From NCBI GenBank assembly GCA_024103275.1, contig JAGFIV010000104.1, positions 3,779-67,778 of the forward strand: a stretch of DNA of 64,000 bases, in the 5' to 3' direction. The translations under genes and the position numbers were made by a program. The notes under the pieces were generated by a model. It was given only the letters and a program-made list of their open reading frames with translations. It did not search any database and was not told the DNA's origin. Positions 1 through 64,000 of this stretch are shown here, piece by piece (position 1 is the stretch's first letter; every line of letters starts with the position of its first letter). Source of the DNA: Flavobacteriales bacterium (GTDB lineage Bacteria; Bacteroidota; Bacteroidia; Flavobacteriales_F; PHOS-HE28).

Positions 1-1523
1 TCCACCACCTGCTGGTTGCGGAAGGCATGGCGGAGTTCCGTTTGGGCGATCCTGTCGGTGACCTGCAGCCCTTCCAGCGAATCCTTGAGGCTGTACCACC
101 TTTCCTTGTATGCCAAGGCCTCCGCGTACCGCCCAAGCTTCACACTGGTATGGGCAAGGCGGTTCAAGGCCAGCATCCGCAGCGTGTTGTAGTTGCTCTG
201 TTCCGCCATGGCCAATGCAAGCCGCAGCCAGTGTTCCGCATGGTGCCATCGCCGCATCGATATTTCGTTCGACGCGATATCAATCATGGTGGAGACCTCG
301 AAATATTGATTACCGGCGGCCCGGAACTTGGACAAGGCCCCCATCAACGCTTGTGTGGAGGCATCAAAGAGGCCCTGCCGGTTCAAGATCTTCGATCGGG
401 TCTGCACCACGTACGCGGTCAATTCCGGCTCCCCGTGGGCCGCGGCAATGGAGTCCGCCTGGTCGATATACCGATGGGCCGCATCATAGCGTTCGGCATA
501 CGGGACCCCGGCCTCCACGGAACCGGCACTGTCCAAGGTTACATTGAACTTGGCCATGTTCAGCCGAACGATCACCGACTCACGGAAAATGCCCAGGCTA
601 TCGGCCAACTGGATCGCGGGGAGCCATTGGTCCAGCACCTTACGCGGACCCAGAACGTCCCAATAGCAATAGCCGAGCAACTTTTGGGCGGAAACGACAC
701 CATACGGGTCACCGGCTTCCATCAATTTCTCCTTGGCGGCAAGACAGGACTCAGCCGCCTCATCATTATTCCCCAGATCGATCTGTGCGTGGGCCATGCC
801 CAAGCGGCAACGGCCTTCCAAATAGGCATCATCCAACTTGCCCGCTTCCACCCATGCACTCCGGAAATACTCCAAGGCACCCGCGGGGTCTGCGGCAGCG
901 GAATGGGCTTCCCCCAGGGATCGGAGGAGTTCTACGGTAAGCCGCAGATCCCCGGATTCCCGGGCGCGGGGTCTCCACGCTGCAGCGATCGAATCCGCAT
1001 GGGCCAGGTGGCCAAGCCGCCCGGCCTGCCGGATGGCAATGGTCCGGGCCAGCAATTGAAGGGAAGTGTCCGAAGCATGGCCCGGCATGCCGACCAATTG
1101 TGCAAGAAGACTGTCCACCAATGGCCAGTTGCGGCCGGATTCATGGAGCTTGGCTACATAGTAGGTGGACCAGGCAGCTAGCACGTCCCGGTCCCGTATA
1201 GGTGCCTCGGACACGATCTCCGCGATCCTGCCGGCAGCATCCGGAGACTGGCGGGCCACCACGGCCTCCATCAGGAGAATCCGGCCGTCCAGTGCCCTGG
1301 AATGATCCCCACGGGCATCGCTGGCCTCGATGTCCCCTGCAAGGAATATTTGGGTGCTGTCCGGGTTCCTGTACAGCCGACGCTGCCATTCAGTGCGCAA
1401 TGAAGGGCCACCGGAATGGCTTGCCGGTACCTTGCCATCGCCAGGCGGATCGGTGCAGGAATGAAAAACAGCCGCGCAAGCCAATGGCCAAATGAACTGG
1501 GCAAACCCGTACCTGAGCGGCAT
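1..1523 (-). CDS. TPR-repeat protein, N-terminal ~500 aa (gene continues beyond window start); probably the periplasmic/sensor TPR module of a larger regulator
   Basis: Absent from ORF track because no stop lies inside the window. Manual reverse-strand translation gives MPLRYGFAQFIWPLACAAVFHSC... (signal/lipoprotein-like) followed by TPR-like helical repeats (...LGMAHAQIDLGNNDEAAESCLAAKEKLMEAGD...LAMAEQSNYNTLRMLALNRLAHTSVKLGRYAEALAYKERWY...). ATG at 1523-1521; in-frame stop upstream at 1548-1550. The + strand ORF 27-1181 is its G/P/Q/H-rich antisense shadow. Confidence 0.6.
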   Translation of the reverse strand, partial: MPLRYGFAQFIWPLACAAVFHSCTDPPGDGKVPASHSGGPSLRTEWQRRLYRNPDSTQIFLAGDIEASDARGDHSRALDGRILLMEAVVARQSPDAAGRIAEIVSEAPIRDRDVLAAWSTYYVAKLHESGRNWPLVDSLLAQLVGMPGHASDTSLQLLARTIAIRQAGRLGHLAHADSIAAAWRPRARESGDLRLTVELLRSLGEAHSAAADPAGALEYFRSAWVEAGKLDDAYLEGRCRLGMAHAQIDLGNNDEAAESCLAAKEKLMEAGDPYGVVSAQKLLGYCYWDVLGPRKVLDQWLPAIQLADSLGIFRESVIVRLNMAKFNVTLDSAGSVEAGVPYAERYDAAHRYIDQADSIAAAHGEPELTAYVVQTRSKILNRQGLFDASTQALMGALSKFRAAGNQYFEVSTMIDIASNEISMRRWHHAEHWLRLALAMAEQSNYNTLRMLALNRLAHTSVKLGRYAEALAYKERWYSLKDSLEGLQVTDRIAQTELRHAFRNQQVV

Positions 1524-1617
1524 TTCGATGGAGTGAAAGTAGCAATATCACCCGACCCGATGGGGGAAAAGGCAACTAAACACACCCGTGCCTGTTGCCA
1601 TTCACCTGCCATGCGTT

Positions 1618-1790
1618 TCAACCCGGAATATGCCGTAGGATTTCTACTACGGCCGAAATCGCTGCGGCAGCAAGCGTTTCACTGGCGTTCCTTTCGTCAG
1701 AATGGCATAAGCCATTCCTCCTCGACGAAAGCCTTGCTGCCATTGCGCTTTCGACCCTTGCAACGAACCCTACCGCATAATCCGGGTTCA
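1618..1790. repeat. Extended imperfect palindrome: outer 26-bp arms (1618-1643 / 1765-1790, 21/26 complementary), inner ~27-bp arms (1654-1680 / 1713-1739), perfect central hairpin GAATGG-n6-CCATTC (~1692-1709)
   Basis: Read directly: tcaacccggaatatgccgtaggattt vs reverse complement of gaaccctaccgcataatccgggttca. Produces the mirrored peptide NPEYAVGF/NPDYAVGF in opposite-strand track ORFs 1416-1979(+) and 1618-2139(-). Confidence 0.55.
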
Positions 1791-2287
1791 ACACTTCGGC
1801 GGTTCGTTGATCAGGGGGATCCGGGGCCGGGGAAACCCCTCCGCCTGCACCTTGTTTCCACGGGGACATACCTGTCGCGGCAACCGGAATTTCTCGTCCC
1901 TTCCGCCAATGCCCCGGTGCTTGCCCGCAGCCACCGCATGGGGAACCCCGGGCGCAGGAAAACTTCCCATGGGGGATGATCGTGGCACAGTTGGTCATGG
2001 GTTCACAGGAAAATTTCGTTGCCAAAAGACCCAGGCCGGGATATGTGATGATGTTGGCATTCTGACTTCCGGCAGCCGGAAACGGGAGCCTGGATCGCGC
2101 CCGGGATATCAGGCACGCGATTTCGGAACAAGACCCCATTCACCATGGGCACGGCGATGCAAAGCTCCTTGCCTTCAAGAGGATAGCCAAGAACCCCGGC
2201 AACGAAGGCACGGCCACACGGAGTTGGCCCGGACCGGTCCCGTGCATCGGCAGATCCCGCTTTGGGCCCGCAATCTCCCCACCCGCC

Positions 2288-2295
2288 TATATTTG
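2288..2295 (+). promoter_or_regulatory. Bacteroidetes-type -7 promoter element TATATTTG (TAnnTTTG consensus) upstream of ppiD
   Basis: Exact TAnnTTTG match 24 nt upstream of ATG 2319. Confidence 0.4.
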
Positions 2296-2318
2296 CCACC
2301 CTTTTAAGAATCAAGTAG

Positions 2319-4412
2319 ATGGCAGTTATCGGCAAGATCCGCGAGCGGGGCACCCTGCTGGGGATCATTGTGGGCGGCGCACTGGCGCTGTTCGTGGTGG
2401 GCGATTTCATCGGCAACCGCTCCGGTGCCCGCGACTACAATGTGGGGAGCATCGCGGGGAATGAGATCAGCATGCAACAGTTCTCCAGCATGGTGGACCA
2501 GCAGCTGGACCTGTACCGGCAAAACGGCACCACGGTGGACAACCAATTGCAGGAACAGGTGCGCAACGGGGTATGGAACGACCTGCTGCGCCAGTACACC
2601 TTGGGCGAGCAGGCCGAAAAGGCCGGCTTCGGCAACACGATCAGCCGTGAGGAATACGACGATATCCGGTTCGGGAACAACATCCTGCCCGACTTCCGGA
2701 ACAATGATGCTTTCAAGGACCCGGCCACCGGGCAGGTGAGCAAGGAGCGGCTGCAGCAGTATTTCAAGTACGTGCAGGAAAACAACCTCGCGCTCCTGGA
2801 CATGCAGCGCAAGACGTTCGTTCCCCAGCGCATCCAGGCCAAATACAACGACTTGCTGAAGAAAAGCTGCTTCGTGAACAGTGCGCAATTGCGGGATGAT
2901 TGGGCCGCGAAGAACACGAAGGCCGAGTTCCAATTCGTTGCCCAGCGCATGGATGCCCAGGCGGACAGCCTCTTCCCGGTAGGCGAGACCGAGCTGCGCC
3001 GGTACTACGATGCGCACAAGAACGACCGCAAGTACCGCCAGCAGGCCTCGCGCAGCTTTGCCTACGTGCGGTTCACGGCCGTGCCGTCCCAGGAGGACAT
3101 CGACAACGCCCGCGAGGACATGCTTGGATTGAAGGCGGACTTCGAGGCGGCCACCACGCGCGCCGCCGATAGCGCCCTGGTGGCCTCGGCCTCCGATAGC
3201 CGTTCGGCGGTGCCCACCGCCTATCAGGAAGGCACGGCCGACCACCTCAACGACTCGTTGATCACCCACGCCGAAGTGGGCACCGTGGTGGGGCCCTTCC
3301 GTGAAGGCAATTCCTGGAAGATCGTCAAGGTGGTGGAACTGGCCGACGTGGAGGAGGCCCGGGTGCGCCACATCCTGCTCACCAGTTCCGGCTCCGGTGC
3401 CGAGGATGCCAAGGTGAAGGCCCGCGCGGACAGCATCCTCAACGTGGTGAAGCGGGACCGCAGCAAATTCGAGTCGCTGGTGCAGAAATTCTCGGATGAC
3501 CCGGGCAGCAAGAACACCGGCGGGGTGTATGAGTGGTTCGACCGCCAGCGCATGGTGCCCGAGTTCACCAAGGCCAGCTTCGACGAAAAGGTGGGCGCCA
3601 TCACCGAGGTGAAGACGACCTATGGCTACCACATCGTGGAAGTGCTGGGCCAGCGCACCCGCAAGGAACGCCGCGTACTGACCATCGACCGGAAGATCGC
3701 GCCCGTACAGGCCATGAAGGTGATGTGGAAGATCGCCAACGAGTTCTCGCTCAACCACCCCGACAGCGCGTCGTTCCGCAAGGCGGCCGAGGATTCCGGC
3801 TATGTGTACACGCCGGTGGAGGACATGCGCCCGGAGCAACGCTATGTGCCCGGCCTGCAGGAAGCCGACGAGGTGGTGCGCTGGGTGAACCATGCCAAGG
3901 CGGATGCCAAGAGCAGCGAACCCTTGGTGAGCGGTGACAGTTACGTGGTATGCACCTTGCTGCGCATACGGGAAGAAGGCGTGCCCAAGCTGATGGACGT
4001 GCGTGAAAAGTTCACGGCGGAGTTGCGCAAGGAAATGAAGGCGGAGGCCTTGGTGAACAAGATGTCTGGCAAGACCGACCTCCAGGCATTGGCCACGGAA
4101 CTGAACGCCACGGTCCAGCAGTCGGGCGATTTCGCGTTCAGTGCCAACTCCCTGCCAGGAGGCTTCAGCGATGCCACGGCCATCGGCAAGATCTTCGGCA
4201 TGGCGGACGGCACCACCAGCGCACCCTTGAAGGGCGACATGGCGGTGTATGTGGTGAGCATGGCGAAGCTTACTGCGGCCGGGGAAATGCCGCAAGGCGC
4301 CGAGGACCCGAAGGTCCTCACCGACCGGTTCCGCAACCGGGCGCCGGGCCAGGCGTTCAATGCGTTGAAGGAAGCCGCCGGGGTGAAGGACAACCGCTCG
4401 CAGTACTACTGA
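2319..4412 (+). CDS. ppiD: Periplasmic chaperone / peptidyl-prolyl cis-trans isomerase PpiD-like (N-terminal TM anchor, SurA-N-like domain, parvulin PpiC domain)
   Basis: 697 aa. N-terminal TM helix LLGIIVGGALALFVV. Parvulin motif region VRHILLTS...FSDDPGSKNTGGVYEWF...GYHIVEVLGQR. Confidence 0.85.
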   Translation: MAVIGKIRERGTLLGIIVGGALALFVVGDFIGNRSGARDYNVGSIAGNEISMQQFSSMVDQQLDLYRQNGTTVDNQLQEQVRNGVWNDLLRQYTLGEQAEKAGFGNTISREEYDDIRFGNNILPDFRNNDAFKDPATGQVSKERLQQYFKYVQENNLALLDMQRKTFVPQRIQAKYNDLLKKSCFVNSAQLRDDWAAKNTKAEFQFVAQRMDAQADSLFPVGETELRRYYDAHKNDRKYRQQASRSFAYVRFTAVPSQEDIDNAREDMLGLKADFEAATTRAADSALVASASDSRSAVPTAYQEGTADHLNDSLITHAEVGTVVGPFREGNSWKIVKVVELADVEEARVRHILLTSSGSGAEDAKVKARADSILNVVKRDRSKFESLVQKFSDDPGSKNTGGVYEWFDRQRMVPEFTKASFDEKVGAITEVKTTYGYHIVEVLGQRTRKERRVLTIDRKIAPVQAMKVMWKIANEFSLNHPDSASFRKAAEDSGYVYTPVEDMRPEQRYVPGLQEADEVVRWVNHAKADAKSSEPLVSGDSYVVCTLLRIREEGVPKLMDVREKFTAELRKEMKAEALVNKMSGKTDLQALATELNATVQQSGDFAFSANSLPGGFSDATAIGKIFGMADGTTSAPLKGDMAVYVVSMAKLTAAGEMPQGAEDPKVLTDRFRNRAPGQAFNALKEAAGVKDNRSQYY

Positions 4413-4434
4413 TCGGAGCTGGCAACGGCCATTC

Positions 4435-4462
4435 GGAAAGGCTGCCCGCGGGCAGCCTTTCC
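4435..4462. terminator. Bidirectional intrinsic terminator hairpin between convergent ppiD and rodA
   Basis: Perfect 12-bp stem ggaaaggctgcc-cgcg-ggcagcctttcc, followed by gcTTTCaT on + strand. Confidence 0.55.
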
Positions 4463-4496
4463 GCTTTCATGCCCCCGACCCGCCGGCCCGGGCGGC

Positions 4497-5816
4497 TCAA
4501 CGGAGGTGTTCCAGCCGTTCGGCATCCAACCGGACCAGGATGGCCAGCAGCACGGTGAAGCCGATGAGCGAACTGCCGCCGTAACTGAAGAAAGGCAACG
4601 GGATGCCGATCACCGGGGCCAGGCCGATGGCCATGCCCACGTTGATCATCAGGTGCAGGAAGAAGATGCTGGCCACGCAGTAGGCATAGATGCGGGTGAA
4701 GCGTGATCGCTGCCGGTCGCTGATCTGGATGCAACGCAAGATCAGCCCGCCGAAGAGGAGCACCACCGCGGTGGATCCCAGGAAGCCCCACTCCTCGCCC
4801 ACGGTACAGAAGATGAAGTCCGTGCTTTGCATGGGCACGTATTTGTATTTGGTGAACGTGCCCTTGAGGAAGCCCTTGCCCGTGAAACCGCCGCTGCCGA
4901 TGGCGGTCTTGCTTTGCTCCACGTTGTAGCCGTAGCCGCGCGGATCGTGCTCCAAGCCCAGCAGCACGCGGATCCGGGTCTGTTGGTGCGCGGGCATGTG
5001 GTCGATCAGCTGGTCCACGCTGGCGATGAACGCCGATGAGCCCAGCAGGCCGATCAGCAGGTAGGCGTAGATCCGTTTGCGGCGGTGCTTGAAGACGAAC
5101 TTGTTCACGAAGAGGAAGCCCAGGAGGGTGAACACGGCCAGCATCCCGATCAGGAAGTATTGGCCGTGGAATTGGATGTCCGTGAACGGCAGGGTGTAGA
5201 TGCTTTCCTTCATGATCAGGGAGAGCACCACGAGGATGGCCGCCATGATGGCGATGAGCAGGATGTTGCCGGACAGTCCTTCCCGGTACAGCACCAGCAC
5301 GAACGCGCCGCTGACCAGGGCGGTGCCGGTATCGGGTTGCAGCATGATCAGGCCCACCGGCAGCAGGATGAGGATGGCGGAGACCACCCTGGCCCGCGTT
5401 TCCTTCAAGGTCTTCAGGCCGCTGAGGTACTTGGACAGGGCCAGCGCGGTGGCGAACTTGCTGAACTCGGCCGGTTGGATGCCGAAGCCGCCCACTCCGA
5501 ACCAGGCCTTGGCCCCGTTCACCTCGCGGCCGATCAGCAGCACCAGCACCAGCAGGAACAGCACCACCAAGTAGGTGGGGTAGGCCAGGTTGCGGATGAA
5601 TTCCCCCCGCACCAGCAGCATGCCGGCCCCGATCAACAGGGAGACCACGATCCATACGCTCTGGGCACCATACTCGCGGGCGCGGTCGAACAGGTTGGCG
5701 TGGTCGGGGTCGTATGCCGCACTGTAGATGTTCGCCCAGCCCATGGCCATCAGCAGCAGGTACATCACCACCAGGGGCCAGTCCAAATTGCGTATGATGC
5801 TGTCCCGTTGGCTCAT
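4497..5816 (-). CDS. rodA: Rod shape-determining protein RodA (SEDS family peptidoglycan glycosyltransferase)
   Basis: Track ORF 4497-6494 is a fusion; the real protein begins at the internal MSQRDSIIRNLDWPLVVMYLLL (residue 227 -> ATG 5816). Multi-TM FtsW/RodA sequence ending ...PLPFFSYGGSSLIGFTVLLAILVRLDAER. ATGA overlap with mrdA stop. Confidence 0.9.
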   Translation of the reverse strand: MSQRDSIIRNLDWPLVVMYLLLMAMGWANIYSAAYDPDHANLFDRAREYGAQSVWIVVSLLIGAGMLLVRGEFIRNLAYPTYLVVLFLLVLVLLIGREVNGAKAWFGVGGFGIQPAEFSKFATALALSKYLSGLKTLKETRARVVSAILILLPVGLIMLQPDTGTALVSGAFVLVLYREGLSGNILLIAIMAAILVVLSLIMKESIYTLPFTDIQFHGQYFLIGMLAVFTLLGFLFVNKFVFKHRRKRIYAYLLIGLLGSSAFIASVDQLIDHMPAHQQTRIRVLLGLEHDPRGYGYNVEQSKTAIGSGGFTGKGFLKGTFTKYKYVPMQSTDFIFCTVGEEWGFLGSTAVVLLFGGLILRCIQISDRQRSRFTRIYAYCVASIFFLHLMINVGMAIGLAPVIGIPLPFFSYGGSSLIGFTVLLAILVRLDAERLEHLR

Positions 5817-7657
5817 GGGCGGCGCCTTTTGGCGGGCTTCACATAGTTCTTCTCCTCGGCGATCAGGTTGGCGTCCAGCATGCGCTGCATCAGCTCGGGC
5901 CGGGTGATGGTATCGGTGAGGTACTGCTCCATGCACAAGCTGGCGATGGGTGCCGCCCACGTGCCCCCGAAGCCGGAATTCTCCACGTACACGGCGATCG
6001 CGACCTTGGGGTCCTCCATGGGGGCAAAGGCCACGAATACCGCATGGTCCTTGCCATGCGGGTTTTCGGCCGTGCCGGTCTTGCCGCACACGGTGATGCC
6101 CGGTATCCGTGCCGCCCGCGCCGTGCCGCCCGGCTCGTTCACCACCCGGCGCATGCCTTCCACCAAGGGCGGGAACCACTGGTCGTCCACCAGGGTGTGG
6201 TGCCGCTGCACCTGCGTGTTCAGGCTGTCCGGGTGCCCGATGGCGCGCACCAGGTGCGGGTCGTAGTAGTAGCCCCGGTTGGCGAAGATGGCCGCCAGGT
6301 TGGCCATTTGCACCGGCGACACCAGCACCTCCCCTTGGCCGATGCTCAGCGAATAAATGGTGCTGAAGGACCAGGCCTTCTCCCCGTAGATCCGGTTGTA
6401 GAACGCCACCCCGGGGATGCTCCCCCCCTTCACCGACGGCAGGTCCAGCCGGGGTTGGTGCCCCAGTCCGAAGCTTTCCATGGCCACCTTCCACTTGGCC
6501 AGCCCAAGCGCCGCGTCCTCAAAGCGGTTCTTCGACGCCCCCTGCTCGATCTCGCGCTTGAACACCTGGTAGAAATAGGGGTTGCACGAGAACTGCACGG
6601 CCTGCTCCACATTGGCCGCCGTGGGGTGGTTGTGGCATCCCACCAGGGCCTTGTTGCAGGCGAAGCTGGTGTTAAGCGTGATCACGCCCTCCTGCAGCGC
6701 GATGGCGGCCTGGGCCAATTTGAAGATGGAACCCGGCGGATACTGGGCCTGCAGGGCCCGGTCGAACAAGGGGGTGAGCGGATCTTGCTGAAGGACGCGG
6801 TAGTTGGTATTGCGCACACGGCCCACCAGCAGCTCCGGGTCGTACGTGGGGGAGCTCACCAAGGCCAGCACCTCCCCGGTGCGCGGGTCCAAGGCCACGA
6901 TGCTGCCCTTTTTGTTGCGCATCAGCCGCTCGCCCAGTTCCTGCATCTTCAGGTCGATGCTGGTATACAGGTTCTTGCCCGCATGGGCCAAGGTGTCGTA
7001 GCGGCCTTCCTGGAAAGGGCCCTGGACGTTGTTGTGCACGTCCACCACCACGTACTTCACGCCCCGCTTGCCGCGCAGCGCCGTTTCATAATAGCTCTCC
7101 AAGCCGCCCACACCGATCACGTCGCCCGGCTTGTAGTACGGGTCCTGTTCCACCTTGCGGGCCCCCACCTCGCTGATGTAGCCCAGCATGTGGGCACCCA
7201 CATGGGGCGGATAGGTGCGCAGGGTCCGGCTCTGGGCATAGAACCCTGGGTATTTGTACAGGTGGACCGAAATGGCGGCATACTGTTCGGCGGTGACCTG
7301 CTTCTCGAACTCGCTGGGCTTCCACACGGAATAATCGCGGGCCTTGCGCAGGCGCTCCCTCACTTGGTCCATGGGTACATGGAGCAGTTCGGATAGTCCC
7401 AGGGTATCCAGGTTCTTCACCTCGCGGGGCACCACCATGATGTCGTATACCGGGGTGTTGGCCACCAGCAATTCGCCGTGCCGGTCCAGGATCAGGCCCC
7501 TGGACGGGTACACGGTGATCTTGCGCTCGCTGATGTCCGCCGCGCGTGCCGCCCAGCCCTGGTCCACCACCTGGATCCAGAAAAGGCGCATGATGAACAC
7601 GGCGCAGATGAACACCACCGCCGCGATCAGGACGTACTTGCGATCGTTGAAATTCAT
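5813..7657 (-). CDS. mrdA: Penicillin-binding protein 2 (peptidoglycan D,D-transpeptidase MrdA)
   Basis: 614 aa. N-terminal TM helix, PBP dimerisation and transpeptidase domains (…SIFKLAQAAIALQEG…). Lies in the mreBCD-mrdA-rodA operon. Confidence 0.9.
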   Translation of the reverse strand: MNFNDRKYVLIAAVVFICAVFIMRLFWIQVVDQGWAARAADISERKITVYPSRGLILDRHGELLVANTPVYDIMVVPREVKNLDTLGLSELLHVPMDQVRERLRKARDYSVWKPSEFEKQVTAEQYAAISVHLYKYPGFYAQSRTLRTYPPHVGAHMLGYISEVGARKVEQDPYYKPGDVIGVGGLESYYETALRGKRGVKYVVVDVHNNVQGPFQEGRYDTLAHAGKNLYTSIDLKMQELGERLMRNKKGSIVALDPRTGEVLALVSSPTYDPELLVGRVRNTNYRVLQQDPLTPLFDRALQAQYPPGSIFKLAQAAIALQEGVITLNTSFACNKALVGCHNHPTAANVEQAVQFSCNPYFYQVFKREIEQGASKNRFEDAALGLAKWKVAMESFGLGHQPRLDLPSVKGGSIPGVAFYNRIYGEKAWSFSTIYSLSIGQGEVLVSPVQMANLAAIFANRGYYYDPHLVRAIGHPDSLNTQVQRHHTLVDDQWFPPLVEGMRRVVNEPGGTARAARIPGITVCGKTGTAENPHGKDHAVFVAFAPMEDPKVAIAVYVENSGFGGTWAAPIASLCMEQYLTDTITRPELMQRMLDANLIAEEKNYVKPAKRRRP

Positions 7658-8175
7658 CGTGGCCGCACCCCGCCCGAGGTAAGCGCTTGGGCCAGCAGGC
7701 AGAGCAACAAGGTAGCAACGGCGCTCATCAGGGCACGGAGCAACGTGGAAAGGAAATCGTCAAACCGGTACACCTCAACGAAGAAAAGCCACAGATGGTG
7801 CACGAGGATGAGCACGCCCGCGAAAGTCATGAACCAGGTGAGCCCCATGTCGCGCACGTTGGGCCGCTTGATGATGTCGTAGCCATCGCGCGGGGCCAGG
7901 ATGCGCAGCATGAACAGGCGCGCATAGGCCATCAACGTGCAGGCACCCGCATGCATGCCGGGCGTGCTGCTGAAGAAATCCATGGTAAGGCCCAGCACGA
8001 AGCCGATCACCAAGGTAGCCCACGGCGGCGTGTCGAAGGGCAAGGCGATGATGAACAGGACGTAGAGGTAGGGCACCACCCAGCCATGGGCCAGGTCCAG
8101 GTGATCCAGTACCAGGGCCTGTAGCAGCACCAGCAGGAGGAAACCGAGGATATGGTTGCGTACCAGGGTGATCAT
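7654..8175 (-). CDS. mreD: Rod shape-determining protein MreD
   Basis: 173 aa polytopic membrane protein between mreC and mrdA. 4-bp overlaps on both sides. Confidence 0.75.
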   Translation of the reverse strand: MITLVRNHILGFLLLVLLQALVLDHLDLAHGWVVPYLYVLFIIALPFDTPPWATLVIGFVLGLTMDFFSSTPGMHAGACTLMAYARLFMLRILAPRDGYDIIKRPNVRDMGLTWFMTFAGVLILVHHLWLFFVEVYRFDDFLSTLLRALMSAVATLLLCLLAQALTSGGVRPR

Positions 8176-8999
8176 GGGCGGCCGACCTTTGCCTCCAGGG
8201 TGTCGCGCTCGGCCTTGAACAGGTCGACCACCACGTGTACGTAGGCGGTGCGGGTGAGGTCCTCGCTGAGCTTCAACCGGATGTCGTGGAAATTGCTGCC
8301 GGGGTCCTCGTTCACCTCGGTGACGGTGCCCACGGTGATCCCCGGGGGGAAGATGCCATCGTTGCCGCGGGTGACCACCGTATCGCCGGGCGCCACCGGC
8401 ACGTGGTTGGCCACATCGGTCATGGACGCGGTGCGCGGGTCGTCGGTATCCCAGCTCAACAGGCCGAAATGGCCGGTGCGCTTCAATTGTACGCTGATCC
8501 GGTACTCATCGCTGAGCACGCTGGTGACCAGTGCAAAGCGGGGACTGACGTCGCGCACGATGCCGACCACGCCGCCCATGCCGATCACCCCCATGTCCGG
8601 CCGGATGCCGGCCAGCGCCCCGCTTCCCAAGGTGATGTAGTTGCGCTCCTTGTGTGTGGTGCTGTTGATCACTTGTGCGGTGACGAAGGTGTACCGCGCC
8701 ACCCCGGCGGTGTCGCGGGCCGTTTGCACGCTGTCGGTCCCGTCCAGTGAACGGAAGCGCCGGTCGCGCTCCCGCGCCAGCGCCACGGCCAGGTCGCGGT
8801 TCACTTTCCGCAGGTCCGCATACTCGGTCACCTCCTGGCGCCAGGCATAGATCTGCCCGACCAGCGCGTTGCTGCTGCTGATGGCCTGGGCGCGCTGGTG
8901 CATGTTGCCGTTCACGAGCAGGAACAGGGACAGTGCCATCAGGCCCAGGAAGAGCAGGTTGTTGCGCTGGCGGAACAGGAAGCGGAAGAGGTCGCGCAT
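8172..8999 (-). CDS. mreC: Rod shape-determining protein MreC
   Basis: 275 aa. N-terminal TM helix, coiled-coil, C-terminal beta domains (…GITVGTVTEV…). Position between mreB and mreD. Confidence 0.85.
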   Translation of the reverse strand: MRDLFRFLFRQRNNLLFLGLMALSLFLLVNGNMHQRAQAISSSNALVGQIYAWRQEVTEYADLRKVNRDLAVALARERDRRFRSLDGTDSVQTARDTAGVARYTFVTAQVINSTTHKERNYITLGSGALAGIRPDMGVIGMGGVVGIVRDVSPRFALVTSVLSDEYRISVQLKRTGHFGLLSWDTDDPRTASMTDVANHVPVAPGDTVVTRGNDGIFPPGITVGTVTEVNEDPGSNFHDIRLKLSEDLTRTAYVHVVVDLFKAERDTLEAKVGRP

Positions 9000-9051
9000 G
9001 CTGGGATCTTGTGGCGGGCCCCGGCCCGGCGGCCGTGCCCTGCATGGGCCT

Positions 9052-10080
9052 CTATTCCCGCATGAGGAACTGGAAGCGGTCGATGTTGCGCAGTGCGATG
9101 CCGGTGCCCCGGGCCACGGCGCGCAGGGGATCCTCGCTCACATGCACGGGCAGCTTGGTCTTGATGCTGATCCGTTTGTCCAGCCCCCGCAGCAGGGCAC
9201 CTCCTCCGGCCAGGTATATACCTGTGCGGTAGATGTCTGCACTGAGCTCGGGCGGCGTGGCCTCCAAGGCGCTGAGGATGGCCTCCTCGATCTTGCTGAT
9301 GGACTTGTCCAGCGCCTGGGCGATCTCGGAGTAGGTGACGGTGATCTCCTTGGGGATGCCCGTCATCAGGTCGCGGCCGCGCACGGCATAGTCCGCCGGG
9401 GGGTCTTCCAGCTCCACCATGGCGCTGCCCACCTCGATCTTGATCTGTTCGGCGGTGCGCTCACCCACCAGGATGTTGTGCTGGCGGCGCATGTATTCCT
9501 CGATATCGTTCGTGAACTCGTCACCTGCCACGCGGATGTTCTTGTCGCACACGATGCCGCCCAGGGCGATCACCGCGATCTCGGAGGTGCCCCCGCCGAT
9601 GTCGATGATCATGTTGCCCATGGGCTCCTCCACGTCGATGCCGATGCCGATGGCCGCGGCCATGGGCTCGTGGATCAGGTAGACTTCCTTGGCCCCGGCA
9701 TGTTCGGCGCTGTCTTTCACCGCCCTTTTCTCCACCTCGGTGATGCCGCTGGGGATGCAGATCACCATGCGGATATTGGGCGTGAAGAGTTGGCGGCCCG
9801 GGTTGATCATCTTGATCATGCCCTTGATCATCTCCTCGGCGGCCTGGAAGTCGGCGATCACCCCGTCCTTCAGCGGCCGCACGGTCTTGATGTTTTCGTG
9901 GGTCTTGCCATGCATTTGTTGGGCCTGCCGGCCGATGGCGATCACCTTGCCGGTGGTGCGGTCCTTGGCCACGATGCTGGGCTCGTCCACCACCACCTTG
10001 TCATTGTGGATGATCAAGGTGTTGGCGGTGCCCAGATCGATGGCGATCTCCTGGGTGAAAAAGCTATTGAACCAGCCCAT
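9052..10080 (-). CDS. mreB: Rod shape-determining protein MreB (actin homologue)
   Basis: 342 aa, MGWFNSFFTQEIAIDLGTANTLI..., canonical MreB sequence. Confidence 0.95.
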   Translation of the reverse strand: MGWFNSFFTQEIAIDLGTANTLIIHNDKVVVDEPSIVAKDRTTGKVIAIGRQAQQMHGKTHENIKTVRPLKDGVIADFQAAEEMIKGMIKMINPGRQLFTPNIRMVICIPSGITEVEKRAVKDSAEHAGAKEVYLIHEPMAAAIGIGIDVEEPMGNMIIDIGGGTSEIAVIALGGIVCDKNIRVAGDEFTNDIEEYMRRQHNILVGERTAEQIKIEVGSAMVELEDPPADYAVRGRDLMTGIPKEITVTYSEIAQALDKSISKIEEAILSALEATPPELSADIYRTGIYLAGGGALLRGLDKRISIKTKLPVHVSEDPLRAVARGTGIALRNIDRFQFLMRE

Positions 10081-10089
10081 TCGGGGTCG

Positions 10090-11661
10090 TCAGTGTTTGA
10101 AGTGTCTGTATCCGGTGGTGCACATGGCGATGCCGAGCTTGTTGCAAGCGTCTATGCTCTCCTGGTCGCGGATGCTCCCGCCGGGTTGTACGATCGCCGT
10201 GATCCCCGCGTTTGCACCGATGGTGACGCAATCGGGGAAGGGAAAGAAGGCATCGCTGGCCATCACGGCGCCCCGCAGGTCGAATTTGAACCTGGCGGCC
10301 TTGGCAACGGCCTGCTCCAGCGCATCCACCCGGCTGGTCTGGCCGGTGCCGCTGGCCAAAAGCTGCCTGTCCTTGGCCAAGGCGATCGCGTTGCTCTTGG
10401 TGTGCTTGGCCAAAATGTTGGCAAAGAGCATGTCCCGCACCTCCCCTTCCGTGGGCTTCTTTTGCGTCACGGCCTGCAGGTCCGATGCCCTTTCCACGAC
10501 CTGGTCGGGAAGCTGGGACAAAAGGCCGTTGAGCGCAGACCGGAAACGGCGGTCGCCACGGGTGCCAACCTTCCTTTCCAGGATGACACGGTTTTTCTTT
10601 TTGCGCAAGATCTCCAGGGCATCCGGCGTGTAGCCGGAGGCACACAGGATCTCGAAGAACAAGCCGTCCATCGCGGCTGCGGTCCGGTCGTCCACCACGC
10701 TTGTGGTGACCAGCACCCCGCCGAAAGCGCTCACCGGGTCACCGGCCAATGCCGCCTCCCAGGCTTGCGGCAGCGTGGGCCGGATGGCCGCCCCGCATGC
10801 GTTGTTGTGCTTCAGGATGGCGAAGGGAGCTTCATCCCCGTCCTTGGCCAGCAGGGCCAAGTCGTCGATCAAAGCGGTGGCCGCATCCAGGTCCAACAGG
10901 TTGTTGTAGCTCAGTTCCTTGCCATTGAGCTGCACGAACATCCCGTCCAGGTCGCCGATGAAGCTGGCCGGTTGGTGCGGGTTTTCGCCGTAGCGCAGGA
11001 CGTGGATGGGTTGCCCAGCCAGCCGGGGAACACTGGCTGCCGCGTCGAACCCGTGGAACCAGGCGTTGATCGCGCGGTCATACCGGGCGGTCTCACCGAA
11101 GGCCTTGCGCGCGAATGCCAGCCGCTGGGCACCGGTCGTGGCACCGTCCTGCTCCCGCAGGAGGCTTAGCACTTCATCATAGTCGCGCTGGGCGGGCACC
11201 ACCAACACGTCGCCGTGGTTCTTGGCCGCGGCACGGATCAGCGACACGCCCCCGATGTCGATCTTCTCGATGATCTCCTCCTCGGTGCCGCCCGACGCCA
11301 CGGTGGCCTCAAACGGGTAGAGATCCACGACCACCATGTCCATCGGCGGAATGGCGTGTTCCTCCATTTGGGCCACATCACCCGCCACGCCACGTCGGGC
11401 CAGGATACCCCCGAAGACCTTCGGGTGCAGTGTCTTCACCCGCCCGCCCAGAATGCTGGGGTAACCGGTAAGGTCCTCCACGGCGGACACCGGTATGCCC
11501 AAGCCTTCGATGAATGACCTGGTGCCGCCCGTGCTGTACAGGGTCACCTTCAACCGGTGCAGTTCACGCACCAAAGGTTCCAGTCCGTTCTTGTCGAATA
11601 CGGAAATCAACGCGCTATGGATCCGCCTCCTGTTCTCAGCCATCCCGCCGGGGTTGCGCAA
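10090..11661 (-). CDS. purH: Bifunctional AICAR formyltransferase / IMP cyclohydrolase PurH
   Basis: 523 aa. …RRIHSALISVFDKNGL… MGS-like and AICARFT domains. An alternative ATG at 11643 (MAENRRR…) is also plausible. Confidence 0.95.
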   Translation of the reverse strand: MRNPGGMAENRRRIHSALISVFDKNGLEPLVRELHRLKVTLYSTGGTRSFIEGLGIPVSAVEDLTGYPSILGGRVKTLHPKVFGGILARRGVAGDVAQMEEHAIPPMDMVVVDLYPFEATVASGGTEEEIIEKIDIGGVSLIRAAAKNHGDVLVVPAQRDYDEVLSLLREQDGATTGAQRLAFARKAFGETARYDRAINAWFHGFDAAASVPRLAGQPIHVLRYGENPHQPASFIGDLDGMFVQLNGKELSYNNLLDLDAATALIDDLALLAKDGDEAPFAILKHNNACGAAIRPTLPQAWEAALAGDPVSAFGGVLVTTSVVDDRTAAAMDGLFFEILCASGYTPDALEILRKKKNRVILERKVGTRGDRRFRSALNGLLSQLPDQVVERASDLQAVTQKKPTEGEVRDMLFANILAKHTKSNAIALAKDRQLLASGTGQTSRVDALEQAVAKAARFKFDLRGAVMASDAFFPFPDCVTIGANAGITAIVQPGGSIRDQESIDACNKLGIAMCTTGYRHFKH

Positions 11662-11792
11662 GTTTACCGGTCAGGAATGAATAAAGGCCGCCCGGCCCAA
11701 CTGCTTTTCAGCCCGTTTACCAACATTTTGCGGACGGTCGGCGGTGGCCGGCGCATGGGGTCGCCCGCCAACGGCACATAACACCGGTGCCG

Positions 11793-12470
11793 TCAGAAGC
11801 GCAAGCCCACGCCCAACAACAGGTTCAGTGTACCGGTCGTGCTCTGCAGCGTGGAAAAGGCCACATTGCCCTGCCCATCGATGGCGATGGATCCGGGATC
11901 CACGTATTCCGCCTTGCCGCTGTACATGCGTTCCACGCGGGCCTCCAGGTACGCGGTTCCGCCAAGGCCCACCATCAACCCGGCCGCCCAGCCACTGCTC
12001 AATACCATGTCATCGCTGTGGCGGCTGCGTTGCACGGCCCCGCCGGTCCCGTCCACCGTAATGTTGCTCTTGGTGCTGAAATGGCGCAGGCCCACCATGC
12101 CCTCGACATACGGGCGCACCGGCCCCTTGAGCGGGCTGAAGCGCAGCAAGGGATGGTAGCTCAGCACTTTCTCCGTCAAGGCTATGCGCCCCTCGGTGGG
12201 GACCTGCACGGCATCCATGACCACGACCTTGCTCGTCTTGCGGCCCATGATGCCATAGTCGAAGGCAAAACCAAGTTGGAACGGGAGGCGCTTGGCCGGG
12301 AGCGTCAGTACACCGCCGAAGGTGAACATGCCGCGGCCCATGGTATCGGCATAGCCCCCCAGCGGGATGCCGGCCCCGATAGTGGCACCCACGGATCCTT
12401 GGTAGCCACCGGTTTGGCCCAAGGTCGTGGCCGTGATCAACAAGGCGGGAATGAGGGTGAGTTTGTACAT
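11793..12470 (-). CDS. Small outer-membrane beta-barrel protein (porin-family/OmpW-like)
   Basis: Real start at internal MYKLTLIPALLITATTLGQ (signal peptide; residue 194 of track ORF 11793-13049). Gly/aromatic-rich alternating strands, C-terminal ...LLGVGLRF. The upstream part of the track ORF is antisense of yqaA. Confidence 0.7.
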   Translation of the reverse strand: MYKLTLIPALLITATTLGQTGGYQGSVGATIGAGIPLGGYADTMGRGMFTFGGVLTLPAKRLPFQLGFAFDYGIMGRKTSKVVVMDAVQVPTEGRIALTEKVLSYHPLLRFSPLKGPVRPYVEGMVGLRHFSTKSNITVDGTGGAVQRSRHSDDMVLSSGWAAGLMVGLGGTAYLEARVERMYSGKAEYVDPGSIAIDGQGNVAFSTLQSTTGTLNLLLGVGLRF

Positions 12471-12530
12471 CGGGATGGGTGTTGACCGCATTTCTTCCGA
12501 TCCCGTGCCAAACTTCGGATCTTCGCGCCC

Positions 12531-12977
12531 ATGGAGCTTTTCACGGGCTGGGCGGATGCCGGCCTGCCCGCCCTTTTCGCCGCCTGCTTCCTGGCGGCCA
12601 CCATCCTGCCGTTCAGTTCGGAGGCGCTGCTGGCCGCCATGGCCTTGGGGCCGTGGAGCAGCTTGGCGTTGTTGACCGTGGCCAGCGTCGGGAATACGCT
12701 CGGGGGGCTCACCAACTACGGCATCGGCCGCTGGCTGCCGGAAGGAAGACTGATGCGGTGGCTGCGCGTGGACCCGGCCAAGGCCCAACGCTGGCACGCC
12801 TTGGTGCAGCGCCGCGGGGCCTGGGCCGCGCTGCTTTGTTGGCTGCCCGTGGTGGGCGATCCCATCGCCATCGCCCTGGGCATGTTCCGTGCTCCTTTCC
12901 TGCCGGTATCGGCACTGATGTTCATCGGCAAGGCCGCGCGTTATACCGTGGTGATCGCGGCGCTGCGCGGTTGGTAG
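12531..12977 (+). CDS. yqaA: YqaA-family inner-membrane protein (DedA-related, SNARE-associated domain)
   Basis: 148 aa. Motifs nearly collinear with E. coli YqaA (…FLAATILPFSSEALLAAM…GNTLGGLTNYGIGRW…LCWLPVVGD…KAARYTVVIAAL…). Confidence 0.75.
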   Translation: MELFTGWADAGLPALFAACFLAATILPFSSEALLAAMALGPWSSLALLTVASVGNTLGGLTNYGIGRWLPEGRLMRWLRVDPAKAQRWHALVQRRGAWAALLCWLPVVGDPIAIALGMFRAPFLPVSALMFIGKAARYTVVIAALRGW

Positions 12978-13085
12978 TTCCATGCGTTCACCTGGCGATG
13001 ATGCGGACTTCACGTACCGGTAACATGGCACCCGGCCGGAATTCGTCACTTTGCAGTGCGATCCGTGTGGATGCTTGCAGCTGAA

Positions 13086-13760
13086 ATGGCCAAGAAAGTA
13101 TTACTGGTGGATGATGAGGAGGACATCCTGGACCTCCTGAAGTACAACCTGGAGCGTGAGGGGATCCTCGTGTTCACCGCCAAGGACGGGGCCGAAGCGT
13201 TGCGAATGGCCAGGAAGGAGCAGCCCGACCTGGTGGTGCTGGACATCATGATGCCGGGCATGGACGGTGTGGAGACCTGCGGCCAATTGCGCCGCACACC
13301 CGGCCTGGAGCATGTGCTCATCGCCTTCCTCACCGCGCGCACCGAGGACTATTCCCACATCGCGGGCTATGAGGCCGGTGCGGACGATTACATCAACAAG
13401 CCCGTGCGGCCAAAGGTCTTCGTCTCCAAGGTGCAGGCGCTGCTGAAACGCACCGGCACGTCTGCACCGGCAAGCCCCGTGCTCGAGTCGAACGGGATCC
13501 GGGTGGACCTGGAGCGTGTTACCGTGGAAAAGGGGAACGAGGTGCTGCAGCTGCCGAAGAAGGAGTTCGAGCTGCTGGCCCTGCTGATGAGCAAGCCGGG
13601 CAAGGTCTTCCTGCGGGAGGAGATCTATTCGCGCGTCTGGGGCAACGACATCATCGTGGGCGACCGCACCATCGATGTGCACATCCGGAAGCTGCGCGAG
13701 AAGATCGGGGACGACCGTATCGGCACGGTGAAGGGCATGGGCTACAAGTTCGAGGCCTGA
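13086..13760 (+). CDS. OmpR/PhoB-family response regulator (receiver + winged-helix)
   Basis: Start at MAKKVLLVDDEEDILDL (residue 11 of track ORF). …LVVLDIMMPGMDG… and winged-helix C-terminus …GMGYKFEA. Confidence 0.9.
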   Translation: MAKKVLLVDDEEDILDLLKYNLEREGILVFTAKDGAEALRMARKEQPDLVVLDIMMPGMDGVETCGQLRRTPGLEHVLIAFLTARTEDYSHIAGYEAGADDYINKPVRPKVFVSKVQALLKRTGTSAPASPVLESNGIRVDLERVTVEKGNEVLQLPKKEFELLALLMSKPGKVFLREEIYSRVWGNDIIVGDRTIDVHIRKLREKIGDDRIGTVKGMGYKFEA

Positions 13761-13796
13761 TGCTGCACGAAGGACCGACGGTCAGAAGAGGATAAC

Positions 13797-13851
13797 TGCT
13801 TTACCTCCCTCACCTCCCTTACTTCCCTTACCTGCCTTTCTTCTCTCCTCC
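13797..13851. repeat. Polypyrimidine tract with four degenerate tandem 9-mers (ttacctccc / tcacctccc / ttacttccc / ttacctgcc) then tttcttctctcctcc
   Basis: Read directly in the convergent spacer between the response regulator and nptA. Confidence 0.5.
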
Positions 13852-13860
13852 AAAGCGCTC

Positions 13861-15552
13861 TCAAGCCCGCCCGGCCAAGGCTTCCGAGACGTGGAGCAGA
13901 TGCCCGGCCAGGCGATTACCGCCGTTCACGAGGTCCGATATGATCAGGCCCGCACGGATGTCCTGTTCCTCGCTGCCTTGGTGGTTCACCAGGTCCAAGC
14001 TGAGCTGGCCGCACAGGCGCCGCACCTTCTGCACGGCAAGTGTGGCCTCGTCCAGGGCCGGTGCGCCCTGATCCGCTTCCAGGTTTTGCAACATGGTGCG
14101 GCACGCCTGGTCCAGCAAATTGATGAGGCCGATCAATTCCTGCCGCTGCCCGGGCGCGAACCAGAGGCGTTCATCCGCCTTGCGTTGCAGCGTCCGGCTC
14201 ATTTGGAAGAGGATGTCGCCGGCCTGTTCCAGGTCGCGCGTGATGGCAAGCATGGCCCGGATGCGCAGGCTGTCCGCCTCGTCGCGCACGGCGGTGGCGG
14301 TGCGTGCCAGGAAGCGGTCCACCTCCACTTCCATGCGGTCGGTGATGGTCTCGTACTTGGCGAGGCGCTGCATCAGTACGGCACGTGCAAGGGGTTCGTT
14401 CTCGGTGAGCAGCTCGCGCACCATGCCCAGCATGCGCTGGCAGGTGCGGCCCAGCTTGGCGATCTCTTTGCGCGCCTCGGCCAGCGAAAGTTCCGGGGCG
14501 ATCGCCGTCACCGGATCCTCGATGTAGGCCAGGCGGTGCCGCTCCTCGGCATCGTCGCTGGCGGGCACCAGGCGTGCCGCGGCCTTCTCGATCCAGGGGA
14601 TGAACTGCAGCAACAGCAGGCCGTTCAGCAGGTTGAAGCCCACATGCAGGTAGGCCAGCGCCCATTTCAGCGCATCGGGGTCGGTGAAGGGGTCTCCGCC
14701 GTTCCAACGCTCCGTGAGCACGCCGATGCCCAGCAGGATCGGCTTGAACAGCAGCAGTGCCCAGGCCACGCCGATGAGCTTGATCAGCAGGTGGGCCCGC
14801 GCCGCGCGCTTCGCCCACGCATTGCCGGCCAGCGCCGCGATGTTGGCGATGAAGGTGGTGCCGATGTTCTCGCCCAGCACCAGGGCCGCGCCCGTGGCGT
14901 AGTCGATGGTGCCGGCCTGGCACAGCGCCAGGGTGATCACCAGGGCTACACTGGAGGATTGCACCAGCAGGGCCAGCACCGCCCCGACGGCGATGAAGGC
15001 CAGGTGCGAGAGCACGCCCATGCCCTGCACGGCCTGCAGGAAGGACAGGCTTTCCGCGCCGGGCGGCGGCAGGTTGTCCTTCAGCAGCGCGAACGCCAGG
15101 AAGAGCAGCGCCGTGCCCACCAGCAGATGGCTGGCGGGGCGTGCACGCTGGCCGCGCATCAGCAGCAGCGGCAGGGCCAGCGCCAGCAGGGGGCCGGCGA
15201 TCACCGTGAGGTCCAGCGCGGAGAAGCCCACCGCCGCGAAGAGCAGCAGCTTCACCGTGGTGCCGATGTTGGCGCCGATCAGCACCGGGATGGCCTTGCG
15301 CAACGTGAGCAGCCCGGAGTTGACGAAGCTGACCACCAACACGGACACCACCGAGGAGTACTGCATCAGCAACGTGGTGGCGAAGCCGGTGGACACCCCC
15401 CGCAGCCGGTCCGCCGTGAGGGTGTGCAGCGCGCGGAGCATGCGCCGGCCCGCCACCTGCTGCAGGCTTTCGCTCATCAGCTTCATGCTGAAGAGGAGCA
15501 GGCCCAGGGCGCCGGCCAGCATCACCGCGTGCAGCAGGTTGAAGTCCGTCAT
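13861..15552 (-). CDS. nptA: Na+/phosphate cotransporter (NptA family) with C-terminal PhoU-like domain
   Basis: 563 aa. Two Na_Pi_cotrans repeats (…GANIGTT…, …GENIGTT…) and a C-terminal helical PhoU-like region (…RMLGMVRELL…). Confidence 0.85.
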   Translation of the reverse strand: MTDFNLLHAVMLAGALGLLLFSMKLMSESLQQVAGRRMLRALHTLTADRLRGVSTGFATTLLMQYSSVVSVLVVSFVNSGLLTLRKAIPVLIGANIGTTVKLLLFAAVGFSALDLTVIAGPLLALALPLLLMRGQRARPASHLLVGTALLFLAFALLKDNLPPPGAESLSFLQAVQGMGVLSHLAFIAVGAVLALLVQSSSVALVITLALCQAGTIDYATGAALVLGENIGTTFIANIAALAGNAWAKRAARAHLLIKLIGVAWALLLFKPILLGIGVLTERWNGGDPFTDPDALKWALAYLHVGFNLLNGLLLLQFIPWIEKAAARLVPASDDAEERHRLAYIEDPVTAIAPELSLAEARKEIAKLGRTCQRMLGMVRELLTENEPLARAVLMQRLAKYETITDRMEVEVDRFLARTATAVRDEADSLRIRAMLAITRDLEQAGDILFQMSRTLQRKADERLWFAPGQRQELIGLINLLDQACRTMLQNLEADQGAPALDEATLAVQKVRRLCGQLSLDLVNHQGSEEQDIRAGLIISDLVNGGNRLAGHLLHVSEALAGRA

Positions 15553-15670
15553 CGTGCGAAAGCAGGCGAAAGTACCCCGGCCATGTTGCCTGCACGTTAA
15601 GTCGTGGAAACTTCCCTCGCCCTACGGAAACAAGGGTTTGCGGTCTTGCGATGGGCTATTTTCGCGCCGC

Positions 15671-16690
15671 ATGCATAGCCGCTCCCCGGATCGGATCGCT
15701 TGGATGGTGGCGGGATTGTCCGCCGTTGCTGCGGCACCGGTGCTGCACTTCATCGCGCACCTGCAGGCTTGGCAGTTGCTGGCGGTGGCCGCAACGGTGT
15801 TCGCCATGGCGTTCCTGGCCAGCCGGCTGCTGGTGAAGCGCTTCGTGCAGGAACGGGTGGAGCTGATCCACCGCACCGTGCATGAGGCGCGCAGCGGGCG
15901 TGGCAGCACCGGTGCCGCACCCCCGCCGGACCTGGCCCGCGTGGGCGAGGAGGTGGGTGCATGGGCCGAGGAGAAGCGCCGCGAGGTGGCGGAGCTGAAG
16001 GAACGCGAACGGTTCCGGCGCGAGTTCATCGGCAACCTGGCGCATGAGCTGCGCACACCGATCTTCAGCATCCAGGGCTACATCCTCACGCTGCTGGAGG
16101 GCGGGCTGGAGGACCCCAAGGTGAACCGCTCCTTCCTGCAACGGGCCAGCGCGGGCACGGAGCGCATGATCCGCATCGTGGAGGACCTGGACGTGATCGC
16201 GCGCCTGGAAAGCGGCGTGCTCGGCGTGGAGGCCGTGCCCATGGACCTGCAAGCCGCGGTGGACGGGACCTTGCATGAACTGGCCCGGTTGGCGAAGGGC
16301 CGCAGCATCCGCCTGAACAACAAGGTGCCCGATGATTGCCGGGTGCTGGCCGACCGCGACCGTGTGGCGCAGGTGATCTCCAACCTCGTGGGCAATGCCA
16401 TCCACTACGGCAAGGAGGGCGGGCAGTGCACGGTGCAGGCCTTCGACCTCGGCGAGCAGGTGCTGGTGGAAGTGGCGGATGATGGACCGGGCATCGCGGC
16501 GGAGCACTTGCCGCGCCTCTTCGAGCGCTTTTACCGCGTGGGCCAAAGCCGTGCGCGCAATGAAGGCGGCTCGGGCCTAGGCCTGGCCATCGTGAAGCAC
16601 ATCGTGGAATCGCACGGCGGAACCATCACGGTGCGCAGCACGGTGGGCGCGGGAACCACCTTCAGTTTCACCCTGCCCAAGGCCCGGTGA
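15671..16690 (+). CDS. PhoR-like sensor histidine kinase (no periplasmic sensing domain)
   Basis: Real start MHSRSPDRIAWMVAGL (residue 256 of track ORF 14906-16690, whose N-terminal part is antisense of nptA). HisKA FIGNLAHELRTPIFSIQGYI. HATPase …GGSGLGLAIVKHIVESHGG…. Confidence 0.85.
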   Translation: MHSRSPDRIAWMVAGLSAVAAAPVLHFIAHLQAWQLLAVAATVFAMAFLASRLLVKRFVQERVELIHRTVHEARSGRGSTGAAPPPDLARVGEEVGAWAEEKRREVAELKERERFRREFIGNLAHELRTPIFSIQGYILTLLEGGLEDPKVNRSFLQRASAGTERMIRIVEDLDVIARLESGVLGVEAVPMDLQAAVDGTLHELARLAKGRSIRLNNKVPDDCRVLADRDRVAQVISNLVGNAIHYGKEGGQCTVQAFDLGEQVLVEVADDGPGIAAEHLPRLFERFYRVGQSRARNEGGSGLGLAIVKHIVESHGGTITVRSTVGAGTTFSFTLPKAR

Positions 16691-16707
16691 TCACGGATCC
16701 ATCCAAT

Positions 16708-16735
16708 GCAAAAGGGCCGCCCGGAGGCAGCCCTA
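16708..16735 (-). terminator. Intrinsic terminator of the beta-helix lipoprotein gene (hairpin gggctgcc-tccg-ggcggccc + UUUUG on the minus-strand RNA)
   Basis: Plus strand reads caaaagggccgcccggaggcagccc. Lies immediately downstream of the stop at 16756. Confidence 0.5.
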
Positions 16736-16755
16736 TCGCTTGGGATGGTGTTTGC

Positions 16756-18180
16756 TCAGTAGGCCGTGTTCTGCGGGTCCCAGTTGCACCAGCCGCTGGT
16801 CCAGTCCTCCGTGCCGAAGGCACCCTTGAAGGCCACTTGGGTGAAGAACGGATCGGCCGCGTTGCCGCTGAAGTCCGCGCCGCTGAGCAGGGGCGAACCG
16901 CCGTTGGGCAGCAGCGCGGGGGCGTTCAAGGTCAGCGGGGTGGTCAGTTGGAGGTCGCTCACATTGGCCAGCATGCTGTTGCCCCAGCCCGCGGTGTTGA
17001 ACCAAGTGCTCACGTCGAAGGTGCTGCCCGAGGCGGTGGAGAGCGGTGTGGTGCAGCCGGCCACCGTGCTGCCGCGCACCAGCAGGATGTTGTTCGTGGC
17101 GTTGGCCTCCGAGGCGGAACCGTCCACCAGCAGGCCGGTGGGGTAGCCCGCCCACACCGTGTTGTAGGCGTTCAGGCGGCTGTTGCGGCGGATGTGCGCG
17201 GCGCGCTTGAACTGCGTGTTGGGCGTGCCGCCGTTCACCGCGTAGGGCCCGTAGAAGGTCACGTTGCTGAACACCGGCATGGTGAAGGGCTCGGCCGTGG
17301 TGCCGCTGGCATCATTGTCGCTCTCGAAGCCGTTGCTGCCGCTCTGGTCGGCGATGGCCGGATCGACCACGGAAAGGGCGAACTGCACCTTGCCGCGGTA
17401 GCCGTTGTCGGTGTCGAAGCTGTCGTCCCAGCCGCGGAAGGCAACGATGTTCTTCATGTTCACCGAACCACCGAACCATTCGTAGCTGTCATCGCCGCAG
17501 TGGCTCACCTGGATGTGGTCGATGGTGGTGCCGCTGCCCACGGAGCCGAGCGTCAGGCCGTTGATCTCCTGGTTGGGCTGCAGCGCGATGCCGGGGAACT
17601 CGATGCGCACGTAGCGCAGCACCCCGCTGTTGTCCGCGTCGTTGGGGCTGCTGCCACCGCCGTGGTAGGCATCCGGGCCGCCTTCCACGATCGCCTCGCC
17701 GCCGGGTTGGTTGTTGCTGGCGCGCCCGCAGATGATGATGCCGCCCCAATCGCCGTAATCGCGGCTGCCGGCGGGCTGGTTGCTGGTGAACACGATCGGT
17801 TGTGCGCTGGTGCCATCCGCGTGGATCTTCGCTCCGCGCTTGATGATCAGCGTGCCCTTGCTGTCCTTGTCGCCCTTGATCACCGTGCCCGGCTCAATGG
17901 TCAGCGTGGCGCCGCTTTCCACGTACACGAAGCCTTGCAGCAGCCACTTCTTGTCGCTGGTGAAGGTGTAGTTGCCCGCCGTGCTGCCTTCCACGCGGAT
18001 GGTGTTGTTGCCGATATCGGTGGTGGTGAACACCGAGGCCGAGGGCGTTTCCGGCGTTGCGATCTCGTCATCGTCCTTCTTGCAGCCGGTGGCGGACAGC
18101 AGTGTGCCGCCGATCAGCAGGGCCCAGAGGGAGCGGTTTTTCAATAGGTCCATGGTCGTCTTCAGTTTGTAGCGTTTCAT
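16756..18180 (-). CDS. Lipoprotein with predicted right-handed parallel beta-helix repeats; function unknown
   Basis: MKRYKLKTTMDLLKNRSLWALLIGGTLLSATGC lipobox. Repetitive G/T/N/D-rich beta-helix-like segments (…IQVSHCGDDSYEWFGG…). Confidence 0.7.
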   Translation of the reverse strand: MKRYKLKTTMDLLKNRSLWALLIGGTLLSATGCKKDDDEIATPETPSASVFTTTDIGNNTIRVEGSTAGNYTFTSDKKWLLQGFVYVESGATLTIEPGTVIKGDKDSKGTLIIKRGAKIHADGTSAQPIVFTSNQPAGSRDYGDWGGIIICGRASNNQPGGEAIVEGGPDAYHGGGSSPNDADNSGVLRYVRIEFPGIALQPNQEINGLTLGSVGSGTTIDHIQVSHCGDDSYEWFGGSVNMKNIVAFRGWDDSFDTDNGYRGKVQFALSVVDPAIADQSGSNGFESDNDASGTTAEPFTMPVFSNVTFYGPYAVNGGTPNTQFKRAAHIRRNSRLNAYNTVWAGYPTGLLVDGSASEANATNNILLVRGSTVAGCTTPLSTASGSTFDVSTWFNTAGWGNSMLANVSDLQLTTPLTLNAPALLPNGGSPLLSGADFSGNAADPFFTQVAFKGAFGTEDWTSGWCNWDPQNTAY

Positions 18181-18314
18181 GCCGCAAAGGGACCATGTGA
18201 TCATTGCCGGGGCTTCAGCCGTGGCTTAAGAGATCGTTTCCGAAGGTGAACGTTGTGTTACCGTGCCAAGCACCGTGGTAGGGAGAAGTTGGTTCCATGC
18301 GAATTCAAATAAAG

Positions 18315-18326
18315 TTAGTCGGCTAA
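18315..18326. promoter_or_regulatory. Palindrome TTAGtcggCTAA in marR promoter - candidate MarR auto-operator
   Basis: Inverted repeat TTAG-N4-CTAA, 24 bp upstream of marR ATG. Same architecture as the site at 18787-18800. Confidence 0.4.
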
Positions 18327-18337
18327 ATAAAAACACC

Positions 18338-18345
18338 TATGTTTG
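18338..18345 (+). promoter_or_regulatory. -7 promoter element TATGTTTG (TAnnTTTG) 4 nt upstream of marR ATG - implies a leaderless or near-leaderless transcript
   Basis: Exact consensus match. The surrounding region is visibly AT-richer. Confidence 0.4.
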
Positions 18346-18349
18346 CGGC

Positions 18350-18766
18350 ATGAAGGGGAATGGAGGGATAAGCAACCTGCTCGTGGAGATCTGCAAGCAA
18401 CGGCGGAATCTGAGCAACGCCTTGCTGGCGGACGCGGGTGTGCATGGAGGCCAGGACATTCTCCTGTATCAGTTGAGGACCCGGGATGGACAGACCATAT
18501 CGGAGTTGGTTGAGAAGATGTGCATCCAGTACGCGACCCTCTCCACCATGGCCACTCGGATGGAAGCGAAGGGATTGGTCAAGCGGGAGAAGGATGGAGC
18601 TGACCAGCGGGTTTCGCGCTTGTTCCTGACGGAAATGGGCAGGGAGGCCTTTCACGAGGTTGCGTCGGTCTGGCGGCAAATGGAGCGACGACTTTCCCGG
18701 GACCTGTCGGAGGCCGAACAGCAGACCCTCAAGCGCCTATTGGAAAAGGTTTTGAAGAGCTTGTGA
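18350..18766 (+). CDS. MarR-family transcriptional regulator
   Basis: Start MKGNGGISNLL (residue 30 of track ORF). wHTH …ISELVEKMCIQYATLSTMATRMEAKGLVKREKDGADQRVSRLFLTEMG…. Confidence 0.8.
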   Translation: MKGNGGISNLLVEICKQRRNLSNALLADAGVHGGQDILLYQLRTRDGQTISELVEKMCIQYATLSTMATRMEAKGLVKREKDGADQRVSRLFLTEMGREAFHEVASVWRQMERRLSRDLSEAEQQTLKRLLEKVLKSL

Positions 18767-18786
18767 GGTTTTTTAAAAGAGAGAAA

Positions 18787-18800
18787 GTTAGGCGACTAAC
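18787..18800. promoter_or_regulatory. Perfect palindrome GTTAGgcgaCTAAC upstream of the NmrA-like gene - candidate MarR operator
   Basis: 5-bp arms, 4-bp spacer, 39 bp upstream of ATG 18839, in AT-rich spacer. Confidence 0.4.
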
Positions 18801-18838
18801 AAAATGTGCAGAATAAACGAAGACCAAACCAGGAAACG

Positions 18839-19708
18839 ATGAAGAAACAGGAACGGATCGCCGTATTCGGCGCGACTGGAAAAGTGGGAAGGGAGTTGAT
18901 CGGACTGCTTTCACGGGACGGCATATCGGCCATCGCGATTACCAGGAACAAGGCCAAGGCTAAACCCCTGGCAGGCATTCAGTGGATGGAGGCCGATATG
19001 AACGACCCTGGGGCCGTTGAACAAGTGATGCGTGAGTGCCGGACCGTGTTTCTGGCATCGAGTGTGAATCCGAACTTCACCCAGGAACAAGGGAATGTGA
19101 TCGAGGCGGCCGTGCAGCATGGCTTGGCACACATCGTGAAGCTATCATCCCCCGGTGCGGACAAGGATTCCAGGAACTTCATCGCCCGTCCGAACGGCGT
19201 GGTGGAGGAGCATTTGAAACGGTCAGGCATCGCCTACACCATCCTACAGCCCAATACGTTCATGCAGAATTGGATCGGCCACTTCTCCGAAACCGTACAG
19301 CGGGAGCGAAGGATCTACGAAGCCACAGGTGACGGCAAGAAACCCTTCCTCGACACGCGGGACATCGCGGCCAGCGCGCATGCGATCCTGATGCGACCGG
19401 AGGGGCATCGGGACAAGACATACCTGTTGACCGGAGGGGAGGCGGTGAGCTACGGACAGGTCGCGGAGGCGATCGGTGAAGCGATTGAGGCACCTGTGGA
19501 GTATGTATCCATGACCAGTGAAGAAGCCCGGGAGCGCATGGAGCGGTTCGGCATGCCGGCCATGATGGTCAACACGTTCATCGCCATCGCCGAAGGTCAA
19601 CGGCAGGGGAAGGCCGATTACGTGAACGACCAGGTGGAGAAGCTGTTGGGCCGGAAGCCCATCGACATCCGGCAGTTCGCGAAGGACCATGTCCGGTATT
19701 TCAAGTAG
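18839..19708 (+). CDS. NmrA-like / atypical SDR NAD(P)H-binding oxidoreductase
   Basis: Start MKKQERIAVFGATGKVGRE (Rossmann GxxGxxG). 290 aa NmrA-family architecture. Confidence 0.85.
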   Translation: MKKQERIAVFGATGKVGRELIGLLSRDGISAIAITRNKAKAKPLAGIQWMEADMNDPGAVEQVMRECRTVFLASSVNPNFTQEQGNVIEAAVQHGLAHIVKLSSPGADKDSRNFIARPNGVVEEHLKRSGIAYTILQPNTFMQNWIGHFSETVQRERRIYEATGDGKKPFLDTRDIAASAHAILMRPEGHRDKTYLLTGGEAVSYGQVAEAIGEAIEAPVEYVSMTSEEARERMERFGMPAMMVNTFIAIAEGQRQGKADYVNDQVEKLLGRKPIDIRQFAKDHVRYFK

Positions 19709-19792
19709 GCCGGGATCGAACATTCCCCGGCGCTTGGCTATGGCGAGGGGCGCTTGGGTAAGGAGAAGGCCAGAGGCCGAAGTAGGCAGGCA

Positions 19793-19874
19793 CTCGGCGA
19801 AGCCGAGCACCGCGGTGTTTAGCCGAACACCGGGTGCTGAATGCAAACGGCCGCACCCAAGTGATGCAGCCGTT
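19793..19874. terminator. Cluster of three hairpins (19793-19807, 19813-19832, 19846-19874) in the 189-bp convergent spacer between the NmrA-like gene and the TonB-dependent receptor; no U-tracts
   Basis: CTCGGC-gaa-GCCGAG; CGGTGTT-tagccg-AACACCG; AACGGC-n17-GCCGTT, read directly. Confidence 0.3.
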
Positions 19875-19897
19875 AGCACGGGTTGAACAAGCGTTCG

Positions 19898-22741
19898 TCA
19901 CAGTGACCACGAGAGCCCGGCGGTGAAGTACGCTCCGCGGCGGAAGCTGCTGATCATTTCGTCGTTGTCCGTGATGGAGCCGTCGCCGTTGCCGTCCTGC
20001 CGGAGCAGCGTGCGTGCGTTGAGGATGTTCTGGGCGCCCACCTTCAGCTGGACCCGGTTGCCGAGCTCCATGCCCACCGTGGCGTCCAGGCTGCCGGCGG
20101 GCATCTCGTAGATGTCGGGCGTGCCGAAGCTGCCCACGGCGTAGAGGCGCTTGCCGAAGGTGTTGTACACCACGTTGCATTGGATGCCGCTGGCCGTGTC
20201 AGCGTAGAAGACACCGGCGTTCACCACATACGGGCTCTGGCCCATCATCGGGCGCTCGTTCTCCTGGCCCACGGCCTGCGGCCCGAGAATGACGTTGCTT
20301 TGCACCAGCGTGCCATTGAGCAGCAGGCCCACGTTGTGCAGGCGTTCAGTGCCCAATATGGAGCCGATGGACCGGCGCACTTCCACCTCGGCACCGATGC
20401 TGCGCGCACCCTCGGCATTGCGGAAGGTGAAGTTGTGCGTGCCGCCGGAACCCGCGCCGGGAACGAAGAACAGCTCGATGGGGTCGGTGAAGTCCTTGTG
20501 GAACATGCCGAGGCTCACCGTTTCGCCGGGTGACGGGTACCACTCCCAGCGCGCGTCCAGGTTGCGGATGGTGGCGGTGGTGAGCTCCGGGTTGCCGTAG
20601 AGCACATTGTTGGTGCTGAAGTCGTAGAAGGAGAAAGGTGCCAGCTCGCGGAATTCCGGGCGGTTCACGGTGTTGCTCCAGGCTACGCGCACCAAGGAGG
20701 TTTCCGTGATGTTCCAGGCCGCGTTCACCGAGGGAAGAACGCTGGTCACGAGTTCGTCCACGTGCACGGGTTGCCCGCCGTAAGTGGCCCCTTGCAGTTC
20801 CTGGCGGTTGTATTCCACACGGACGCCACCCTGCACGGTGAACAGCTCGGCCCATTTCACCGTGGTGCCCGCATAGCCCGCGACCAGCGTATTGGCGGCG
20901 GTGTAGCGGTCGCTCGGGTTGGTGCCTTCCTGCAGCTTGAAGCCGGTGCTGCCGTTGATGTGCTCCCCGGAGAAGACCTGGTCCAAGGGCAAGGTGACCA
21001 AGGTGTTGTCGAATTGGCCGGTGTTCGCCTTGCGGAAGCTCATCCAGCGGGCGCTGAAATCACGGTCCTTGCGCTCGGCCAGGCCGCCGGCGCGCAGCAC
21101 GGCGCTGAGTTTCGCGTCCTCGGCGCCCAGCTTGTGCGTCAAGCCGAGCTTGCCGGTCCAGGTGCTTTCATCCAGGTCGCTGTAGAAACGGCCCGCGTCC
21201 AGTGTGGAGGCAGTGGGGGCGATCACCACCTGGAAGGGACTGTCGCTCTCGCCGATGTTGCGCACGGTGCGCAGGCGCCGCAGGTCGGGCACCTTGCTCC
21301 AGGCGCGGCCGTAGCCGATGGTCCAGTCCACGTTGCCGCGGTCCTCCATCACGTCGTGGCTGCCGTGCAGCTGCCCGCTGTACAGCGTGCGCTGCTCATA
21401 GCGGAAGGCCTGGTTACGCACTTCGAAGCCCTCCTCCAGGTTGCGGCCCGTGCGTTCGGTCACGCCGTTCTCACCCATCTGGTTGAAGAGGTTGCGGAAC
21501 TCCAGCTTGGTCCGCGTGCCGATCAACGCGCTCCAGTTGTGCATCACGCCTAGGCGTGCGGTGCGGAGGTTCTCCTGGTCGAGGTAGTTGTAGATGGTGT
21601 CGCTGCGGCCCGTGTTGGCGTTGAACGCGTTGTAGTTGTAGTTCTGCGCGGACCAGGTGGCGCTGGTATTGGAAAGGTCGATGGAGGTGACGGTGCCGTA
21701 GCGGGTATGTGCGCCTTCCTTGCCGAACCGGCGGGCGATGAGCAGCCCCAACCGCAGGTCGGGAGCGGCGGTGGCCGTGGAGGCGGACCAGGTGTTGGGC
21801 AGTGCGCGCCCGTAGGCCGCGAGCTGGGCGGCATCGTCCACGTTGTTCAGGTGGTCGGGAAAGGTGGTGGGCAATGCACGGGAACCGTCGTCGAATCCGA
21901 GGAAGTCCGTGCCGCTGCGCTGGTCCTGGCGGATGTCGCCGAAGGTGCTGCCACTGCGGATCCCCGTGCCTAGGCTCACCTTCACCTCGTTCTTTTCGGG
22001 TACGCCCAGCGTGGAAAGCGCGATGGTTCCACCGGCGAAATCACCGGGCAGCTCGGGTGCGCCGCTCTTGTACACCATCATGCGGTCCAAGGCCCCGGCC
22101 GGCAGCAGGTCGAAGCTGAAGGCGCGGCGGTCGGGCTCCATGCTGGGCGCGGCCACGCCATTGAGCAGCACGGTGTTGTAGCGGTCTGCCAGGCCGCGCA
22201 CCATCACGAAGCGGCCGTCGGTGACGGTGACGCCGGGGATGCGTCGCACGGCATCGGCGGCGCTGCGGTCCTGCCCCTTGGCGATCTGCTGGCGGCCCAG
22301 TCCGTTGGCCAATTGTTCGCTGTTGCGCACGGCCATCATCACCGCGGCCTCGGTGTGGACACGGCGTTCGCGCACCACGTGCACGGCCTCCATCTCCATG
22401 GTACCGTCGCCCAAGGCGATCGCAGCCTGCACATGCGCACCGGGCGGTACGCTCACCACCTGCTCCACATTGGGCCGGCCGACGATGCTGGCCACCAAGG
22501 TGATATCGCCGGGGGCCACGGTGAGGGTGAACCGGCCGTCCAGGTCCGTGCTGACACCCGTGGCCGTTCCCTTCACCAGCACATTGGCGAAGGGCTGGGG
22601 CACCGGAACCCCATTCTCCATCGCGGTGACGGTGCCTTGGATGGTGCCGTTCTGTGCGAATGCCGCCAGCGCAGGAAACAATGCGGACAGCAGCAGGGCC
22701 AGGCGGAAAGCAGCAGCGCGGAACGAATTGCGGTTTTTCAT
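19898..22741 (-). CDS. TonB-dependent outer-membrane receptor (N-terminal carboxypeptidase-regulatory-like domain, plug, 22-strand barrel)
   Basis: Start MKNRNSFRAAAFRLALLLSALFPALAAFAQ. …NGTIQGTVTA…DLDGRFTL… CarbopepD_reg-like, then a typical TBDR. No SusD-like partner. Confidence 0.9.
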   Translation of the reverse strand: MKNRNSFRAAAFRLALLLSALFPALAAFAQNGTIQGTVTAMENGVPVPQPFANVLVKGTATGVSTDLDGRFTLTVAPGDITLVASIVGRPNVEQVVSVPPGAHVQAAIALGDGTMEMEAVHVVRERRVHTEAAVMMAVRNSEQLANGLGRQQIAKGQDRSAADAVRRIPGVTVTDGRFVMVRGLADRYNTVLLNGVAAPSMEPDRRAFSFDLLPAGALDRMMVYKSGAPELPGDFAGGTIALSTLGVPEKNEVKVSLGTGIRSGSTFGDIRQDQRSGTDFLGFDDGSRALPTTFPDHLNNVDDAAQLAAYGRALPNTWSASTATAAPDLRLGLLIARRFGKEGAHTRYGTVTSIDLSNTSATWSAQNYNYNAFNANTGRSDTIYNYLDQENLRTARLGVMHNWSALIGTRTKLEFRNLFNQMGENGVTERTGRNLEEGFEVRNQAFRYEQRTLYSGQLHGSHDVMEDRGNVDWTIGYGRAWSKVPDLRRLRTVRNIGESDSPFQVVIAPTASTLDAGRFYSDLDESTWTGKLGLTHKLGAEDAKLSAVLRAGGLAERKDRDFSARWMSFRKANTGQFDNTLVTLPLDQVFSGEHINGSTGFKLQEGTNPSDRYTAANTLVAGYAGTTVKWAELFTVQGGVRVEYNRQELQGATYGGQPVHVDELVTSVLPSVNAAWNITETSLVRVAWSNTVNRPEFRELAPFSFYDFSTNNVLYGNPELTTATIRNLDARWEWYPSPGETVSLGMFHKDFTDPIELFFVPGAGSGGTHNFTFRNAEGARSIGAEVEVRRSIGSILGTERLHNVGLLLNGTLVQSNVILGPQAVGQENERPMMGQSPYVVNAGVFYADTASGIQCNVVYNTFGKRLYAVGSFGTPDIYEMPAGSLDATVGMELGNRVQLKVGAQNILNARTLLRQDGNGDGSITDNDEMISSFRRGAYFTAGLSWSL

Positions 22742-22798
22742 GCCGCAAAAGTCCCGGACGGCCATTGCGCCATCCTTACCCCAATGTTATCGGATCGT

Positions 22799-23587
22799 TC
22801 AGACGGAAGCCTCCCGCTGGCGCTCCTTGAACGTCTTTCCCTTGATGGGCTGTTTCAGGAACCACCATTCCGGGATGTCGCCGCCTTTGCCCTTGCGGTC
22901 CTGCCACATGTCCACCAGTTGGTCCTGCAGCACGGCGGTGGCCTCTTCCACGCTGTCAACCACGTGGATGAAATCCATCTCACCCTTGCTGATGGTGCCT
23001 TGGCCCACCATGTGTTCCAGCTGCTGCAATGTGCCCTTCCAGAATTCCTTTCCATAGAGGATGACGGGGAAGCCCTTCACCTTGCCGGTCTGGATCAAGG
23101 TGGCGGTCTCGAAAAGCTCATCCATGGTACCGGCACCGCCGGGCATCACCACGAAGCAGACGCTGTATTTCAGCAGCAGCACCTTGCGCACGAAGAAGTG
23201 GTCGAAGGTGAGGTCCACGTCGAGGTACTTGTTGGCGAACTGCTCATGAGGCAGCACGATGTTGCATCCCACGCTGGTGGCGCCCACGTCCTTGGCGCCG
23301 CGGTTGGCGGCCTCCATCACCCCGGGCCCGCCACCGGTCATCACGGTGAAGCCCACGCGCCCCACACGCCGGGCGATGGACCGCGTGGCCCCGTAGTAGG
23401 GATGATCCTCCGGGAAGCGGGCGCTGCCGAAGAAAGTGACGCACGGCCCCACGAAATGCAGCTTGCGGAAGCCATAGAAGAATTGTTGCGCGATCTTCAG
23501 CAGCGTCTTGAACTCCTTCCATCGGGAGCGTGGGCCGCTGAGAAAGCTCAGGTCGATATGGCTCCTTGTGGCTTTGGTCTTGGCCAT
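22799..23587 (-). CDS. LOG-family (TIGR00730) nucleotide 5'-monophosphate nucleosidase-like protein
   Basis: …CVTFFGSARFPEDHPYY…TGGGPGVMEAANRGA…VVMPGGAGTMDELFE… (PGGxGTxxE motif). Start is uncertain: ATG 23587 (MAKTKATRSH…) is chosen; 23659 and 23731 are also possible. Confidence 0.75.
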   Translation of the reverse strand: MAKTKATRSHIDLSFLSGPRSRWKEFKTLLKIAQQFFYGFRKLHFVGPCVTFFGSARFPEDHPYYGATRSIARRVGRVGFTVMTGGGPGVMEAANRGAKDVGATSVGCNIVLPHEQFANKYLDVDLTFDHFFVRKVLLLKYSVCFVVMPGGAGTMDELFETATLIQTGKVKGFPVILYGKEFWKGTLQQLEHMVGQGTISKGEMDFIHVVDSVEEATAVLQDQLVDMWQDRKGKGGDIPEWWFLKQPIKGKTFKERQREASV

Positions 23588-23838
23588 GGCCGCGAAGGTA
23601 CCTTCTTGTTCAATGGCTTCCTGAAGCAGACCGGTAGGCAATGGGATGCTCTGACCCATGTGGATCACGATCGGGAACGTACGGGCCGTGATACGAACCG
23701 GGATGGATGCGGTTACCCTGATCCGAACCAAGTCTAATCCTTTTCAATCGCTTCAACCTCCGAAGGGTGTCGCACAGCGGGCCTTGCCATCCATGTCAAA
23801 CACCCACCATGATCGCCGCCGCGTCACCCGCACTGATC

Positions 23839-23872
23839 GCAGGGTCTCCGCCAAGAGCGCGGGAGACCCTGC
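23839..23872. promoter_or_regulatory. Perfect 11-bp inverted repeat GCAGGGTCTCC-n12-GGAGACCCTGC in the divergent LOG / lipoprotein promoter region
   Basis: Read directly. Overlaps the expected -33 region of the lipoprotein promoter. Not positioned as a terminator for either gene. Confidence 0.4.
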
Positions 23873-23904
23873 GAAGGGTTAAAAGGGTTAGCGCACGTAA
23901 GGCC

Positions 23905-23912
23905 TATTTTTG
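23905..23912 (+). promoter_or_regulatory. -7 promoter element TATTTTTG 5 nt upstream of ATG 23917 (leaderless-type)
   Basis: Exact TAnnTTTG match. The track ORF begins at TTG 23914, but ATG 23917 is more likely. Confidence 0.4.
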
Positions 23913-23916
23913 ATTG

Positions 23917-24540
23917 ATGCACACATACAGGTCAATTATTGCGTTAGCTGCCGGCACGGTGTTCCTCATGGCCGGATGCAGTAAGGACCCGGAAGTGCTG
24001 CCCGCGCCGGAGGTCGGTTCCGTTGCGCTTTGCGATGCGTTCATCCTGCCCGAATACATGTCACAGGATACGGTAATGATACCGACGAGCAATGGCCTGA
24101 ATACCAGCGAGGCCTGTTTTCGGTATCCCTGCATGACCTATTCCCTAACGTTGCGGGCGTCCCGGACCCAGTATCCGATCAATGGCCAGGAAATCACCAG
24201 CATCAGCGTGGAAGTCGACGGCAACAGCCTGGACAGTATTGGGCTGTTGGCCCAGCCTCCGATGGTCAACACCTTCAACCCACGCTCATTTGAAGTGGGC
24301 GACACGCTCAGCCCCTATCAAGAAGTACGACCGGCAGCCTACCTGTATTTCGCCGATGGCATGGAAGGGGCCAGCTCGATCTTTCCGGAGGTATGGTACT
24401 TGGGATTCGTAAAGATCATTGATGGGGTGAAACATGTCGGTTACATGCGGATCGGCACCTATGACCCGCCTTCGGGCTATTTTTTCCAGGAGGTTAAGCT
24501 GGCTGGGTGCCCCGGCATGCCGATCGTGATCACGGAGTGA
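23917..24540 (+). CDS. Hypothetical lipoprotein (visibly lower GC than neighbours)
   Basis: MHTYRSIIALAAGTVFLMAGCSKDPE lipobox. ~207 aa with no recognisable domain. Confidence 0.6.
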   Translation: MHTYRSIIALAAGTVFLMAGCSKDPEVLPAPEVGSVALCDAFILPEYMSQDTVMIPTSNGLNTSEACFRYPCMTYSLTLRASRTQYPINGQEITSISVEVDGNSLDSIGLLAQPPMVNTFNPRSFEVGDTLSPYQEVRPAAYLYFADGMEGASSIFPEVWYLGFVKIIDGVKHVGYMRIGTYDPPSGYFFQEVKLAGCPGMPIVITE

Positions 24541-24626
24541 GGAAATTGGCTGGCTTGGCGGCCGGCGCAAGTGCGGGAAGGGACCTTTCCGGGAGGTGGT
24601 GGCCCGGATCCATTTAACGCTGTACC

Positions 24627-26357
24627 TTGCCCCCGGAAATGATCCGCCGGGTCGGAAGCACCACTCTCCAGTGCCTCCTGCTCATCGCGTTATTCCAGGG
24701 GTACCGTCCACTCTCATCGTTGCACGGCCCCGGAAGACAACCTGGTCACCCCGTGGTGACCGCACACGCGATGGTAGTGAGCGCCCATCCCGTGGCCACG
24801 GCCGTGGGCGTGGATGTATTGCGCGATGGGGGCAATGCGATCGATGCCGCCGTGGCGGTCCATTGGGCCCTGGCTGTCACCTCCCCCTGGGCCGGCAATG
24901 TGGGTGGCGGCGGATTTGCGGTGGTACGGCTGCACGGTGGGCAGGCCATGGCCTTGGACTTCCGTGAAACCGCTCCCGGCAAGGCCTCCTCCGACATGTT
25001 CCTGGGCGCCGACGGCCGGCCACTGCATGAAGTGAGCACCCATGGTGCCTTGGCCAGCGGGGTTCCGGGCAGCGTGGCCGGGTTGTTTGCCCTACGGGAC
25101 AGCCTGGGGCGCCTGCCGATGGAGCGCCTGATCCAACCGGCGATCGACCTGGCGCGCAACGGATGCGTCCTGTCCCCCTTGGAGGCACACGAGATCAATG
25201 TGTGCATGCCCATGCTGCAGAAGTACAGCACACGCCCCAGCGCATTCACCGCCCGTGCAAAGTGGGAGGCGGGTGATACCCTGTTCCAGCCCGACCTGGC
25301 CCGCACGCTGGAGCGGATCCGCGATCGGGGACGTGACGGCTTTTACCGGGGCGAAACGGCGCAGGCCATTGTCCACGAAATGGAGCGGGGCGGAGGGATC
25401 ATCACCACGGAGGACCTGGCCGGGTACGAGGCGGTGTGGAGGCCGGTGGTACGGGGGCAATACCGCGACATCGGGGTCATCAGCATGCCGCCCCCGTCAA
25501 GCGGTGGCATGATGCTCCTGCAGATGCTGCAAGGCATGGAGGCCATGGACGTGGGTGCGGCAGGCTGGCAATCCCCCGCCACGGTGCATCGGATGGTCGA
25601 AGTGGAACGGCGGGCGTTTGCCGACCGTTCCTCGTTCTATGGAGATCCGGCATTCACCCACATCCCCGTGGAGGGCCTGCTGGACAGCCTGTACAACCTG
25701 GGGCGCATGGTCGACTTCAATCCGCTGCACGCCACCTCTAGCGCGACGGTGCGCCCCGGGCTGCCGCCCACTGAGCATGAGCAGACCACGCACTTCTCCA
25801 TCGTGGACGGGGAAGGGAACGCGGTTTCCTGCACCACCACCCTCAACGGCATGTATGGCAACGGCGTGGTGGTGGGCGGGGCGGGCTTCGTGCTGAACAA
25901 TGAGATGGACGATTTCAGTTCGGCACCCGGCGTGCCGAACAGCTACGGCCTCACCGGAGGGGAGGCCAATGCGATCGCCCCGGGCAAGCGCATGCTCTCG
26001 TCCATGGCGCCCACGATCCTCGAACGGGACGGAAAACTGCTGATGGTCCTGGGCTCACCTGGCGGAAGCGCGATCCCGACCTCGATCTTCCAGGTGATCC
26101 TGAACGTAGTGGACCATGGCATGGACATGCAGCAGGCGGTGTCGGCCCCCCGTTTCCACCATCAATGGCTGCCGGATACCATCCAGGTTGAATATGACGC
26201 GATCGCGGCGCAGGACAGCTTGAAGCTGGTGAACATGGGACACCGGTTCAAAAGCCGCCGGGCGATCGGCCGGGTGGATGCCATCCTCAGGCTCCCTGAT
26301 GGCCGTCTGGAAGGTGGCGCGGACCCGCGCGGTGAGGATTCTGCAGGTGGTTATTGA
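24627..26357 (+). CDS. ggt: Gamma-glutamyltranspeptidase
   Basis: 576 aa. Catalytic-Thr region …TTHFSIVDGEGNAVSCTTTLNGMYGNG…. Alternative start at 24639 (MIRRVG…). Confidence 0.95.
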   Translation: MPPEMIRRVGSTTLQCLLLIALFQGYRPLSSLHGPGRQPGHPVVTAHAMVVSAHPVATAVGVDVLRDGGNAIDAAVAVHWALAVTSPWAGNVGGGGFAVVRLHGGQAMALDFRETAPGKASSDMFLGADGRPLHEVSTHGALASGVPGSVAGLFALRDSLGRLPMERLIQPAIDLARNGCVLSPLEAHEINVCMPMLQKYSTRPSAFTARAKWEAGDTLFQPDLARTLERIRDRGRDGFYRGETAQAIVHEMERGGGIITTEDLAGYEAVWRPVVRGQYRDIGVISMPPPSSGGMMLLQMLQGMEAMDVGAAGWQSPATVHRMVEVERRAFADRSSFYGDPAFTHIPVEGLLDSLYNLGRMVDFNPLHATSSATVRPGLPPTEHEQTTHFSIVDGEGNAVSCTTTLNGMYGNGVVVGGAGFVLNNEMDDFSSAPGVPNSYGLTGGEANAIAPGKRMLSSMAPTILERDGKLLMVLGSPGGSAIPTSIFQVILNVVDHGMDMQQAVSAPRFHHQWLPDTIQVEYDAIAAQDSLKLVNMGHRFKSRRAIGRVDAILRLPDGRLEGGADPRGEDSAGGY

Positions 26358-29300
26358 TCACCGTCCGGGGTGAAGGCAACTTTGCGGCCCCGCCGCCGTG
26401 CAGCCAGGCGCCATCCGATCAGCCCCGCCACGCCGGCCAAGGCGACCGCATACCAGATCCATCGCGGTACCCCGGCCCTGCCCAGTTCCACGGGACCTGT
26501 TTCGCCGATCAACACCAGGCCCGCCCAATAGTATGGATGGACCAGGTCATCCTGGGCCGTGGACAGGAAATCCAGCTTGGCCCGGCGAAGGGCTTCGTGT
26601 TTCGGCATACCCTCGCCGAGCAGGTCAAGGAAGCGGGTAATGATCTCCGCCGAGACCTTTTCATCAATGTTCCACAGGGCTACCACCATGCTCGGGCAAC
26701 CGGCGTAGGCGAAGCTGGCACCCAGCGAGCGGATGCCCTCACCGGCCTCCTCCTTGCCGGTCCCGCTCTCACAGGCCGTGAGCACGGCCAGCTGGGCACG
26801 CAGGTCCAGTTCATAGATCTCGTAGGCATGGAGGTAACCGTCGTCATCCGGCTCCAGACCTGCACCACCCTTGCTAAGCACCAGGCGCGAGTACATCGGG
26901 TGGGAAGGGTCCATTTCGGCATGGGTGCCCAGGTATAAGATGCCATAGTCTCCGGCTTCCTGCCGGAAGCGGCCTTCACTGGCGGCTTCCCCGGTGAGCA
27001 CCTGTGCGGAGGGTGAATGCCCCAGGACCTGTGCGGTCCGCACGGCGAACGGTTGCCGGACGAACCGGAAAAAGTGCTTGTCCAGTTCCGAGGTATCGGC
27101 CACGGCCTTGCGGTAGTCCGCCTTCACCTGGTCGCTGAAGCCGGGCGCCAAGGCCAGCACCCCCTTGCTACGTTCCCGGGCCATGCCGGCGAACTGCACC
27201 GCCGTGGCGGCGCTGATCAGGTACGCGATGGTATGCCGCTGAATGAGCAGGTGGTCGGTATAGTCCTGAACTCCTGGGACCGTCAGGAGCAATTCGAAGT
27301 TCACGGTGCGCAGCTCGCCATCCGGGGCCACCAACAATTCCTTGGCCGTGATCCGGTGGGCCACGGGTTCGAAGACCTGATGGTACAACGCGTAGGCGTG
27401 ATCGGTGAACTCCTTCACCTGTCGTTGGGCGATGGCTTGGTTGAAGCCACGAACCCCGGCCCCCAAGGTCCGTGCATCGATCCGGGTGATGCTTGCGGTC
27501 CCTTGGCCGAGCACCAAGGCATAGAGGTGGTCCCGGGTGCGGGCATACATCAACAGCTGGCGATCCGGGGCCAGCAACCGCTCGCGCACCTCGGCAAGCG
27601 TGGGCACGTGCTCCCCGTAGCGCAGGTTGAAGTAGCGCGGATACCGCTTTTCGAGCAGCTGCAGGAGTTCCCGGTATTTCGCTTCGCGCACCCCCCTGTC
27701 CGCCATGCTGGCATGGTCTTCCTGCTCCGCCTTCAAGCTGGTGCGCAATTCCTGCTCCAGGGCGATCAGGCTGTCCGGCACACCATTGAAGTTCACGCCG
27801 GTGAAGGCGTTGAGCCGGTTCTTCAGCAGCACGGACCGGTCGGCCTCGGCCAAGGTGAAGAAGCGTTGCACCGCCTGTTCCGACCCCGACCGTTCATAAT
27901 CCGCGTACGCGCTTTCCAGGGCGAGGCTGAACAGGCGCTGTTGCGCGGCCATCAACAGGAGCTTGGAGCCGTCATCCCCCACGGCAGCATGGCTGCGCTG
28001 CAGGTAGCGGACGGCCAGGTCGATGTCGTCGTTCCATCGTTCGCCGCCGCTCTTTGGCGCCATGGCCTGCCCCGCGCGGACCTTCCAGTAAAGGGCATCG
28101 GGCAGTAGGTGCGGGTCGGGGAACAGCACGGGAAGGCCCGATGAGCGCACGGCATCCACCCGGTCCTTCAGCAAGGCCAAGGCCGAATCGGCGCGGGCTG
28201 CGGCTTCCGGCAAGCGTCCCAGGGCAAATGCCTGTTCGGCCAACAGGACGTCCAGCCTGGCCACGCGATAGTTCGTCCGTCCGTGCACGTTCACCTCGAT
28301 GGTACGTGCCTGCTGAAGGTCCTTGATGGCTTGTGCGTGATCCCCGGCGGCGGCATGGAGCCTTGCCTTGGCGGCAAAGGCCTTCACCAGTTCCACGCTG
28401 GTGGTGGCGTAGTCCGTGGTGCGGCTGGATGCAATGCCCAAGGTGAAGAGCGAGTCCGCCCGGCCTGGATGTCCCTGGTCCATGGCCACTTCCCCGAGCT
28501 TGCGGGCTGCCCTGGCATATTCGGCGCTGCGTACGCCATACTTGGCCTCACAAGCGACCAGGTAGGAGCTCACCAAGGCGGCCGCCCGGTCAAGATCACC
28601 GGCGGCCATGGCCACATCGCCTTGGCGCTCGCGCACAGCCAGGAGCTGGGGATCGTCGGGTGCCAGCACGGACGCGCGATCGTGCCATACCTGCTCCAGC
28701 AAGGCACTCGCTTGGCCCAGGTCACCCAGCTCAAAGTACACGGTGGCGAGGTTGAGGTAGCTGCGCGACCGGGAAAGGATGACCTCATCGCGCGTGGACG
28801 GGTCGGTGGTGTTGGCGATGATCCGGTCGCAGAGGTGGATGGACCGGTAGTAGAAGGACTTGCTGCGGGCCTGATCGCCACCATCCTGCCAGAGCACACC
28901 GAGGTTGCCCAAGGTGGACACCCGGCGGTTCATGGCCGCCTCGCCCGTGTCGTTCTCCAAGGCCTCCAAGGCCCGGTTGTATTGTTTCTCCGCCTCGCGC
29001 AGGCGGCCCAAGTGCCAAAGTGCCGCACCAACGGCATTGTACGATTCGGCCCATTGGATGGCGGGAACGGAATCGGCCTTGGCATACTCGGCCAAGGCCA
29101 TTTGCGCATAGCGGGCCGAGCTGCGGTGGTCGCCGATCACGCTGTAGTCGAAGGCCAGGTACTGGCATGCTTTGCCGCGTTGGACAGGTGGAACGGCGGG
29201 ATCACCCAGCGCCACCGCCACGGCGCTGGAATCGGTGCGCACATAGTCTTTGGTGCGTCCGGCCTCGTAATAGATCCAGCTCAGGTCGAACAGGGCCTCG

Positions 29301-29602
29301 AGCAAATACTTCGACTTGCCCCGCCGACGCACATGATCCACCAAGGATTCCGCCGCCGCGGCACCATCGCCGCCGTGGAGATTGCGCATGGCACGTCCGT
29401 ACTTGTACACGTAGCGGTGCAGCGAGTCCTGCCAAGGGGTGCCTTGCGCCTGCTCCACCTGAAGTTCAATGGCCTTGGCCAGGTCCGCGTAGCGCTCCTT
29501 CTTGTAGAGGTCCCTGATCAGCGAGTCACGCCATGCGAGGTCCTGTGCCTGCACCGCGGTTGCCCAGACGACCAACAAGGGCAGCAGCAGGCGGCGCATC
29601 AC
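26351..29602 (-). CDS. Periplasmic TPR-repeat / CHAT-domain (caspase-like) protease, 1083 aa, signal peptide + C-terminal TM anchor
   Basis: N-terminal MMRRLLLPLLVVWATAVQAQ signal peptide. ~850 aa of TPR-like repeats. C-terminal CHAT domain with candidate His (…LYLGTHAEMD…) and Cys (…VLTACESGTG…) dyad. Then TM helix WIWYAVALAGVAGLIGW and basic tail RRRGRK. 4-bp overlap with the upstream anti-sigma gene. Confidence 0.85.
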   Translation of the reverse strand: MMRRLLLPLLVVWATAVQAQDLAWRDSLIRDLYKKERYADLAKAIELQVEQAQGTPWQDSLHRYVYKYGRAMRNLHGGDGAAAAESLVDHVRRRGKSKYLLEALFDLSWIYYEAGRTKDYVRTDSSAVAVALGDPAVPPVQRGKACQYLAFDYSVIGDHRSSARYAQMALAEYAKADSVPAIQWAESYNAVGAALWHLGRLREAEKQYNRALEALENDTGEAAMNRRVSTLGNLGVLWQDGGDQARSKSFYYRSIHLCDRIIANTTDPSTRDEVILSRSRSYLNLATVYFELGDLGQASALLEQVWHDRASVLAPDDPQLLAVRERQGDVAMAAGDLDRAAALVSSYLVACEAKYGVRSAEYARAARKLGEVAMDQGHPGRADSLFTLGIASSRTTDYATTSVELVKAFAAKARLHAAAGDHAQAIKDLQQARTIEVNVHGRTNYRVARLDVLLAEQAFALGRLPEAAARADSALALLKDRVDAVRSSGLPVLFPDPHLLPDALYWKVRAGQAMAPKSGGERWNDDIDLAVRYLQRSHAAVGDDGSKLLLMAAQQRLFSLALESAYADYERSGSEQAVQRFFTLAEADRSVLLKNRLNAFTGVNFNGVPDSLIALEQELRTSLKAEQEDHASMADRGVREAKYRELLQLLEKRYPRYFNLRYGEHVPTLAEVRERLLAPDRQLLMYARTRDHLYALVLGQGTASITRIDARTLGAGVRGFNQAIAQRQVKEFTDHAYALYHQVFEPVAHRITAKELLVAPDGELRTVNFELLLTVPGVQDYTDHLLIQRHTIAYLISAATAVQFAGMARERSKGVLALAPGFSDQVKADYRKAVADTSELDKHFFRFVRQPFAVRTAQVLGHSPSAQVLTGEAASEGRFRQEAGDYGILYLGTHAEMDPSHPMYSRLVLSKGGAGLEPDDDGYLHAYEIYELDLRAQLAVLTACESGTGKEEAGEGIRSLGASFAYAGCPSMVVALWNIDEKVSAEIITRFLDLLGEGMPKHEALRRAKLDFLSTAQDDLVHPYYWAGLVLIGETGPVELGRAGVPRWIWYAVALAGVAGLIGWRLAARRRGRKVAFTPDGDQ

Positions 29603-30330
29603 GGGTTGTATTGGCGCTCGATCTCCCGGGCGCGTTCACCATAGACCGGATCATCGGTCATCCCCAGGTGCCGCATGGCCTCGCGGTTTCCGCTTCGCAG
29701 ATAGGCAAGGTAGAGGAACCAGCGGGCCTTGGCCTGGAAGGCGGAAGCCGTGTTGGAAGCCACCCGATCGAACCGGGGGGCGGCATCCGCGGCCCTTCCC
29801 TGGGCCAACAGGGCACTGGCGATGTAGAACTGCAACGTGTCATTGTCCGGGTCCGTTTGCAGCAAAGGTTCCCACTTGGCCACGGCCTCGGCATAGTCCT
29901 CCAGTTTATAGGCCACCATGGCATCCTGGAATTCGGGGTCCTTCACCACGCTCATGGGCACGGGCAGGCCGGGATCAGGGTGGTAGTACTGTGCAAACAC
30001 CCGCTCATGGGCCGATGGCCGGACCGCCCACCAGATCCCCGCCCCCAGGAGCAGGGCCAGCATGGCCGCATACTTGAGCAGCGGTGCCCAACGGCTTCCT
30101 GCCTCGGTTGAGCCCGCGCCGTGCCCCGCCCGAAGGGTCTTCAGGGTTCGCTCCACACCGGCCATTTCCACGGCCCGGATGTTTTCGCGCCCCAATTCCA
30201 GCTCATTGCGCAATTCCGCATCCTCGGCCAGGCGTTGCTCGAACCGGCGCCGCTGATCGGCCTCCATGGTCCCGAGCACATAAGCCTCCAGTTGCTCAAA
30301 GGCATCCTGCCGCAACGGTCCCTGGCTCAT
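29599..30330 (-). CDS. Anti-sigma factor-like single-pass membrane protein with periplasmic TPR-like domain
   Basis: Start MSQGPLRQDAFEQLEAYVLGTMEA (residue 56 of track ORF). Cytoplasmic helix-rich N-terminus (no HxxxCxxC). TM LLKYAAMLALLLGAGIWWAV. ~150-aa periplasmic TPR-like region. 4-bp overlaps with ECF sigma upstream and CHAT downstream. Confidence 0.7.
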   Translation of the reverse strand: MSQGPLRQDAFEQLEAYVLGTMEADQRRRFEQRLAEDAELRNELELGRENIRAVEMAGVERTLKTLRAGHGAGSTEAGSRWAPLLKYAAMLALLLGAGIWWAVRPSAHERVFAQYYHPDPGLPVPMSVVKDPEFQDAMVAYKLEDYAEAVAKWEPLLQTDPDNDTLQFYIASALLAQGRAADAAPRFDRVASNTASAFQAKARWFLYLAYLRSGNREAMRHLGMTDDPVYGERAREIERQYNP

Positions 30331-30908
30331 GCCCCCTGGTGGTTTTCCCCGCTGATGGCCTTTCGGCAGGCACGCAGTTTCATCATGCAGCGGTATTTGA
30401 TCGTACGTATGCTCTCTTCCTCCACGCCCAAGGTCCCCGCGATCACGGACAGGCTTTTGCGCTCGAAGTAAAACAGGTCCAGCACTTGCCGGCACTTGGT
30501 GTCCAGCATGCCGTATACCTCGCGCAAGCGCACGATGCGGTCCTCAACGTTGCCCGCTTCCGGAGCATTTCCGGCCAGTTCTATGTGGTTATCGCCCAAC
30601 GTGTTCATCTCTCGTTTGGATGGGGACCGCAGGATGTCCAGCCACTTGTTCTTGGCCACCCGGAACAAAAACCCGCCTGCATCGTGGCCCTCGAACCCGC
30701 CTTCCTTCACTTTGAGCCACAGCACCAGTACCGCCTCCTGGAACACATCCTCCGAGTCGGCCTTCCGCCCATTGTTCGCCAGCACATATTGGCGAACGGC
30801 CGGAAAGTGTTTCCTGTAGAGCATGCGGATGGCTTTCGGGTCGTTCGCCAACAATCCGGCCTTCCAATCGGCTTGGATCTCCGGGTCGATGAATATCGTC
30901 TTTGCCAC
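30327..30908 (-). CDS. RNA polymerase ECF-type sigma-70 factor
   Basis: 193 aa. Region 2 (…DVFQEAVLVLW…) and region 4 HTH (…LSVIAGTLGVEEESIRTIKYRCMMKLR…). Confidence 0.9.
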   Translation of the reverse strand: MAKTIFIDPEIQADWKAGLLANDPKAIRMLYRKHFPAVRQYVLANNGRKADSEDVFQEAVLVLWLKVKEGGFEGHDAGGFLFRVAKNKWLDILRSPSKREMNTLGDNHIELAGNAPEAGNVEDRIVRLREVYGMLDTKCRQVLDLFYFERKSLSVIAGTLGVEEESIRTIKYRCMMKLRACRKAISGENHQGA

Positions 30909-31098
30909 GACGAATGCTATCGGGGCAACGATAATACGACGAATCGGTCAACCAGTTCAAGTGCATGTCGTCACGAGGGCATCCGCGTTCCTGCTCCTTC
31001 CCATCGGGCCAAGTCGGAAATGTGAACAACACACCGGTTTTTCATCCGGCCCTGTTCACAATCGGTTACCTCGCCCGATAGATGGAAAACGCCCATTC

Positions 31099-31539
31099 AT
31101 GTCGGACCAGAACACCGCCGCAACACCTCCCGCCCGCCACGAGATCAGGATCATTGCACTGATGGAACCCGATCAGGCCACCCCCAATGGTACCCTTGCC
31201 ACGGGCTTCCTGATAGGATCCGCCGACAGCGCCACCTTGTCCCGCACCTTGCAGGCCATTTGCGACGGGACCAGTACCGCCCCTCCCTCAGCAAGGCGGG
31301 TGCGCATAACGGTGCATGAAGAGGGGGTGATGGAGGAGGAGCGGGCGCTGAGCCCGCGCGAGCAGCAGGTCCTTTGCGGCCTGGTGCGGGGCCTCAGCTA
31401 CAAGATGATCGCCGACGAACTGGACATTGGTTTCGAGACGGTGCGTAGCCACATCAAGGGAATCTATCTGAAGCTGAACGTGAACAACAACACCGCTGCG
31501 GTGGCCAAGGCGATCCATGCGGGCCTTGCGGCCGCCTGA
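31099..31539 (+). CDS. Small LuxR/GerE-family HTH regulator with short (~85 aa) non-receiver N-terminal domain
   Basis: Start MSDQNTAATPP (residue 93 of track ORF). C-terminal …LSPREQQVLCGLVRGLSYKMIADELDIGFETVRSHIKGIYLKLNV…. Confidence 0.75.
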   Translation: MSDQNTAATPPARHEIRIIALMEPDQATPNGTLATGFLIGSADSATLSRTLQAICDGTSTAPPSARRVRITVHEEGVMEEERALSPREQQVLCGLVRGLSYKMIADELDIGFETVRSHIKGIYLKLNVNNNTAAVAKAIHAGLAAA

Positions 31540-31559
31540 TCCCGTCTTGTGCCCCATGT

Positions 31560-32867
31560 TCAAGTCACGGGGACCTTGGGGGGTGGCGTACCGTTGATGA
31601 AACCGGATTCAAGGTCCTTCACCAGCACGTTCACCAGGTCCACGCGGCCATGTGACACATTGGTGATGGTGAACCGGAAGGGACCGTCCTCCACCACCTC
31701 GCCGGGTTCGGGCACGGTGCCGGTGCGGAACATGATGTAGCCGGCCAACGTGTCGTATTCCTCGCTTTCCTGCAGGTTCAGGCGGTATTGTTCCACGAGG
31801 TGCTCCACTTCCACGCGGCCGCTGAACACGAATTCGGCCTGGCCCACGCGTTGTTCCACGGTATCCTCGTCATCGTGCTCGTCCTCGATGTCGCCCACGA
31901 TGGTCTCCACCACATCCTCGATGGTGAGCATGCCGGCGGTTCCCCCGAACTCGTCCACCACCACGGCGATGTGGGTGCGTTGCCGGGTGAACATGCGCAA
32001 CACCTCATCGGCGGCCATGGTACCGGGGATGAAGTTGACCGGGTGCATGATGGAGCGGATGTTGCGCGGATGTTTGAACATCTCGTAGCTGTGCACGTAG
32101 CCGATGATGTTGTCGATGCCGCCCCTGTGGATCAACAGCTTGGTCAACCCGGTGGCATGGAAGCGCCGGGCCAGCTCGCCAATGCTGTCCTCCACATCCA
32201 GTGCCTCGATCTCCGCCCGGGGCACCATCAGGTCTCGCGCCTTGGTCTGGCTCAGCTCAAGGGTGTTCCGGAAGTATTCCACCTCGGCATCCACCTCCAC
32301 GTCCGGCGATGTCTTTTCGCTGGCTTCCTGCAGGAAGGCATCCAGGTCGATCCTTCCGAAGCCGGCCTTGCCCATCTTGGGCTTTACCCCCAACAGGCGC
32401 AGGATGCCTTCGCTGATGGTGGTGAGCACCTTGGTGGGCAGCCACAGGAGCACGAAGATGAAGCCCAGCGGTACGGCCAGCACGCCCAGTGCCCCATTGG
32501 GGTCCAGGCGGAACAGGGCCTTGGGCAGGAACTCGCCGACCACCAGGATGAGCAGCGTGCTCAGCACGGTCTGCATCACCATGATGAAGCCTTCGTTGGG
32601 GTACCAGGCGCGCAACCCCGGCTCCAGCCATTTGGCCATCAGGATGCCATAGATGACCAGCGCGATGGTGTTGCCCACCAGCAGCGAACTGATCACTTGG
32701 GAGGGATTCCGCATCAGGGAGGCCGTCACCTTCGCCCACACGGCACCCTGCTTGCGCTGCAATTCGATGTACAGCTTGTTGCTGCTGACAAAGGCGATCT
32801 CCAGCCCCGAGCACAAGGCCGACACCAGGACGGCCACCACCAACATTATGAAGTCATATCCGCCCAT
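31560..32867 (-). CDS. CNNM-family (DUF21 + CBS pair + CorC_HlyC) membrane protein, GldE-like
   Basis: 435 aa. N-terminal 4-TM DUF21, tandem CBS, C-terminal CorC/HlyC transporter-associated domain. Confidence 0.85.
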   Translation of the reverse strand: MGGYDFIMLVVAVLVSALCSGLEIAFVSSNKLYIELQRKQGAVWAKVTASLMRNPSQVISSLLVGNTIALVIYGILMAKWLEPGLRAWYPNEGFIMVMQTVLSTLLILVVGEFLPKALFRLDPNGALGVLAVPLGFIFVLLWLPTKVLTTISEGILRLLGVKPKMGKAGFGRIDLDAFLQEASEKTSPDVEVDAEVEYFRNTLELSQTKARDLMVPRAEIEALDVEDSIGELARRFHATGLTKLLIHRGGIDNIIGYVHSYEMFKHPRNIRSIMHPVNFIPGTMAADEVLRMFTRQRTHIAVVVDEFGGTAGMLTIEDVVETIVGDIEDEHDDEDTVEQRVGQAEFVFSGRVEVEHLVEQYRLNLQESEEYDTLAGYIMFRTGTVPEPGEVVEDGPFRFTITNVSHGRVDLVNVLVKDLESGFINGTPPPKVPVT

Positions 32868-32945
32868 GAACTGATCAATAAGGTATCGTGACGACCGCAG
32901 GCCCGGCCCCGGTCACCCGTCGGGCATGCCATCGCACCTGTATGG

Positions 32946-33176
32946 TCATGGTTCATGCTTTCCATTCGGAGCCCGGCCGCGCTCCTCCCACTGCGCAATC
33001 TTGCCGCGCATGTAACGGCGGTAGCCCCACATGGCAAAGGAGATCACGGGGAACAGCAGCCAGGTCCTTCCTTTATCCCAGCCCACGGCGTACAGGGCAT
33101 AAAAGGCCCAAGCGATGCTGAGGATGCCCAGTACCATCCAAAACCTTTCCATGAACAATGCGACCTTCTGCATCAA
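32946..33176 (-). CDS. Small two-helix membrane protein, hypothetical
   Basis: 76 aa, MMQKVALFMERFWMVLGILSIAWAFYALYAV…. Sits between the LptC-like and GldE-like genes. 4-bp overlap with the LptC-like stop. Confidence 0.45.
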   Translation of the reverse strand: MMQKVALFMERFWMVLGILSIAWAFYALYAVGWDKGRTWLLFPVISFAMWGYRRYMRGKIAQWEERGRAPNGKHEP

Positions 33177-33745
33177 GGCTCTGTGTTCCCCGTCGCCAAG
33201 GTATCGCTCCGGCCGATGAAAAGCGTACCGGTGATCTTGCGCACCGTGAAGCGGCTGAAGTCCTCGGCGGCATCCAGCCCTTGGCCGTAGATGATGTCCC
33301 GGGCGCGGGTGATCTTCACGGGCCGGTCGGTATATACCCTGTTGCTGTCCTGGCTCCAGGCCAGCATCTCGGTCTCCAACTTTTCGCCCTTGGTATTGAC
33401 GAACACCACGCGCTCCTCCACCACCATGTGGTCGGTGGCCGGGTCGATGCGCCCGCGGCGGGCCGTAAGCCTGCTCCCCTCCTCCCCGTCGGGTCCGAAG
33501 AACACCAGTTCCACGCCGCCGGAAAGCTCCGTGCGGGGCGTGGTGCCGCTGAACTCCTTGATGATGGCGGCGCGCAGGCGGTTGCGGACCATCCCGCTGT
33601 CGGAGTATAGATATTCCGCGCCGGTGGTGATGCGGTCAGGCCCGTTGTTGCCCACTTCAATGGCGGCCACCCGCTCCAGGTCGTTCTTGCAGGCCGTGAA
33701 GAGGCACAGGGCCGCACACAGCGGCAACGACCATGCACGGATCAT
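33173..33745 (-). CDS. LptC-like (OstA/LptC fold) lipoprotein
   Basis: Start MIRAWSLPLCAALCLFTAC (lipobox). ~190 aa beta-jellyroll-like sequence. Conserved neighbourhood with a CorC/HlyC-family gene. Confidence 0.55.
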   Translation of the reverse strand: MIRAWSLPLCAALCLFTACKNDLERVAAIEVGNNGPDRITTGAEYLYSDSGMVRNRLRAAIIKEFSGTTPRTELSGGVELVFFGPDGEEGSRLTARRGRIDPATDHMVVEERVVFVNTKGEKLETEMLAWSQDSNRVYTDRPVKITRARDIIYGQGLDAAEDFSRFTVRKITGTLFIGRSDTLATGNTEP

Positions 33746-35079
33746 TGGATCTTGCTGGGCGTGAACCATCGCTCACCGCGCCACGGGGTGAAGGTGAGGC
33801 CCAGCCAAAGGGCGATCTGCCGTTCGCGCAGCAGCCCGTTCCCGGTGGTTCCCCGCAAGGCGTATTCGCCACCCACCTGTACCCAACTGTTGGTCTGCAC
33901 CGCATTCACGGGGATGGAGATCCCGGCGGAGAGGGCGGTGCCGTCCAGTCCTTGGCCGAACACCAGTTGTGGTGCCTGCCGGTAGGATAGGCCCACGCGG
34001 TAAACGGACCGGTTGAAGGCACCGCCTTCCATCCCCGGGCGGTAGCGTGCGGCAACCGCATAGGATGCGGCGGCACGCATGGGTGCGGGCATCGCGTATC
34101 CGGGCACATCCACCTGTATGCCGCCCCAATCACGCCATCGCATCTCCGCGTTAAGGCCCCAATGCCTGTTCTGCACGCCTAGCCCGATGCCCACGCCAGG
34201 CGCCAATTTCATCCGGCCCTCGCCATCGGAAAGGGCAACCGTGTCCCGGATGGTCTCCAACCCCGATGCCTCCACGTAACTAACCACCAATTGATGGTAC
34301 CGGGCCATCAGGACGGTGGGCATGCCGGCAGCCAAGCCCACGGTCCATCGCCAGTTATCGCCGTCGCGGAATTTCTTCCGCGTCAGGTCACCCTGCCAAA
34401 TGAGGCTGGCATCCGCGGAGGGTGCCCTCAGGATCAGCCCCGAGAAGGCCCGGATGTTGGAATAGCCCGCGTCGCGGGAATAGATGGCATCGCGTGTCTG
34501 GTCCAGGCTACCGAAAACGAAGTTGAAGTCGGCCCCGAAGGTGACGCTCAGGCCGGCATTGCCCAAGGAATCCGGTCGTTGGCGGTACAGGCTGCGGCCC
34601 AGGCCCAGGAAGGCCCGGTTCAAGCCACCATCGCCCTGGTACCGGTATTTCACCGGTTGGCCGTCCACTTGTGCATCGCGCCCCAAGGAATAGCCCACAT
34701 CGCTTTCCGGGGCCAGGCCCAAGGCAAGGCCCCATTTCCCGGCACCGAACGGCACCCCGATGGAAAATCCCATGAACCGCGCATTCCGGTGGGAACTCGA
34801 AGCCTCGGACGAACTGCTGCGCACGGCGTTCATCCGCACCCCCACTTCGAAGGCGGGCCTGTGCAGGAAGGGATAGCTGGCGGGATTGCCGGGGATCACG
34901 CTGTACGGTTCGGGCAAAGCCAGCCCGGTGCCGCCCATCATGGCCTGGACGGCTTGGCCCGTGGGCAGCATGTCGCCAAGTCCATAGGAGCTGTATGGGG
35001 AGCCGTCGGAACCGCCTTGGGCGCTCAAGCCCGCGATGCCCAGGTCAGCGATCAGGAGCAGCGCGGAGATCCGTTTCAT
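33742..35079 (-). CDS. Hypothetical outer-membrane beta-barrel protein
   Basis: MKRISALLLIADLGIAGLSAQ signal peptide. Gly/aromatic-rich amphipathic strands; C-terminal …WRGERWFTPSKIQ. Confidence 0.65.
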   Translation of the reverse strand: MKRISALLLIADLGIAGLSAQGGSDGSPYSSYGLGDMLPTGQAVQAMMGGTGLALPEPYSVIPGNPASYPFLHRPAFEVGVRMNAVRSSSSEASSSHRNARFMGFSIGVPFGAGKWGLALGLAPESDVGYSLGRDAQVDGQPVKYRYQGDGGLNRAFLGLGRSLYRQRPDSLGNAGLSVTFGADFNFVFGSLDQTRDAIYSRDAGYSNIRAFSGLILRAPSADASLIWQGDLTRKKFRDGDNWRWTVGLAAGMPTVLMARYHQLVVSYVEASGLETIRDTVALSDGEGRMKLAPGVGIGLGVQNRHWGLNAEMRWRDWGGIQVDVPGYAMPAPMRAAASYAVAARYRPGMEGGAFNRSVYRVGLSYRQAPQLVFGQGLDGTALSAGISIPVNAVQTNSWVQVGGEYALRGTTGNGLLRERQIALWLGLTFTPWRGERWFTPSKIQ

Positions 35080-35806
35080 GGTGTGCCAGTACGTGGAGAC
35101 CGATGAGGGTCAGGGTCGGGTGTGCAAAGATGCCGTTTTTCAGCCCCCGAGCGGCACGCACCGCATCGCCGCCGGTGATGACCACGGCCAGGCCGGGGTG
35201 TTGGTCAGCGAAATGGCGGATGTAGCCCCTCAGTTCCATCATCATGCCATGGTGGACCCCGGCGGCGAGGCATTCCGTGGTATCGGTGCCCGGCAAGGGG
35301 GTGTCCTCGGGGGCCTCCACCTCGGGCAGGCGCGCACTGTAGTCGTGCATGGCCTTGGCACGCATCCGCAGGCCGGGGGAGATGATGCCCCCGTGGTGTA
35401 CACCCTTCGCGTCCACCAGATCGCAGGTGATGCAGGTTCCCGCATCAATGGCCAGCGCGGTTCGTCCGGGAAAGATGGCGGCAGCGGCCACCACGTTCGC
35501 CAGGCGGTCCACGCCGAACGTGTCCGGGGTACGGTACCGGCTGCGCACCGGCGACGGCGATCGGCCGGTGAGCCGGCATACCGGCGCCAGCTTTGCCAAG
35601 GCCTCCAGGAAACCCGGATCGGGACGGGCCACTGACCCGACGATGCAGCGTATGGGCGCCCTGTCCTGCACAAAGCGCCTCACGGCATCCAGGTCGCCCA
35701 CGGCCGCCTTGGCCATGGCATGGGGCCGCCCATGGCGGAACAGCCCCATTTTCATCCTGGAATTGCCGATGTCCAGCACGAGTTCCGTACCGCTTTGTCC
35801 GTCCAT
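35045..35806 (-). CDS. coaX: Type III pantothenate kinase
   Basis: …LVLDIGNSRMKMGLF… and …GGDA… motifs of the CoaX/Bvg accessory factor family. 253 aa. 35-bp overlap with the downstream OMP gene start. Confidence 0.85.
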   Translation of the reverse strand: MDGQSGTELVLDIGNSRMKMGLFRHGRPHAMAKAAVGDLDAVRRFVQDRAPIRCIVGSVARPDPGFLEALAKLAPVCRLTGRSPSPVRSRYRTPDTFGVDRLANVVAAAAIFPGRTALAIDAGTCITCDLVDAKGVHHGGIISPGLRMRAKAMHDYSARLPEVEAPEDTPLPGTDTTECLAAGVHHGMMMELRGYIRHFADQHPGLAVVITGGDAVRAARGLKNGIFAHPTLTLIGLHVLAHHETDLRAAPDR

Positions 35807-35876
35807 TCCCTGAACCGGCTATATTTGCCGCCCCTTCGCGCGGATCGAGGTCCGCAAAGATGGTGATCCCGATCTT

Positions 35877-35949
35877 GGTGCCTTAGCTCAGCTGGTAGAG
35901 CAATGGACTGAAAATCCATGTGTCCCCAGTTCGATTCTGGGAGGCACCA
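35877..35949 (+). tRNA. tRNA-Phe (anticodon GAA); CCA not encoded
   Basis: Manual cloverleaf: acceptor GGTGCCT/AGGCACC; D-arm GCTC-AGCTGGTA-GAGC; anticodon arm ATGGA-CTGAAAA-TCCAT (GAA at 34-36); T-arm CCCAG-TTCGATT-CTGGG; discriminator A. Confidence 0.9.
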
Positions 35950-35956
35950 CACGCCC

Positions 35957-35990
35957 GAAGCCTCCACGACCTGGAGGCTTCGCCGTTTTC
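35957..35990 (+). terminator. Intrinsic terminator after tRNA-Phe: perfect 10-bp stem gaagcctcca-cgacc-tggaggcttc + GCCGTTTTC
   Basis: Read directly. Also lies just downstream of the convergent HD gene stop (36008). Confidence 0.8.
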
Positions 35991-36007
35991 AGGACGGCCG
36001 TTCCCGC

Positions 36008-36595
36008 TCAGGGGTGGTCCCGCAGCCACTGCCGGACTTCCCGCAGATGGCGCTGTTTCACCGGTTCCCGCAAGGCGATGGAGGTTTGCGTGAGGTAGTG
36101 GTGGCCTGCCAGGAAAGCCTCCTGGAGCAGGTTCCATGCCCGCCGGTCCGTCACACCGCCATGGACCATCAGTTCACGGAACAAGCGGTCGCCCACCAGG
36201 AAGAAATCCTCACGGCCCAGATAGTCCAAGTCGGCATCACAAAGGATCCGGCTCAACGGGTCATGGGCGTTTTGCGGTATACGGGTGGACAGGATCAGGT
36301 TGCAAACGCGTTCCACTTGCGACGGTGGATAGCCGAAACGGGGCAGGTGCTGCCGTGCCAGGAGGCAGCTCCCCTGTTCATGGGCATCGGGCATCACCAG
36401 GAAACCGGAATCATGGAACAAGGCCGCGGTCAGCAACACGTCCAGGTCCTCTCCTTCCACACCCTCGTTCTTGGCAATACGCAAGGCGGCCCCATGCACA
36501 TCCAAGGTATGTTCCACGGAATGGTAGGGGCGGGAGCCAGGCAACCCCCATGCCAATTCCTCCAGAATAAATGCCTGAGCACCGGGCTTGTCCAT
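36008..36595 (-). CDS. HD-domain metal-dependent phosphohydrolase
   Basis: Start MDKPGAQAFILEEL (residue 37 of track ORF). …HSVEHTLDVHG…LLTAALFHDSGF… H…HD motif. Confidence 0.8.
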   Translation of the reverse strand: MDKPGAQAFILEELAWGLPGSRPYHSVEHTLDVHGAALRIAKNEGVEGEDLDVLLTAALFHDSGFLVMPDAHEQGSCLLARQHLPRFGYPPSQVERVCNLILSTRIPQNAHDPLSRILCDADLDYLGREDFFLVGDRLFRELMVHGGVTDRRAWNLLQEAFLAGHHYLTQTSIALREPVKQRHLREVRQWLRDHP

Positions 36596-36719
36596 ATGAA
36601 GCTTGCAAGGATAATCAATCGTGCCCGATCCATCTCCCCATCGGTGATGAAGGACTGTATTCCTGACGGCCCTCAGGCAGCCTGGCAGGCCCCGGTCGGG
36701 CACCTCCTACTTTTGGCCC

Positions 36720-37682
36720 ATGGCCCGCACCGTCCCGCGCCCGCCCGTGTTGCTCTTCGGCATGTTGGCGCTGTACATCCTGTTGCAATCGGCCTGGTGG
36801 ATGTGGCTGCTGGTGAGCAAGGACCGTGACATATACGCCCTGCAGCAGCAATTGGTGGGTGCTGGGCTGGTGCCTGAATTGCCGGTGCGCCTGCCCAGGC
36901 ACACCCTGCTCATGGTGGTGGGCGAAGGCCTGGTTTTCCTCATCCTCGTATTGTTGGGCCTATGGATCATGTTCCGTACGGTGCGGCACGAACTGTCTTT
37001 GGCACGCCAACAACGCGACTTTCTGATGGCTGCGGGCCATGAATTGCGGACCCCTATCGCCGCGTTGAAGCTGCATCTGCAGACCTTGATGCGCCCCGGA
37101 CTGGAGGCTGAAAGCCGGGATGCCCTGGTGCAGAACGCACGCGGCGATGTGGACCGCTTGCAGGCCCTGGCCGAGCAGGTATTGCTGGCCAGCCGCCTGG
37201 AGGAGCATGCCGCTGCGCCGCAACAATATGAAATAGTGGATGTGGCCCGGCTGACGGGCGAGATCCTGGGCGAGGCGCGATCCACGTACGGCCGGTCCCA
37301 CCTGCTGGTGGGTCGTTTGCCGGCCACCCTTCCATTGCGGACCGATGCCGGTTCCTTCCGGACGATCGCGGGCAACCTGCTCGAAAACGCCTGCAAGTAT
37401 TCCCCGGCCGGCACCACGGTGGCCGTGGAGCTGGGGGCGGTGCCCGGGGCGGCGTATTTCCGTGTGACGGACCAAGGCGCAGGCATCGCCGAGGAAGACC
37501 GCAGGAACATCTACACCAAATTCTATCGCGGGGGGGACGAGGCCACCCGGAGCACCAAGGGCACCGGGCTGGGCCTGTTCATCGTGCTGCGCCTGTTGCA
37601 GGACATGGGCGGGCGGATCGAATACCGGCCCGCGCGCCCGCACGGCTCTACCTTCACCGCGCTATTCCCAAACCGACCATGA
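36720..37682 (+). CDS. Sensor histidine kinase (2 TM, HisKA, HATPase_c), no adjacent response regulator
   Basis: …FLMAAGHELRTPIAALKLHLQTL… and …GTGLGLFIVLRLLQDMGGRIEY…. Its stop overlaps the gpmI start (ATGA). Confidence 0.9.
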   Translation: MARTVPRPPVLLFGMLALYILLQSAWWMWLLVSKDRDIYALQQQLVGAGLVPELPVRLPRHTLLMVVGEGLVFLILVLLGLWIMFRTVRHELSLARQQRDFLMAAGHELRTPIAALKLHLQTLMRPGLEAESRDALVQNARGDVDRLQALAEQVLLASRLEEHAAAPQQYEIVDVARLTGEILGEARSTYGRSHLLVGRLPATLPLRTDAGSFRTIAGNLLENACKYSPAGTTVAVELGAVPGAAYFRVTDQGAGIAEEDRRNIYTKFYRGGDEATRSTKGTGLGLFIVLRLLQDMGGRIEYRPARPHGSTFTALFPNRP

Positions 37683-39211
37683 CCTTCAGGAAAGCTGCCT
37701 TGATCATCCTGGACGGCTGGGGCATCGGTGCCGGTGACCAAACCGATGCCATCGCCCAGGCCCACACTCCTTTCATCGACCACCTCACCCGTACCGCGCC
37801 GCATGCGCAGTTGCGTACCGACGGGGAAAACGTGGGCCTGCCGCCCGGCCAGATGGGGAACAGCGAGGTGGGCCACTTGAACATCGGTGCCGGGCGCGTG
37901 GTGTACCAGGACCTGGTTCGCATCGACAAGGCCATCGCCGATGGTTCCTTCGGGCAGAACCCGGGGTTGCTGGACATGCTGTCCAAGGCCAAGGTGCAAG
38001 GCCGGCGCCTGCATCTGATCGGCCTGGTGGGCCATGGCGGCGTGCATGCGTCCAGCAAGCACTTGGTCGCCCTGTGCCGGGAAGCCGCGAAAGCCGGCTT
38101 GCAGGAGGTGTTCATCCACGCCTTCACGGATGGGCGGGATACCGACCCGCACAGCGGGCTGGGATTCATCGCCGAGCTGGAGGAAACCCTTGCGGGGACG
38201 ACCGTCCGCATCGCCTCGGTCAGCGGCCGCTATTATGCCATGGACCGGGACAAGCGCTGGGAACGCATCAAGAAGGCCTACGACGTGCTGGTCCATGGCG
38301 TGGGGGAACGTGCATCGGGCGCGAAGGCGGCCATTGAGGCCAGCTACGCCAAGGGGGTCACCGACGAGTTCATCCTTCCCTGCGCGATCCAAGGTGCCGA
38401 CGGCCAGCCATTGGCCTGCATCCGGCCGGACGATGTGGTGATCTGCTTCAACTTCCGCACCGACCGCTGCCGGGAGATCACCGAGGCGCTGACCCAGCGG
38501 CCCATCCCCGAACAAGGGATGGCTCCCTTGGCCGTGCATTACGCCACGATGACCCGCTACGACCACCGCTTCACGGGTTTGGCGGTGCTGTTCGAGAAAC
38601 AGGACTTGTCACGGACGATGGGCGAAGTGGTGTCATCCGCAGGGGTGGCCCAGGTGCGCATGGCGGAAACGGAAAAGTACCCCCATGTCACCTTTTTCTT
38701 CAGCGGCGGCCGGGAGGAACCTTTCCCGGGGGAGAAACGCATCCTGGTGCCGTCACCCAAAGTGGCCACCTATGACCTGCAACCGGAGATGAGTGCGCCG
38801 GAGGTGACCGCCGCCGCGGTGAAGGAGATCCTTGAAGGGGACTGCGGGTTCATGGTCCTCAACATCGCCAATCCGGACATGGTGGGGCACACCGGCGTGT
38901 TCCCGGCGATCGTGAAAGCGGTGGAGACCACCGATGCCTGCGCGCGGCAAGTGGTGGAGGCCGGCCGGTCCAAGGGCTGGTCGTTCGTGATCATAGCCGA
39001 CCATGGCAATGCGGACAAGGCCGTAAACCCGGACGGGTCGCCCAATACGGCACACACCACCAACCCGGTGCCGATCTTCGTGCTGTGCGACAAACCGGTT
39101 TCCGTGGGCAACGGGATCCTTGCCGATGTGGCCCCCACCCTGCTGGATCTGATGGGTATTGCCCAACCCGCTGAGATGACGGGGCGATCGCTGGTCACCC
39201 CCGCGGACTGA
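37679..39211 (+). CDS. gpmI: 2,3-bisphosphoglycerate-independent phosphoglycerate mutase
   Basis: 510 aa, MTFRKAALIILDGWGIG…, canonical iPGM sequence throughout. Confidence 0.95.
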   Translation: MTFRKAALIILDGWGIGAGDQTDAIAQAHTPFIDHLTRTAPHAQLRTDGENVGLPPGQMGNSEVGHLNIGAGRVVYQDLVRIDKAIADGSFGQNPGLLDMLSKAKVQGRRLHLIGLVGHGGVHASSKHLVALCREAAKAGLQEVFIHAFTDGRDTDPHSGLGFIAELEETLAGTTVRIASVSGRYYAMDRDKRWERIKKAYDVLVHGVGERASGAKAAIEASYAKGVTDEFILPCAIQGADGQPLACIRPDDVVICFNFRTDRCREITEALTQRPIPEQGMAPLAVHYATMTRYDHRFTGLAVLFEKQDLSRTMGEVVSSAGVAQVRMAETEKYPHVTFFFSGGREEPFPGEKRILVPSPKVATYDLQPEMSAPEVTAAAVKEILEGDCGFMVLNIANPDMVGHTGVFPAIVKAVETTDACARQVVEAGRSKGWSFVIIADHGNADKAVNPDGSPNTAHTTNPVPIFVLCDKPVSVGNGILADVAPTLLDLMGIAQPAEMTGRSLVTPAD

Positions 39212-39216
39212 CCCGC

Positions 39217-40845
39217 CTATTTGCGCGCGTTGCCCAGCACGTGGAGGTTCCCGGTGTATTCCTTGTCCAACACCCGCACAAAATAAAAGTAGGTGCCGTC
39301 GGACAGGTCCTTGGCAAAGAAGTTGTTCTGGTAGTTCGAGGCACTGAAGACCTCTTGGCCCCACCGGTTCCAGATCTGCACGAAATTTTCGCGCCCCGCG
39401 ATACCATCGATATGGAACCGGTCGTTCATCCCGTCGCCGTTGGGGGTGATCACATTGGGGATGATCACCTGGCAACCGGCATCGACCACCACCTCCATCG
39501 CCACGGATCGCGGGCATTCATCGGTCGCAGACACTGTGTAGGTGCCGTTCTCCATGCCCGGCACATAGACCTCATTCGCGTGCAAGGAGTCGCCCCACGT
39601 CAGCACCACTTGGCCCAGCCCTCCGGAAGTATAGGCGTATAGCGGGATGGAGTCCTGGTCGCAGTTCAGGAGCAGATGCGGCTCGGTGTGGATCACGATC
39701 TCCGGATAATCGATGATGGCCATGATGGATGAGTTGATGATGGTATCCCCGCAGGCATTGATCTCGAATACGTTCATGATGATGGACTCCGGGCCTTCAA
39801 CGATCCCGTCCTCGACGGCCGTGATGGGGATGACCACTGAATCCTGCCCGGCCGGGATGATCGCGGGGCTGGGGGGGATCTGAAAATCCACCCCCGGGGT
39901 GGCGGTTCCGGTGAGGAAGAAATTGACGACCACGGTGCTGTCCGCCCCTGCTGGACGGAAGAAGGCAAAGTAGTCGCCCTCGCAGCCTTCGGCGGTGGCA
40001 CCCGAGCCATGAAAGGTGGCCGCGTTCACCTGTGGCACCGCATTGGACCGGAAGCTGCCGGCCTGCAGGAAAACGGCGGAATTGTAGGCCATGTCACCTG
40101 CATCCCCGATGGCCAATTTGATGTGGTACGTTTCCCCGCATGTAACCGCCGCTTCCGCCCGCAGCACCGTGGTAAATCCGTTGAGCGCGATGGTGGTGCC
40201 GCCCGTGTTGTACACATAATACTGCTCATTGGCCGCCGGGCAAGAAAGGCCGTCCGACCCATGGATGTTGGCAATGCTCACGGGCAGGTTGGTCCCCGGT
40301 ACCAAGGCGATGTTGATGGCATTGTTGGTGTACGGCCCGTTGATGCCCGGGCCGCTGAGGAAGAAGCCGAAGACATCATTGAAATTGGCGCTGCAGTTGA
40401 AACTGGGATACTCCTCCGACCCGAAGACATAACTGAACTTCAGGGAATCACCCGTGGGTACGAAATCAAACTCCAGGACGGCCTTGTCCAAGATGGTGTT
40501 GCCCGGCGTGGTGATGGCCAGCAGGTCCGGGTCCGAGCCGGTATACAACTGGTCGCTTCCGAAATTGGTGGCCGGTCCCACCACGGAAGTGGCCAGGCCC
40601 GAGGAAAGGATCAGCCCGGCATCCAGGCCGAGGTTGGTGCTGTTGCCATTGGTGAAGGAACCCGATCCATCCTGGGGGGTGGTGGCTCCGGCCCCGTTGA
40701 AGGTTACGTTCGACACGGAAACCCCTGACCCGACCAGGATGTCCTGGACGAGTTCCTCTGGCGTCAAGGCCGTGTTCACGTTCAATTGTGCCGAGGCCTG
40801 GATGGCGGCACATCCGACAAGGATGGATAGAAGTTTCCGGGGCAT
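39217..40845 (-). CDS. T9SS cargo protein: N-terminal choice-of-anchor L domain + Ig-like repeats + type B C-terminal sorting domain (gliding motility-associated CTD)
   Basis: Start MPRKLLSILVGCAAIQASAQ (residue 47 of track ORF). C-terminus …ITPNGDGMNDRFHIDG…IWNRWGQEVF…GTYFYFVRV…. Confidence 0.8.
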   Translation of the reverse strand: MPRKLLSILVGCAAIQASAQLNVNTALTPEELVQDILVGSGVSVSNVTFNGAGATTPQDGSGSFTNGNSTNLGLDAGLILSSGLATSVVGPATNFGSDQLYTGSDPDLLAITTPGNTILDKAVLEFDFVPTGDSLKFSYVFGSEEYPSFNCSANFNDVFGFFLSGPGINGPYTNNAINIALVPGTNLPVSIANIHGSDGLSCPAANEQYYVYNTGGTTIALNGFTTVLRAEAAVTCGETYHIKLAIGDAGDMAYNSAVFLQAGSFRSNAVPQVNAATFHGSGATAEGCEGDYFAFFRPAGADSTVVVNFFLTGTATPGVDFQIPPSPAIIPAGQDSVVIPITAVEDGIVEGPESIIMNVFEINACGDTIINSSIMAIIDYPEIVIHTEPHLLLNCDQDSIPLYAYTSGGLGQVVLTWGDSLHANEVYVPGMENGTYTVSATDECPRSVAMEVVVDAGCQVIIPNVITPNGDGMNDRFHIDGIAGRENFVQIWNRWGQEVFSASNYQNNFFAKDLSDGTYFYFVRVLDKEYTGNLHVLGNARK

Positions 40846-40873
40846 GAGGGGTCTGGAGTGTGGATGGATGGGG

Positions 40874-43537
40874 TTATCTGCCGTTCGTGCCGCGCACCAA
40901 AGTAACGTGCCCGTACTTTTCCTCGGCTTCAAAGTAGTGTCCTTTTGCGCGATACTTGTAAACGTAAACGCCTGTAACGGCATCGGCCCCGCCGTTCACC
41001 TTCCCGTCCCAGGGTTTGTTGATGTCGTCCGTTTCAAAGACCACATGGCCCCAACGGTCGAAAATGACCATGTGGAACTCATACACCGACGAATGGACCG
41101 GCCCGAAGGTATCATTCACGTGGTCGCCATCGGGGGTGAAGGCATTGGGGAAGAACAACGTGGCAGGCGGCTTTACCAGCAGGCTGTCCATGGCCTTGCA
41201 ACCTTCCCGGCTCACCGTGTGCAAGGTTACCCAATGGTCTTCCAGGTCCAAATAACTGTGCAGGACGGACTCCGACTTGGCCCGTGTGCCGTCGCCCATG
41301 TCCCAAAGGATCACCGGCACGCTATACGGATACGTGGCAGCCTGGAACAGCCAATCATCCACCCCTTTGGGATAGATGAGGATTTGCGCCTCCGGGTGCT
41401 GCACGGTGACCACCGTCCGCGCCGAGATGAATTCCCCGCATTGGTCCATGACATCCACCACGAACACCTGATCATGGTCCCCACCGTAGTACAACTTGGG
41501 ATCGCTCCACTCCTGGCCCTCCCAATCGATGGTATACACCCCGGAGCCTCCGCGAACCTGGGCCCACAAGGCTATGGTATCACCGGCGCAAATGGTACTG
41601 TCCGGTGTCAGGTCCATGCGAAAAGGTGCGTACCGCGGATAACGCGTCATGAATAGGCTGTCTGCCTGGTAACCGCACTGGTCCTGCACGTGCAACGTAT
41701 AGCCGGCATCCCCCGGGACGCCTATCAGCAGGGTGTCCGCAAAGCTCAAGGTTACCCCGGTGGCATCCGTCCAACTGTAGGTATACACGCCATTCCCCCC
41801 GGTAATGCCCAACGGGAACAGCACCACCGAATCACCGGTACAGAACACCGTCGTATCCCATGAAAGGATCTCGATACCCGGTAAGGGCTGCGTGCCCACC
41901 TGCACCGAGTCGGTGGCGGCGTGGTCGCATGCATCCTGCACGGTAACCACGTACCACACCGCCGGATCGGGGGCCGGTACGTTCAGGATGGGGTCGGTGC
42001 CGACGGTTGCGCCGCCAAGCATCCATTGATAGCTGTATGTTCCCTCACCGCCGGCAACCGTGGCCTGGATGTTTTCATTGCCCAGGCAGGGGATCAGGAT
42101 GTCCGAACCGGCGGACACGGTCATGGGGGGATAGACGGGGATGTTCACCGTGATGCTGTCCAGCACCGCCGGGATCGAGCACGTGTCCATGACCGTGACA
42201 TAATAGGTGGTGGTGGTATCCGGTCCCACGGTGATCGTGGCCGTGGTATCCCCGGTGGTCCATAAATATCGGTATAGCCCGGTCCCGCCGGCCACTTGCG
42301 GCCCGATGGCATAGGTCTGCCCGCATAGGCCGTCCACATCGGTGGTGGTGACATCCAACAGCGGGTATTGATCAATATGGAATAGGTAGTCATTCTCCAC
42401 GTTCGTGCCGCTGCACTGGATGTTCTGCTCGATGTGCAGGGTGATCGTTTCCGGCCCGTCCGCATCATAGGGCACCTCCAGGTACAAGGTGTACATCGTA
42501 TCACCGGGCTGGAAGACGATCTGCGACGGGAACGGCGGGTAATAGTCCACGCCGGGAGTGGCGGTCCCCCCAATGGTCAAATGGGCCGTATCCACCAACG
42601 AGGTGTCACCGGTGCGGATGAAATGGAACGGGATGGTGCCGCAACCCTCAAACAGGGTGCTGTCGTTCGCGCCCAACTGGACCCCATCAAGCACCAAGGA
42701 TGGGATCACCTGCCCGGTACTCGCAAAGCTGCCCGCTTCCAGGAACACGCCTGACTGCAAGGCGGCATCCGTGCCATTGCCAATGGCGAGCTTGATGTGG
42801 TACGTCTGGCCGCACTCCACGGCAGCCAAGGCGGTGAGCACGGTGGTGAACCCATTGAAGCGGACGCTGGTGCCCGCATTGTTGTTCACATAGTAGATGT
42901 TGTTGTTCTGCCAGTTGGGGTCGGCGGCTGCACAGGTGCTGGCACTGTATCCCGGCCCCGGGACGCCGGCGTTGATGGTGTTGATGGTGATGGGCACCGT
43001 GGTGCCGGGCACCAGCGCAATGTTGATCGCATTGTTGGTGAACGGGCCGTTCAGCCCCGGCCCGCTGAGGAAAAAGCCGAACGCATCGTTGAAGGCACTG
43101 CAGACATACGTGGGGTATTCCTCCGAGGCAAAAACAAAACGGAAATGCAGCGAATCGCCCGTGGGAATGAAATCAAATTCCAAGATGGCCGCCGAGTTGA
43201 TGTTCTGCCCCGACAATTGGACCAGGTCGACATCCGAACCGCCTTGCCCCCCATTGTCCGCTACAACGTCACTGCCCAGCCCCGGAATGGAGGTCACATC
43301 GCCGGTGCAAAGCACCACCCCAGCACCCAAGTTCAGGTTGGTGGGGCCCATGCTGGTAAAATGGCCGCGGCCCACCGCAGCCCCCGTATAGGTGATGTTG
43401 GTGGCCGTAACCCCCCCGCCCAATAGCACGTTGTCCACCAACTGGGCCGGTGTCATCGTGTTCGATACGCTTATTTGTGCCGACAAAGGGCCGCCCAACA
43501 GCAGGAAGGGAAGCCAGAATGACGCACGATGTCGCAT
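40874..43537 (-). CDS. T9SS cargo protein, larger paralogue of the preceding gene (choice-of-anchor L N-domain, multiple Ig-like repeats, type B C-terminal sorting domain)
   Basis: Start MRHRASFWLPFLLLGGPLSAQ (residue 45). N-domain collinear with neighbour (…NDAFGFFLSGPGLNGPFTNNAINIALVPGT…GQTYHIKLAIGNGTDAALQSGVFLEAGSF…). C-terminus …FTPDGDHVNDTF…FDRWGHVVF…PWDG…GVYVYKY…. Confidence 0.8.
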   Translation of the reverse strand: MRHRASFWLPFLLLGGPLSAQISVSNTMTPAQLVDNVLLGGGVTATNITYTGAAVGRGHFTSMGPTNLNLGAGVVLCTGDVTSIPGLGSDVVADNGGQGGSDVDLVQLSGQNINSAAILEFDFIPTGDSLHFRFVFASEEYPTYVCSAFNDAFGFFLSGPGLNGPFTNNAINIALVPGTTVPITINTINAGVPGPGYSASTCAAADPNWQNNNIYYVNNNAGTSVRFNGFTTVLTALAAVECGQTYHIKLAIGNGTDAALQSGVFLEAGSFASTGQVIPSLVLDGVQLGANDSTLFEGCGTIPFHFIRTGDTSLVDTAHLTIGGTATPGVDYYPPFPSQIVFQPGDTMYTLYLEVPYDADGPETITLHIEQNIQCSGTNVENDYLFHIDQYPLLDVTTTDVDGLCGQTYAIGPQVAGGTGLYRYLWTTGDTTATITVGPDTTTTYYVTVMDTCSIPAVLDSITVNIPVYPPMTVSAGSDILIPCLGNENIQATVAGGEGTYSYQWMLGGATVGTDPILNVPAPDPAVWYVVTVQDACDHAATDSVQVGTQPLPGIEILSWDTTVFCTGDSVVLFPLGITGGNGVYTYSWTDATGVTLSFADTLLIGVPGDAGYTLHVQDQCGYQADSLFMTRYPRYAPFRMDLTPDSTICAGDTIALWAQVRGGSGVYTIDWEGQEWSDPKLYYGGDHDQVFVVDVMDQCGEFISARTVVTVQHPEAQILIYPKGVDDWLFQAATYPYSVPVILWDMGDGTRAKSESVLHSYLDLEDHWVTLHTVSREGCKAMDSLLVKPPATLFFPNAFTPDGDHVNDTFGPVHSSVYEFHMVIFDRWGHVVFETDDINKPWDGKVNGGADAVTGVYVYKYRAKGHYFEAEEKYGHVTLVRGTNGR

Positions 43538-43653
43538 AAGCAATGCTGAATGGGTGGGTAAGGTAAGTCTTGGGACCGGTACATAGACCGCAATTGCGTG
43601 CCGATGGTTGCCTGCCTTGGGTGCACTTTCCCGGTGGCTGCCTTCCGCGATCC

Positions 43654-43661
43654 TATCTTTG
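43654..43661 (+). promoter_or_regulatory. -7 promoter element TATCTTTG upstream of the M20 peptidase gene
   Basis: Exact TAnnTTTG match 27 nt upstream of ATG 43688. Confidence 0.35.
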
Positions 43662-43687
43662 ACCGGCACCGCTAACCCGACGTATGG

Positions 43688-45058
43688 ATGAAATCCGTGG
43701 ACGAGTACATCGAAGCAAACAAGGACCGCTTCCTGGAGGAACTTCTGGGCCTGCTACGCATCCCCAGCGTGAGCGCGGACCCCAAATACAAGGAGGACGT
43801 GGCGCGGTGTGCGGAAGCGGTGAAACAGCGGATGGAAGAGGCCGGCCTGGAGAAGGTGGAGGTGTGCACCACCCCCGGCAACCCGGTGGTGTACGGCGAG
43901 AAGATCACCGATCCGTCCTGGCCCACGGTGCTGGTGTATGGCCACTACGATGTGCAACCGCCCGACCCGTTGGACCTGTGGGACAGCCCGCCGTTTGAGC
44001 CGGTGGTGAAGGACGGGATGATCTATGCGCGGGGCAGCGCCGACGACAAGGGGCAGTTCTATATGCACGTGAAGGCCGTGGAGGCGATGGTGCGCACCGG
44101 CAGCCTGGCTTGCAACGTGAAAATGATGATCGAGGGCGAAGAGGAGGTGGGGTCCGTCAACCTCGGGAACTTCGTGAAGGCAAACAAGGCGCGCCTCGCG
44201 GCGGACGTGATCCTGATCAGCGATACTTCGATGCTGGCCAACGATGTCCCGAGCATCAATACGGGGTTGCGGGGCCTAAGCTATCTGGAGGTGGAGGTGA
44301 CCGGCCCCGACCGTGACCTGCACAGCGGGGTGTACGGGGGGGCCGTGGCCAACCCCATCAACGTGCTGTGCGACCTGATCAGCAGCCTGCACGACCAGGA
44401 CCGGCGGATCACCATCCCCGGCTTTTACGATGCCGTCCAAGAGCTATCTGCGGCGGAGCGGGCCGAATTGGCCAAGGCCCCCTTCGATGAAAAGGCCTAC
44501 ATGGCGGACCTGGGCATCGGGGCCGTACAGGGTGAAAAAGGCTACACCACGCCCGAACGCAGCTCCATTCGGCCCACACTGGACGTGAACGGCATCTGGG
44601 GCGGATACACGGGCGAAGGGGCCAAGACCGTGCTTCCGTCCAAGGCCCACGCGAAGATCAGCATGCGCCTGGTGCCGGACCAGAAGAACGAGGCCATCAT
44701 CCGACTCTTCAAGGAACATTTCGAAAGGATCGCCCCGCCCTGCGTCAGGGTGGAGGTAAAGCCCCTGCACGGTGGCGAGGCGGCGGTGACACCCACGGAC
44801 AGCCCCGCATACCGGGCGGCGAGCCTGGCCATGGAAGAGACCTTCGGCAAAAAACCCATCCCCACACGGGGCGGCGGCAGCATCCCCATCGTGGCACTTT
44901 TTGAGGAGGTGTTGGGGCTGAAGACGATCCTTTTCGGCTTCGGGTTGGACAGCGACAACATCCATAGTCCCAACGAGCGCTACGGCATTTTCAACTACAT
45001 GAAGGGGATCACCACCATCCCGCGCTTCTTCAAGCACTTTGCGGAGCTGCACGGCTGA
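43688..45058 (+). CDS. M20-family dipeptidase (ArgE/DapE/CPG2 fold)
   Basis: 456 aa. …VYGHYDVQPPDPLDLW…GSADDKGQ…EGEEEVGS… metal-binding motifs. Confidence 0.9.
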   Translation: MKSVDEYIEANKDRFLEELLGLLRIPSVSADPKYKEDVARCAEAVKQRMEEAGLEKVEVCTTPGNPVVYGEKITDPSWPTVLVYGHYDVQPPDPLDLWDSPPFEPVVKDGMIYARGSADDKGQFYMHVKAVEAMVRTGSLACNVKMMIEGEEEVGSVNLGNFVKANKARLAADVILISDTSMLANDVPSINTGLRGLSYLEVEVTGPDRDLHSGVYGGAVANPINVLCDLISSLHDQDRRITIPGFYDAVQELSAAERAELAKAPFDEKAYMADLGIGAVQGEKGYTTPERSSIRPTLDVNGIWGGYTGEGAKTVLPSKAHAKISMRLVPDQKNEAIIRLFKEHFERIAPPCVRVEVKPLHGGEAAVTPTDSPAYRAASLAMEETFGKKPIPTRGGGSIPIVALFEEVLGLKTILFGFGLDSDNIHSPNERYGIFNYMKGITTIPRFFKHFAELHG

Positions 45059-45126
45059 GCGGGCACCTGCAAGGCCGTGCGGGCTGAACCCCCGACCATG
45101 GCACGGACGTTGAAAGCGGCATCAGG

Positions 45127-45597
45127 ATGCTTGCCACGAACCCCCGGAATGCCTACTTGGCCTTGGCGTTGGTGCTGGCCTTGCCATTCACAGGCTGCAT
45201 GTCCTACACCGAGGTGGATGTGCTCGGTGTGCGGGATGCCCGGATCACCCGCCTTGACGCCAAGGGCCTGAACGCCTTGGTGGACGTGGAGATCGCCAAC
45301 CCGAACAACTACAAGATCCAGGTGATGGACCCCGACGTGGACCTGTTCGTGAACGGCATGGCCGTGGGCAAGGCCACCATGGACAGCGTGCTGGTCCTGT
45401 CGGCGCGGAGCACCCGCACCTACCGGTTGCCGCTGCGGGCCACCTTCCAGGGGAATGCATCCGTATTGCCGATGCTGCTGGGTTCCGCCTTGCGCGGCAA
45501 CATGTTGTTGAAGGCGCAAGGGACGGTGGTGGGCAAGGCCCGGGCCCTGCGTAAAAGGTTTCCGTTCGAGGTGGAGCACCGGCTTGAACTCCAGTGA
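45127..45597 (+). CDS. LEA_2 / WHy (Lea14, NDR1-HIN1-like) domain lipoprotein
   Basis: MLATNPRNAYLALALVLALPFTGC signal/lipobox; …DARITRLDAKGLNALVDVEIANPNNYKIQVMDPDVDLFVNGMAVGKA…. Confidence 0.7.
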   Translation: MLATNPRNAYLALALVLALPFTGCMSYTEVDVLGVRDARITRLDAKGLNALVDVEIANPNNYKIQVMDPDVDLFVNGMAVGKATMDSVLVLSARSTRTYRLPLRATFQGNASVLPMLLGSALRGNMLLKAQGTVVGKARALRKRFPFEVEHRLELQ

Positions 45598-46160
45598 GCC
45601 GCACCGGCACCCGGACCGGGGACGACCACGCGCGAAGTGATCACCCAAAAGCCCAGTGAACCCGGTGCCAGGCCATAGACCACCCCGCCCGGACCCGGAG
45701 CAGCGTCCGTCGGCCAAGGCAGATGCGGGGGCAATCCACCGTGCGTCCGCCAATACAGATGAAGGTCGAACTCCGGGTCTTCCTGGATGAGCAGCTTCCT
45801 TTCGGGCCCGTGGCAGAGGAAATTGATCGACAGGGCCGCGCCCAACAGGATGGGCCCCACGGCAACCAGGTTGAACCAGAACCAATCAGCGCGGTCCATC
45901 ACCAGGGCCTTGCCATACCAACGCACCGGCACAAAATTGCCGGCAACCGCAAACAGCAGGAACCAACGCAGCAGGCCGCTGAAGGTGATCAACGTGCGCA
46001 AGCCCACGGCAACCACGAGGAATACCGCGCTGAACAACCCGAACAGCATGAGCCAGACGGGCCATTGCGGGCCCTCGGCCTGTGGATCAACGGGCCGTTG
46101 TTGACGAGCGCGCGCCCGCTGCGGGCGCAGCCCCCATCCAGCATCCCTACCTTTAGCCAT
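45420..46160 (-). CDS. Hypothetical polytopic membrane protein; its last ~58 codons overlap the convergent LEA_2 gene
   Basis: Three hydrophobic helices ([61 protein letters not shown]) and GC-rich third positions in the non-overlapping part. The C-terminal 58 residues look like antisense shadow - possible frameshift or true earlier end. Confidence 0.45.
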
Positions 46161-46162
46161 TC

Positions 46163-48271
46163 ATGCGCACCGGTTGCCAGGCATCGCGCATCCTGCTGCT
46201 TTCCTCGCTCCTGCACGCCAGCTGCAGACCCGGCCCGGCAACCGTGAAAGATACCATGCCCGTCCACACCAACCGCCTGGCCGCCGAAACCAGCCCCTAC
46301 CTGTTGCAGCACGCGCACAACCCGGTGGACTGGTACCCTTGGGGCGACGAGGCCTTTGCCGCCGCCAAGAAGGACAACAAGCTGGTGCTGGTGAGCATCG
46401 GATACAGCACCTGCCATTGGTGCCACGTGATGGAACGCGAAAGCTTCGAGGACGAGGAGGTGGCCCGGTTGATGAATGAACACTTTATCTGCATCAAGGT
46501 GGATCGCGAGGTACGGCCCGACGTGGACCAGGTGTACATGACCGCCGTGCAACTGATGACCCGACGGGGCGGATGGCCGCTCAACTGCTTCACCCTGCCC
46601 GACGGGCGTCCCGTGTACGGCGGCACCTACTTCCCCAAGGACCAATGGACCCGGGTGTTGGAACAATTGCAGCGCACCTGGCGGACGGACCCCGCGCGAA
46701 TGCTCGACTATGCCGCGAAACTGCAGGAGGGAGTGGCCGGCAGCGACCTGGTTGAACCAAATACCGACCCGCCTGCCTTCACGAAGAAACAGGTGGCCGA
46801 TCTGGCGGACCGCCTGGAAGAACATTTCGATACCGCCTGGGGCGGCCCCGACCGGGCACCGAAGTTCCCCATGCCCAACACCTATGAATTCCTGCTGCGC
46901 TACGCCTCCCTCTCCGGGCGCAGGGCCATCGCCAGGCAGGTACGCCTCACCCTGGACAAGATGGCCCAAGGCGGCATCTTCGACCAGATCGGTGGAGGCT
47001 TCGCGCGGTACAGCACGGACATCAGTTGGAAGGTGCCGCACTTCGAGAAAATGCTGTACGACAACGCGCAGCTCATCTCCTTATACAGCCACGCCTTCCA
47101 GGTGTTCCAAGAGCCCGCCTACCGCGACGTGGTGGAACGGACCTTGGCCTGGGCCCGCCGTGAAATGCGCTCTCCCGACGGGTTGTGGTACAGCGCGCTG
47201 GACGCCGATTCCGAGGGAGAGGAAGGCCTGTTCTACCTGTGGACCGAAAGCGAGCTGGACAGCGTGTTGGGGGCCGATGCCACTTTTGCCAAGACCTATT
47301 ACAACGTGGGTGGCGACGGATACTGGGAAGAGGGGCGCAACATCCTGTTGCGCACGATGGACGACGCGGGTTGTGCCGAGAGGCTTGGGCTTTCGCCAAC
47401 CGAGCTGGCCGCGAAACGGGCCCGGGTGGATGCCCTCCTGCTCGCCGCCCGCAGCAAGCGTGTCAGGCCCGGCCTGGACAACAAGGTGATCACCTCATGG
47501 AATGCCATGATGGTAACCGCCCTTTGCGATGCCTACGATGCCTTCGGCAACCCCGATGACCTGGCGCAGGCCACCGGCACCATGCAGGCCCTGTTGGGCC
47601 GATGCCGGCGCCCGGACGGCGGGCTGTGGCACGTGTTCATGGGGAATAACGCCTCGGTGAACGGCTTTCTCGATGACTACAGCTTCACGGCCGAGGCGCT
47701 GATAGCCCTGTACCAAGCCACCTTCGACGAAACCTGGCTGCAGGAAGCCCAGGCCTTGGCCGGATATGCACAGGCCCATTTTTTCGACGAGGCCAGCGGC
47801 ATGTTCTTTCTGGCCAGCAAGCTGGATCCCCCGCTGATAGCCCGGCAGATGGAGGTGACGGACAACGTGATCCCCGCCTCCAACTCCAGCATGGCCAAGG
47901 CGCTCTTCACCTTGGGCCACCTCTTCGATGACCGCGGGATGCTGGCCCGGAGCAGGCAACAACTGAACAACGTGGCAGGCAACATGGCCGAATACCCGGA
48001 AGGCTATACCAACTGGGGCATGCTGCTGATGGACCACGTTTATCCTTGGTATGAGATCGCCATCACGGGGCCGGATGCGTTGCTGCGCCGCCGCGAATTC
48101 AACCGGTACTACATCCCGGGCCGGGTGTTCACCGGCAGTGCCGGGCACAGCAAGCTTCCCTTGCTTGAAGACAAATTCAATGACGGGGCCACGACCATTT
48201 TCGTTTGCGAGAACAAGGTTTGCCGCTTGCCCGTGGCCACCGTTGACGAAGCGCTCATGCAGATCCAATGA
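46163..48271 (+). CDS. Thioredoxin-domain protein of the YyaL/DUF255 family (thioredoxin fold + six-hairpin glycosidase-like domain)
   Basis: …[25 protein letters not shown]…[20 protein letters not shown]…. The track start 46163 lies 3 bp from the divergent gene start; ATG 46256 (MPVHTNRL…) is a plausible real start. Confidence 0.85.
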
Positions 48272-48317
48272 CCCCACCTTTGCACCCCGAAGACAAGCTC
48301 CTTGCCCCGAGTTGCCC

Positions 48318-49277
48318 ATGCTGACCGATCTCCTTTCCCGATTCCCGGTGCACCGCCGGCTGCTGCTTTCCCTTTGCGTCGCGGGCGGAACGGTCCATGG
48401 CCAAATGCTGCTCATACAACCGGGCACGGATAACCCGACCGAGCTGCGGTTCAACCCCGAGTTCGTGGCCCGGAACGGATTGAAAAGCGTGGCCGGGCAA
48501 GCCTGGGTGAAAAGGAACAACGAGCCGATGCTGCCGTTGGACCGGCATTTCCTGTACCGCTTCAATGAGACCGGGCGGTTGGGCTACTCGAACAATTCCT
48601 TCGGGAAGCCGGGCTCGGGCATGGACACGGCATCCGTGATGTACACCTACTCGCCGGAGGGCCGGCTGATCCAGGCGCTGCACAACGACATCCACGGCTT
48701 TTTCGCCTTGCGGCAGGAATACGACCGGGAAGGGCGGGTGGAACGGACCCGGAATGTCCGTTTGGAAAACCTGGGGACCGACCGCTACCATTTCGTGGAA
48801 GGAGCCTCCACCACCATCAGCGACGAAAGCTACCGGTACCAGAAACTCAACGATACCGTGTGGATGAAAACCTGGCTGAACGACCGTGGCCGGCCCTACC
48901 AGGAAGAGCTGTTCACCTCGGACGGGTTGGGCTATCTGCGGCAGGTGGACCGGCGCAACCTGATCACCCGGAAACGCGGGCGGATCACGTTCACCTACGA
49001 TGAAAATGGGCGCTTGGCCGGGCGCAGCGACCAGCCCGACCTGGGGATCCAGCATTGGAGCACATGGACCTGGACTTATGACAAGGCCGGAAACCCGTTG
49101 ACGCGTGACCTGTTCCGCGATGGCGTCCTGGCCAGCCATAGCGAATACCTCTATGCCGAGGGCACGCTGTTCCTGAAGGCCATCCTCACGCGGAACGACG
49201 AGACCGGGGTGATCGACATCATCCGCTACGATACCGAGCGCCAAAGCGTGCTGGCCGAGCCCCTGCCCATGGATTGA
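48318..49277 (+). CDS. Short secreted YD-repeat (Rhs-like repeat) protein, 319 aa
   Basis: Start MLTDLLSRFPVHRRLLLSLCVAGGTVHG (signal peptide). Repeats YTYSPEGRLIQ / QEYDREGRVER / FTYDENGRLAGR / WTYDKAGNPLTR. The upstream part of track ORF 48051-49277 overlaps the YyaL gene. Confidence 0.6.
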   Translation: MLTDLLSRFPVHRRLLLSLCVAGGTVHGQMLLIQPGTDNPTELRFNPEFVARNGLKSVAGQAWVKRNNEPMLPLDRHFLYRFNETGRLGYSNNSFGKPGSGMDTASVMYTYSPEGRLIQALHNDIHGFFALRQEYDREGRVERTRNVRLENLGTDRYHFVEGASTTISDESYRYQKLNDTVWMKTWLNDRGRPYQEELFTSDGLGYLRQVDRRNLITRKRGRITFTYDENGRLAGRSDQPDLGIQHWSTWTWTYDKAGNPLTRDLFRDGVLASHSEYLYAEGTLFLKAILTRNDETGVIDIIRYDTERQSVLAEPLPMD

Positions 49278-49297
49278 GCAGGCCGGCGGCGGTCTGC

Positions 49298-50488
49298 TCA
49301 GATCACGCCCAGCTCATGGCCCACCTTGCCGAAGGCGGCAAGTGCCTTGTCGATGTGGGCATCGGTATGGGCAGCGCTCAACTGCACGCGGATGCGCGCC
49401 TCGTCCTTGGGGACAACGGGGTAGAAGAAGCCGATCACATAGATGCCTTCCTCCAGCAGCTTGTCGGCCATTACCTGGCTGAGCTTGGCATCACCGAGCA
49501 TCACGGGGATGATGGCCGCCCCGGCACCGCGTGTCTTGAAGCCCAGGGCCTCGATGCCTTCGCGGAACCTGTTGACGTTGCGCTCCAGGCGGTCGTGCAG
49601 CTCGGTGGACCCGCTGAGCAGGTCCACCACCTTGATGGACGCGCCCACGATGGCCGGTGCCAGCGAGTTGCTGAAGAGATAGGGGCGTGAGCGCTGGCGG
49701 AGCATCTCGATGATCTCCTTGCGCCCGGTGGTATAGCCGCCCATGGCCCCGCCCAGCGCCTTGCCCAAGGTGCTGGTGATGATGTCCACGCGGTCCGTCA
49801 CCCCGCAATGCTCCACGCTGCCGCGGCCGGTCCTGCCGATGAACCCGGTAGCGTGGCTTTCGTCCACCATCACCAGGGCCTCGTACTTGTCGGCCAGGTC
49901 GCAGATGCCCTTCAGGTCGGCGATGATGCCGTCCATGCTGAAAACGCCATCGGTCACGATGACGATGGTGGAGGCACCGTCCTTCCGGGCCGTTTTCAGT
50001 TGCAGCTCCAGGTCGGCCATGTCGTTGTTCCTGTATCGGTAGCGCATGGCCTTGCACAGGCGTACGCCGTCGATGATGCTCGCGTGGTTGAGCGCATCAC
50101 TGATGATGGCATCCTCCTGCCCGAGCAGCGGCTCAAACACGCCGCCGTTGGCATCGAAGCAGGCCGCGTAGAGGATGGTGTCCTCGGTGCCGTGGAACTT
50201 CGCCAACTTCTGCTCCAGTTGCTTGTGGATGTCCTGGGTGCCGCAGATGAAGCGCACGCTGCTCATGCCGTAGCCGCGTGCGTCCAACGTGGCGTGGGCG
50301 GCCTCGATCACATCCGGGTGTGAGGAGAGGCCGAGGTAGTTGTTGGCGCAGAAATTCAGCACCCGGGTTCCGTTCACGGTGATCTCCGCGCCTTGCTCGC
50401 TGGTGATCACACGCTCGCGTTTGAACAATCCCGCCTCCTCGATGGAGGCAAGCTCCTTGAGGAGATGATCCTTGAACTTACCGTACAT
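49298..50488 (-). CDS. kbl: Glycine C-acetyltransferase (2-amino-3-ketobutyrate CoA ligase)
   Basis: Start [28 protein letters not shown] (residue 149 of track ORF). Collinear with E. coli Kbl throughout (…[10 protein letters not shown]…SMDG…TLGKALGG…FFYPVVPK…). Confidence 0.95.
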
Positions 50489-50577
50489 GGTGAAGATGAT
50501 AATAGGGGCCCGTTGGCCGTTGCCCGGCGAATTTACCCAGCTTGACGGCTGCCCGGCAAAGTATTTTCCCCGACGGC

Positions 50578-50868
50578 CTATCCCACCACGCGGGGCACCT
50601 CGAAGTAGTCGCTGTCCTTCACCGGTGCATTGGCCAGCACCTGTTCCTTGGAGATCTCCAGGCGCGGTTCGTCGGGGCGCAACACATCCTGCTCCTCGGT
50701 CATGAAGATCAACGGTTCCACCCCGCGGGTATCCACCTGGGCCAGAACCTCGACGAAATCGATGATGCGCTGCATGTCGGCCATACGATCCCGGCGCAGC
50801 TGCGGGTCCGTGATGTCCAGCCGCGCCAATTCGGCGATGCGGTCCAAGGTGCCTTCGTCGATCTTCAT
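50578..50868 (-). CDS. gatC: Glu/Asp-tRNA amidotransferase subunit C
   Basis: 96 aa, [19 protein letters not shown]…. Confidence 0.9.
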
Positions 50869-51629
50869 CGTGCGGGATATGCCTGGCGCAAAGGTGCTTC
50901 AATTGCCTCAAATACGCGCCTCCTGAGGTCATCCACGTGTTCGTGGCCCCGTCCTGAGGGCATTTGGGGTTGATGGACCACCACGCGGGCGACGCCCGGC
51001 CTGCCGGCGCTCAATGGCTTCTCCGGGTCGCCGAACAGGTTCCAGTTGTCCAGGAAGGTGACGGGCACCACGGGCACTTGCTTCCGCACCGCCAGGCGGA
51101 ATGCCCCGTCCTTGAACGGCAGCAAGGCCGGGGCATTGGGCGAGATGGTGCCTTCGGGGAAGATGCTCACGCACACGCCCCGGTCGATGGCTTCACCCGC
51201 CTTGGCCAATGCCCGTGCCGCCTCCATGCCGTTGTTCCGGTTCACGGCGATGTGCATGTCCTTGAAGAATATGTTGAAAAGCGGCCACTGCAACAGCTCC
51301 TGCTTGCCCATGAAGAGGAAGTAGTGCGGCATGAAGCAGAAGGCATGGATGATGTCGATGTAGCTGGAGTGGTTGGCGCAGATGACGTAGGGGGGGGTCG
51401 GCAGCGGAGCCTTTGAAACAAGTTTCCAGGGTACCAGCCCGCAGCAGGCCAGAAAGCGGCCCCAGGCCTTCATCAAACGAAAGGCGGCGGGGTACCTGTC
51501 AGGCTTGTGCAACAGGATGCGGAAAGGGATGTACAGCACCACGAGCGAAACGCCGAAAAGAACGCCGAACCACAGCTTGAACAGCAGGCGTGGCAACACG
51601 AAGACCCATTTCCACAGCGGCCGCCGCAT
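50865..51629 (-). CDS. plsC: 1-acyl-sn-glycerol-3-phosphate acyltransferase
   Basis: Start [17 protein letters not shown] (C-terminal 254 aa of fused track ORF 50865-52949). NHSSYID and FPEGT motifs. 4-bp overlap with gatC. Confidence 0.85.
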
Positions 51630-51761
51630 GGATTCACCGGTGGCGACGGCCGGACTGCCGGGGTTATGCCCTTGTGCATTCACAGGCTTGCGGAAAAGAG
51701 GGGCGAAGCTACCGTCTATCTTCGTGCCCGCTTCGCCGGGAGCACCCGGCAACGACCACCG

Positions 51762-52736
51762 ATGCGCATACTTACCGGGATCCAGAGCACGGGAACCCCC
51801 CATTTGGGCAACTTGCTGGGCGCCATCCTGCCCGCCATCCGCATGGGCGGGTCGGCGGGCAATGATGCGTTCCTGTTCATCGCCGACCTGCACTCGTTCA
51901 CGGCCATCCGCGACCCGCTCGCGCTGCGCGAAAACACCTACGCGGTGGCCGCCGCCTGGCTGGCCTGCGGGCTGGACGTGGAACAGGTGACCTTCTACCG
52001 GCAGAGCGACGTGCCCGAGGTGACCGAGCTGGCATGGTACCTGGGCTGCGTGACACCGTACCCCATGCTGGCCAATGCACATTCCTTCAAGGACAAAAGT
52101 GAGAACGTGAGCCAGGTGAACGCGGGCCTGTTCTACTACCCGGTGCTGATGGCCGCGGACATCCTGCTGTATGATGCCGATGTGGTGCCCGTGGGCAAGG
52201 ACCAGAAACAACACCTGGAGATCACCCGCGACATCGCCGGGGCCTTCAACCGGGCCTACGGGGAGGACACCCTTGTGCTGCCGGTGGCCAGGATCGATGA
52301 GCAATTGATGACCATTCCCGGCACGGACGGCCGGAAGATGAGCAAGAGCTACAACAACACGATCAACATCTTCCTGCCCGAAAAGGAACTGAAGAAACAG
52401 GTGATGGGGATCGTGACGGACAGCAAGACCTTGGAGGAACCCAAGGACCCGGCCACGGATAATGTATTCCAGTTGTACAAATTGGTGGCCCCCCCCGATG
52501 CTGTGGCTGCCCTGGAAGCGAAATACAAGGCCGGAGGCTTCGGCTACGGCCACGCGAAAAAGGAGCTCTTGGGCATCCTGCTCGATCAGTTCGCCAAGGA
52601 ACGGGCCGCCTTCCAGGCGTTGATGGCGGACCAGGGGGAGCTGGACCGGCAACTGGCGATCGGGGCCGCCAAAGCCCGCACCGTGGCTGGCCGGACATTG
52701 GACCGGGTAAGGCAACGGGCCGGATACGGAAGCTGA
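51762..52736 (+). CDS. trpS: Tryptophan--tRNA ligase
   Basis: Start MRILTGIQSTGTPHLGNLLGAI (HIGH-type motif). KMSKS present. 324 aa. Confidence 0.95.
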   Translation: MRILTGIQSTGTPHLGNLLGAILPAIRMGGSAGNDAFLFIADLHSFTAIRDPLALRENTYAVAAAWLACGLDVEQVTFYRQSDVPEVTELAWYLGCVTPYPMLANAHSFKDKSENVSQVNAGLFYYPVLMAADILLYDADVVPVGKDQKQHLEITRDIAGAFNRAYGEDTLVLPVARIDEQLMTIPGTDGRKMSKSYNNTINIFLPEKELKKQVMGIVTDSKTLEEPKDPATDNVFQLYKLVAPPDAVAALEAKYKAGGFGYGHAKKELLGILLDQFAKERAAFQALMADQGELDRQLAIGAAKARTVAGRTLDRVRQRAGYGS

Positions 52737-52785
52737 GGCCTTGTGGGGCGGGTATTCCGCCGGACTTGTTGAAAACAACAGGGAC

Positions 52786-52803
52786 CCATCCCATGCGGGA
52801 TGG
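52786..52803 (+). terminator. Hairpin CCATCCC-atgc-GGGATGG downstream of trpS (weak or no U-tract)
   Basis: Read directly. Confidence 0.3.
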
Positions 52804-52882
52804 ACGGCCCCGTCCTTATCATTGAACATCATTAACCAACCCCTTCGGGCCGTTGCGCCCGGGTGAAAAACGACAAGAAAAG

Positions 52883-53038
52883 ATGGCAGCAGCAGTTGAA
52901 GCCTATTGCGTGAAATGCAAGGCGAAGCGCACCATGCAGGATGCCGCACAAGTGACCATGGCCAATGGCCGCAAGGCGATGAAGGGCAAGTGCCCCACCT
53001 GCGGCACGGGCATGTTCAAGATCTTGGGCAAGGTCTAA
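52883..53038 (+). CDS. Small zinc-ribbon protein (two CxxC pairs), ~51 aa
   Basis: MAAAVEAYCVKCKAKRTMQDAAQVTMANGRKAMKGKCPTCGTGMFKILGKV - CxxC…CxxC. Confidence 0.5.
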   Translation: MAAAVEAYCVKCKAKRTMQDAAQVTMANGRKAMKGKCPTCGTGMFKILGKV

Positions 53039-53116
53039 CCCTGCATCCGGGTCCTCCGTTGCAGGGGCTCGGCAGCAGGTTTCCAGGTCCGTGCCGCAGA
53101 TACAAAACCGACCGCA

Positions 53117-53899
53117 ATGGAGGGAATTATATTTCATTCCCGGAGAACAACACGGACCCTGCTCATCATCCTTGGGGTGTTGCTGGTGCTTCACCTCATC
53201 GTGGTCTTTTCGCATCTGGTGCTCCACAAGTCGGTAGCCGCCCTGACTGAATTGGCGGACCTCGACCTGGAAGCCAACCTGCCCACTTACTTCAACTCAC
53301 TGCTGTTCTTCATCGGAGCCGCGTTGTTCTTCCTGTACGGCAGGATGGAGGGGGGCCGGCATCGCTGGGGATGGCTGTTGATGGCAGCGACTTTCTGCTT
53401 TCTTGGCGTGGACGAGGGTTCCCAGGTCCATGAAAAGCTCATCCTGTTCACCCAGGGCCTGATGGCAGGGACCCATTTGGAGGGTGCAGCCCGGGGATGG
53501 CTGTACTATGCCTGGGTCGTTCCCTATCTCTTGGCGATCGTCGCATTGCTGGTGATCCTCTGGCGGTGGTTTTTCGGGCTTTCGCCCCAAATGCGCAACG
53601 GACTGGTGATCAGTGGTGCGATCTATGTGTTGAGTGCCGCAGGCTTGGAAATGGCCGAGGCCAAAGTGGCCACATCGTTTCCCTGGCGGGACCCGTCGTA
53701 CTATCCCTGGCTTCCCTGTGAGGTGTACAAGGCTTCCGGATGCTGGATGTACATGCAACCGCTCTACATCCTGATGTACACGTTGGAGGAATTGGGGGAG
53801 ATGCTCGCCCTGATCCTTTGCATCTGCACGCTGCTCCGCGGGATCGAGGCCAAGGGCATGGTGCTTACCCTGGGCATGGCCAAGGCGGCACAAGGATGA
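53117..53899 (+). CDS. Hypothetical polytopic membrane protein (~6-7 TM)
   Basis: 260 aa with multiple hydrophobic helices. No recognisable domain. Confidence 0.6.
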   Translation: MEGIIFHSRRTTRTLLIILGVLLVLHLIVVFSHLVLHKSVAALTELADLDLEANLPTYFNSLLFFIGAALFFLYGRMEGGRHRWGWLLMAATFCFLGVDEGSQVHEKLILFTQGLMAGTHLEGAARGWLYYAWVVPYLLAIVALLVILWRWFFGLSPQMRNGLVISGAIYVLSAAGLEMAEAKVATSFPWRDPSYYPWLPCEVYKASGCWMYMQPLYILMYTLEELGEMLALILCICTLLRGIEAKGMVLTLGMAKAAQG

Positions 53900-53913
53900 T
53901 CCCCGGGCGGCCC

Positions 53914-55029
53914 TCAATAGAGCTTCAGGCGGATGATCTTCCCTGAGGGTGTCCGGTCAAAGGCGTGCAGCGCCATGATGCGGCGCGGCCATTGATGCTT
54001 CGGGAGCACCTTCATCAGCACGGGGACCACCTCATCGATCACTTCCCCGGGCATCCGTCCGGTCTCCAGCACCATGGCCACCGCCTGCCCCAGGCGGTCG
54101 TCGGGTATCGGGGCGAAGTAGTGCGGGTAAGGGATCAGGCCGGCCGTGGTTTTTTCCATTTGTTCCGGGTAGAACTTCTTGCCGCCGCTCAAGATCACGT
54201 TGTCGATGCGGCCCAGCCATAGGAACTGATGGTCGTCGATGAGCTCCACCAGGTCGTTTGTCACATGCTGTTTACGTGCCAGGTGCGGCGTATGCACGAC
54301 CAGGCACCCGCGTTCATCCTGGCTGAATGCCGTATCCCCGATGGCCTGGTAGCCGGCTTGGGGCCGGGCCCCGTTCAGTTGGCGCAGGGCCACGTGGGTC
54401 ACCGTTTCAGTGCTGCCATAGCCTTGGTACACCGCCGTTTTCAAGCCCTGCACGTCCTCCTCCAAGGCCTTGCTCACGGGTCCGCCGCCCAGGAGGATGG
54501 TGTCGAACTGGTGTTCCACGCGGGCCCGGTCATCCTGAATGGCCCGGTGCAGCTGCATGGGCACCATGGCCGCAAACCGGAAACGGTCCATCACCTTCAA
54601 GTTTCCCAGCACGGGGCCTTCCGGGTCGATCACGTGCAGGTCCAGGCCCAAGGCCATGGCGCGCACCACCATCATTTTGCCCGCGATGTATGCACAGGGC
54701 AGGCACAACAACGCGCGGTCGCCCTCCTGCAGACCGAAGGCCCTGGCCGTAAGCCGTGCGCTGTTCACCAGGTCGCGCCGGGGAATGCGCATGGCCTTGG
54801 GCGGGCCCGTGGTCCCGCTGGTGGTCACGCTGATGGACGTACCGCCCATCAGGGTGAGGTCGAAGATCAGGTCGTGGATGGCCCGCCTCCAGGTTTGATC
54901 ACGGCGTCCGCGCCTGTCATGGACGTTAAAGTGCTCGACGGCTTCGACCCGGCCCAGGACCTTGCCGTCCACGGTAAGCGAATCAAAAGCCCGCGCGATG
55001 GTGCGCTTGGATCCCGGTGCACCTTTCAT
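53914..55029 (-). CDS. menE: O-succinylbenzoate--CoA ligase (short-form AMP-binding enzyme)
   Basis: Start MKGAPGSKRTIARAF (residue 96 of track ORF). AMP-binding P-loop …TSGTTGPPKA…. ~371 aa. Location in the men cluster. Confidence 0.8.
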   Translation of the reverse strand: MKGAPGSKRTIARAFDSLTVDGKVLGRVEAVEHFNVHDRRGRRDQTWRRAIHDLIFDLTLMGGTSISVTTSGTTGPPKAMRIPRRDLVNSARLTARAFGLQEGDRALLCLPCAYIAGKMMVVRAMALGLDLHVIDPEGPVLGNLKVMDRFRFAAMVPMQLHRAIQDDRARVEHQFDTILLGGGPVSKALEEDVQGLKTAVYQGYGSTETVTHVALRQLNGARPQAGYQAIGDTAFSQDERGCLVVHTPHLARKQHVTNDLVELIDDHQFLWLGRIDNVILSGGKKFYPEQMEKTTAGLIPYPHYFAPIPDDRLGQAVAMVLETGRMPGEVIDEVVPVLMKVLPKHQWPRRIMALHAFDRTPSGKIIRLKLY

Positions 55030-56114
55030 CCCTTGGGCGCGGCCGGCCCCGGTACCGGCGACAATTGCAACTGTTCGAGGTCCCAGGCCACTTCCGGCAC
55101 GTAGCGCAGTTCGCCACCCTTCACCGCAATGGGTGAAGGGACGTTGTTGGCATAAACGCTGCCGGTGCCAAGCCCCTGGGGGCGGTTGATGGGTAGCGTA
55201 GCGGTCCACTGGGCGACGGCATTGAGGCCGATGCTGCTTTCCAGCGCCGAGGTGATCCACCAGCCGATGCCACGCTCCCCTGCCAGGTCGATCCATTCCT
55301 GCGCGGATGCCCATCCACCAACAAGGCTCGGTTTGATCACGATGAACTGGGGCTTCACGTGGTCCAATAGGTCTTGCTTGGCCCCCCGCACATGCAGGCC
55401 GACCAGGTCTTCATCCAAGGCAATGGGCAGGGGCGTGTTCGCGCACACTTCGGCCATCGTCTCGTACAACCCTTGGCCCACGGGCTGTTCGATGCTTTCC
55501 ACGTCCAGCGCGGCAAGGCGCTCCAGCACGGGCATCACGTCGCGGTGGTTGAACGCGCCGTTGGCATCCACGCGCAACGTGAGTTCCCGCGCGCTGAAGT
55601 TCTTCCGGACCTCGGCCAGGAGCTCCAGTTCGTCATCCACGCCGATGGCCCCGATCTTCATTTTCACGCAGCGGTTGCCGCCATCGATCTGTGCCTGGAT
55701 GCGCTGCCGCATGGTGGCCTTGTCGCCCATCCATACCAGGCCGTTGATGGGGATGCCTTGGCGGCCCAAGGTAAAATCCGAGGGAAAGAGGACCTTGCTG
55801 CCGCTGGCGCGCAGGTCGCACAGGCATTGCTCCACGGCGAAGCGCACGCTGGGCACCTGAAGGAGATCACGCTTCAAGCGGTCCTCCCAGTCGGCGGTGT
55901 TGGCGCAGAGTTCCACCAACTTGGTGCGGACGTCCGCCGGAAACTCCAAGCTGTGCCCCGGGAAGGGGGCGGCTTCGCCGATGCCCCTGATCCCGGGCCG
56001 TTCCTTGTGCCAGGCGATCAAATACCAAACGGTGCGCGCATGCAGCACGCCCTTGCTGGTGCCCAGCGGGAAGCGTGGCGTGAGCGTGACCTCCTTCCAA
56101 ATGGCTTCGATCAT
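55026..56114 (-). CDS. menC: o-Succinylbenzoate synthase (enolase superfamily)
   Basis: Start MIEAIWKEVTLTPRFPL (residue 55). …KMKIG…DANGAF… enolase-superfamily catalytic motifs. Confidence 0.8.
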   Translation of the reverse strand: MIEAIWKEVTLTPRFPLGTSKGVLHARTVWYLIAWHKERPGIRGIGEAAPFPGHSLEFPADVRTKLVELCANTADWEDRLKRDLLQVPSVRFAVEQCLCDLRASGSKVLFPSDFTLGRQGIPINGLVWMGDKATMRQRIQAQIDGGNRCVKMKIGAIGVDDELELLAEVRKNFSARELTLRVDANGAFNHRDVMPVLERLAALDVESIEQPVGQGLYETMAEVCANTPLPIALDEDLVGLHVRGAKQDLLDHVKPQFIVIKPSLVGGWASAQEWIDLAGERGIGWWITSALESSIGLNAVAQWTATLPINRPQGLGTGSVYANNVPSPIAVKGGELRYVPEVAWDLEQLQLSPVPGPAAPKG

Positions 56115-57004
56115 GTGGCCAAGACCAACCCCAAAGAAAAGAGCAACGCGCCAACCAAGGTTGAAAGCGCCAGGACCTTCAACTGCGGGTCCAGGTCGCG
56201 GGGCTCCCTGTTCTTCAGCACCGTACGCAAATGCCGGTCGAAGAACGGGAAGGTGACGACGAACAGGTACTGCCACCAGGACCGGAAGGAGACGGCCGTG
56301 AACACCACGAGGCTCGCAAAGCCCACGAGCACGAGCGCGGCATGATAAACCTTGGCCCTTGCCGGGCCCAGGCGCACGGCCACGGTGCGCTTCCCGCTGG
56401 CCGCATCGTTCACGGCATCGCGCATGTTGTTGAGGTTGAGCACACCGGTGGCCAACAGGCCGATGCCCGCCGCGGGCAGCAGGGTGACCGGATCGAACCG
56501 GAGGACATGCAGGAAGAAGGTGCCGCCGACGCCCAGCAGGCCGAAGAACACGAACACGCTGAGATCACCCAGGCCGACGTATCCGTATGGATGACTGCCA
56601 TACGTGTACCGTACCGCCGCCGCGATGGCGGCCAGGCCCATCAGCAGGAATACCAAGGTGGCCGGGGAAAGGCCCAGTGCGTATATGATCAAGGTGAGGC
56701 CCGAGGCCAGGGACAGCATGCCGCACGACCGGATCGCCCGCTTCATCGCGGCGGGCGTAATGGCCCCGCTCTGCACGGCACGCTCCGGCCCCACGCGCCG
56801 GTGGTTGTCCGTGCCGTGCAAATGATCGCCCAGGTCGTTGGCCAGGTTGCTGAGTACCTGGAGCAGCACGGCGGTGAGCAAGGCCAACAGGAACACCGGC
56901 CATCGGAACCCCTTTTCCCATGCGGCCAGGCCGCTCCCCACGACGATGCCGCTCATGGCCAGGGGCAATGTGCGCGGACGGAAGGCATCAAGCCACGGGT
57001 TCAT
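56111..57004 (-). CDS. menA: 1,4-dihydroxy-2-naphthoate polyprenyltransferase (UbiA family)
   Basis: 297 aa polytopic. …NLANDLGDHLHGTD… Asp-rich motif. Confidence 0.9.
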   Translation of the reverse strand: MNPWLDAFRPRTLPLAMSGIVVGSGLAAWEKGFRWPVFLLALLTAVLLQVLSNLANDLGDHLHGTDNHRRVGPERAVQSGAITPAAMKRAIRSCGMLSLASGLTLIIYALGLSPATLVFLLMGLAAIAAAVRYTYGSHPYGYVGLGDLSVFVFFGLLGVGGTFFLHVLRFDPVTLLPAAGIGLLATGVLNLNNMRDAVNDAASGKRTVAVRLGPARAKVYHAALVLVGFASLVVFTAVSFRSWWQYLFVVTFPFFDRHLRTVLKNREPRDLDPQLKVLALSTLVGALLFSLGLVLAT

Positions 57005-57010
57005 GCGTCC

Positions 57011-58690
57011 TCAGGGCTTATGAAGCTTGGCGAAGTACGCCCTCAGGATGCGGGGCGATACCTCCGCGTCCGTCCTTACCACGAGCACGGCCGGCCTTTC
57101 ATGCGGACCGTACAGGTCATCCAGTCCCTTTGCCAAGGTACCGGCGTCATGGGCTTGGTAACAGGCCAGGCCGTAGCTCTTCACCAAGGCCGGGATGTCG
57201 CGTCCGTGCGGCGCTTCAAACCAGGGAAGCAGCGCCGGGTCTTTGTCGGGCCCTTCGATGTAGCGGAAGATGTTGCCTCCCCCGTTGTCGATCACAACCA
57301 CGCGCAGCTCCGGTGGGAGGTGGTTGTTCCAGAAGGCGTTGCTGTCGTAGCAGAAGGCCACGTCGCCCGTGATGAGCGTGGTGGGCCTGCCCGTGGCGTG
57401 GGCCGCGCCCACGGCGGTGCTGGTGCAACCGTCGATGCCGCTGGTGCCGCGGTTGCTGAAGAAGTGCAGGCCCCGTCGCCGATCGAAGAGCTGGACGTAG
57501 CGCGCCGCGGTACTATTGGCCAGGTGGACATCGCTGCCTGCAGGCATGCGCTCCAGCAAGGTCCCGAACACCGCGAGGTCGCAAAATGGAGCCTCCCCCA
57601 GCACGGCTTCATGCCCCTCGCGCATCCGCTGCGCCACCATGCGCCAGGCCTCGCCATACAGGCTTTCGTTCGGCGCCACCTGCCCTTCCATCTGGGCGAG
57701 GAAGACGTGCGGGGCCACAGCGATGTCGTGGGTGAGGCTTTGGTAGGTGTCGTAGCCGCGCCATGCCTCATCGATGTGCCAGTGCTGGTCAGGCTTCCAT
57801 TTGCGCAATAGGCCCTTGATGCGCTTGCTCACCACGGCTCCCCCGAAGGTGATCAGGATATCCGGCCTCAGGTCCGTTTCATTGCCGGCATGGACCCCCT
57901 CCAGGGTGCGGTCGATGCAGGTGATGAAGGCATCGTCGTCCAGGTTGGACGTAGCCTCGGTGAGCACGGCACACTGGGGCAGCTTGGCCCATTGCTTCAG
58001 TTGTCCCTTGAAGGCATCGCCCCAAAGGCCTTGCCCCACGAGCACCATCACCTTCAGGCTTTGGGACAGCTGGCGGGCCCGCCAGCCCTTGTCCGGCAGC
58101 ATGACTGATGCCGTCGGCATGGGGGCCACCAGGCGCACCGCGTTCGTGTCCTCCGCATGTCCGTACAACGGCTCGGCAAAAGGCACGTTCACCTGCACCG
58201 GCCCCGGGGCGGGCAACAGCGTGGCATCGATGGCGGCATTGATCAGGCGGCCCGCCTGCCAACGGGCCAGTTCATCCGTGGCGCGGGGCAGTTGCACGCT
58301 TTTTTTCAGGTGCGGGGCCAACACGCCACGCTGGCGGATCGTCTGGCCTTCGCCTTGGTCAGTCCATTCCTCCGGCCGGTCCGCACTGATCACCAACAGG
58401 GGAATGCGCTGATAGAAGGCCTCGGCGACGGCGGGACCGTAGTTGAGCACGGCGGTCCCGCTGGTGCAGATCAGGGCCACGGGGCGGTGCAGCTGTTGGG
58501 CCATGCCCAAGGCGAAGAACGCGGCGCTGCGTTCATCGATCACCTGAAGGCAGGTAATGGCGGGCTGTTGGCTGAAGGCGATCACCAGCGGCGCATTGCG
58601 CGACCCCGGGCTGATCACGGCATGATGCACGCCCTTTTCGGCACATAGGCGGGCCAGTTCAGCAGCGGCAAAATGGTCGGTCGTGGACAT
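57011..58690 (-). CDS. menD: 2-succinyl-5-enolpyruvyl-6-hydroxy-3-cyclohexene-1-carboxylate synthase (ThDP enzyme)
   Basis: 559 aa; …GSRNAPL… and …GDVAFCYD… ThDP-binding motifs. Confidence 0.9.
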   Translation of the reverse strand: MSTTDHFAAAELARLCAEKGVHHAVISPGSRNAPLVIAFSQQPAITCLQVIDERSAAFFALGMAQQLHRPVALICTSGTAVLNYGPAVAEAFYQRIPLLVISADRPEEWTDQGEGQTIRQRGVLAPHLKKSVQLPRATDELARWQAGRLINAAIDATLLPAPGPVQVNVPFAEPLYGHAEDTNAVRLVAPMPTASVMLPDKGWRARQLSQSLKVMVLVGQGLWGDAFKGQLKQWAKLPQCAVLTEATSNLDDDAFITCIDRTLEGVHAGNETDLRPDILITFGGAVVSKRIKGLLRKWKPDQHWHIDEAWRGYDTYQSLTHDIAVAPHVFLAQMEGQVAPNESLYGEAWRMVAQRMREGHEAVLGEAPFCDLAVFGTLLERMPAGSDVHLANSTAARYVQLFDRRRGLHFFSNRGTSGIDGCTSTAVGAAHATGRPTTLITGDVAFCYDSNAFWNNHLPPELRVVVIDNGGGNIFRYIEGPDKDPALLPWFEAPHGRDIPALVKSYGLACYQAHDAGTLAKGLDDLYGPHERPAVLVVRTDAEVSPRILRAYFAKLHKP

Positions 58691-58693
58691 GGT

Positions 58694-59803
58694 TCAATCC
58701 GCATGGGCGGTAATTCCGGGGGCGCGCAGCCAAGTACGGGCCTTCCTTTCGGTCTCGGTCCATTCCATGGTGGCCTCGCTGCCCCGGGTGATGCCCGCAC
58801 CCACCATCAATTGCGTCCGCCCGGCCACATGGCGCATGCACCGCAGGTTGACGAACAGGTCCGTTCGGCCACTGGGGTTCCATGGCCCCCAAAAGCCGGC
58901 ATAGAGAGACCGGTCATGCTTCTCATGCGAGCGGATAAAGTGCTGCGCCTCGCCGGTGGGCACGCCGCAGACGGCCGGGGTGGGATGCAGCCGGGCCACC
59001 AGCTCCGCCAGGGGAACATCGCCCAACCCCGCTTCCAGCACCGTATGCAGGTGGGCCACCGGACCGGCTGCCAGCACGGCAGGGCCAACCGTCTTCACGT
59101 CGCCCAGGTGCAGTCTCTCCAAGATGTCACGCACATAGGTGGTCACCTTTCCCTGTTCATCCAGCTCCTTGGGGCCCCATTCGCGAATGGTGGGCGGGAG
59201 GGATTCCGCGGGGCGGGTGGCCGCGATGGAATCCACGCTGACGTGGTTGCCTTTCGCCGTCACCAGCCGTTCGGGCGAAGCGCCCATCCACAATCCACCG
59301 GAGGGCGTGCGGGCCATGGCCACCAAGGTGTGGTGATTGTCCTCCAGCGCCCAGGTGAACAGCCCGGGCCAACGCTCCGGGGGAATGTCGGCATCCATGG
59401 CACGGGAGAGCACCACCTTTGCCAATACTCCTTGGGCACAGGCCTGCCGGGCTGCATTCACGGCATCCAGGAAGTCCTGCCTGGCGGTGGCCGGCCCGGG
59501 ATCGGCACGGGTTTCCTCCGCCCCGGCACATTCGTCCAACACCCCGGCATGCGGCGCATCTTGCGGGAAGGTCAGTTCAATTTCGGCGCGCACGAACGGA
59601 ACCTGGCCCGGATCCATGGCGAACGGGGCCATGATGAAGACCCGCTCCTTGGCCGAAAGGCCGGGCCAGTCCGTGGTGGTCTCCCGGGGGTCCCGCTGGG
59701 CCCACAGGCGCACCGGTTCGCCGGGCACCCGGAACGCCGCGAAGGTCAACCCTCGCCGGACGCAGTGGGCCAAGGCTTCGTGCAGCCCCGAATGCGCGCT
59801 CAT
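58694..59803 (-). CDS. menF: Isochorismate synthase
   Basis: Start MSAHSGLHEALAH (residue 28). C-terminal chorismate-binding domain (…GFWGPWNPSGRTDLFVNLRCMRH…GAGITRGS…). Confidence 0.8.
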   Translation of the reverse strand: MSAHSGLHEALAHCVRRGLTFAAFRVPGEPVRLWAQRDPRETTTDWPGLSAKERVFIMAPFAMDPGQVPFVRAEIELTFPQDAPHAGVLDECAGAEETRADPGPATARQDFLDAVNAARQACAQGVLAKVVLSRAMDADIPPERWPGLFTWALEDNHHTLVAMARTPSGGLWMGASPERLVTAKGNHVSVDSIAATRPAESLPPTIREWGPKELDEQGKVTTYVRDILERLHLGDVKTVGPAVLAAGPVAHLHTVLEAGLGDVPLAELVARLHPTPAVCGVPTGEAQHFIRSHEKHDRSLYAGFWGPWNPSGRTDLFVNLRCMRHVAGRTQLMVGAGITRGSEATMEWTETERKARTWLRAPGITAHAD

Positions 59804-60219
59804 GTCCGCTTGTCGATCACCATGTTGGTGAGCCTGCACACGGCCACCAGTTCGCCCGCCTCGTTGGTCACGCGGATGTCCCATACGTGCGTGGTACGCC
59901 CTTGATGGAGCAAGGTGCCCGTGGCGGTGACGATGCCCGACGTGGCGCTCCTGAGGTGGTTGGCGTTCAACTCGATGCCGACCACGGCCTTTTTGTCGAG
60001 GTCCACCAGCATGGCGGACCCCATGCTTCCCAATGTTTCGGCCAAGGCGGCCGTGGCACCTCCGTGCAGCAACCCCATGGGCTGCTTGGTACGGTGGTCC
60101 ACCGGCATGGTGGCGGCCAAGGTGCCGGGGTCACCGGCCACGAAGGTGATGCCCAACCGGGTCACCATGTTTTCCTTCTGGATCGCATTGGCCCACGCGA
60201 TCTGCTCTTCGTTGAACAT
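59800..60219 (-). CDS. Hotdog-fold thioesterase (PaaI / 1,4-dihydroxy-2-naphthoyl-CoA hydrolase family)
   Basis: Start MFNEEQIAWANAIQKE. C-terminal 139 aa of track ORF 59800-60807. …LHGGATAALAETLGS…. 4-bp overlap with menF. Confidence 0.75.
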   Translation of the reverse strand: MFNEEQIAWANAIQKENMVTRLGITFVAGDPGTLAATMPVDHRTKQPMGLLHGGATAALAETLGSMGSAMLVDLDKKAVVGIELNANHLRSATSGIVTATGTLLHQGRTTHVWDIRVTNEAGELVAVCRLTNMVIDKRT

Positions 60220-60291
60220 GGTGCGAAAGTACTCCGCCCGGCGGCGAAGGCATTGGCACGGGTGGATCGGCACAAGGGCGATCTTTGCACC

Positions 60292-61050
60292 ATGAAAGCA
60301 CTGGACCCGACCGGGAAAGCCAGCCCTGCCGAGGAGGCCGCTGATGGAACGGCGCCCAAGGCCCGGAAACGCCTGTTGTTGGTGGAGGACGAGGAATCGT
60401 TGCGTTCCACCTTGCGGATGAACTTCGAGATGGAGGGCTACGACGTGACCACCGCCGTGCGCGGCGGCGAGGCCCTGGAACGCATCCGCGGGGCGCGGTT
60501 CGACGGCATTGTGCTGGACGTGATGCTGCCGGACGTGGACGGTTTCACCATCTGTGAGACCGTGCGGCTGGAGGGCGACCGCACGCCGGTTCTTTTCCTC
60601 ACCGCGCGCACCAACCCGGCCGACCGGGTGCGCGGGCTTCGCACCGGCGACGACTTCCTGGCCAAGCCGTTCGACCTGCAGGAACTGTTGCTGCGGGTGG
60701 AGAAATTGGTGGCCCGTGCGGACGAAGGCAATGGCACCGCACCGGCCGAACGGATCGATTTCGGGGGCAATACCGTTGATTTCACCACCTACGAGATCAC
60801 GGGCCAACGGGGCCTGAACAAGCGGCTCACCCAGCGGGAGATGCTGCTGCTACGGCTGCTGACCGAACGGGCCGGCGAGGTGGTTTCCCGCGAGGAGATC
60901 TTGCAAAAGGTATGGGGCTATGATGTGTTCCCCACCACCCGGACCATCGATAATTTCATCGTTTCCTTCCGGAAATATTTTGAAGCCAACCCACACAAGC
61001 CCAAGCACTTCCAATCGGTCAGGGGAGTGGGATACCTCTTCAATCCGTGA
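60292..61050 (+). CDS. OmpR-family response regulator; no cognate kinase adjacent
   Basis: Start MKALDPTGK… (residue 136 of track ORF). …RLLLVEDEESL…LDVMLPDVDG… receiver + winged helix. Confidence 0.85.
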   Translation: MKALDPTGKASPAEEAADGTAPKARKRLLLVEDEESLRSTLRMNFEMEGYDVTTAVRGGEALERIRGARFDGIVLDVMLPDVDGFTICETVRLEGDRTPVLFLTARTNPADRVRGLRTGDDFLAKPFDLQELLLRVEKLVARADEGNGTAPAERIDFGGNTVDFTTYEITGQRGLNKRLTQREMLLLRLLTERAGEVVSREEILQKVWGYDVFPTTRTIDNFIVSFRKYFEANPHKPKHFQSVRGVGYLFNP

Positions 61051-61143
61051 ATCTTTTTCCCAAGGAGGCAACCCTTTTGCCGGTCGTCCGTCTTGCTATT
61101 GGATTCAAGGTTCTTCCTTAATCCGGTTCCTAATCCTTGCAGG

Positions 61144-61175
61144 TTTACCGCGCAGGGGCCCGAAATGGGCCCCTG
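61144..61175 (+). terminator. Strong intrinsic terminator: AGGGGCCC-gaaat-GGGCCCCT + GTTCGGTTTTT
   Basis: Read directly, 94 bp after the response-regulator stop. Confidence 0.7.
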
Positions 61176-61211
61176 TTCGGTTTTTCAGGGGCCTGGTCCC
61201 GCAGGTCCGGC

Positions 61212-63965
61212 CTATTCCGCACCGGAGGCCAGGCAGAATTTGCAGTATTTGCTTTCGGGATCGTGCTCCACGGGAATGGCCGGGTCCATCATTTCCTGCA
61301 CGGCCTGGGCAAGCACCTTGGCGATGGCGGGCAGGTCCTTCCGGGTGATGGTAGTGAGTCCGCCCACCGTCAGCAGCATGGGGCTGTGGCTTTCCGCGTT
61401 CCGCAGCGGAAGGATCCCCGCCTCCAAGGCCTCGGCCGTTGGATCGCCGGTGAGATAAAGCCAGGAATACATCATCAACTGCGCCGCGTAGCGCTTCTCG
61501 CCACGGAAGGCATCGAGGTCCCAGGCGGCCACCTCCAAGTCCCGCGGGGCCACCTTCCCGGTCTTGAGGTCGAGGATGCGGAGCATGCCGTTGCAACGGT
61601 CCACGCGGTCCAGGCGTCCTTTGATCTTCACCGGGGAGCCGATGGCCTGGGCAGCCTGCCCCAAGGGTGCCTCCAGCGGCATCTCCTGTGCCAGCACGGT
61701 AACCACCGCGCCGGACCGCAGGCCTTCGGCCTCATTGCGCAGGAAGCGCCTGGCGGCATGCAAGGCCATGTGGAGCTGGAACATCGGCTGCCCACGGTCC
61801 AACTGGTCCGCAGGGATCTCCTTGGTGAGTTCGGCGTGCAAGCGATCCGGTACCTCCCCGACGGCTTTTTCCAACCCATCCGCTTCCAACGGCTTACCCA
61901 GCCACCGTTCATATATGCCCTCGACCGTGTTGTGCAGGGCTTCACCCAGGACATTGGGTGCAATGCGGGCATCGAACGCTTCATATTCCTTCAATCGCAG
62001 GACCCGCTTGAAGTGGAAATCCAACGGGCAGCGCAACCAATCACCCAGGGCTGACGGAGAGAGGCCCCTTTCCAGCTCTTTGCGCAAGGCTTCCAGGACG
62101 GAGGCATCCTTGTCCACGCGAATGGCCACCGGGGGTGGTATCACCATGGCCACCTCCGCATCGCGCACCACCATGTGCTGCCCCCGGCGCTTGTACAACT
62201 CGTGCTGCAACTGCATGATGAAGCGGCTCGGTCCTCCCCCTTCGTCCTCATCGGGCCAGATCAGCGCTGCCTGGTCGCACCGTTGCAGCATGCGCAGGAA
62301 ATTATAGGCCTGCACCGCTTCGGTATCGTCGCGCAGCGGCATCTCGACGGCCTTGCGCAGCTCGAAGGGAATGTAGCTGCGCCCGTCGTTGCCGGCCGGC
62401 AACACGCCTTCCTTGGCACCCAGCACGATCACCCTTTCGGCATCCAGGGCGCGCGCCTCCAACATCCCCATCACCTGCACCCCCATGAGGGGCTCGCCAT
62501 GGAACCCCAGGCGGGCGCCGGACAGGATGCGGCGGAACATGGACGCGTATGCCTTGGCATCCAGCTCGTGGTGGTACCGCCCCAGCAGCTGGTGCACACG
62601 TTGCAGCACGAGCGAAGCCTGGAAGATCTGCTCCCGGGCAAAAGCATCGGCCTCCATCATCCGCATGGCCCAGGCCAGGGCATGGGCGGTAATCCCCGGC
62701 ATTGAGCCGCGCACATCGTCCACTTCAACGAAGATGCCTTCCGCCTCGGGGAAGGCCCCGCTTGTGGCGAAGGCCTCGCGCAGGACAGCAGCCGGCCAAT
62801 AGACACGATGCCCGCCGCGGACCCTTGCCAGCACCTGGTCCATGGCGTGGCCCTGCCCCTTGGCCCTCAGGAACGGATGTCCCAGGAATCGCCCGACGTC
62901 CTTGTGGAAGAATCCTTGGCCGGGCATCAGCCCCGCATGCAGCTGGTGCAGCGCCTCCAGGAAGGAACCCACGGGCAGTTGGGCAGCTGCCAGGCCCATG
63001 GTGACATTGACCGGCCCCAGGTCCTTGGGGAGCGCCTCGAGCAAGGGCGGCAGCAGGCTTTCATCCGCAAGGACCACGGCGGTGCGGGCGCGCTCCTCCG
63101 GCGTGGCCTGTTTCAGCAGCTCGGCGGCGCACCAGGCCTGGGCGGCGTTGTTCGGCGCGCGGACCGCCTCGATCCGTGCACGCCCATGGCCCAGTCCATC
63201 CTCCATGGCGATCACGCCCTTTCCGAAATAGGCCATGGCTTTCCGCAGGTGCATGCCCGCTTCCTGCACGGGGTCGTCAACGTAATAACGGTCGGCATCC
63301 CAGGCCATCCGTGCCAGGCCCTTGCCGTGGAAGAGGCGCACCACTCCTTCCTGGGCCTTGGTGAAGGCGTTGAGGCCGGTGAACCATACGGCCTGCCAAC
63401 GGGCCAGATGGTCCTTGCCCCGCTCCAGCGCCATCCGCTCGATCAGCCCGGTCGTGCCGGCCCCGAGTTCCAGGAGTTGTCCGTTCAGTGCGGCATGCAG
63501 CCGGCCCACCATGGCCCAATAGCGAAGCAGGTGATCCTGGCCTTTGCTCAGCGGTTCATCCTTGAAGGTCCATTCGATGTTCTCCCAGAGCCGGAGGTCG
63601 CGGTAATACGTGTCCAGGTTCACCAGGTGCGCATCGGCCTCGCTGATGTCGGCCAGCGCGGTGCCGCCCCATTGCAGGAAGTCGCCAAGTGCCTGCGCCT
63701 TGGTTCCTTCCACCTTGCGGTAGGCCTCATAGCCTTCGAAGAGCAGTTCCTCGTTGGCGAGGGGCCTCAGGCCGGCAAGTTCCTGCATGAAGGTGCCCGT
63801 GGTGTACAACTGCGGGCTCCACAGGGCCCGGCCCGCCTCTTGTGCGATCCACTTGCGCAAGTACAGGCCCGCACGCTGGCTGGGCAACACCACGGCCACA
63901 TCGCGCAAGCCCTGCGGATGCTCGCGGAGGAGTGCCTTGGCCACTTGGAGCAGGAAGGGTTCCAT
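61212..63965 (-). CDS. AddB-like PD-(D/E)XK nuclease family protein
   Basis: 917 aa. C-terminal RecB-type nuclease motif (…RLDRVDR…LRILDLKTGK…). Terminal Cys cluster …YCKFC…. A minus-strand gene fragment (63967-64000) precedes it. Confidence 0.75.
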   Translation of the reverse strand: MEPFLLQVAKALLREHPQGLRDVAVVLPSQRAGLYLRKWIAQEAGRALWSPQLYTTGTFMQELAGLRPLANEELLFEGYEAYRKVEGTKAQALGDFLQWGGTALADISEADAHLVNLDTYYRDLRLWENIEWTFKDEPLSKGQDHLLRYWAMVGRLHAALNGQLLELGAGTTGLIERMALERGKDHLARWQAVWFTGLNAFTKAQEGVVRLFHGKGLARMAWDADRYYVDDPVQEAGMHLRKAMAYFGKGVIAMEDGLGHGRARIEAVRAPNNAAQAWCAAELLKQATPEERARTAVVLADESLLPPLLEALPKDLGPVNVTMGLAAAQLPVGSFLEALHQLHAGLMPGQGFFHKDVGRFLGHPFLRAKGQGHAMDQVLARVRGGHRVYWPAAVLREAFATSGAFPEAEGIFVEVDDVRGSMPGITAHALAWAMRMMEADAFAREQIFQASLVLQRVHQLLGRYHHELDAKAYASMFRRILSGARLGFHGEPLMGVQVMGMLEARALDAERVIVLGAKEGVLPAGNDGRSYIPFELRKAVEMPLRDDTEAVQAYNFLRMLQRCDQAALIWPDEDEGGGPSRFIMQLQHELYKRRGQHMVVRDAEVAMVIPPPVAIRVDKDASVLEALRKELERGLSPSALGDWLRCPLDFHFKRVLRLKEYEAFDARIAPNVLGEALHNTVEGIYERWLGKPLEADGLEKAVGEVPDRLHAELTKEIPADQLDRGQPMFQLHMALHAARRFLRNEAEGLRSGAVVTVLAQEMPLEAPLGQAAQAIGSPVKIKGRLDRVDRCNGMLRILDLKTGKVAPRDLEVAAWDLDAFRGEKRYAAQLMMYSWLYLTGDPTAEALEAGILPLRNAESHSPMLLTVGGLTTITRKDLPAIAKVLAQAVQEMMDPAIPVEHDPESKYCKFCLASGAE

Positions 63966-64000
63966 GTCAGGGCCGACCGTTCCGTCAGGTGTTCGGGCAC

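Follow-up and report, generated by a model that had tools for sequence, protein, structure and literature searches.

A split sigma factor, anti-sigma and TPR-CHAT operon as a candidate protease-controlled ECF system in Bacteroidota

What is a caspase-like protease doing in an operon with a sigma factor and its likely inhibitor? This question is raised by a 64-kb stretch of DNA (hereafter the window) in which three minus-strand genes, each overlapping the next, code for a stress-type sigma factor of the ECF class, for an anti-sigma-like protein with a single membrane pass and for a TPR-CHAT protein. We use gene order, homologue alignments, structure models and motif scans to ask whether the protease controls the sigma/anti-sigma pair, serves its regulon, docks on the pair as a co-sensor or belongs to a defense response.

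Gene layout and spread of the cassette

The sigma factor gene (30327..30908, minus strand; 193 aa, GTG start) is followed by the gene of the anti-sigma-like protein (29599..30330, minus strand; 243 aa) and then by the TPR-CHAT gene (26351..29602, minus strand; 1083 aa, GTG at 29602). The true start of the anti-sigma-like gene is the ATG at 30330, which shares ATGA with the sigma stop codon, and the CHAT GTG shares GTGA with the anti-sigma stop codon. An initial sequence-only reading had placed this trio and a divergent LuxR-type gene here and had linked the trio by 4-bp overlaps; all four genes are found in place and both junctions bear the overlaps out. If CHAT translation began instead at the ATG in the next codon, the overlap would shrink to 1 nt (TGATG).

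Of 79 related genome loci, mainly from uncultured Flavobacteriales, about 70 have the sigma, anti-sigma and CHAT genes side by side, with CHAT identity as low as 31% and with variable flanks. The junctions are tight as well: the 4-nt sigma/anti-sigma overlap is kept in 61 of 71 orthologous loci, and 62 of 67 have an anti-sigma/CHAT spacing in the range of -4 to +8 nt. The synteny check suggested with the sequence-only reading finds the trio together. Similar sigma/TM-TPR/CHAT sets are present in cultured Cytophagales, and at one locus (L052) the sigma gene is displaced with the anti-sigma and CHAT genes still side by side. These sequence comparisons support the trio as a conserved functional cassette, and both its conservation with tight junctions and the survival of the anti-sigma/CHAT pairing after sigma displacement favor a protease that acts on the anti-sigma factor and thereby switches the system.

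The protease could also be an output of the system, that is, a co-transcribed periplasmic processing or quality-control enzyme for secreted, type IX secretion system (T9SS) or other envelope proteins of the regulon, with the sigma/anti-sigma pair answering another cue. Downstream regulon members are common in ECF operons (PMC7826278), tandem CHAT duplications are seen behind one sigma/anti-sigma pair, and some CHAT paralogues (L053 and L069) have no neighboring sigma/anti-sigma pair but still carry the promoter motif described below upstream, which makes them behave as regulon targets; their lack of a neighboring pair weakens the case for a switch. However, the near-universal adjacency of CHAT to the anti-sigma gene and their start/stop overlap are tighter than the arrangement of the variable regulon genes, and we consider an output role possible but rather unlikely.

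The surroundings of the operon bear on a further possibility, an anti-phage defense regulator of the DdvS/DdvA or Craspase type, with a periplasmic CHAT protein as sensor of a phage-derived protein and a sigma factor that would induce defense genes. Both characterized connections between CHAT proteins and sigma factors are defense systems (PMC11506125, PMC10028731), and the Chondrinema copies of the module are plasmid-borne and close to mobile-element genes. Against this, PADLOC gives no match for the sigma, anti-sigma or CHAT protein; an array scan of the whole 64-kb window finds no CRISPR-like array, in agreement with the CRISPR-free setting first described; a Pfam search identifies the operon's neighbors as housekeeping genes, namely those of GGT and of a CNNM/CBS protein resembling GldE; and the predicted regulon consists of secreted/T9SS proteins and a GerE regulator rather than known defense genes. 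A defense role is, in our judgment, very improbable.

Predicted structures and membrane topology

The sigma factor contains only Sigma70_r2 and r4 in Pfam, scores 65.9 bits against NCBIfam TIGR02937 (sigma70-ECF; cut-off 42.9) and has the ECF sigmas SigL (8e-11), SigE and CnrH as its closest solved structures in the PDB, all of which upholds its original naming as an ECF sigma factor. Its partner owes the label anti-sigma-like to four features: the position of its gene, its topology, three helices predicted at its N-terminus, and HMM matches below threshold. Of these matches, that to NCBIfam NF052375 ('antisigma') is weak (E = 4e-7, residues 14-116), and zf-HC2 matches weakly in 6 of 30 homologues. 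In the AF2 model, three N-terminal helices (residues 8-19, 24-36 and 38-70) are followed by a transmembrane helix (82-103; 30022..30087, minus strand), which covers the single hydrophobic segment of a Kyte-Doolittle 19-mer scan (85-103), a coil and a TPR domain, as expected for the single-pass protein with a TPR-like periplasmic domain that had been proposed. The cytoplasmic helices (residues 8-70; 30121..30309, minus strand) carry a motif conserved in the homologue alignment, FE.IE.Y.L..M...E...FE, without His or Cys, and presumably form a sigma-binding anti-sigma domain that lacks zinc ligands. The periplasmic domain has three TPR repeats (residues 132-241; 29608..29937, minus strand; Pfam TPR_16 and TPR_19; pLDDT above 90), which Foldseek matches to peptide-binding TPR modules, namely the LpoP C-terminal domain, CTPR390 with an Hsp90 peptide, and YbgF.

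Conservation in the anti-sigma protein peaks at its periplasmic juxtamembrane linker motif DPGLPVPMS (residues 119-127; 29950..29976, minus strand), which begins 16 residues past the transmembrane helix. D119-V124 and M126 are invariant in 30 homologues, P125 and S127 nearly so, and the motif persists in orthologues at 30-37% identity and in Chondrinema litorale. It lies within a coil (residues 116-131) with a pLDDT of about 60, flanked by well-predicted elements, and is thus unstructured by prediction. Because it is invariant, unstructured and juxtamembrane, the motif fits a candidate protease recognition or cleavage site; it favors control of the anti-sigma factor by proteolysis, and a CHAT protein that is only an output would leave it unexplained. 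Cytophagales modules with divergent CHAT proteins have a different anti-sigma linker, which fits cognate recognition.

The TPR-CHAT protein (AF2 pLDDT 88.3, pTM 0.82) starts with a putative signal peptide for Sec export (residues 1-20, MMRRLLLPLLVVWATAVQAQ; 29543..29602, minus strand) and ends with a transmembrane anchor (residues 1047-1070; 26393..26464, minus strand) and a basic tail, RRRGRK. Both features had been recognized in the sequence-only reading and both are supported: hydrophobicity over 15-mers is highest at residues 5-19, ahead of AQA-like residues, and at 1049-1063, within the C-terminal AF2 helix, and the C-terminal hydrophobic segment is found in 115 of 115 homologues. Next to the signal peptide comes an all-helical TPR superhelix (residues 21-675; 27578..29542, minus strand; Pfam TPR_12, TPR_1, TPR_2 and TPR_10) with 32 predicted helices and zero strands, whose length of about 650 aa replaces the ~850 aa of TPRs first estimated. 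The caspase-like CHAT domain follows (residues 681-1034; 26501..27562, minus strand; Pfam E = 1e-50 over 736-1034), and in structure comparison its fold resembles Csx29, separase and DdvA. Separase is the eukaryotic TPR/ARM-CHAT protease (MEROPS C50); its sequence identity to the present protein is about 10-13%, and its cellular context, substrates and regulation differ. The catalytic dyad, His894 (26921-26923) and Cys944 (26771-26773), is strictly invariant with its surrounding residues across 115 homologues, down to 43% identity, which confirms the proposed CHAT domain and its His/Cys pair.

This invariance matters for the idea of a TPR-CHAT co-sensor, non-catalytic or self-processing and RseB-like or co-anti-sigma-like, which would dock on the anti-sigma TPR domain or linker and either shield the anti-sigma factor from another site-1 protease or relay ligand binding, but would make no cut in the anti-sigma factor. 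The superhelix and the peptide-binding type of anti-sigma TPR do suggest protein-protein docking, and in Myxococcus DdvA the bulky TPR-CHAT is a steric block whose loss opens the anti-sigma factor to RseP, with the dyad captured in a resting state (PMC11506125). But the conserved dyad and its surroundings point to selection on catalysis, as does their placement in a fold very close to those of active Csx29 and separase, and we find a co-sensor of this kind distinctly unlikely.

Returning to the protease as the switch, about 12 residues separate the end of the CHAT domain (~1034) from the start of its transmembrane helix. Since the CHAT domain and the DPGLPVPMS motif each sit close to their own transmembrane helix, both would lie near the outer face of the inner membrane, and the models predict a CHAT protein held on that membrane with its protease in the periplasm beside the periplasmic segment of the anti-sigma protein. 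This membrane-proximal geometry is a further point in favor of cleavage.

Promoter motif and predicted regulon

An ECF-type conserved promoter, GTTCACAT-N-CCGAT (consensus yGTTCACATyc-N-cCGATr), is predicted, by analogy with ECF autoregulation, to be used by the operon's sigma factor. A motif scan gives just two matches in 64 kb against 0.42 expected, both within the 190-bp sigma/GerE intergenic region: one upstream of sigma (GTTCACATTTCCGACTTGGCCCGAT; 31003..31027, minus strand), the predicted ECF-dependent autoregulated operon promoter, and one (31054..31079, plus strand) 20 nt upstream of the start codon of the divergent GerE/LuxR gene. Nearly all orthologous loci, low-GC ones included, have the motif upstream of the sigma gene, and the related loci (996 kb) hold 180 instances compared to 2.65 in shuffles. 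Motif comparison also reveals a conserved leader element, CGTATTATCG (30929..30938, minus strand), about 21 nt upstream of the sigma start, which in 46 of 53 instances lies 42-77 nt downstream of the sigma promoter motif; a sigma-70-type scan at the leader gives TTGAAC-18-TATTAT (30960-30931), and the element is possibly the -10 of a basal second promoter.

The divergent gene, a predicted regulon member, encodes a small GerE/LuxR-type regulator of 146 aa (31099..31539, plus strand; Pfam GerE 6e-15). Its LuxR-type assignment and orientation hold, but the start first given, 30823, gives way to the ATG at 31099. Because its NCBIfam matches cover only the linker and HTH of NarL/FixJ-type regulators, the protein has no complete receiver domain. 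Homologous small GerE genes stand behind the motif in 15 other loci, and in other genomes the motif is found in front of secreted-protein genes, several of whose products carry T9SS sorting domains; among the products are T9SS C-terminal-domain cargo, proteins with ELWxxDGT repeats and a member of the PorV/PorQ family. The enrichment upstream of sigma, GerE and secreted-protein genes supports an operon that works as a switch. It also offers something to CHAT as an output, as the predicted regulon in other loci is mostly secreted proteins, all of which need to cross the periplasm. However, the window and its closest relative, L004, keep the CHAT gene even though only GerE, and no secreted cargo gene, follows the motif there.

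A proposed switch and its relatives

In the scheme that we propose, and to which we give about an even chance, three components make up an ECF switch and the CHAT protease cuts the anti-sigma linker in trans, as a site-1-type protease. At rest, the sigma factor would be sequestered by the anti-sigma factor. A periplasmic protein or peptide signal, sensed by the TPR superhelix and/or the anti-sigma TPR domain, would activate the CHAT protease, which would cleave the juxtamembrane linker; an RseP-type site-2 protease and cytoplasmic proteases would then clear the trimmed anti-sigma factor, and the freed sigma factor would transcribe a number of secreted-protein genes along with its own operon and the GerE regulator. 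The overall design would be that of Myxococcus DdvA divided into two polypeptides.

Canonical anti-sigma factors are degraded in steps, RseA of E. coli by DegS and then RseP, and RsiW of B. subtilis by PrsW and then RasP. The present system resembles these in its single-pass anti-sigma protein, its autoregulated ECF operon and the proposed order of periplasmic site-1 cut, intramembrane site-2 cut and cytoplasmic degradation. It differs in that the proposed site-1 protease, a caspase-like Cys protease of clan CD, has its gene in the operon itself, whereas theirs are PDZ serine or PrsW-type metalloproteases encoded elsewhere, and in that the operon has no RseB-like gene.

Myxococcus xanthus DdvS/DdvA pairs an ECF sigma factor with a transmembrane anti-sigma factor that has a TPR-CHAT as its own periplasmic domain (PMC11506125, PMC6061681); the parts fused there are separate polypeptides in the Bacteroidota operon. 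By Rosetta-stone reasoning this single protein supports the proposed switch, and it argues against a mere output since it ties TPR-CHAT to anti-sigma function itself. CHAT-mediated site-1 cleavage of DdvA, followed by RseP, was put forward as a hypothesis (PMC11506125, PMC6061681), and DdvA dyad mutants have no phenotype in the absence of a known signal (PMC11506125), both of which weaken our reading. DdvA is linked to CBASS and a type III-B CRISPR system (PMC11506125). In type III-E Craspase, Cas7-11-bound Csx29 (a TPR-CHAT protein) cleaves Csx30, the inhibitor of an ECF-like CASP-sigma (PMC10028731). Craspase is cytoplasmic, RNA-guided and Cas7-11-bound, whereas the present system lacks Cas proteins and an array and combines a protease predicted to be anchored to the membrane in the periplasm with a transmembrane anti-sigma-like protein as inhibitor. 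Sigma genes of the actinobacterial ECF54 group have carboxypeptidase, subtilase or CHAT proteins encoded nearby, and proteolytic control has been suggested (PMC8999054, PMC7826278); the likeness is one of gene context, with a conserved CHAT-domain protein close to an ECF sigma gene, but ECF54 lacks an anti-sigma factor and in Bacteroidota the anti-sigma-like protein is always present.

The sequence-only interpretation is upheld in part. It had called the module a candidate undescribed one, which holds to a degree: DdvS/DdvA and the CHAT contexts of ECF54 are already published, and the novelty lies in three polypeptides in place of a fusion, in the spread of this split architecture within Bacteroidota and in a context other than defense. 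The operon resembles a fused system known only from Myxococcus, of which it seems to be a split and so far unstudied form, and its membrane-anchored caspase-like protease probably switches the sigma/anti-sigma system on.

The coupled genes and their products

The interval 26351-31539 contains three consecutive open reading frames on the minus strand and one divergent frame on the plus strand. The first of the three (30327-30908, minus strand) encodes a 193-aa sigma factor. The second, the anti-sigma gene (29599-30330, minus strand), has a mechanical ORF that begins at 30495; the ATG at 30330, which overlaps the sigma stop codon as ATGA, gives a 243-aa protein. The third (26351-29602, minus strand) encodes the 1083-aa CHAT protein, with a GTG start that overlaps the anti-sigma stop codon as GTGA and an alternative ATG one codon downstream that reduces the overlap to 1 nt. 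Tight junctions are a feature of the family: the sigma and anti-sigma genes share 4 nt in 61 of the 71 orthologous loci, and the spacing from anti-sigma to CHAT is -4 to +8 nt in 62 of 67. A gamma-glutamyltranspeptidase gene (24627-26357, plus strand) converges with the CHAT gene, and since the two 3' ends overlap by 7 nt (26351-26357) there is no space for a terminator between them. The G+C content of the window is 60-68%, and its sole Rfam match is a tRNA gene at 35877-35949 (plus strand), with nothing within the operon locus.

Judged by its sequence, the sigma gene product is an ECF (group IV) sigma-70 factor. Its only Pfam domains are Sigma70_r2 (residues 30-95) and Sigma70_r4 (135-180), it scores 65.9 bits with TIGR02937, the NCBIfam model of the ECF superfamily, whose cut-off is 42.9, and its nearest solved relatives in the PDB are the ECF sigmas SigL, SigE and CnrH.

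The middle protein has the layout of class I anti-sigma factors, a single TM helix followed by an extracytoplasmic C-terminal domain. It contains one hydrophobic segment (residues 85-103), and its AlphaFold2 model (pLDDT 79.6) places N-terminal helices of moderate pLDDT at 8-19, 24-36 and 38-70, the TM helix at 82-103, a short helix at 107-115, a coil at 116-131 and then a well-predicted three-repeat TPR domain (132-241) resembling peptide-binding TPR modules. The N-terminus matches the 'antisigma' model NF052375 at E = 4e-7 and 30 bits, below the cut-off of 100; zf-HC2 matches are weak and confined to 6 of 30 homologues, RskA_N appears in one, and Foldseek recovers only the TPR domain, with no ASD. 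Neither the window protein nor the family consensus carries His or Cys at the positions of a zinc-ligand motif (HxxxCxxC or CHCC), and the protein accordingly falls outside the zinc-binding (ZAS) class. We therefore call it a putative anti-sigma factor from its position, its topology and these sub-threshold matches; in public records it is annotated as 'hypothetical' or 'tetratricopeptide repeat protein', and an identical copy (100%) from the metagenome-assembled genome of a Flavobacteriales member bears the label 'hypothetical protein'. Conservation is highest in the juxtamembrane coil, above both the TPR domain and the N-terminus. Here, across 30 homologues, D119-P-G-L-P-V and M126 are invariant and P125 and S127 nearly so, and the resulting DPGLPVPMS linker (residues 119-127) persists in orthologues from Cryomorphaceae and Bacteroidia genomes whose identity is no more than 30-37%.

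The third protein combines a TPR superhelix with a caspase-like alpha/beta fold, matching the TPR-CHAT proteases of clan CD. Pfam finds CHAT at E = 1e-50 (residues 736-1034) together with several TPR families, and every one of 115 aligned sequences has both His894 (GTHAE) and Cys944 (TACE), bearing out the catalytic dyad that the sequence-only reading had expected of this C-terminal domain. An AlphaFold2 model built from the 115 homologues (pLDDT 88.3, pTM 0.82) is wholly helical over residues 3-675 (32 helices), followed by an alpha/beta domain at 681-1032 and a long terminal helix at 1047-1070; the earlier estimate of about 850 aa of TPRs thus shrinks to about 650 aa. The only internal segment of low confidence (pLDDT below 50) is residues 947-968 (window 26762-26701, minus strand), which starts right after Cys944 and may be a regulatory or substrate-gating loop. 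The most hydrophobic 15-mers are residues 5-19, within the signal peptide MMRRLLLPLLVVWATAVQAQ, and 1049-1063, which is followed by the basic tail RRRGRK; a C-terminal hydrophobic segment is present in 115 of 115 homologues. This topology points to Sec export with the entire TPR-CHAT portion in the periplasm, and the protease domain would then be held to the inner membrane through a tether of only about 12 residues. Foldseek ranks human separase (E about 1e-12) and the Myxococcus anti-sigma factor DdvA (8RW5, E 2e-11; 8ROT, 7.5e-11) at the head of its list, and Csx29 of Craspase is also the best structural match. PDB sequence searches with the single protein and with the 115-sequence profile return only TPR proteins, and no DdvA, Csx29 or separase, so that kinship to these three is visible at the level of fold alone.

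Conservation of the cassette

We scanned one genome per species for CHAT relatives, found 201 and kept 79 loci. Sigma and anti-sigma homologues lie immediately upstream of CHAT in about 70 of the 79, even where CHAT identity falls to 31%, while what flanks them varies from locus to locus: of the window's neighbours, the gamma-glutamyltranspeptidase recurs in only one locus and the GldE-like gene in only two. The three-gene arrangement on which the sequence-only reading depended is thus conserved as a unit while its flanks change.

The variants of this arrangement are of several kinds. Three genomes have the order sigma, anti-sigma, CHAT, CHAT, with tandem CHAT copies behind one sigma/anti-sigma pair (L014 2680-9213; L022 ~2660-9216; L035 ~1343-7889). 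One locus is rearranged (L052, 10-9210): a sigma/anti-sigma pair at 10-1355 is followed by three secreted-protein genes and a GerE gene on the other strand, and farther on an ECF-type promoter (5091-5116) stands immediately before a second anti-sigma gene (5246-5983) and CHAT (5980-9210), a pair that lacks a sigma gene of its own, the sigma gene lying 4 kb from this promoter-bearing pair. Anti-sigma and CHAT genes therefore remain linked where sigma does not. Two CHAT paralogues (L053 and L069) stand alone, without an adjoining sigma/anti-sigma pair; each has a GTTCAC..CGAT motif just upstream (2467-2492 and 3792-3817, respectively), and a module at another genomic site may control them in trans.

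The cassette also occurs in a cultured member of the Cytophagales. Plasmid unnamed15 of Chondrinema litorale carries a sigma gene, a gene for a 252-aa protein with the linker DPGLPVLMS, and one for a 1084-aa CHAT-TPR protein (WP_284688909/910/911), joined by two 4-nt overlaps. On three more Chondrinema plasmids and on pAT1 of Aureibacter tunicatorum, a sigma gene and a gene for a TM/TPR protein of ~240-250 aa stand beside or less than 3 kb from CHAT-TPR, in varying orientations and with different juxtamembrane motifs. One C. litorale strain has five plasmid-borne TPR-CHAT genes (L083, L084, L088, L089, L090), four of them with a sigma and ~250-aa TM/TPR pair within 3 kb (co-directional, divergent or convergent); some of these loci adjoin IS elements, and the DPGLPV.MS linker is kept in only one. 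A CHAT-TPR gene of Shinella (Alphaproteobacteria) has no sigma gene nearby, which makes the association a feature of Bacteroidota and not a property of all CHAT-TPR proteins.

A promoter motif and its predicted regulon

An alignment of the DNA that precedes the sigma genes reveals a sharply conserved yGTTCACATyc with cCGATr placed 15-16 nt after GTTCAC, an element that persists in low-GC orthologues. GTTCAC-N14-17-CGAT occurs exactly twice in the 64-kb window, against 0.42 copies expected, and both copies fall within the 190-bp spacer between sigma and GerE: the first precedes the sigma gene (31003-31027, minus strand), and the second (31054-31079, plus strand) lies 20 nt ahead of the start codon (ATG at 31099) of the gene for the small GerE/LuxR-type regulator. 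A PWM scan of the window gives no further copy above background. By analogy with ECF autoregulation, we infer that the motif is the sigma factor's own promoter, in which case the GerE gene would be a regulon member and not a mere neighbour. The motif is absent from the orthologous locus on Chondrinema plasmid 15, which marks it as specific to the Flavobacteriales/Cryomorphaceae clade.

The 79 related loci hold 180 copies of the motif, where shuffles give 2.65. Behind them lie the sigma gene, small GerE proteins (15 loci), secreted 'QLPRIVVQG' proteins of ~350 aa without a family match (21 loci), large secreted proteins with PPC, Ig-like and T9SS sorting domains, ELWxxDGT-repeat proteins, an FGE-sulfatase-like protein and a PorV/PorQ-family protein. 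The QLPRIVVQG family (L007 3359-4489, minus strand, and its homologues) comprises proteins of ~350-376 aa with the N-terminus AQLPRIVVQGxGxPxVFT and has no counterpart in Pfam or NCBIfam; its genes stand behind the motif repeatedly, often in several copies. In a distant Bacteroidales locus (34% identity; L063 5699-6844, plus strand) the motif precedes the PorV/PorQ-family outer-membrane protein gene directly downstream of CHAT, adding to the T9SS flavour of the predicted regulon. The main rival to the model set out below concerns these products: the CHAT protein would be an output of the system, a processing or quality-control protease acting in the periplasm on the secreted regulon proteins. 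We consider this unlikely, if still a serious contender.

A second conserved element, CGTATTATCG, is located about 21 nt before the sigma start (30929-30938, minus strand). In related loci 46 of its 53 instances are 42-77 nt downstream of the ECF-type promoter, and it is found upstream of no other regulon gene. A sigma-70-type scan reads the leader region (30931-30960, minus strand) as TTGAAC-18-TATTAT. Candidate roles for it are a second, basal promoter, an RNA element and an operator for GerE.

A proposed three-component switch and its relation to known systems

The best-supported model, on evidence that is indirect, is a three-component switch in which the CHAT protease acts on the anti-sigma linker. 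A membrane-tethered periplasmic protease would cut the exposed juxtamembrane linker; this would be the site-1 cut that licenses intramembrane and cytoplasmic degradation of the anti-sigma factor, and the degradation would free the sigma factor. The model draws on the obligate adjacency and coupling of the genes, on selection on the catalytic dyad, on the membrane-proximal geometry that protease and linker share, on an invariant unstructured linker motif that takes another form in modules whose CHAT proteins are divergent, and on DdvA as a 'Rosetta stone' that joins an anti-sigma domain and a TPR-CHAT in one chain (PMC11506125). In its full form, which we offer tentatively as a reasonable possibility, Bacteroidota would carry widespread, unrecognised ECF switches in which the operon-encoded periplasmic TPR-CHAT is a trans site-1 protease, cutting DPGLPVPMS on a periplasmic protein or peptide cue and controlling a regulon of T9SS-secreted surface proteins through sigma and a GerE-type relay. 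A version in which the CHAT protein is a non-catalytic co-sensor, set beside the selection on its dyad, is less likely than the output role and to our minds rather improbable.

The closest functional precedent is DdvS/DdvA (PMC6061681, PMC11506125), which the sequence-only reading did not mention. In DdvA, removal of the TPR-CHAT exposes the remaining stump to RseP, and the CHAT step is itself still a hypothesis (PMC11506125). DdvA fuses its anti-sigma domain to a periplasmic TPR-CHAT, whereas the window and about 70 orthologous loci encode the two in separate genes, each with its own membrane segment; being split, the present module lacks the defining feature of DdvA, and it also differs in having no zinc site. 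Fused DdvA-like proteins were found by the DdvA authors only in Myxococcota and one Comamonas. The only ECF group we found noted for CHAT neighbours, ECF54, is actinobacterial and has no anti-sigma factor (PMC8999054, PMC7826278).

The comparison with Craspase drawn from the sequence is factually right: Csx29 does cut Csx30, which inhibits the ECF-like CASP-sigma (PMC10028731). Type III-E Craspase comes with Cas7-11, a CRISPR array and Csx30/Csx31, whereas PADLOC matches none of the three window proteins to a defence system and the 64-kb window has no CRISPR-like repeats or array; in further contrast to Craspase, the signal peptide and membrane anchor make the CHAT protein extracytoplasmic. 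DdvS/DdvA controls a CBASS/CRISPR-Cas defence island, and the window module is not tied to defence genes. A role in defence would fit these relatives, but the predicted regulon (GerE and secreted/T9SS proteins) is also free of defence genes, and we regard such a role as very improbable, well behind the output role. In the PADLOC scan, only the HTH of the GerE protein weakly matches CARF-HTH models. Searching the literature for a CHAT/ECF module of Bacteroidota, or for a link between CHAT and T9SS, brought up no relevant paper.

Bacteria have very many CHAT proteases and, to our knowledge, substrates are known for only a few of them (Csx29, SAVED-CHAT, HetF). We know of only one anti-sigma-linked CHAT protease that has been studied, DdvA, and its signal and cleavage event are unproven. 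The split system offers a clean protease and substrate pair with a pinpointed candidate site, DPGLPVPMS, as well as a predicted promoter for use as a reporter and a host in culture that bears the module (Chondrinema litorale WSW3-B12), so that the hypothesis that ECF sigma factors are activated through a caspase-like site-1 protease becomes directly testable as a simple two-protein experiment. If true, it would add a fourth protease class to the regulated proteolysis of anti-sigma factors. The module would overturn nothing; it is predicted to define a conserved, uncharacterised regulon, and it would give a first handle on these T9SS-secreted proteins of Flavobacteriales that are abundant in metagenomes from wastewater and freshwater.
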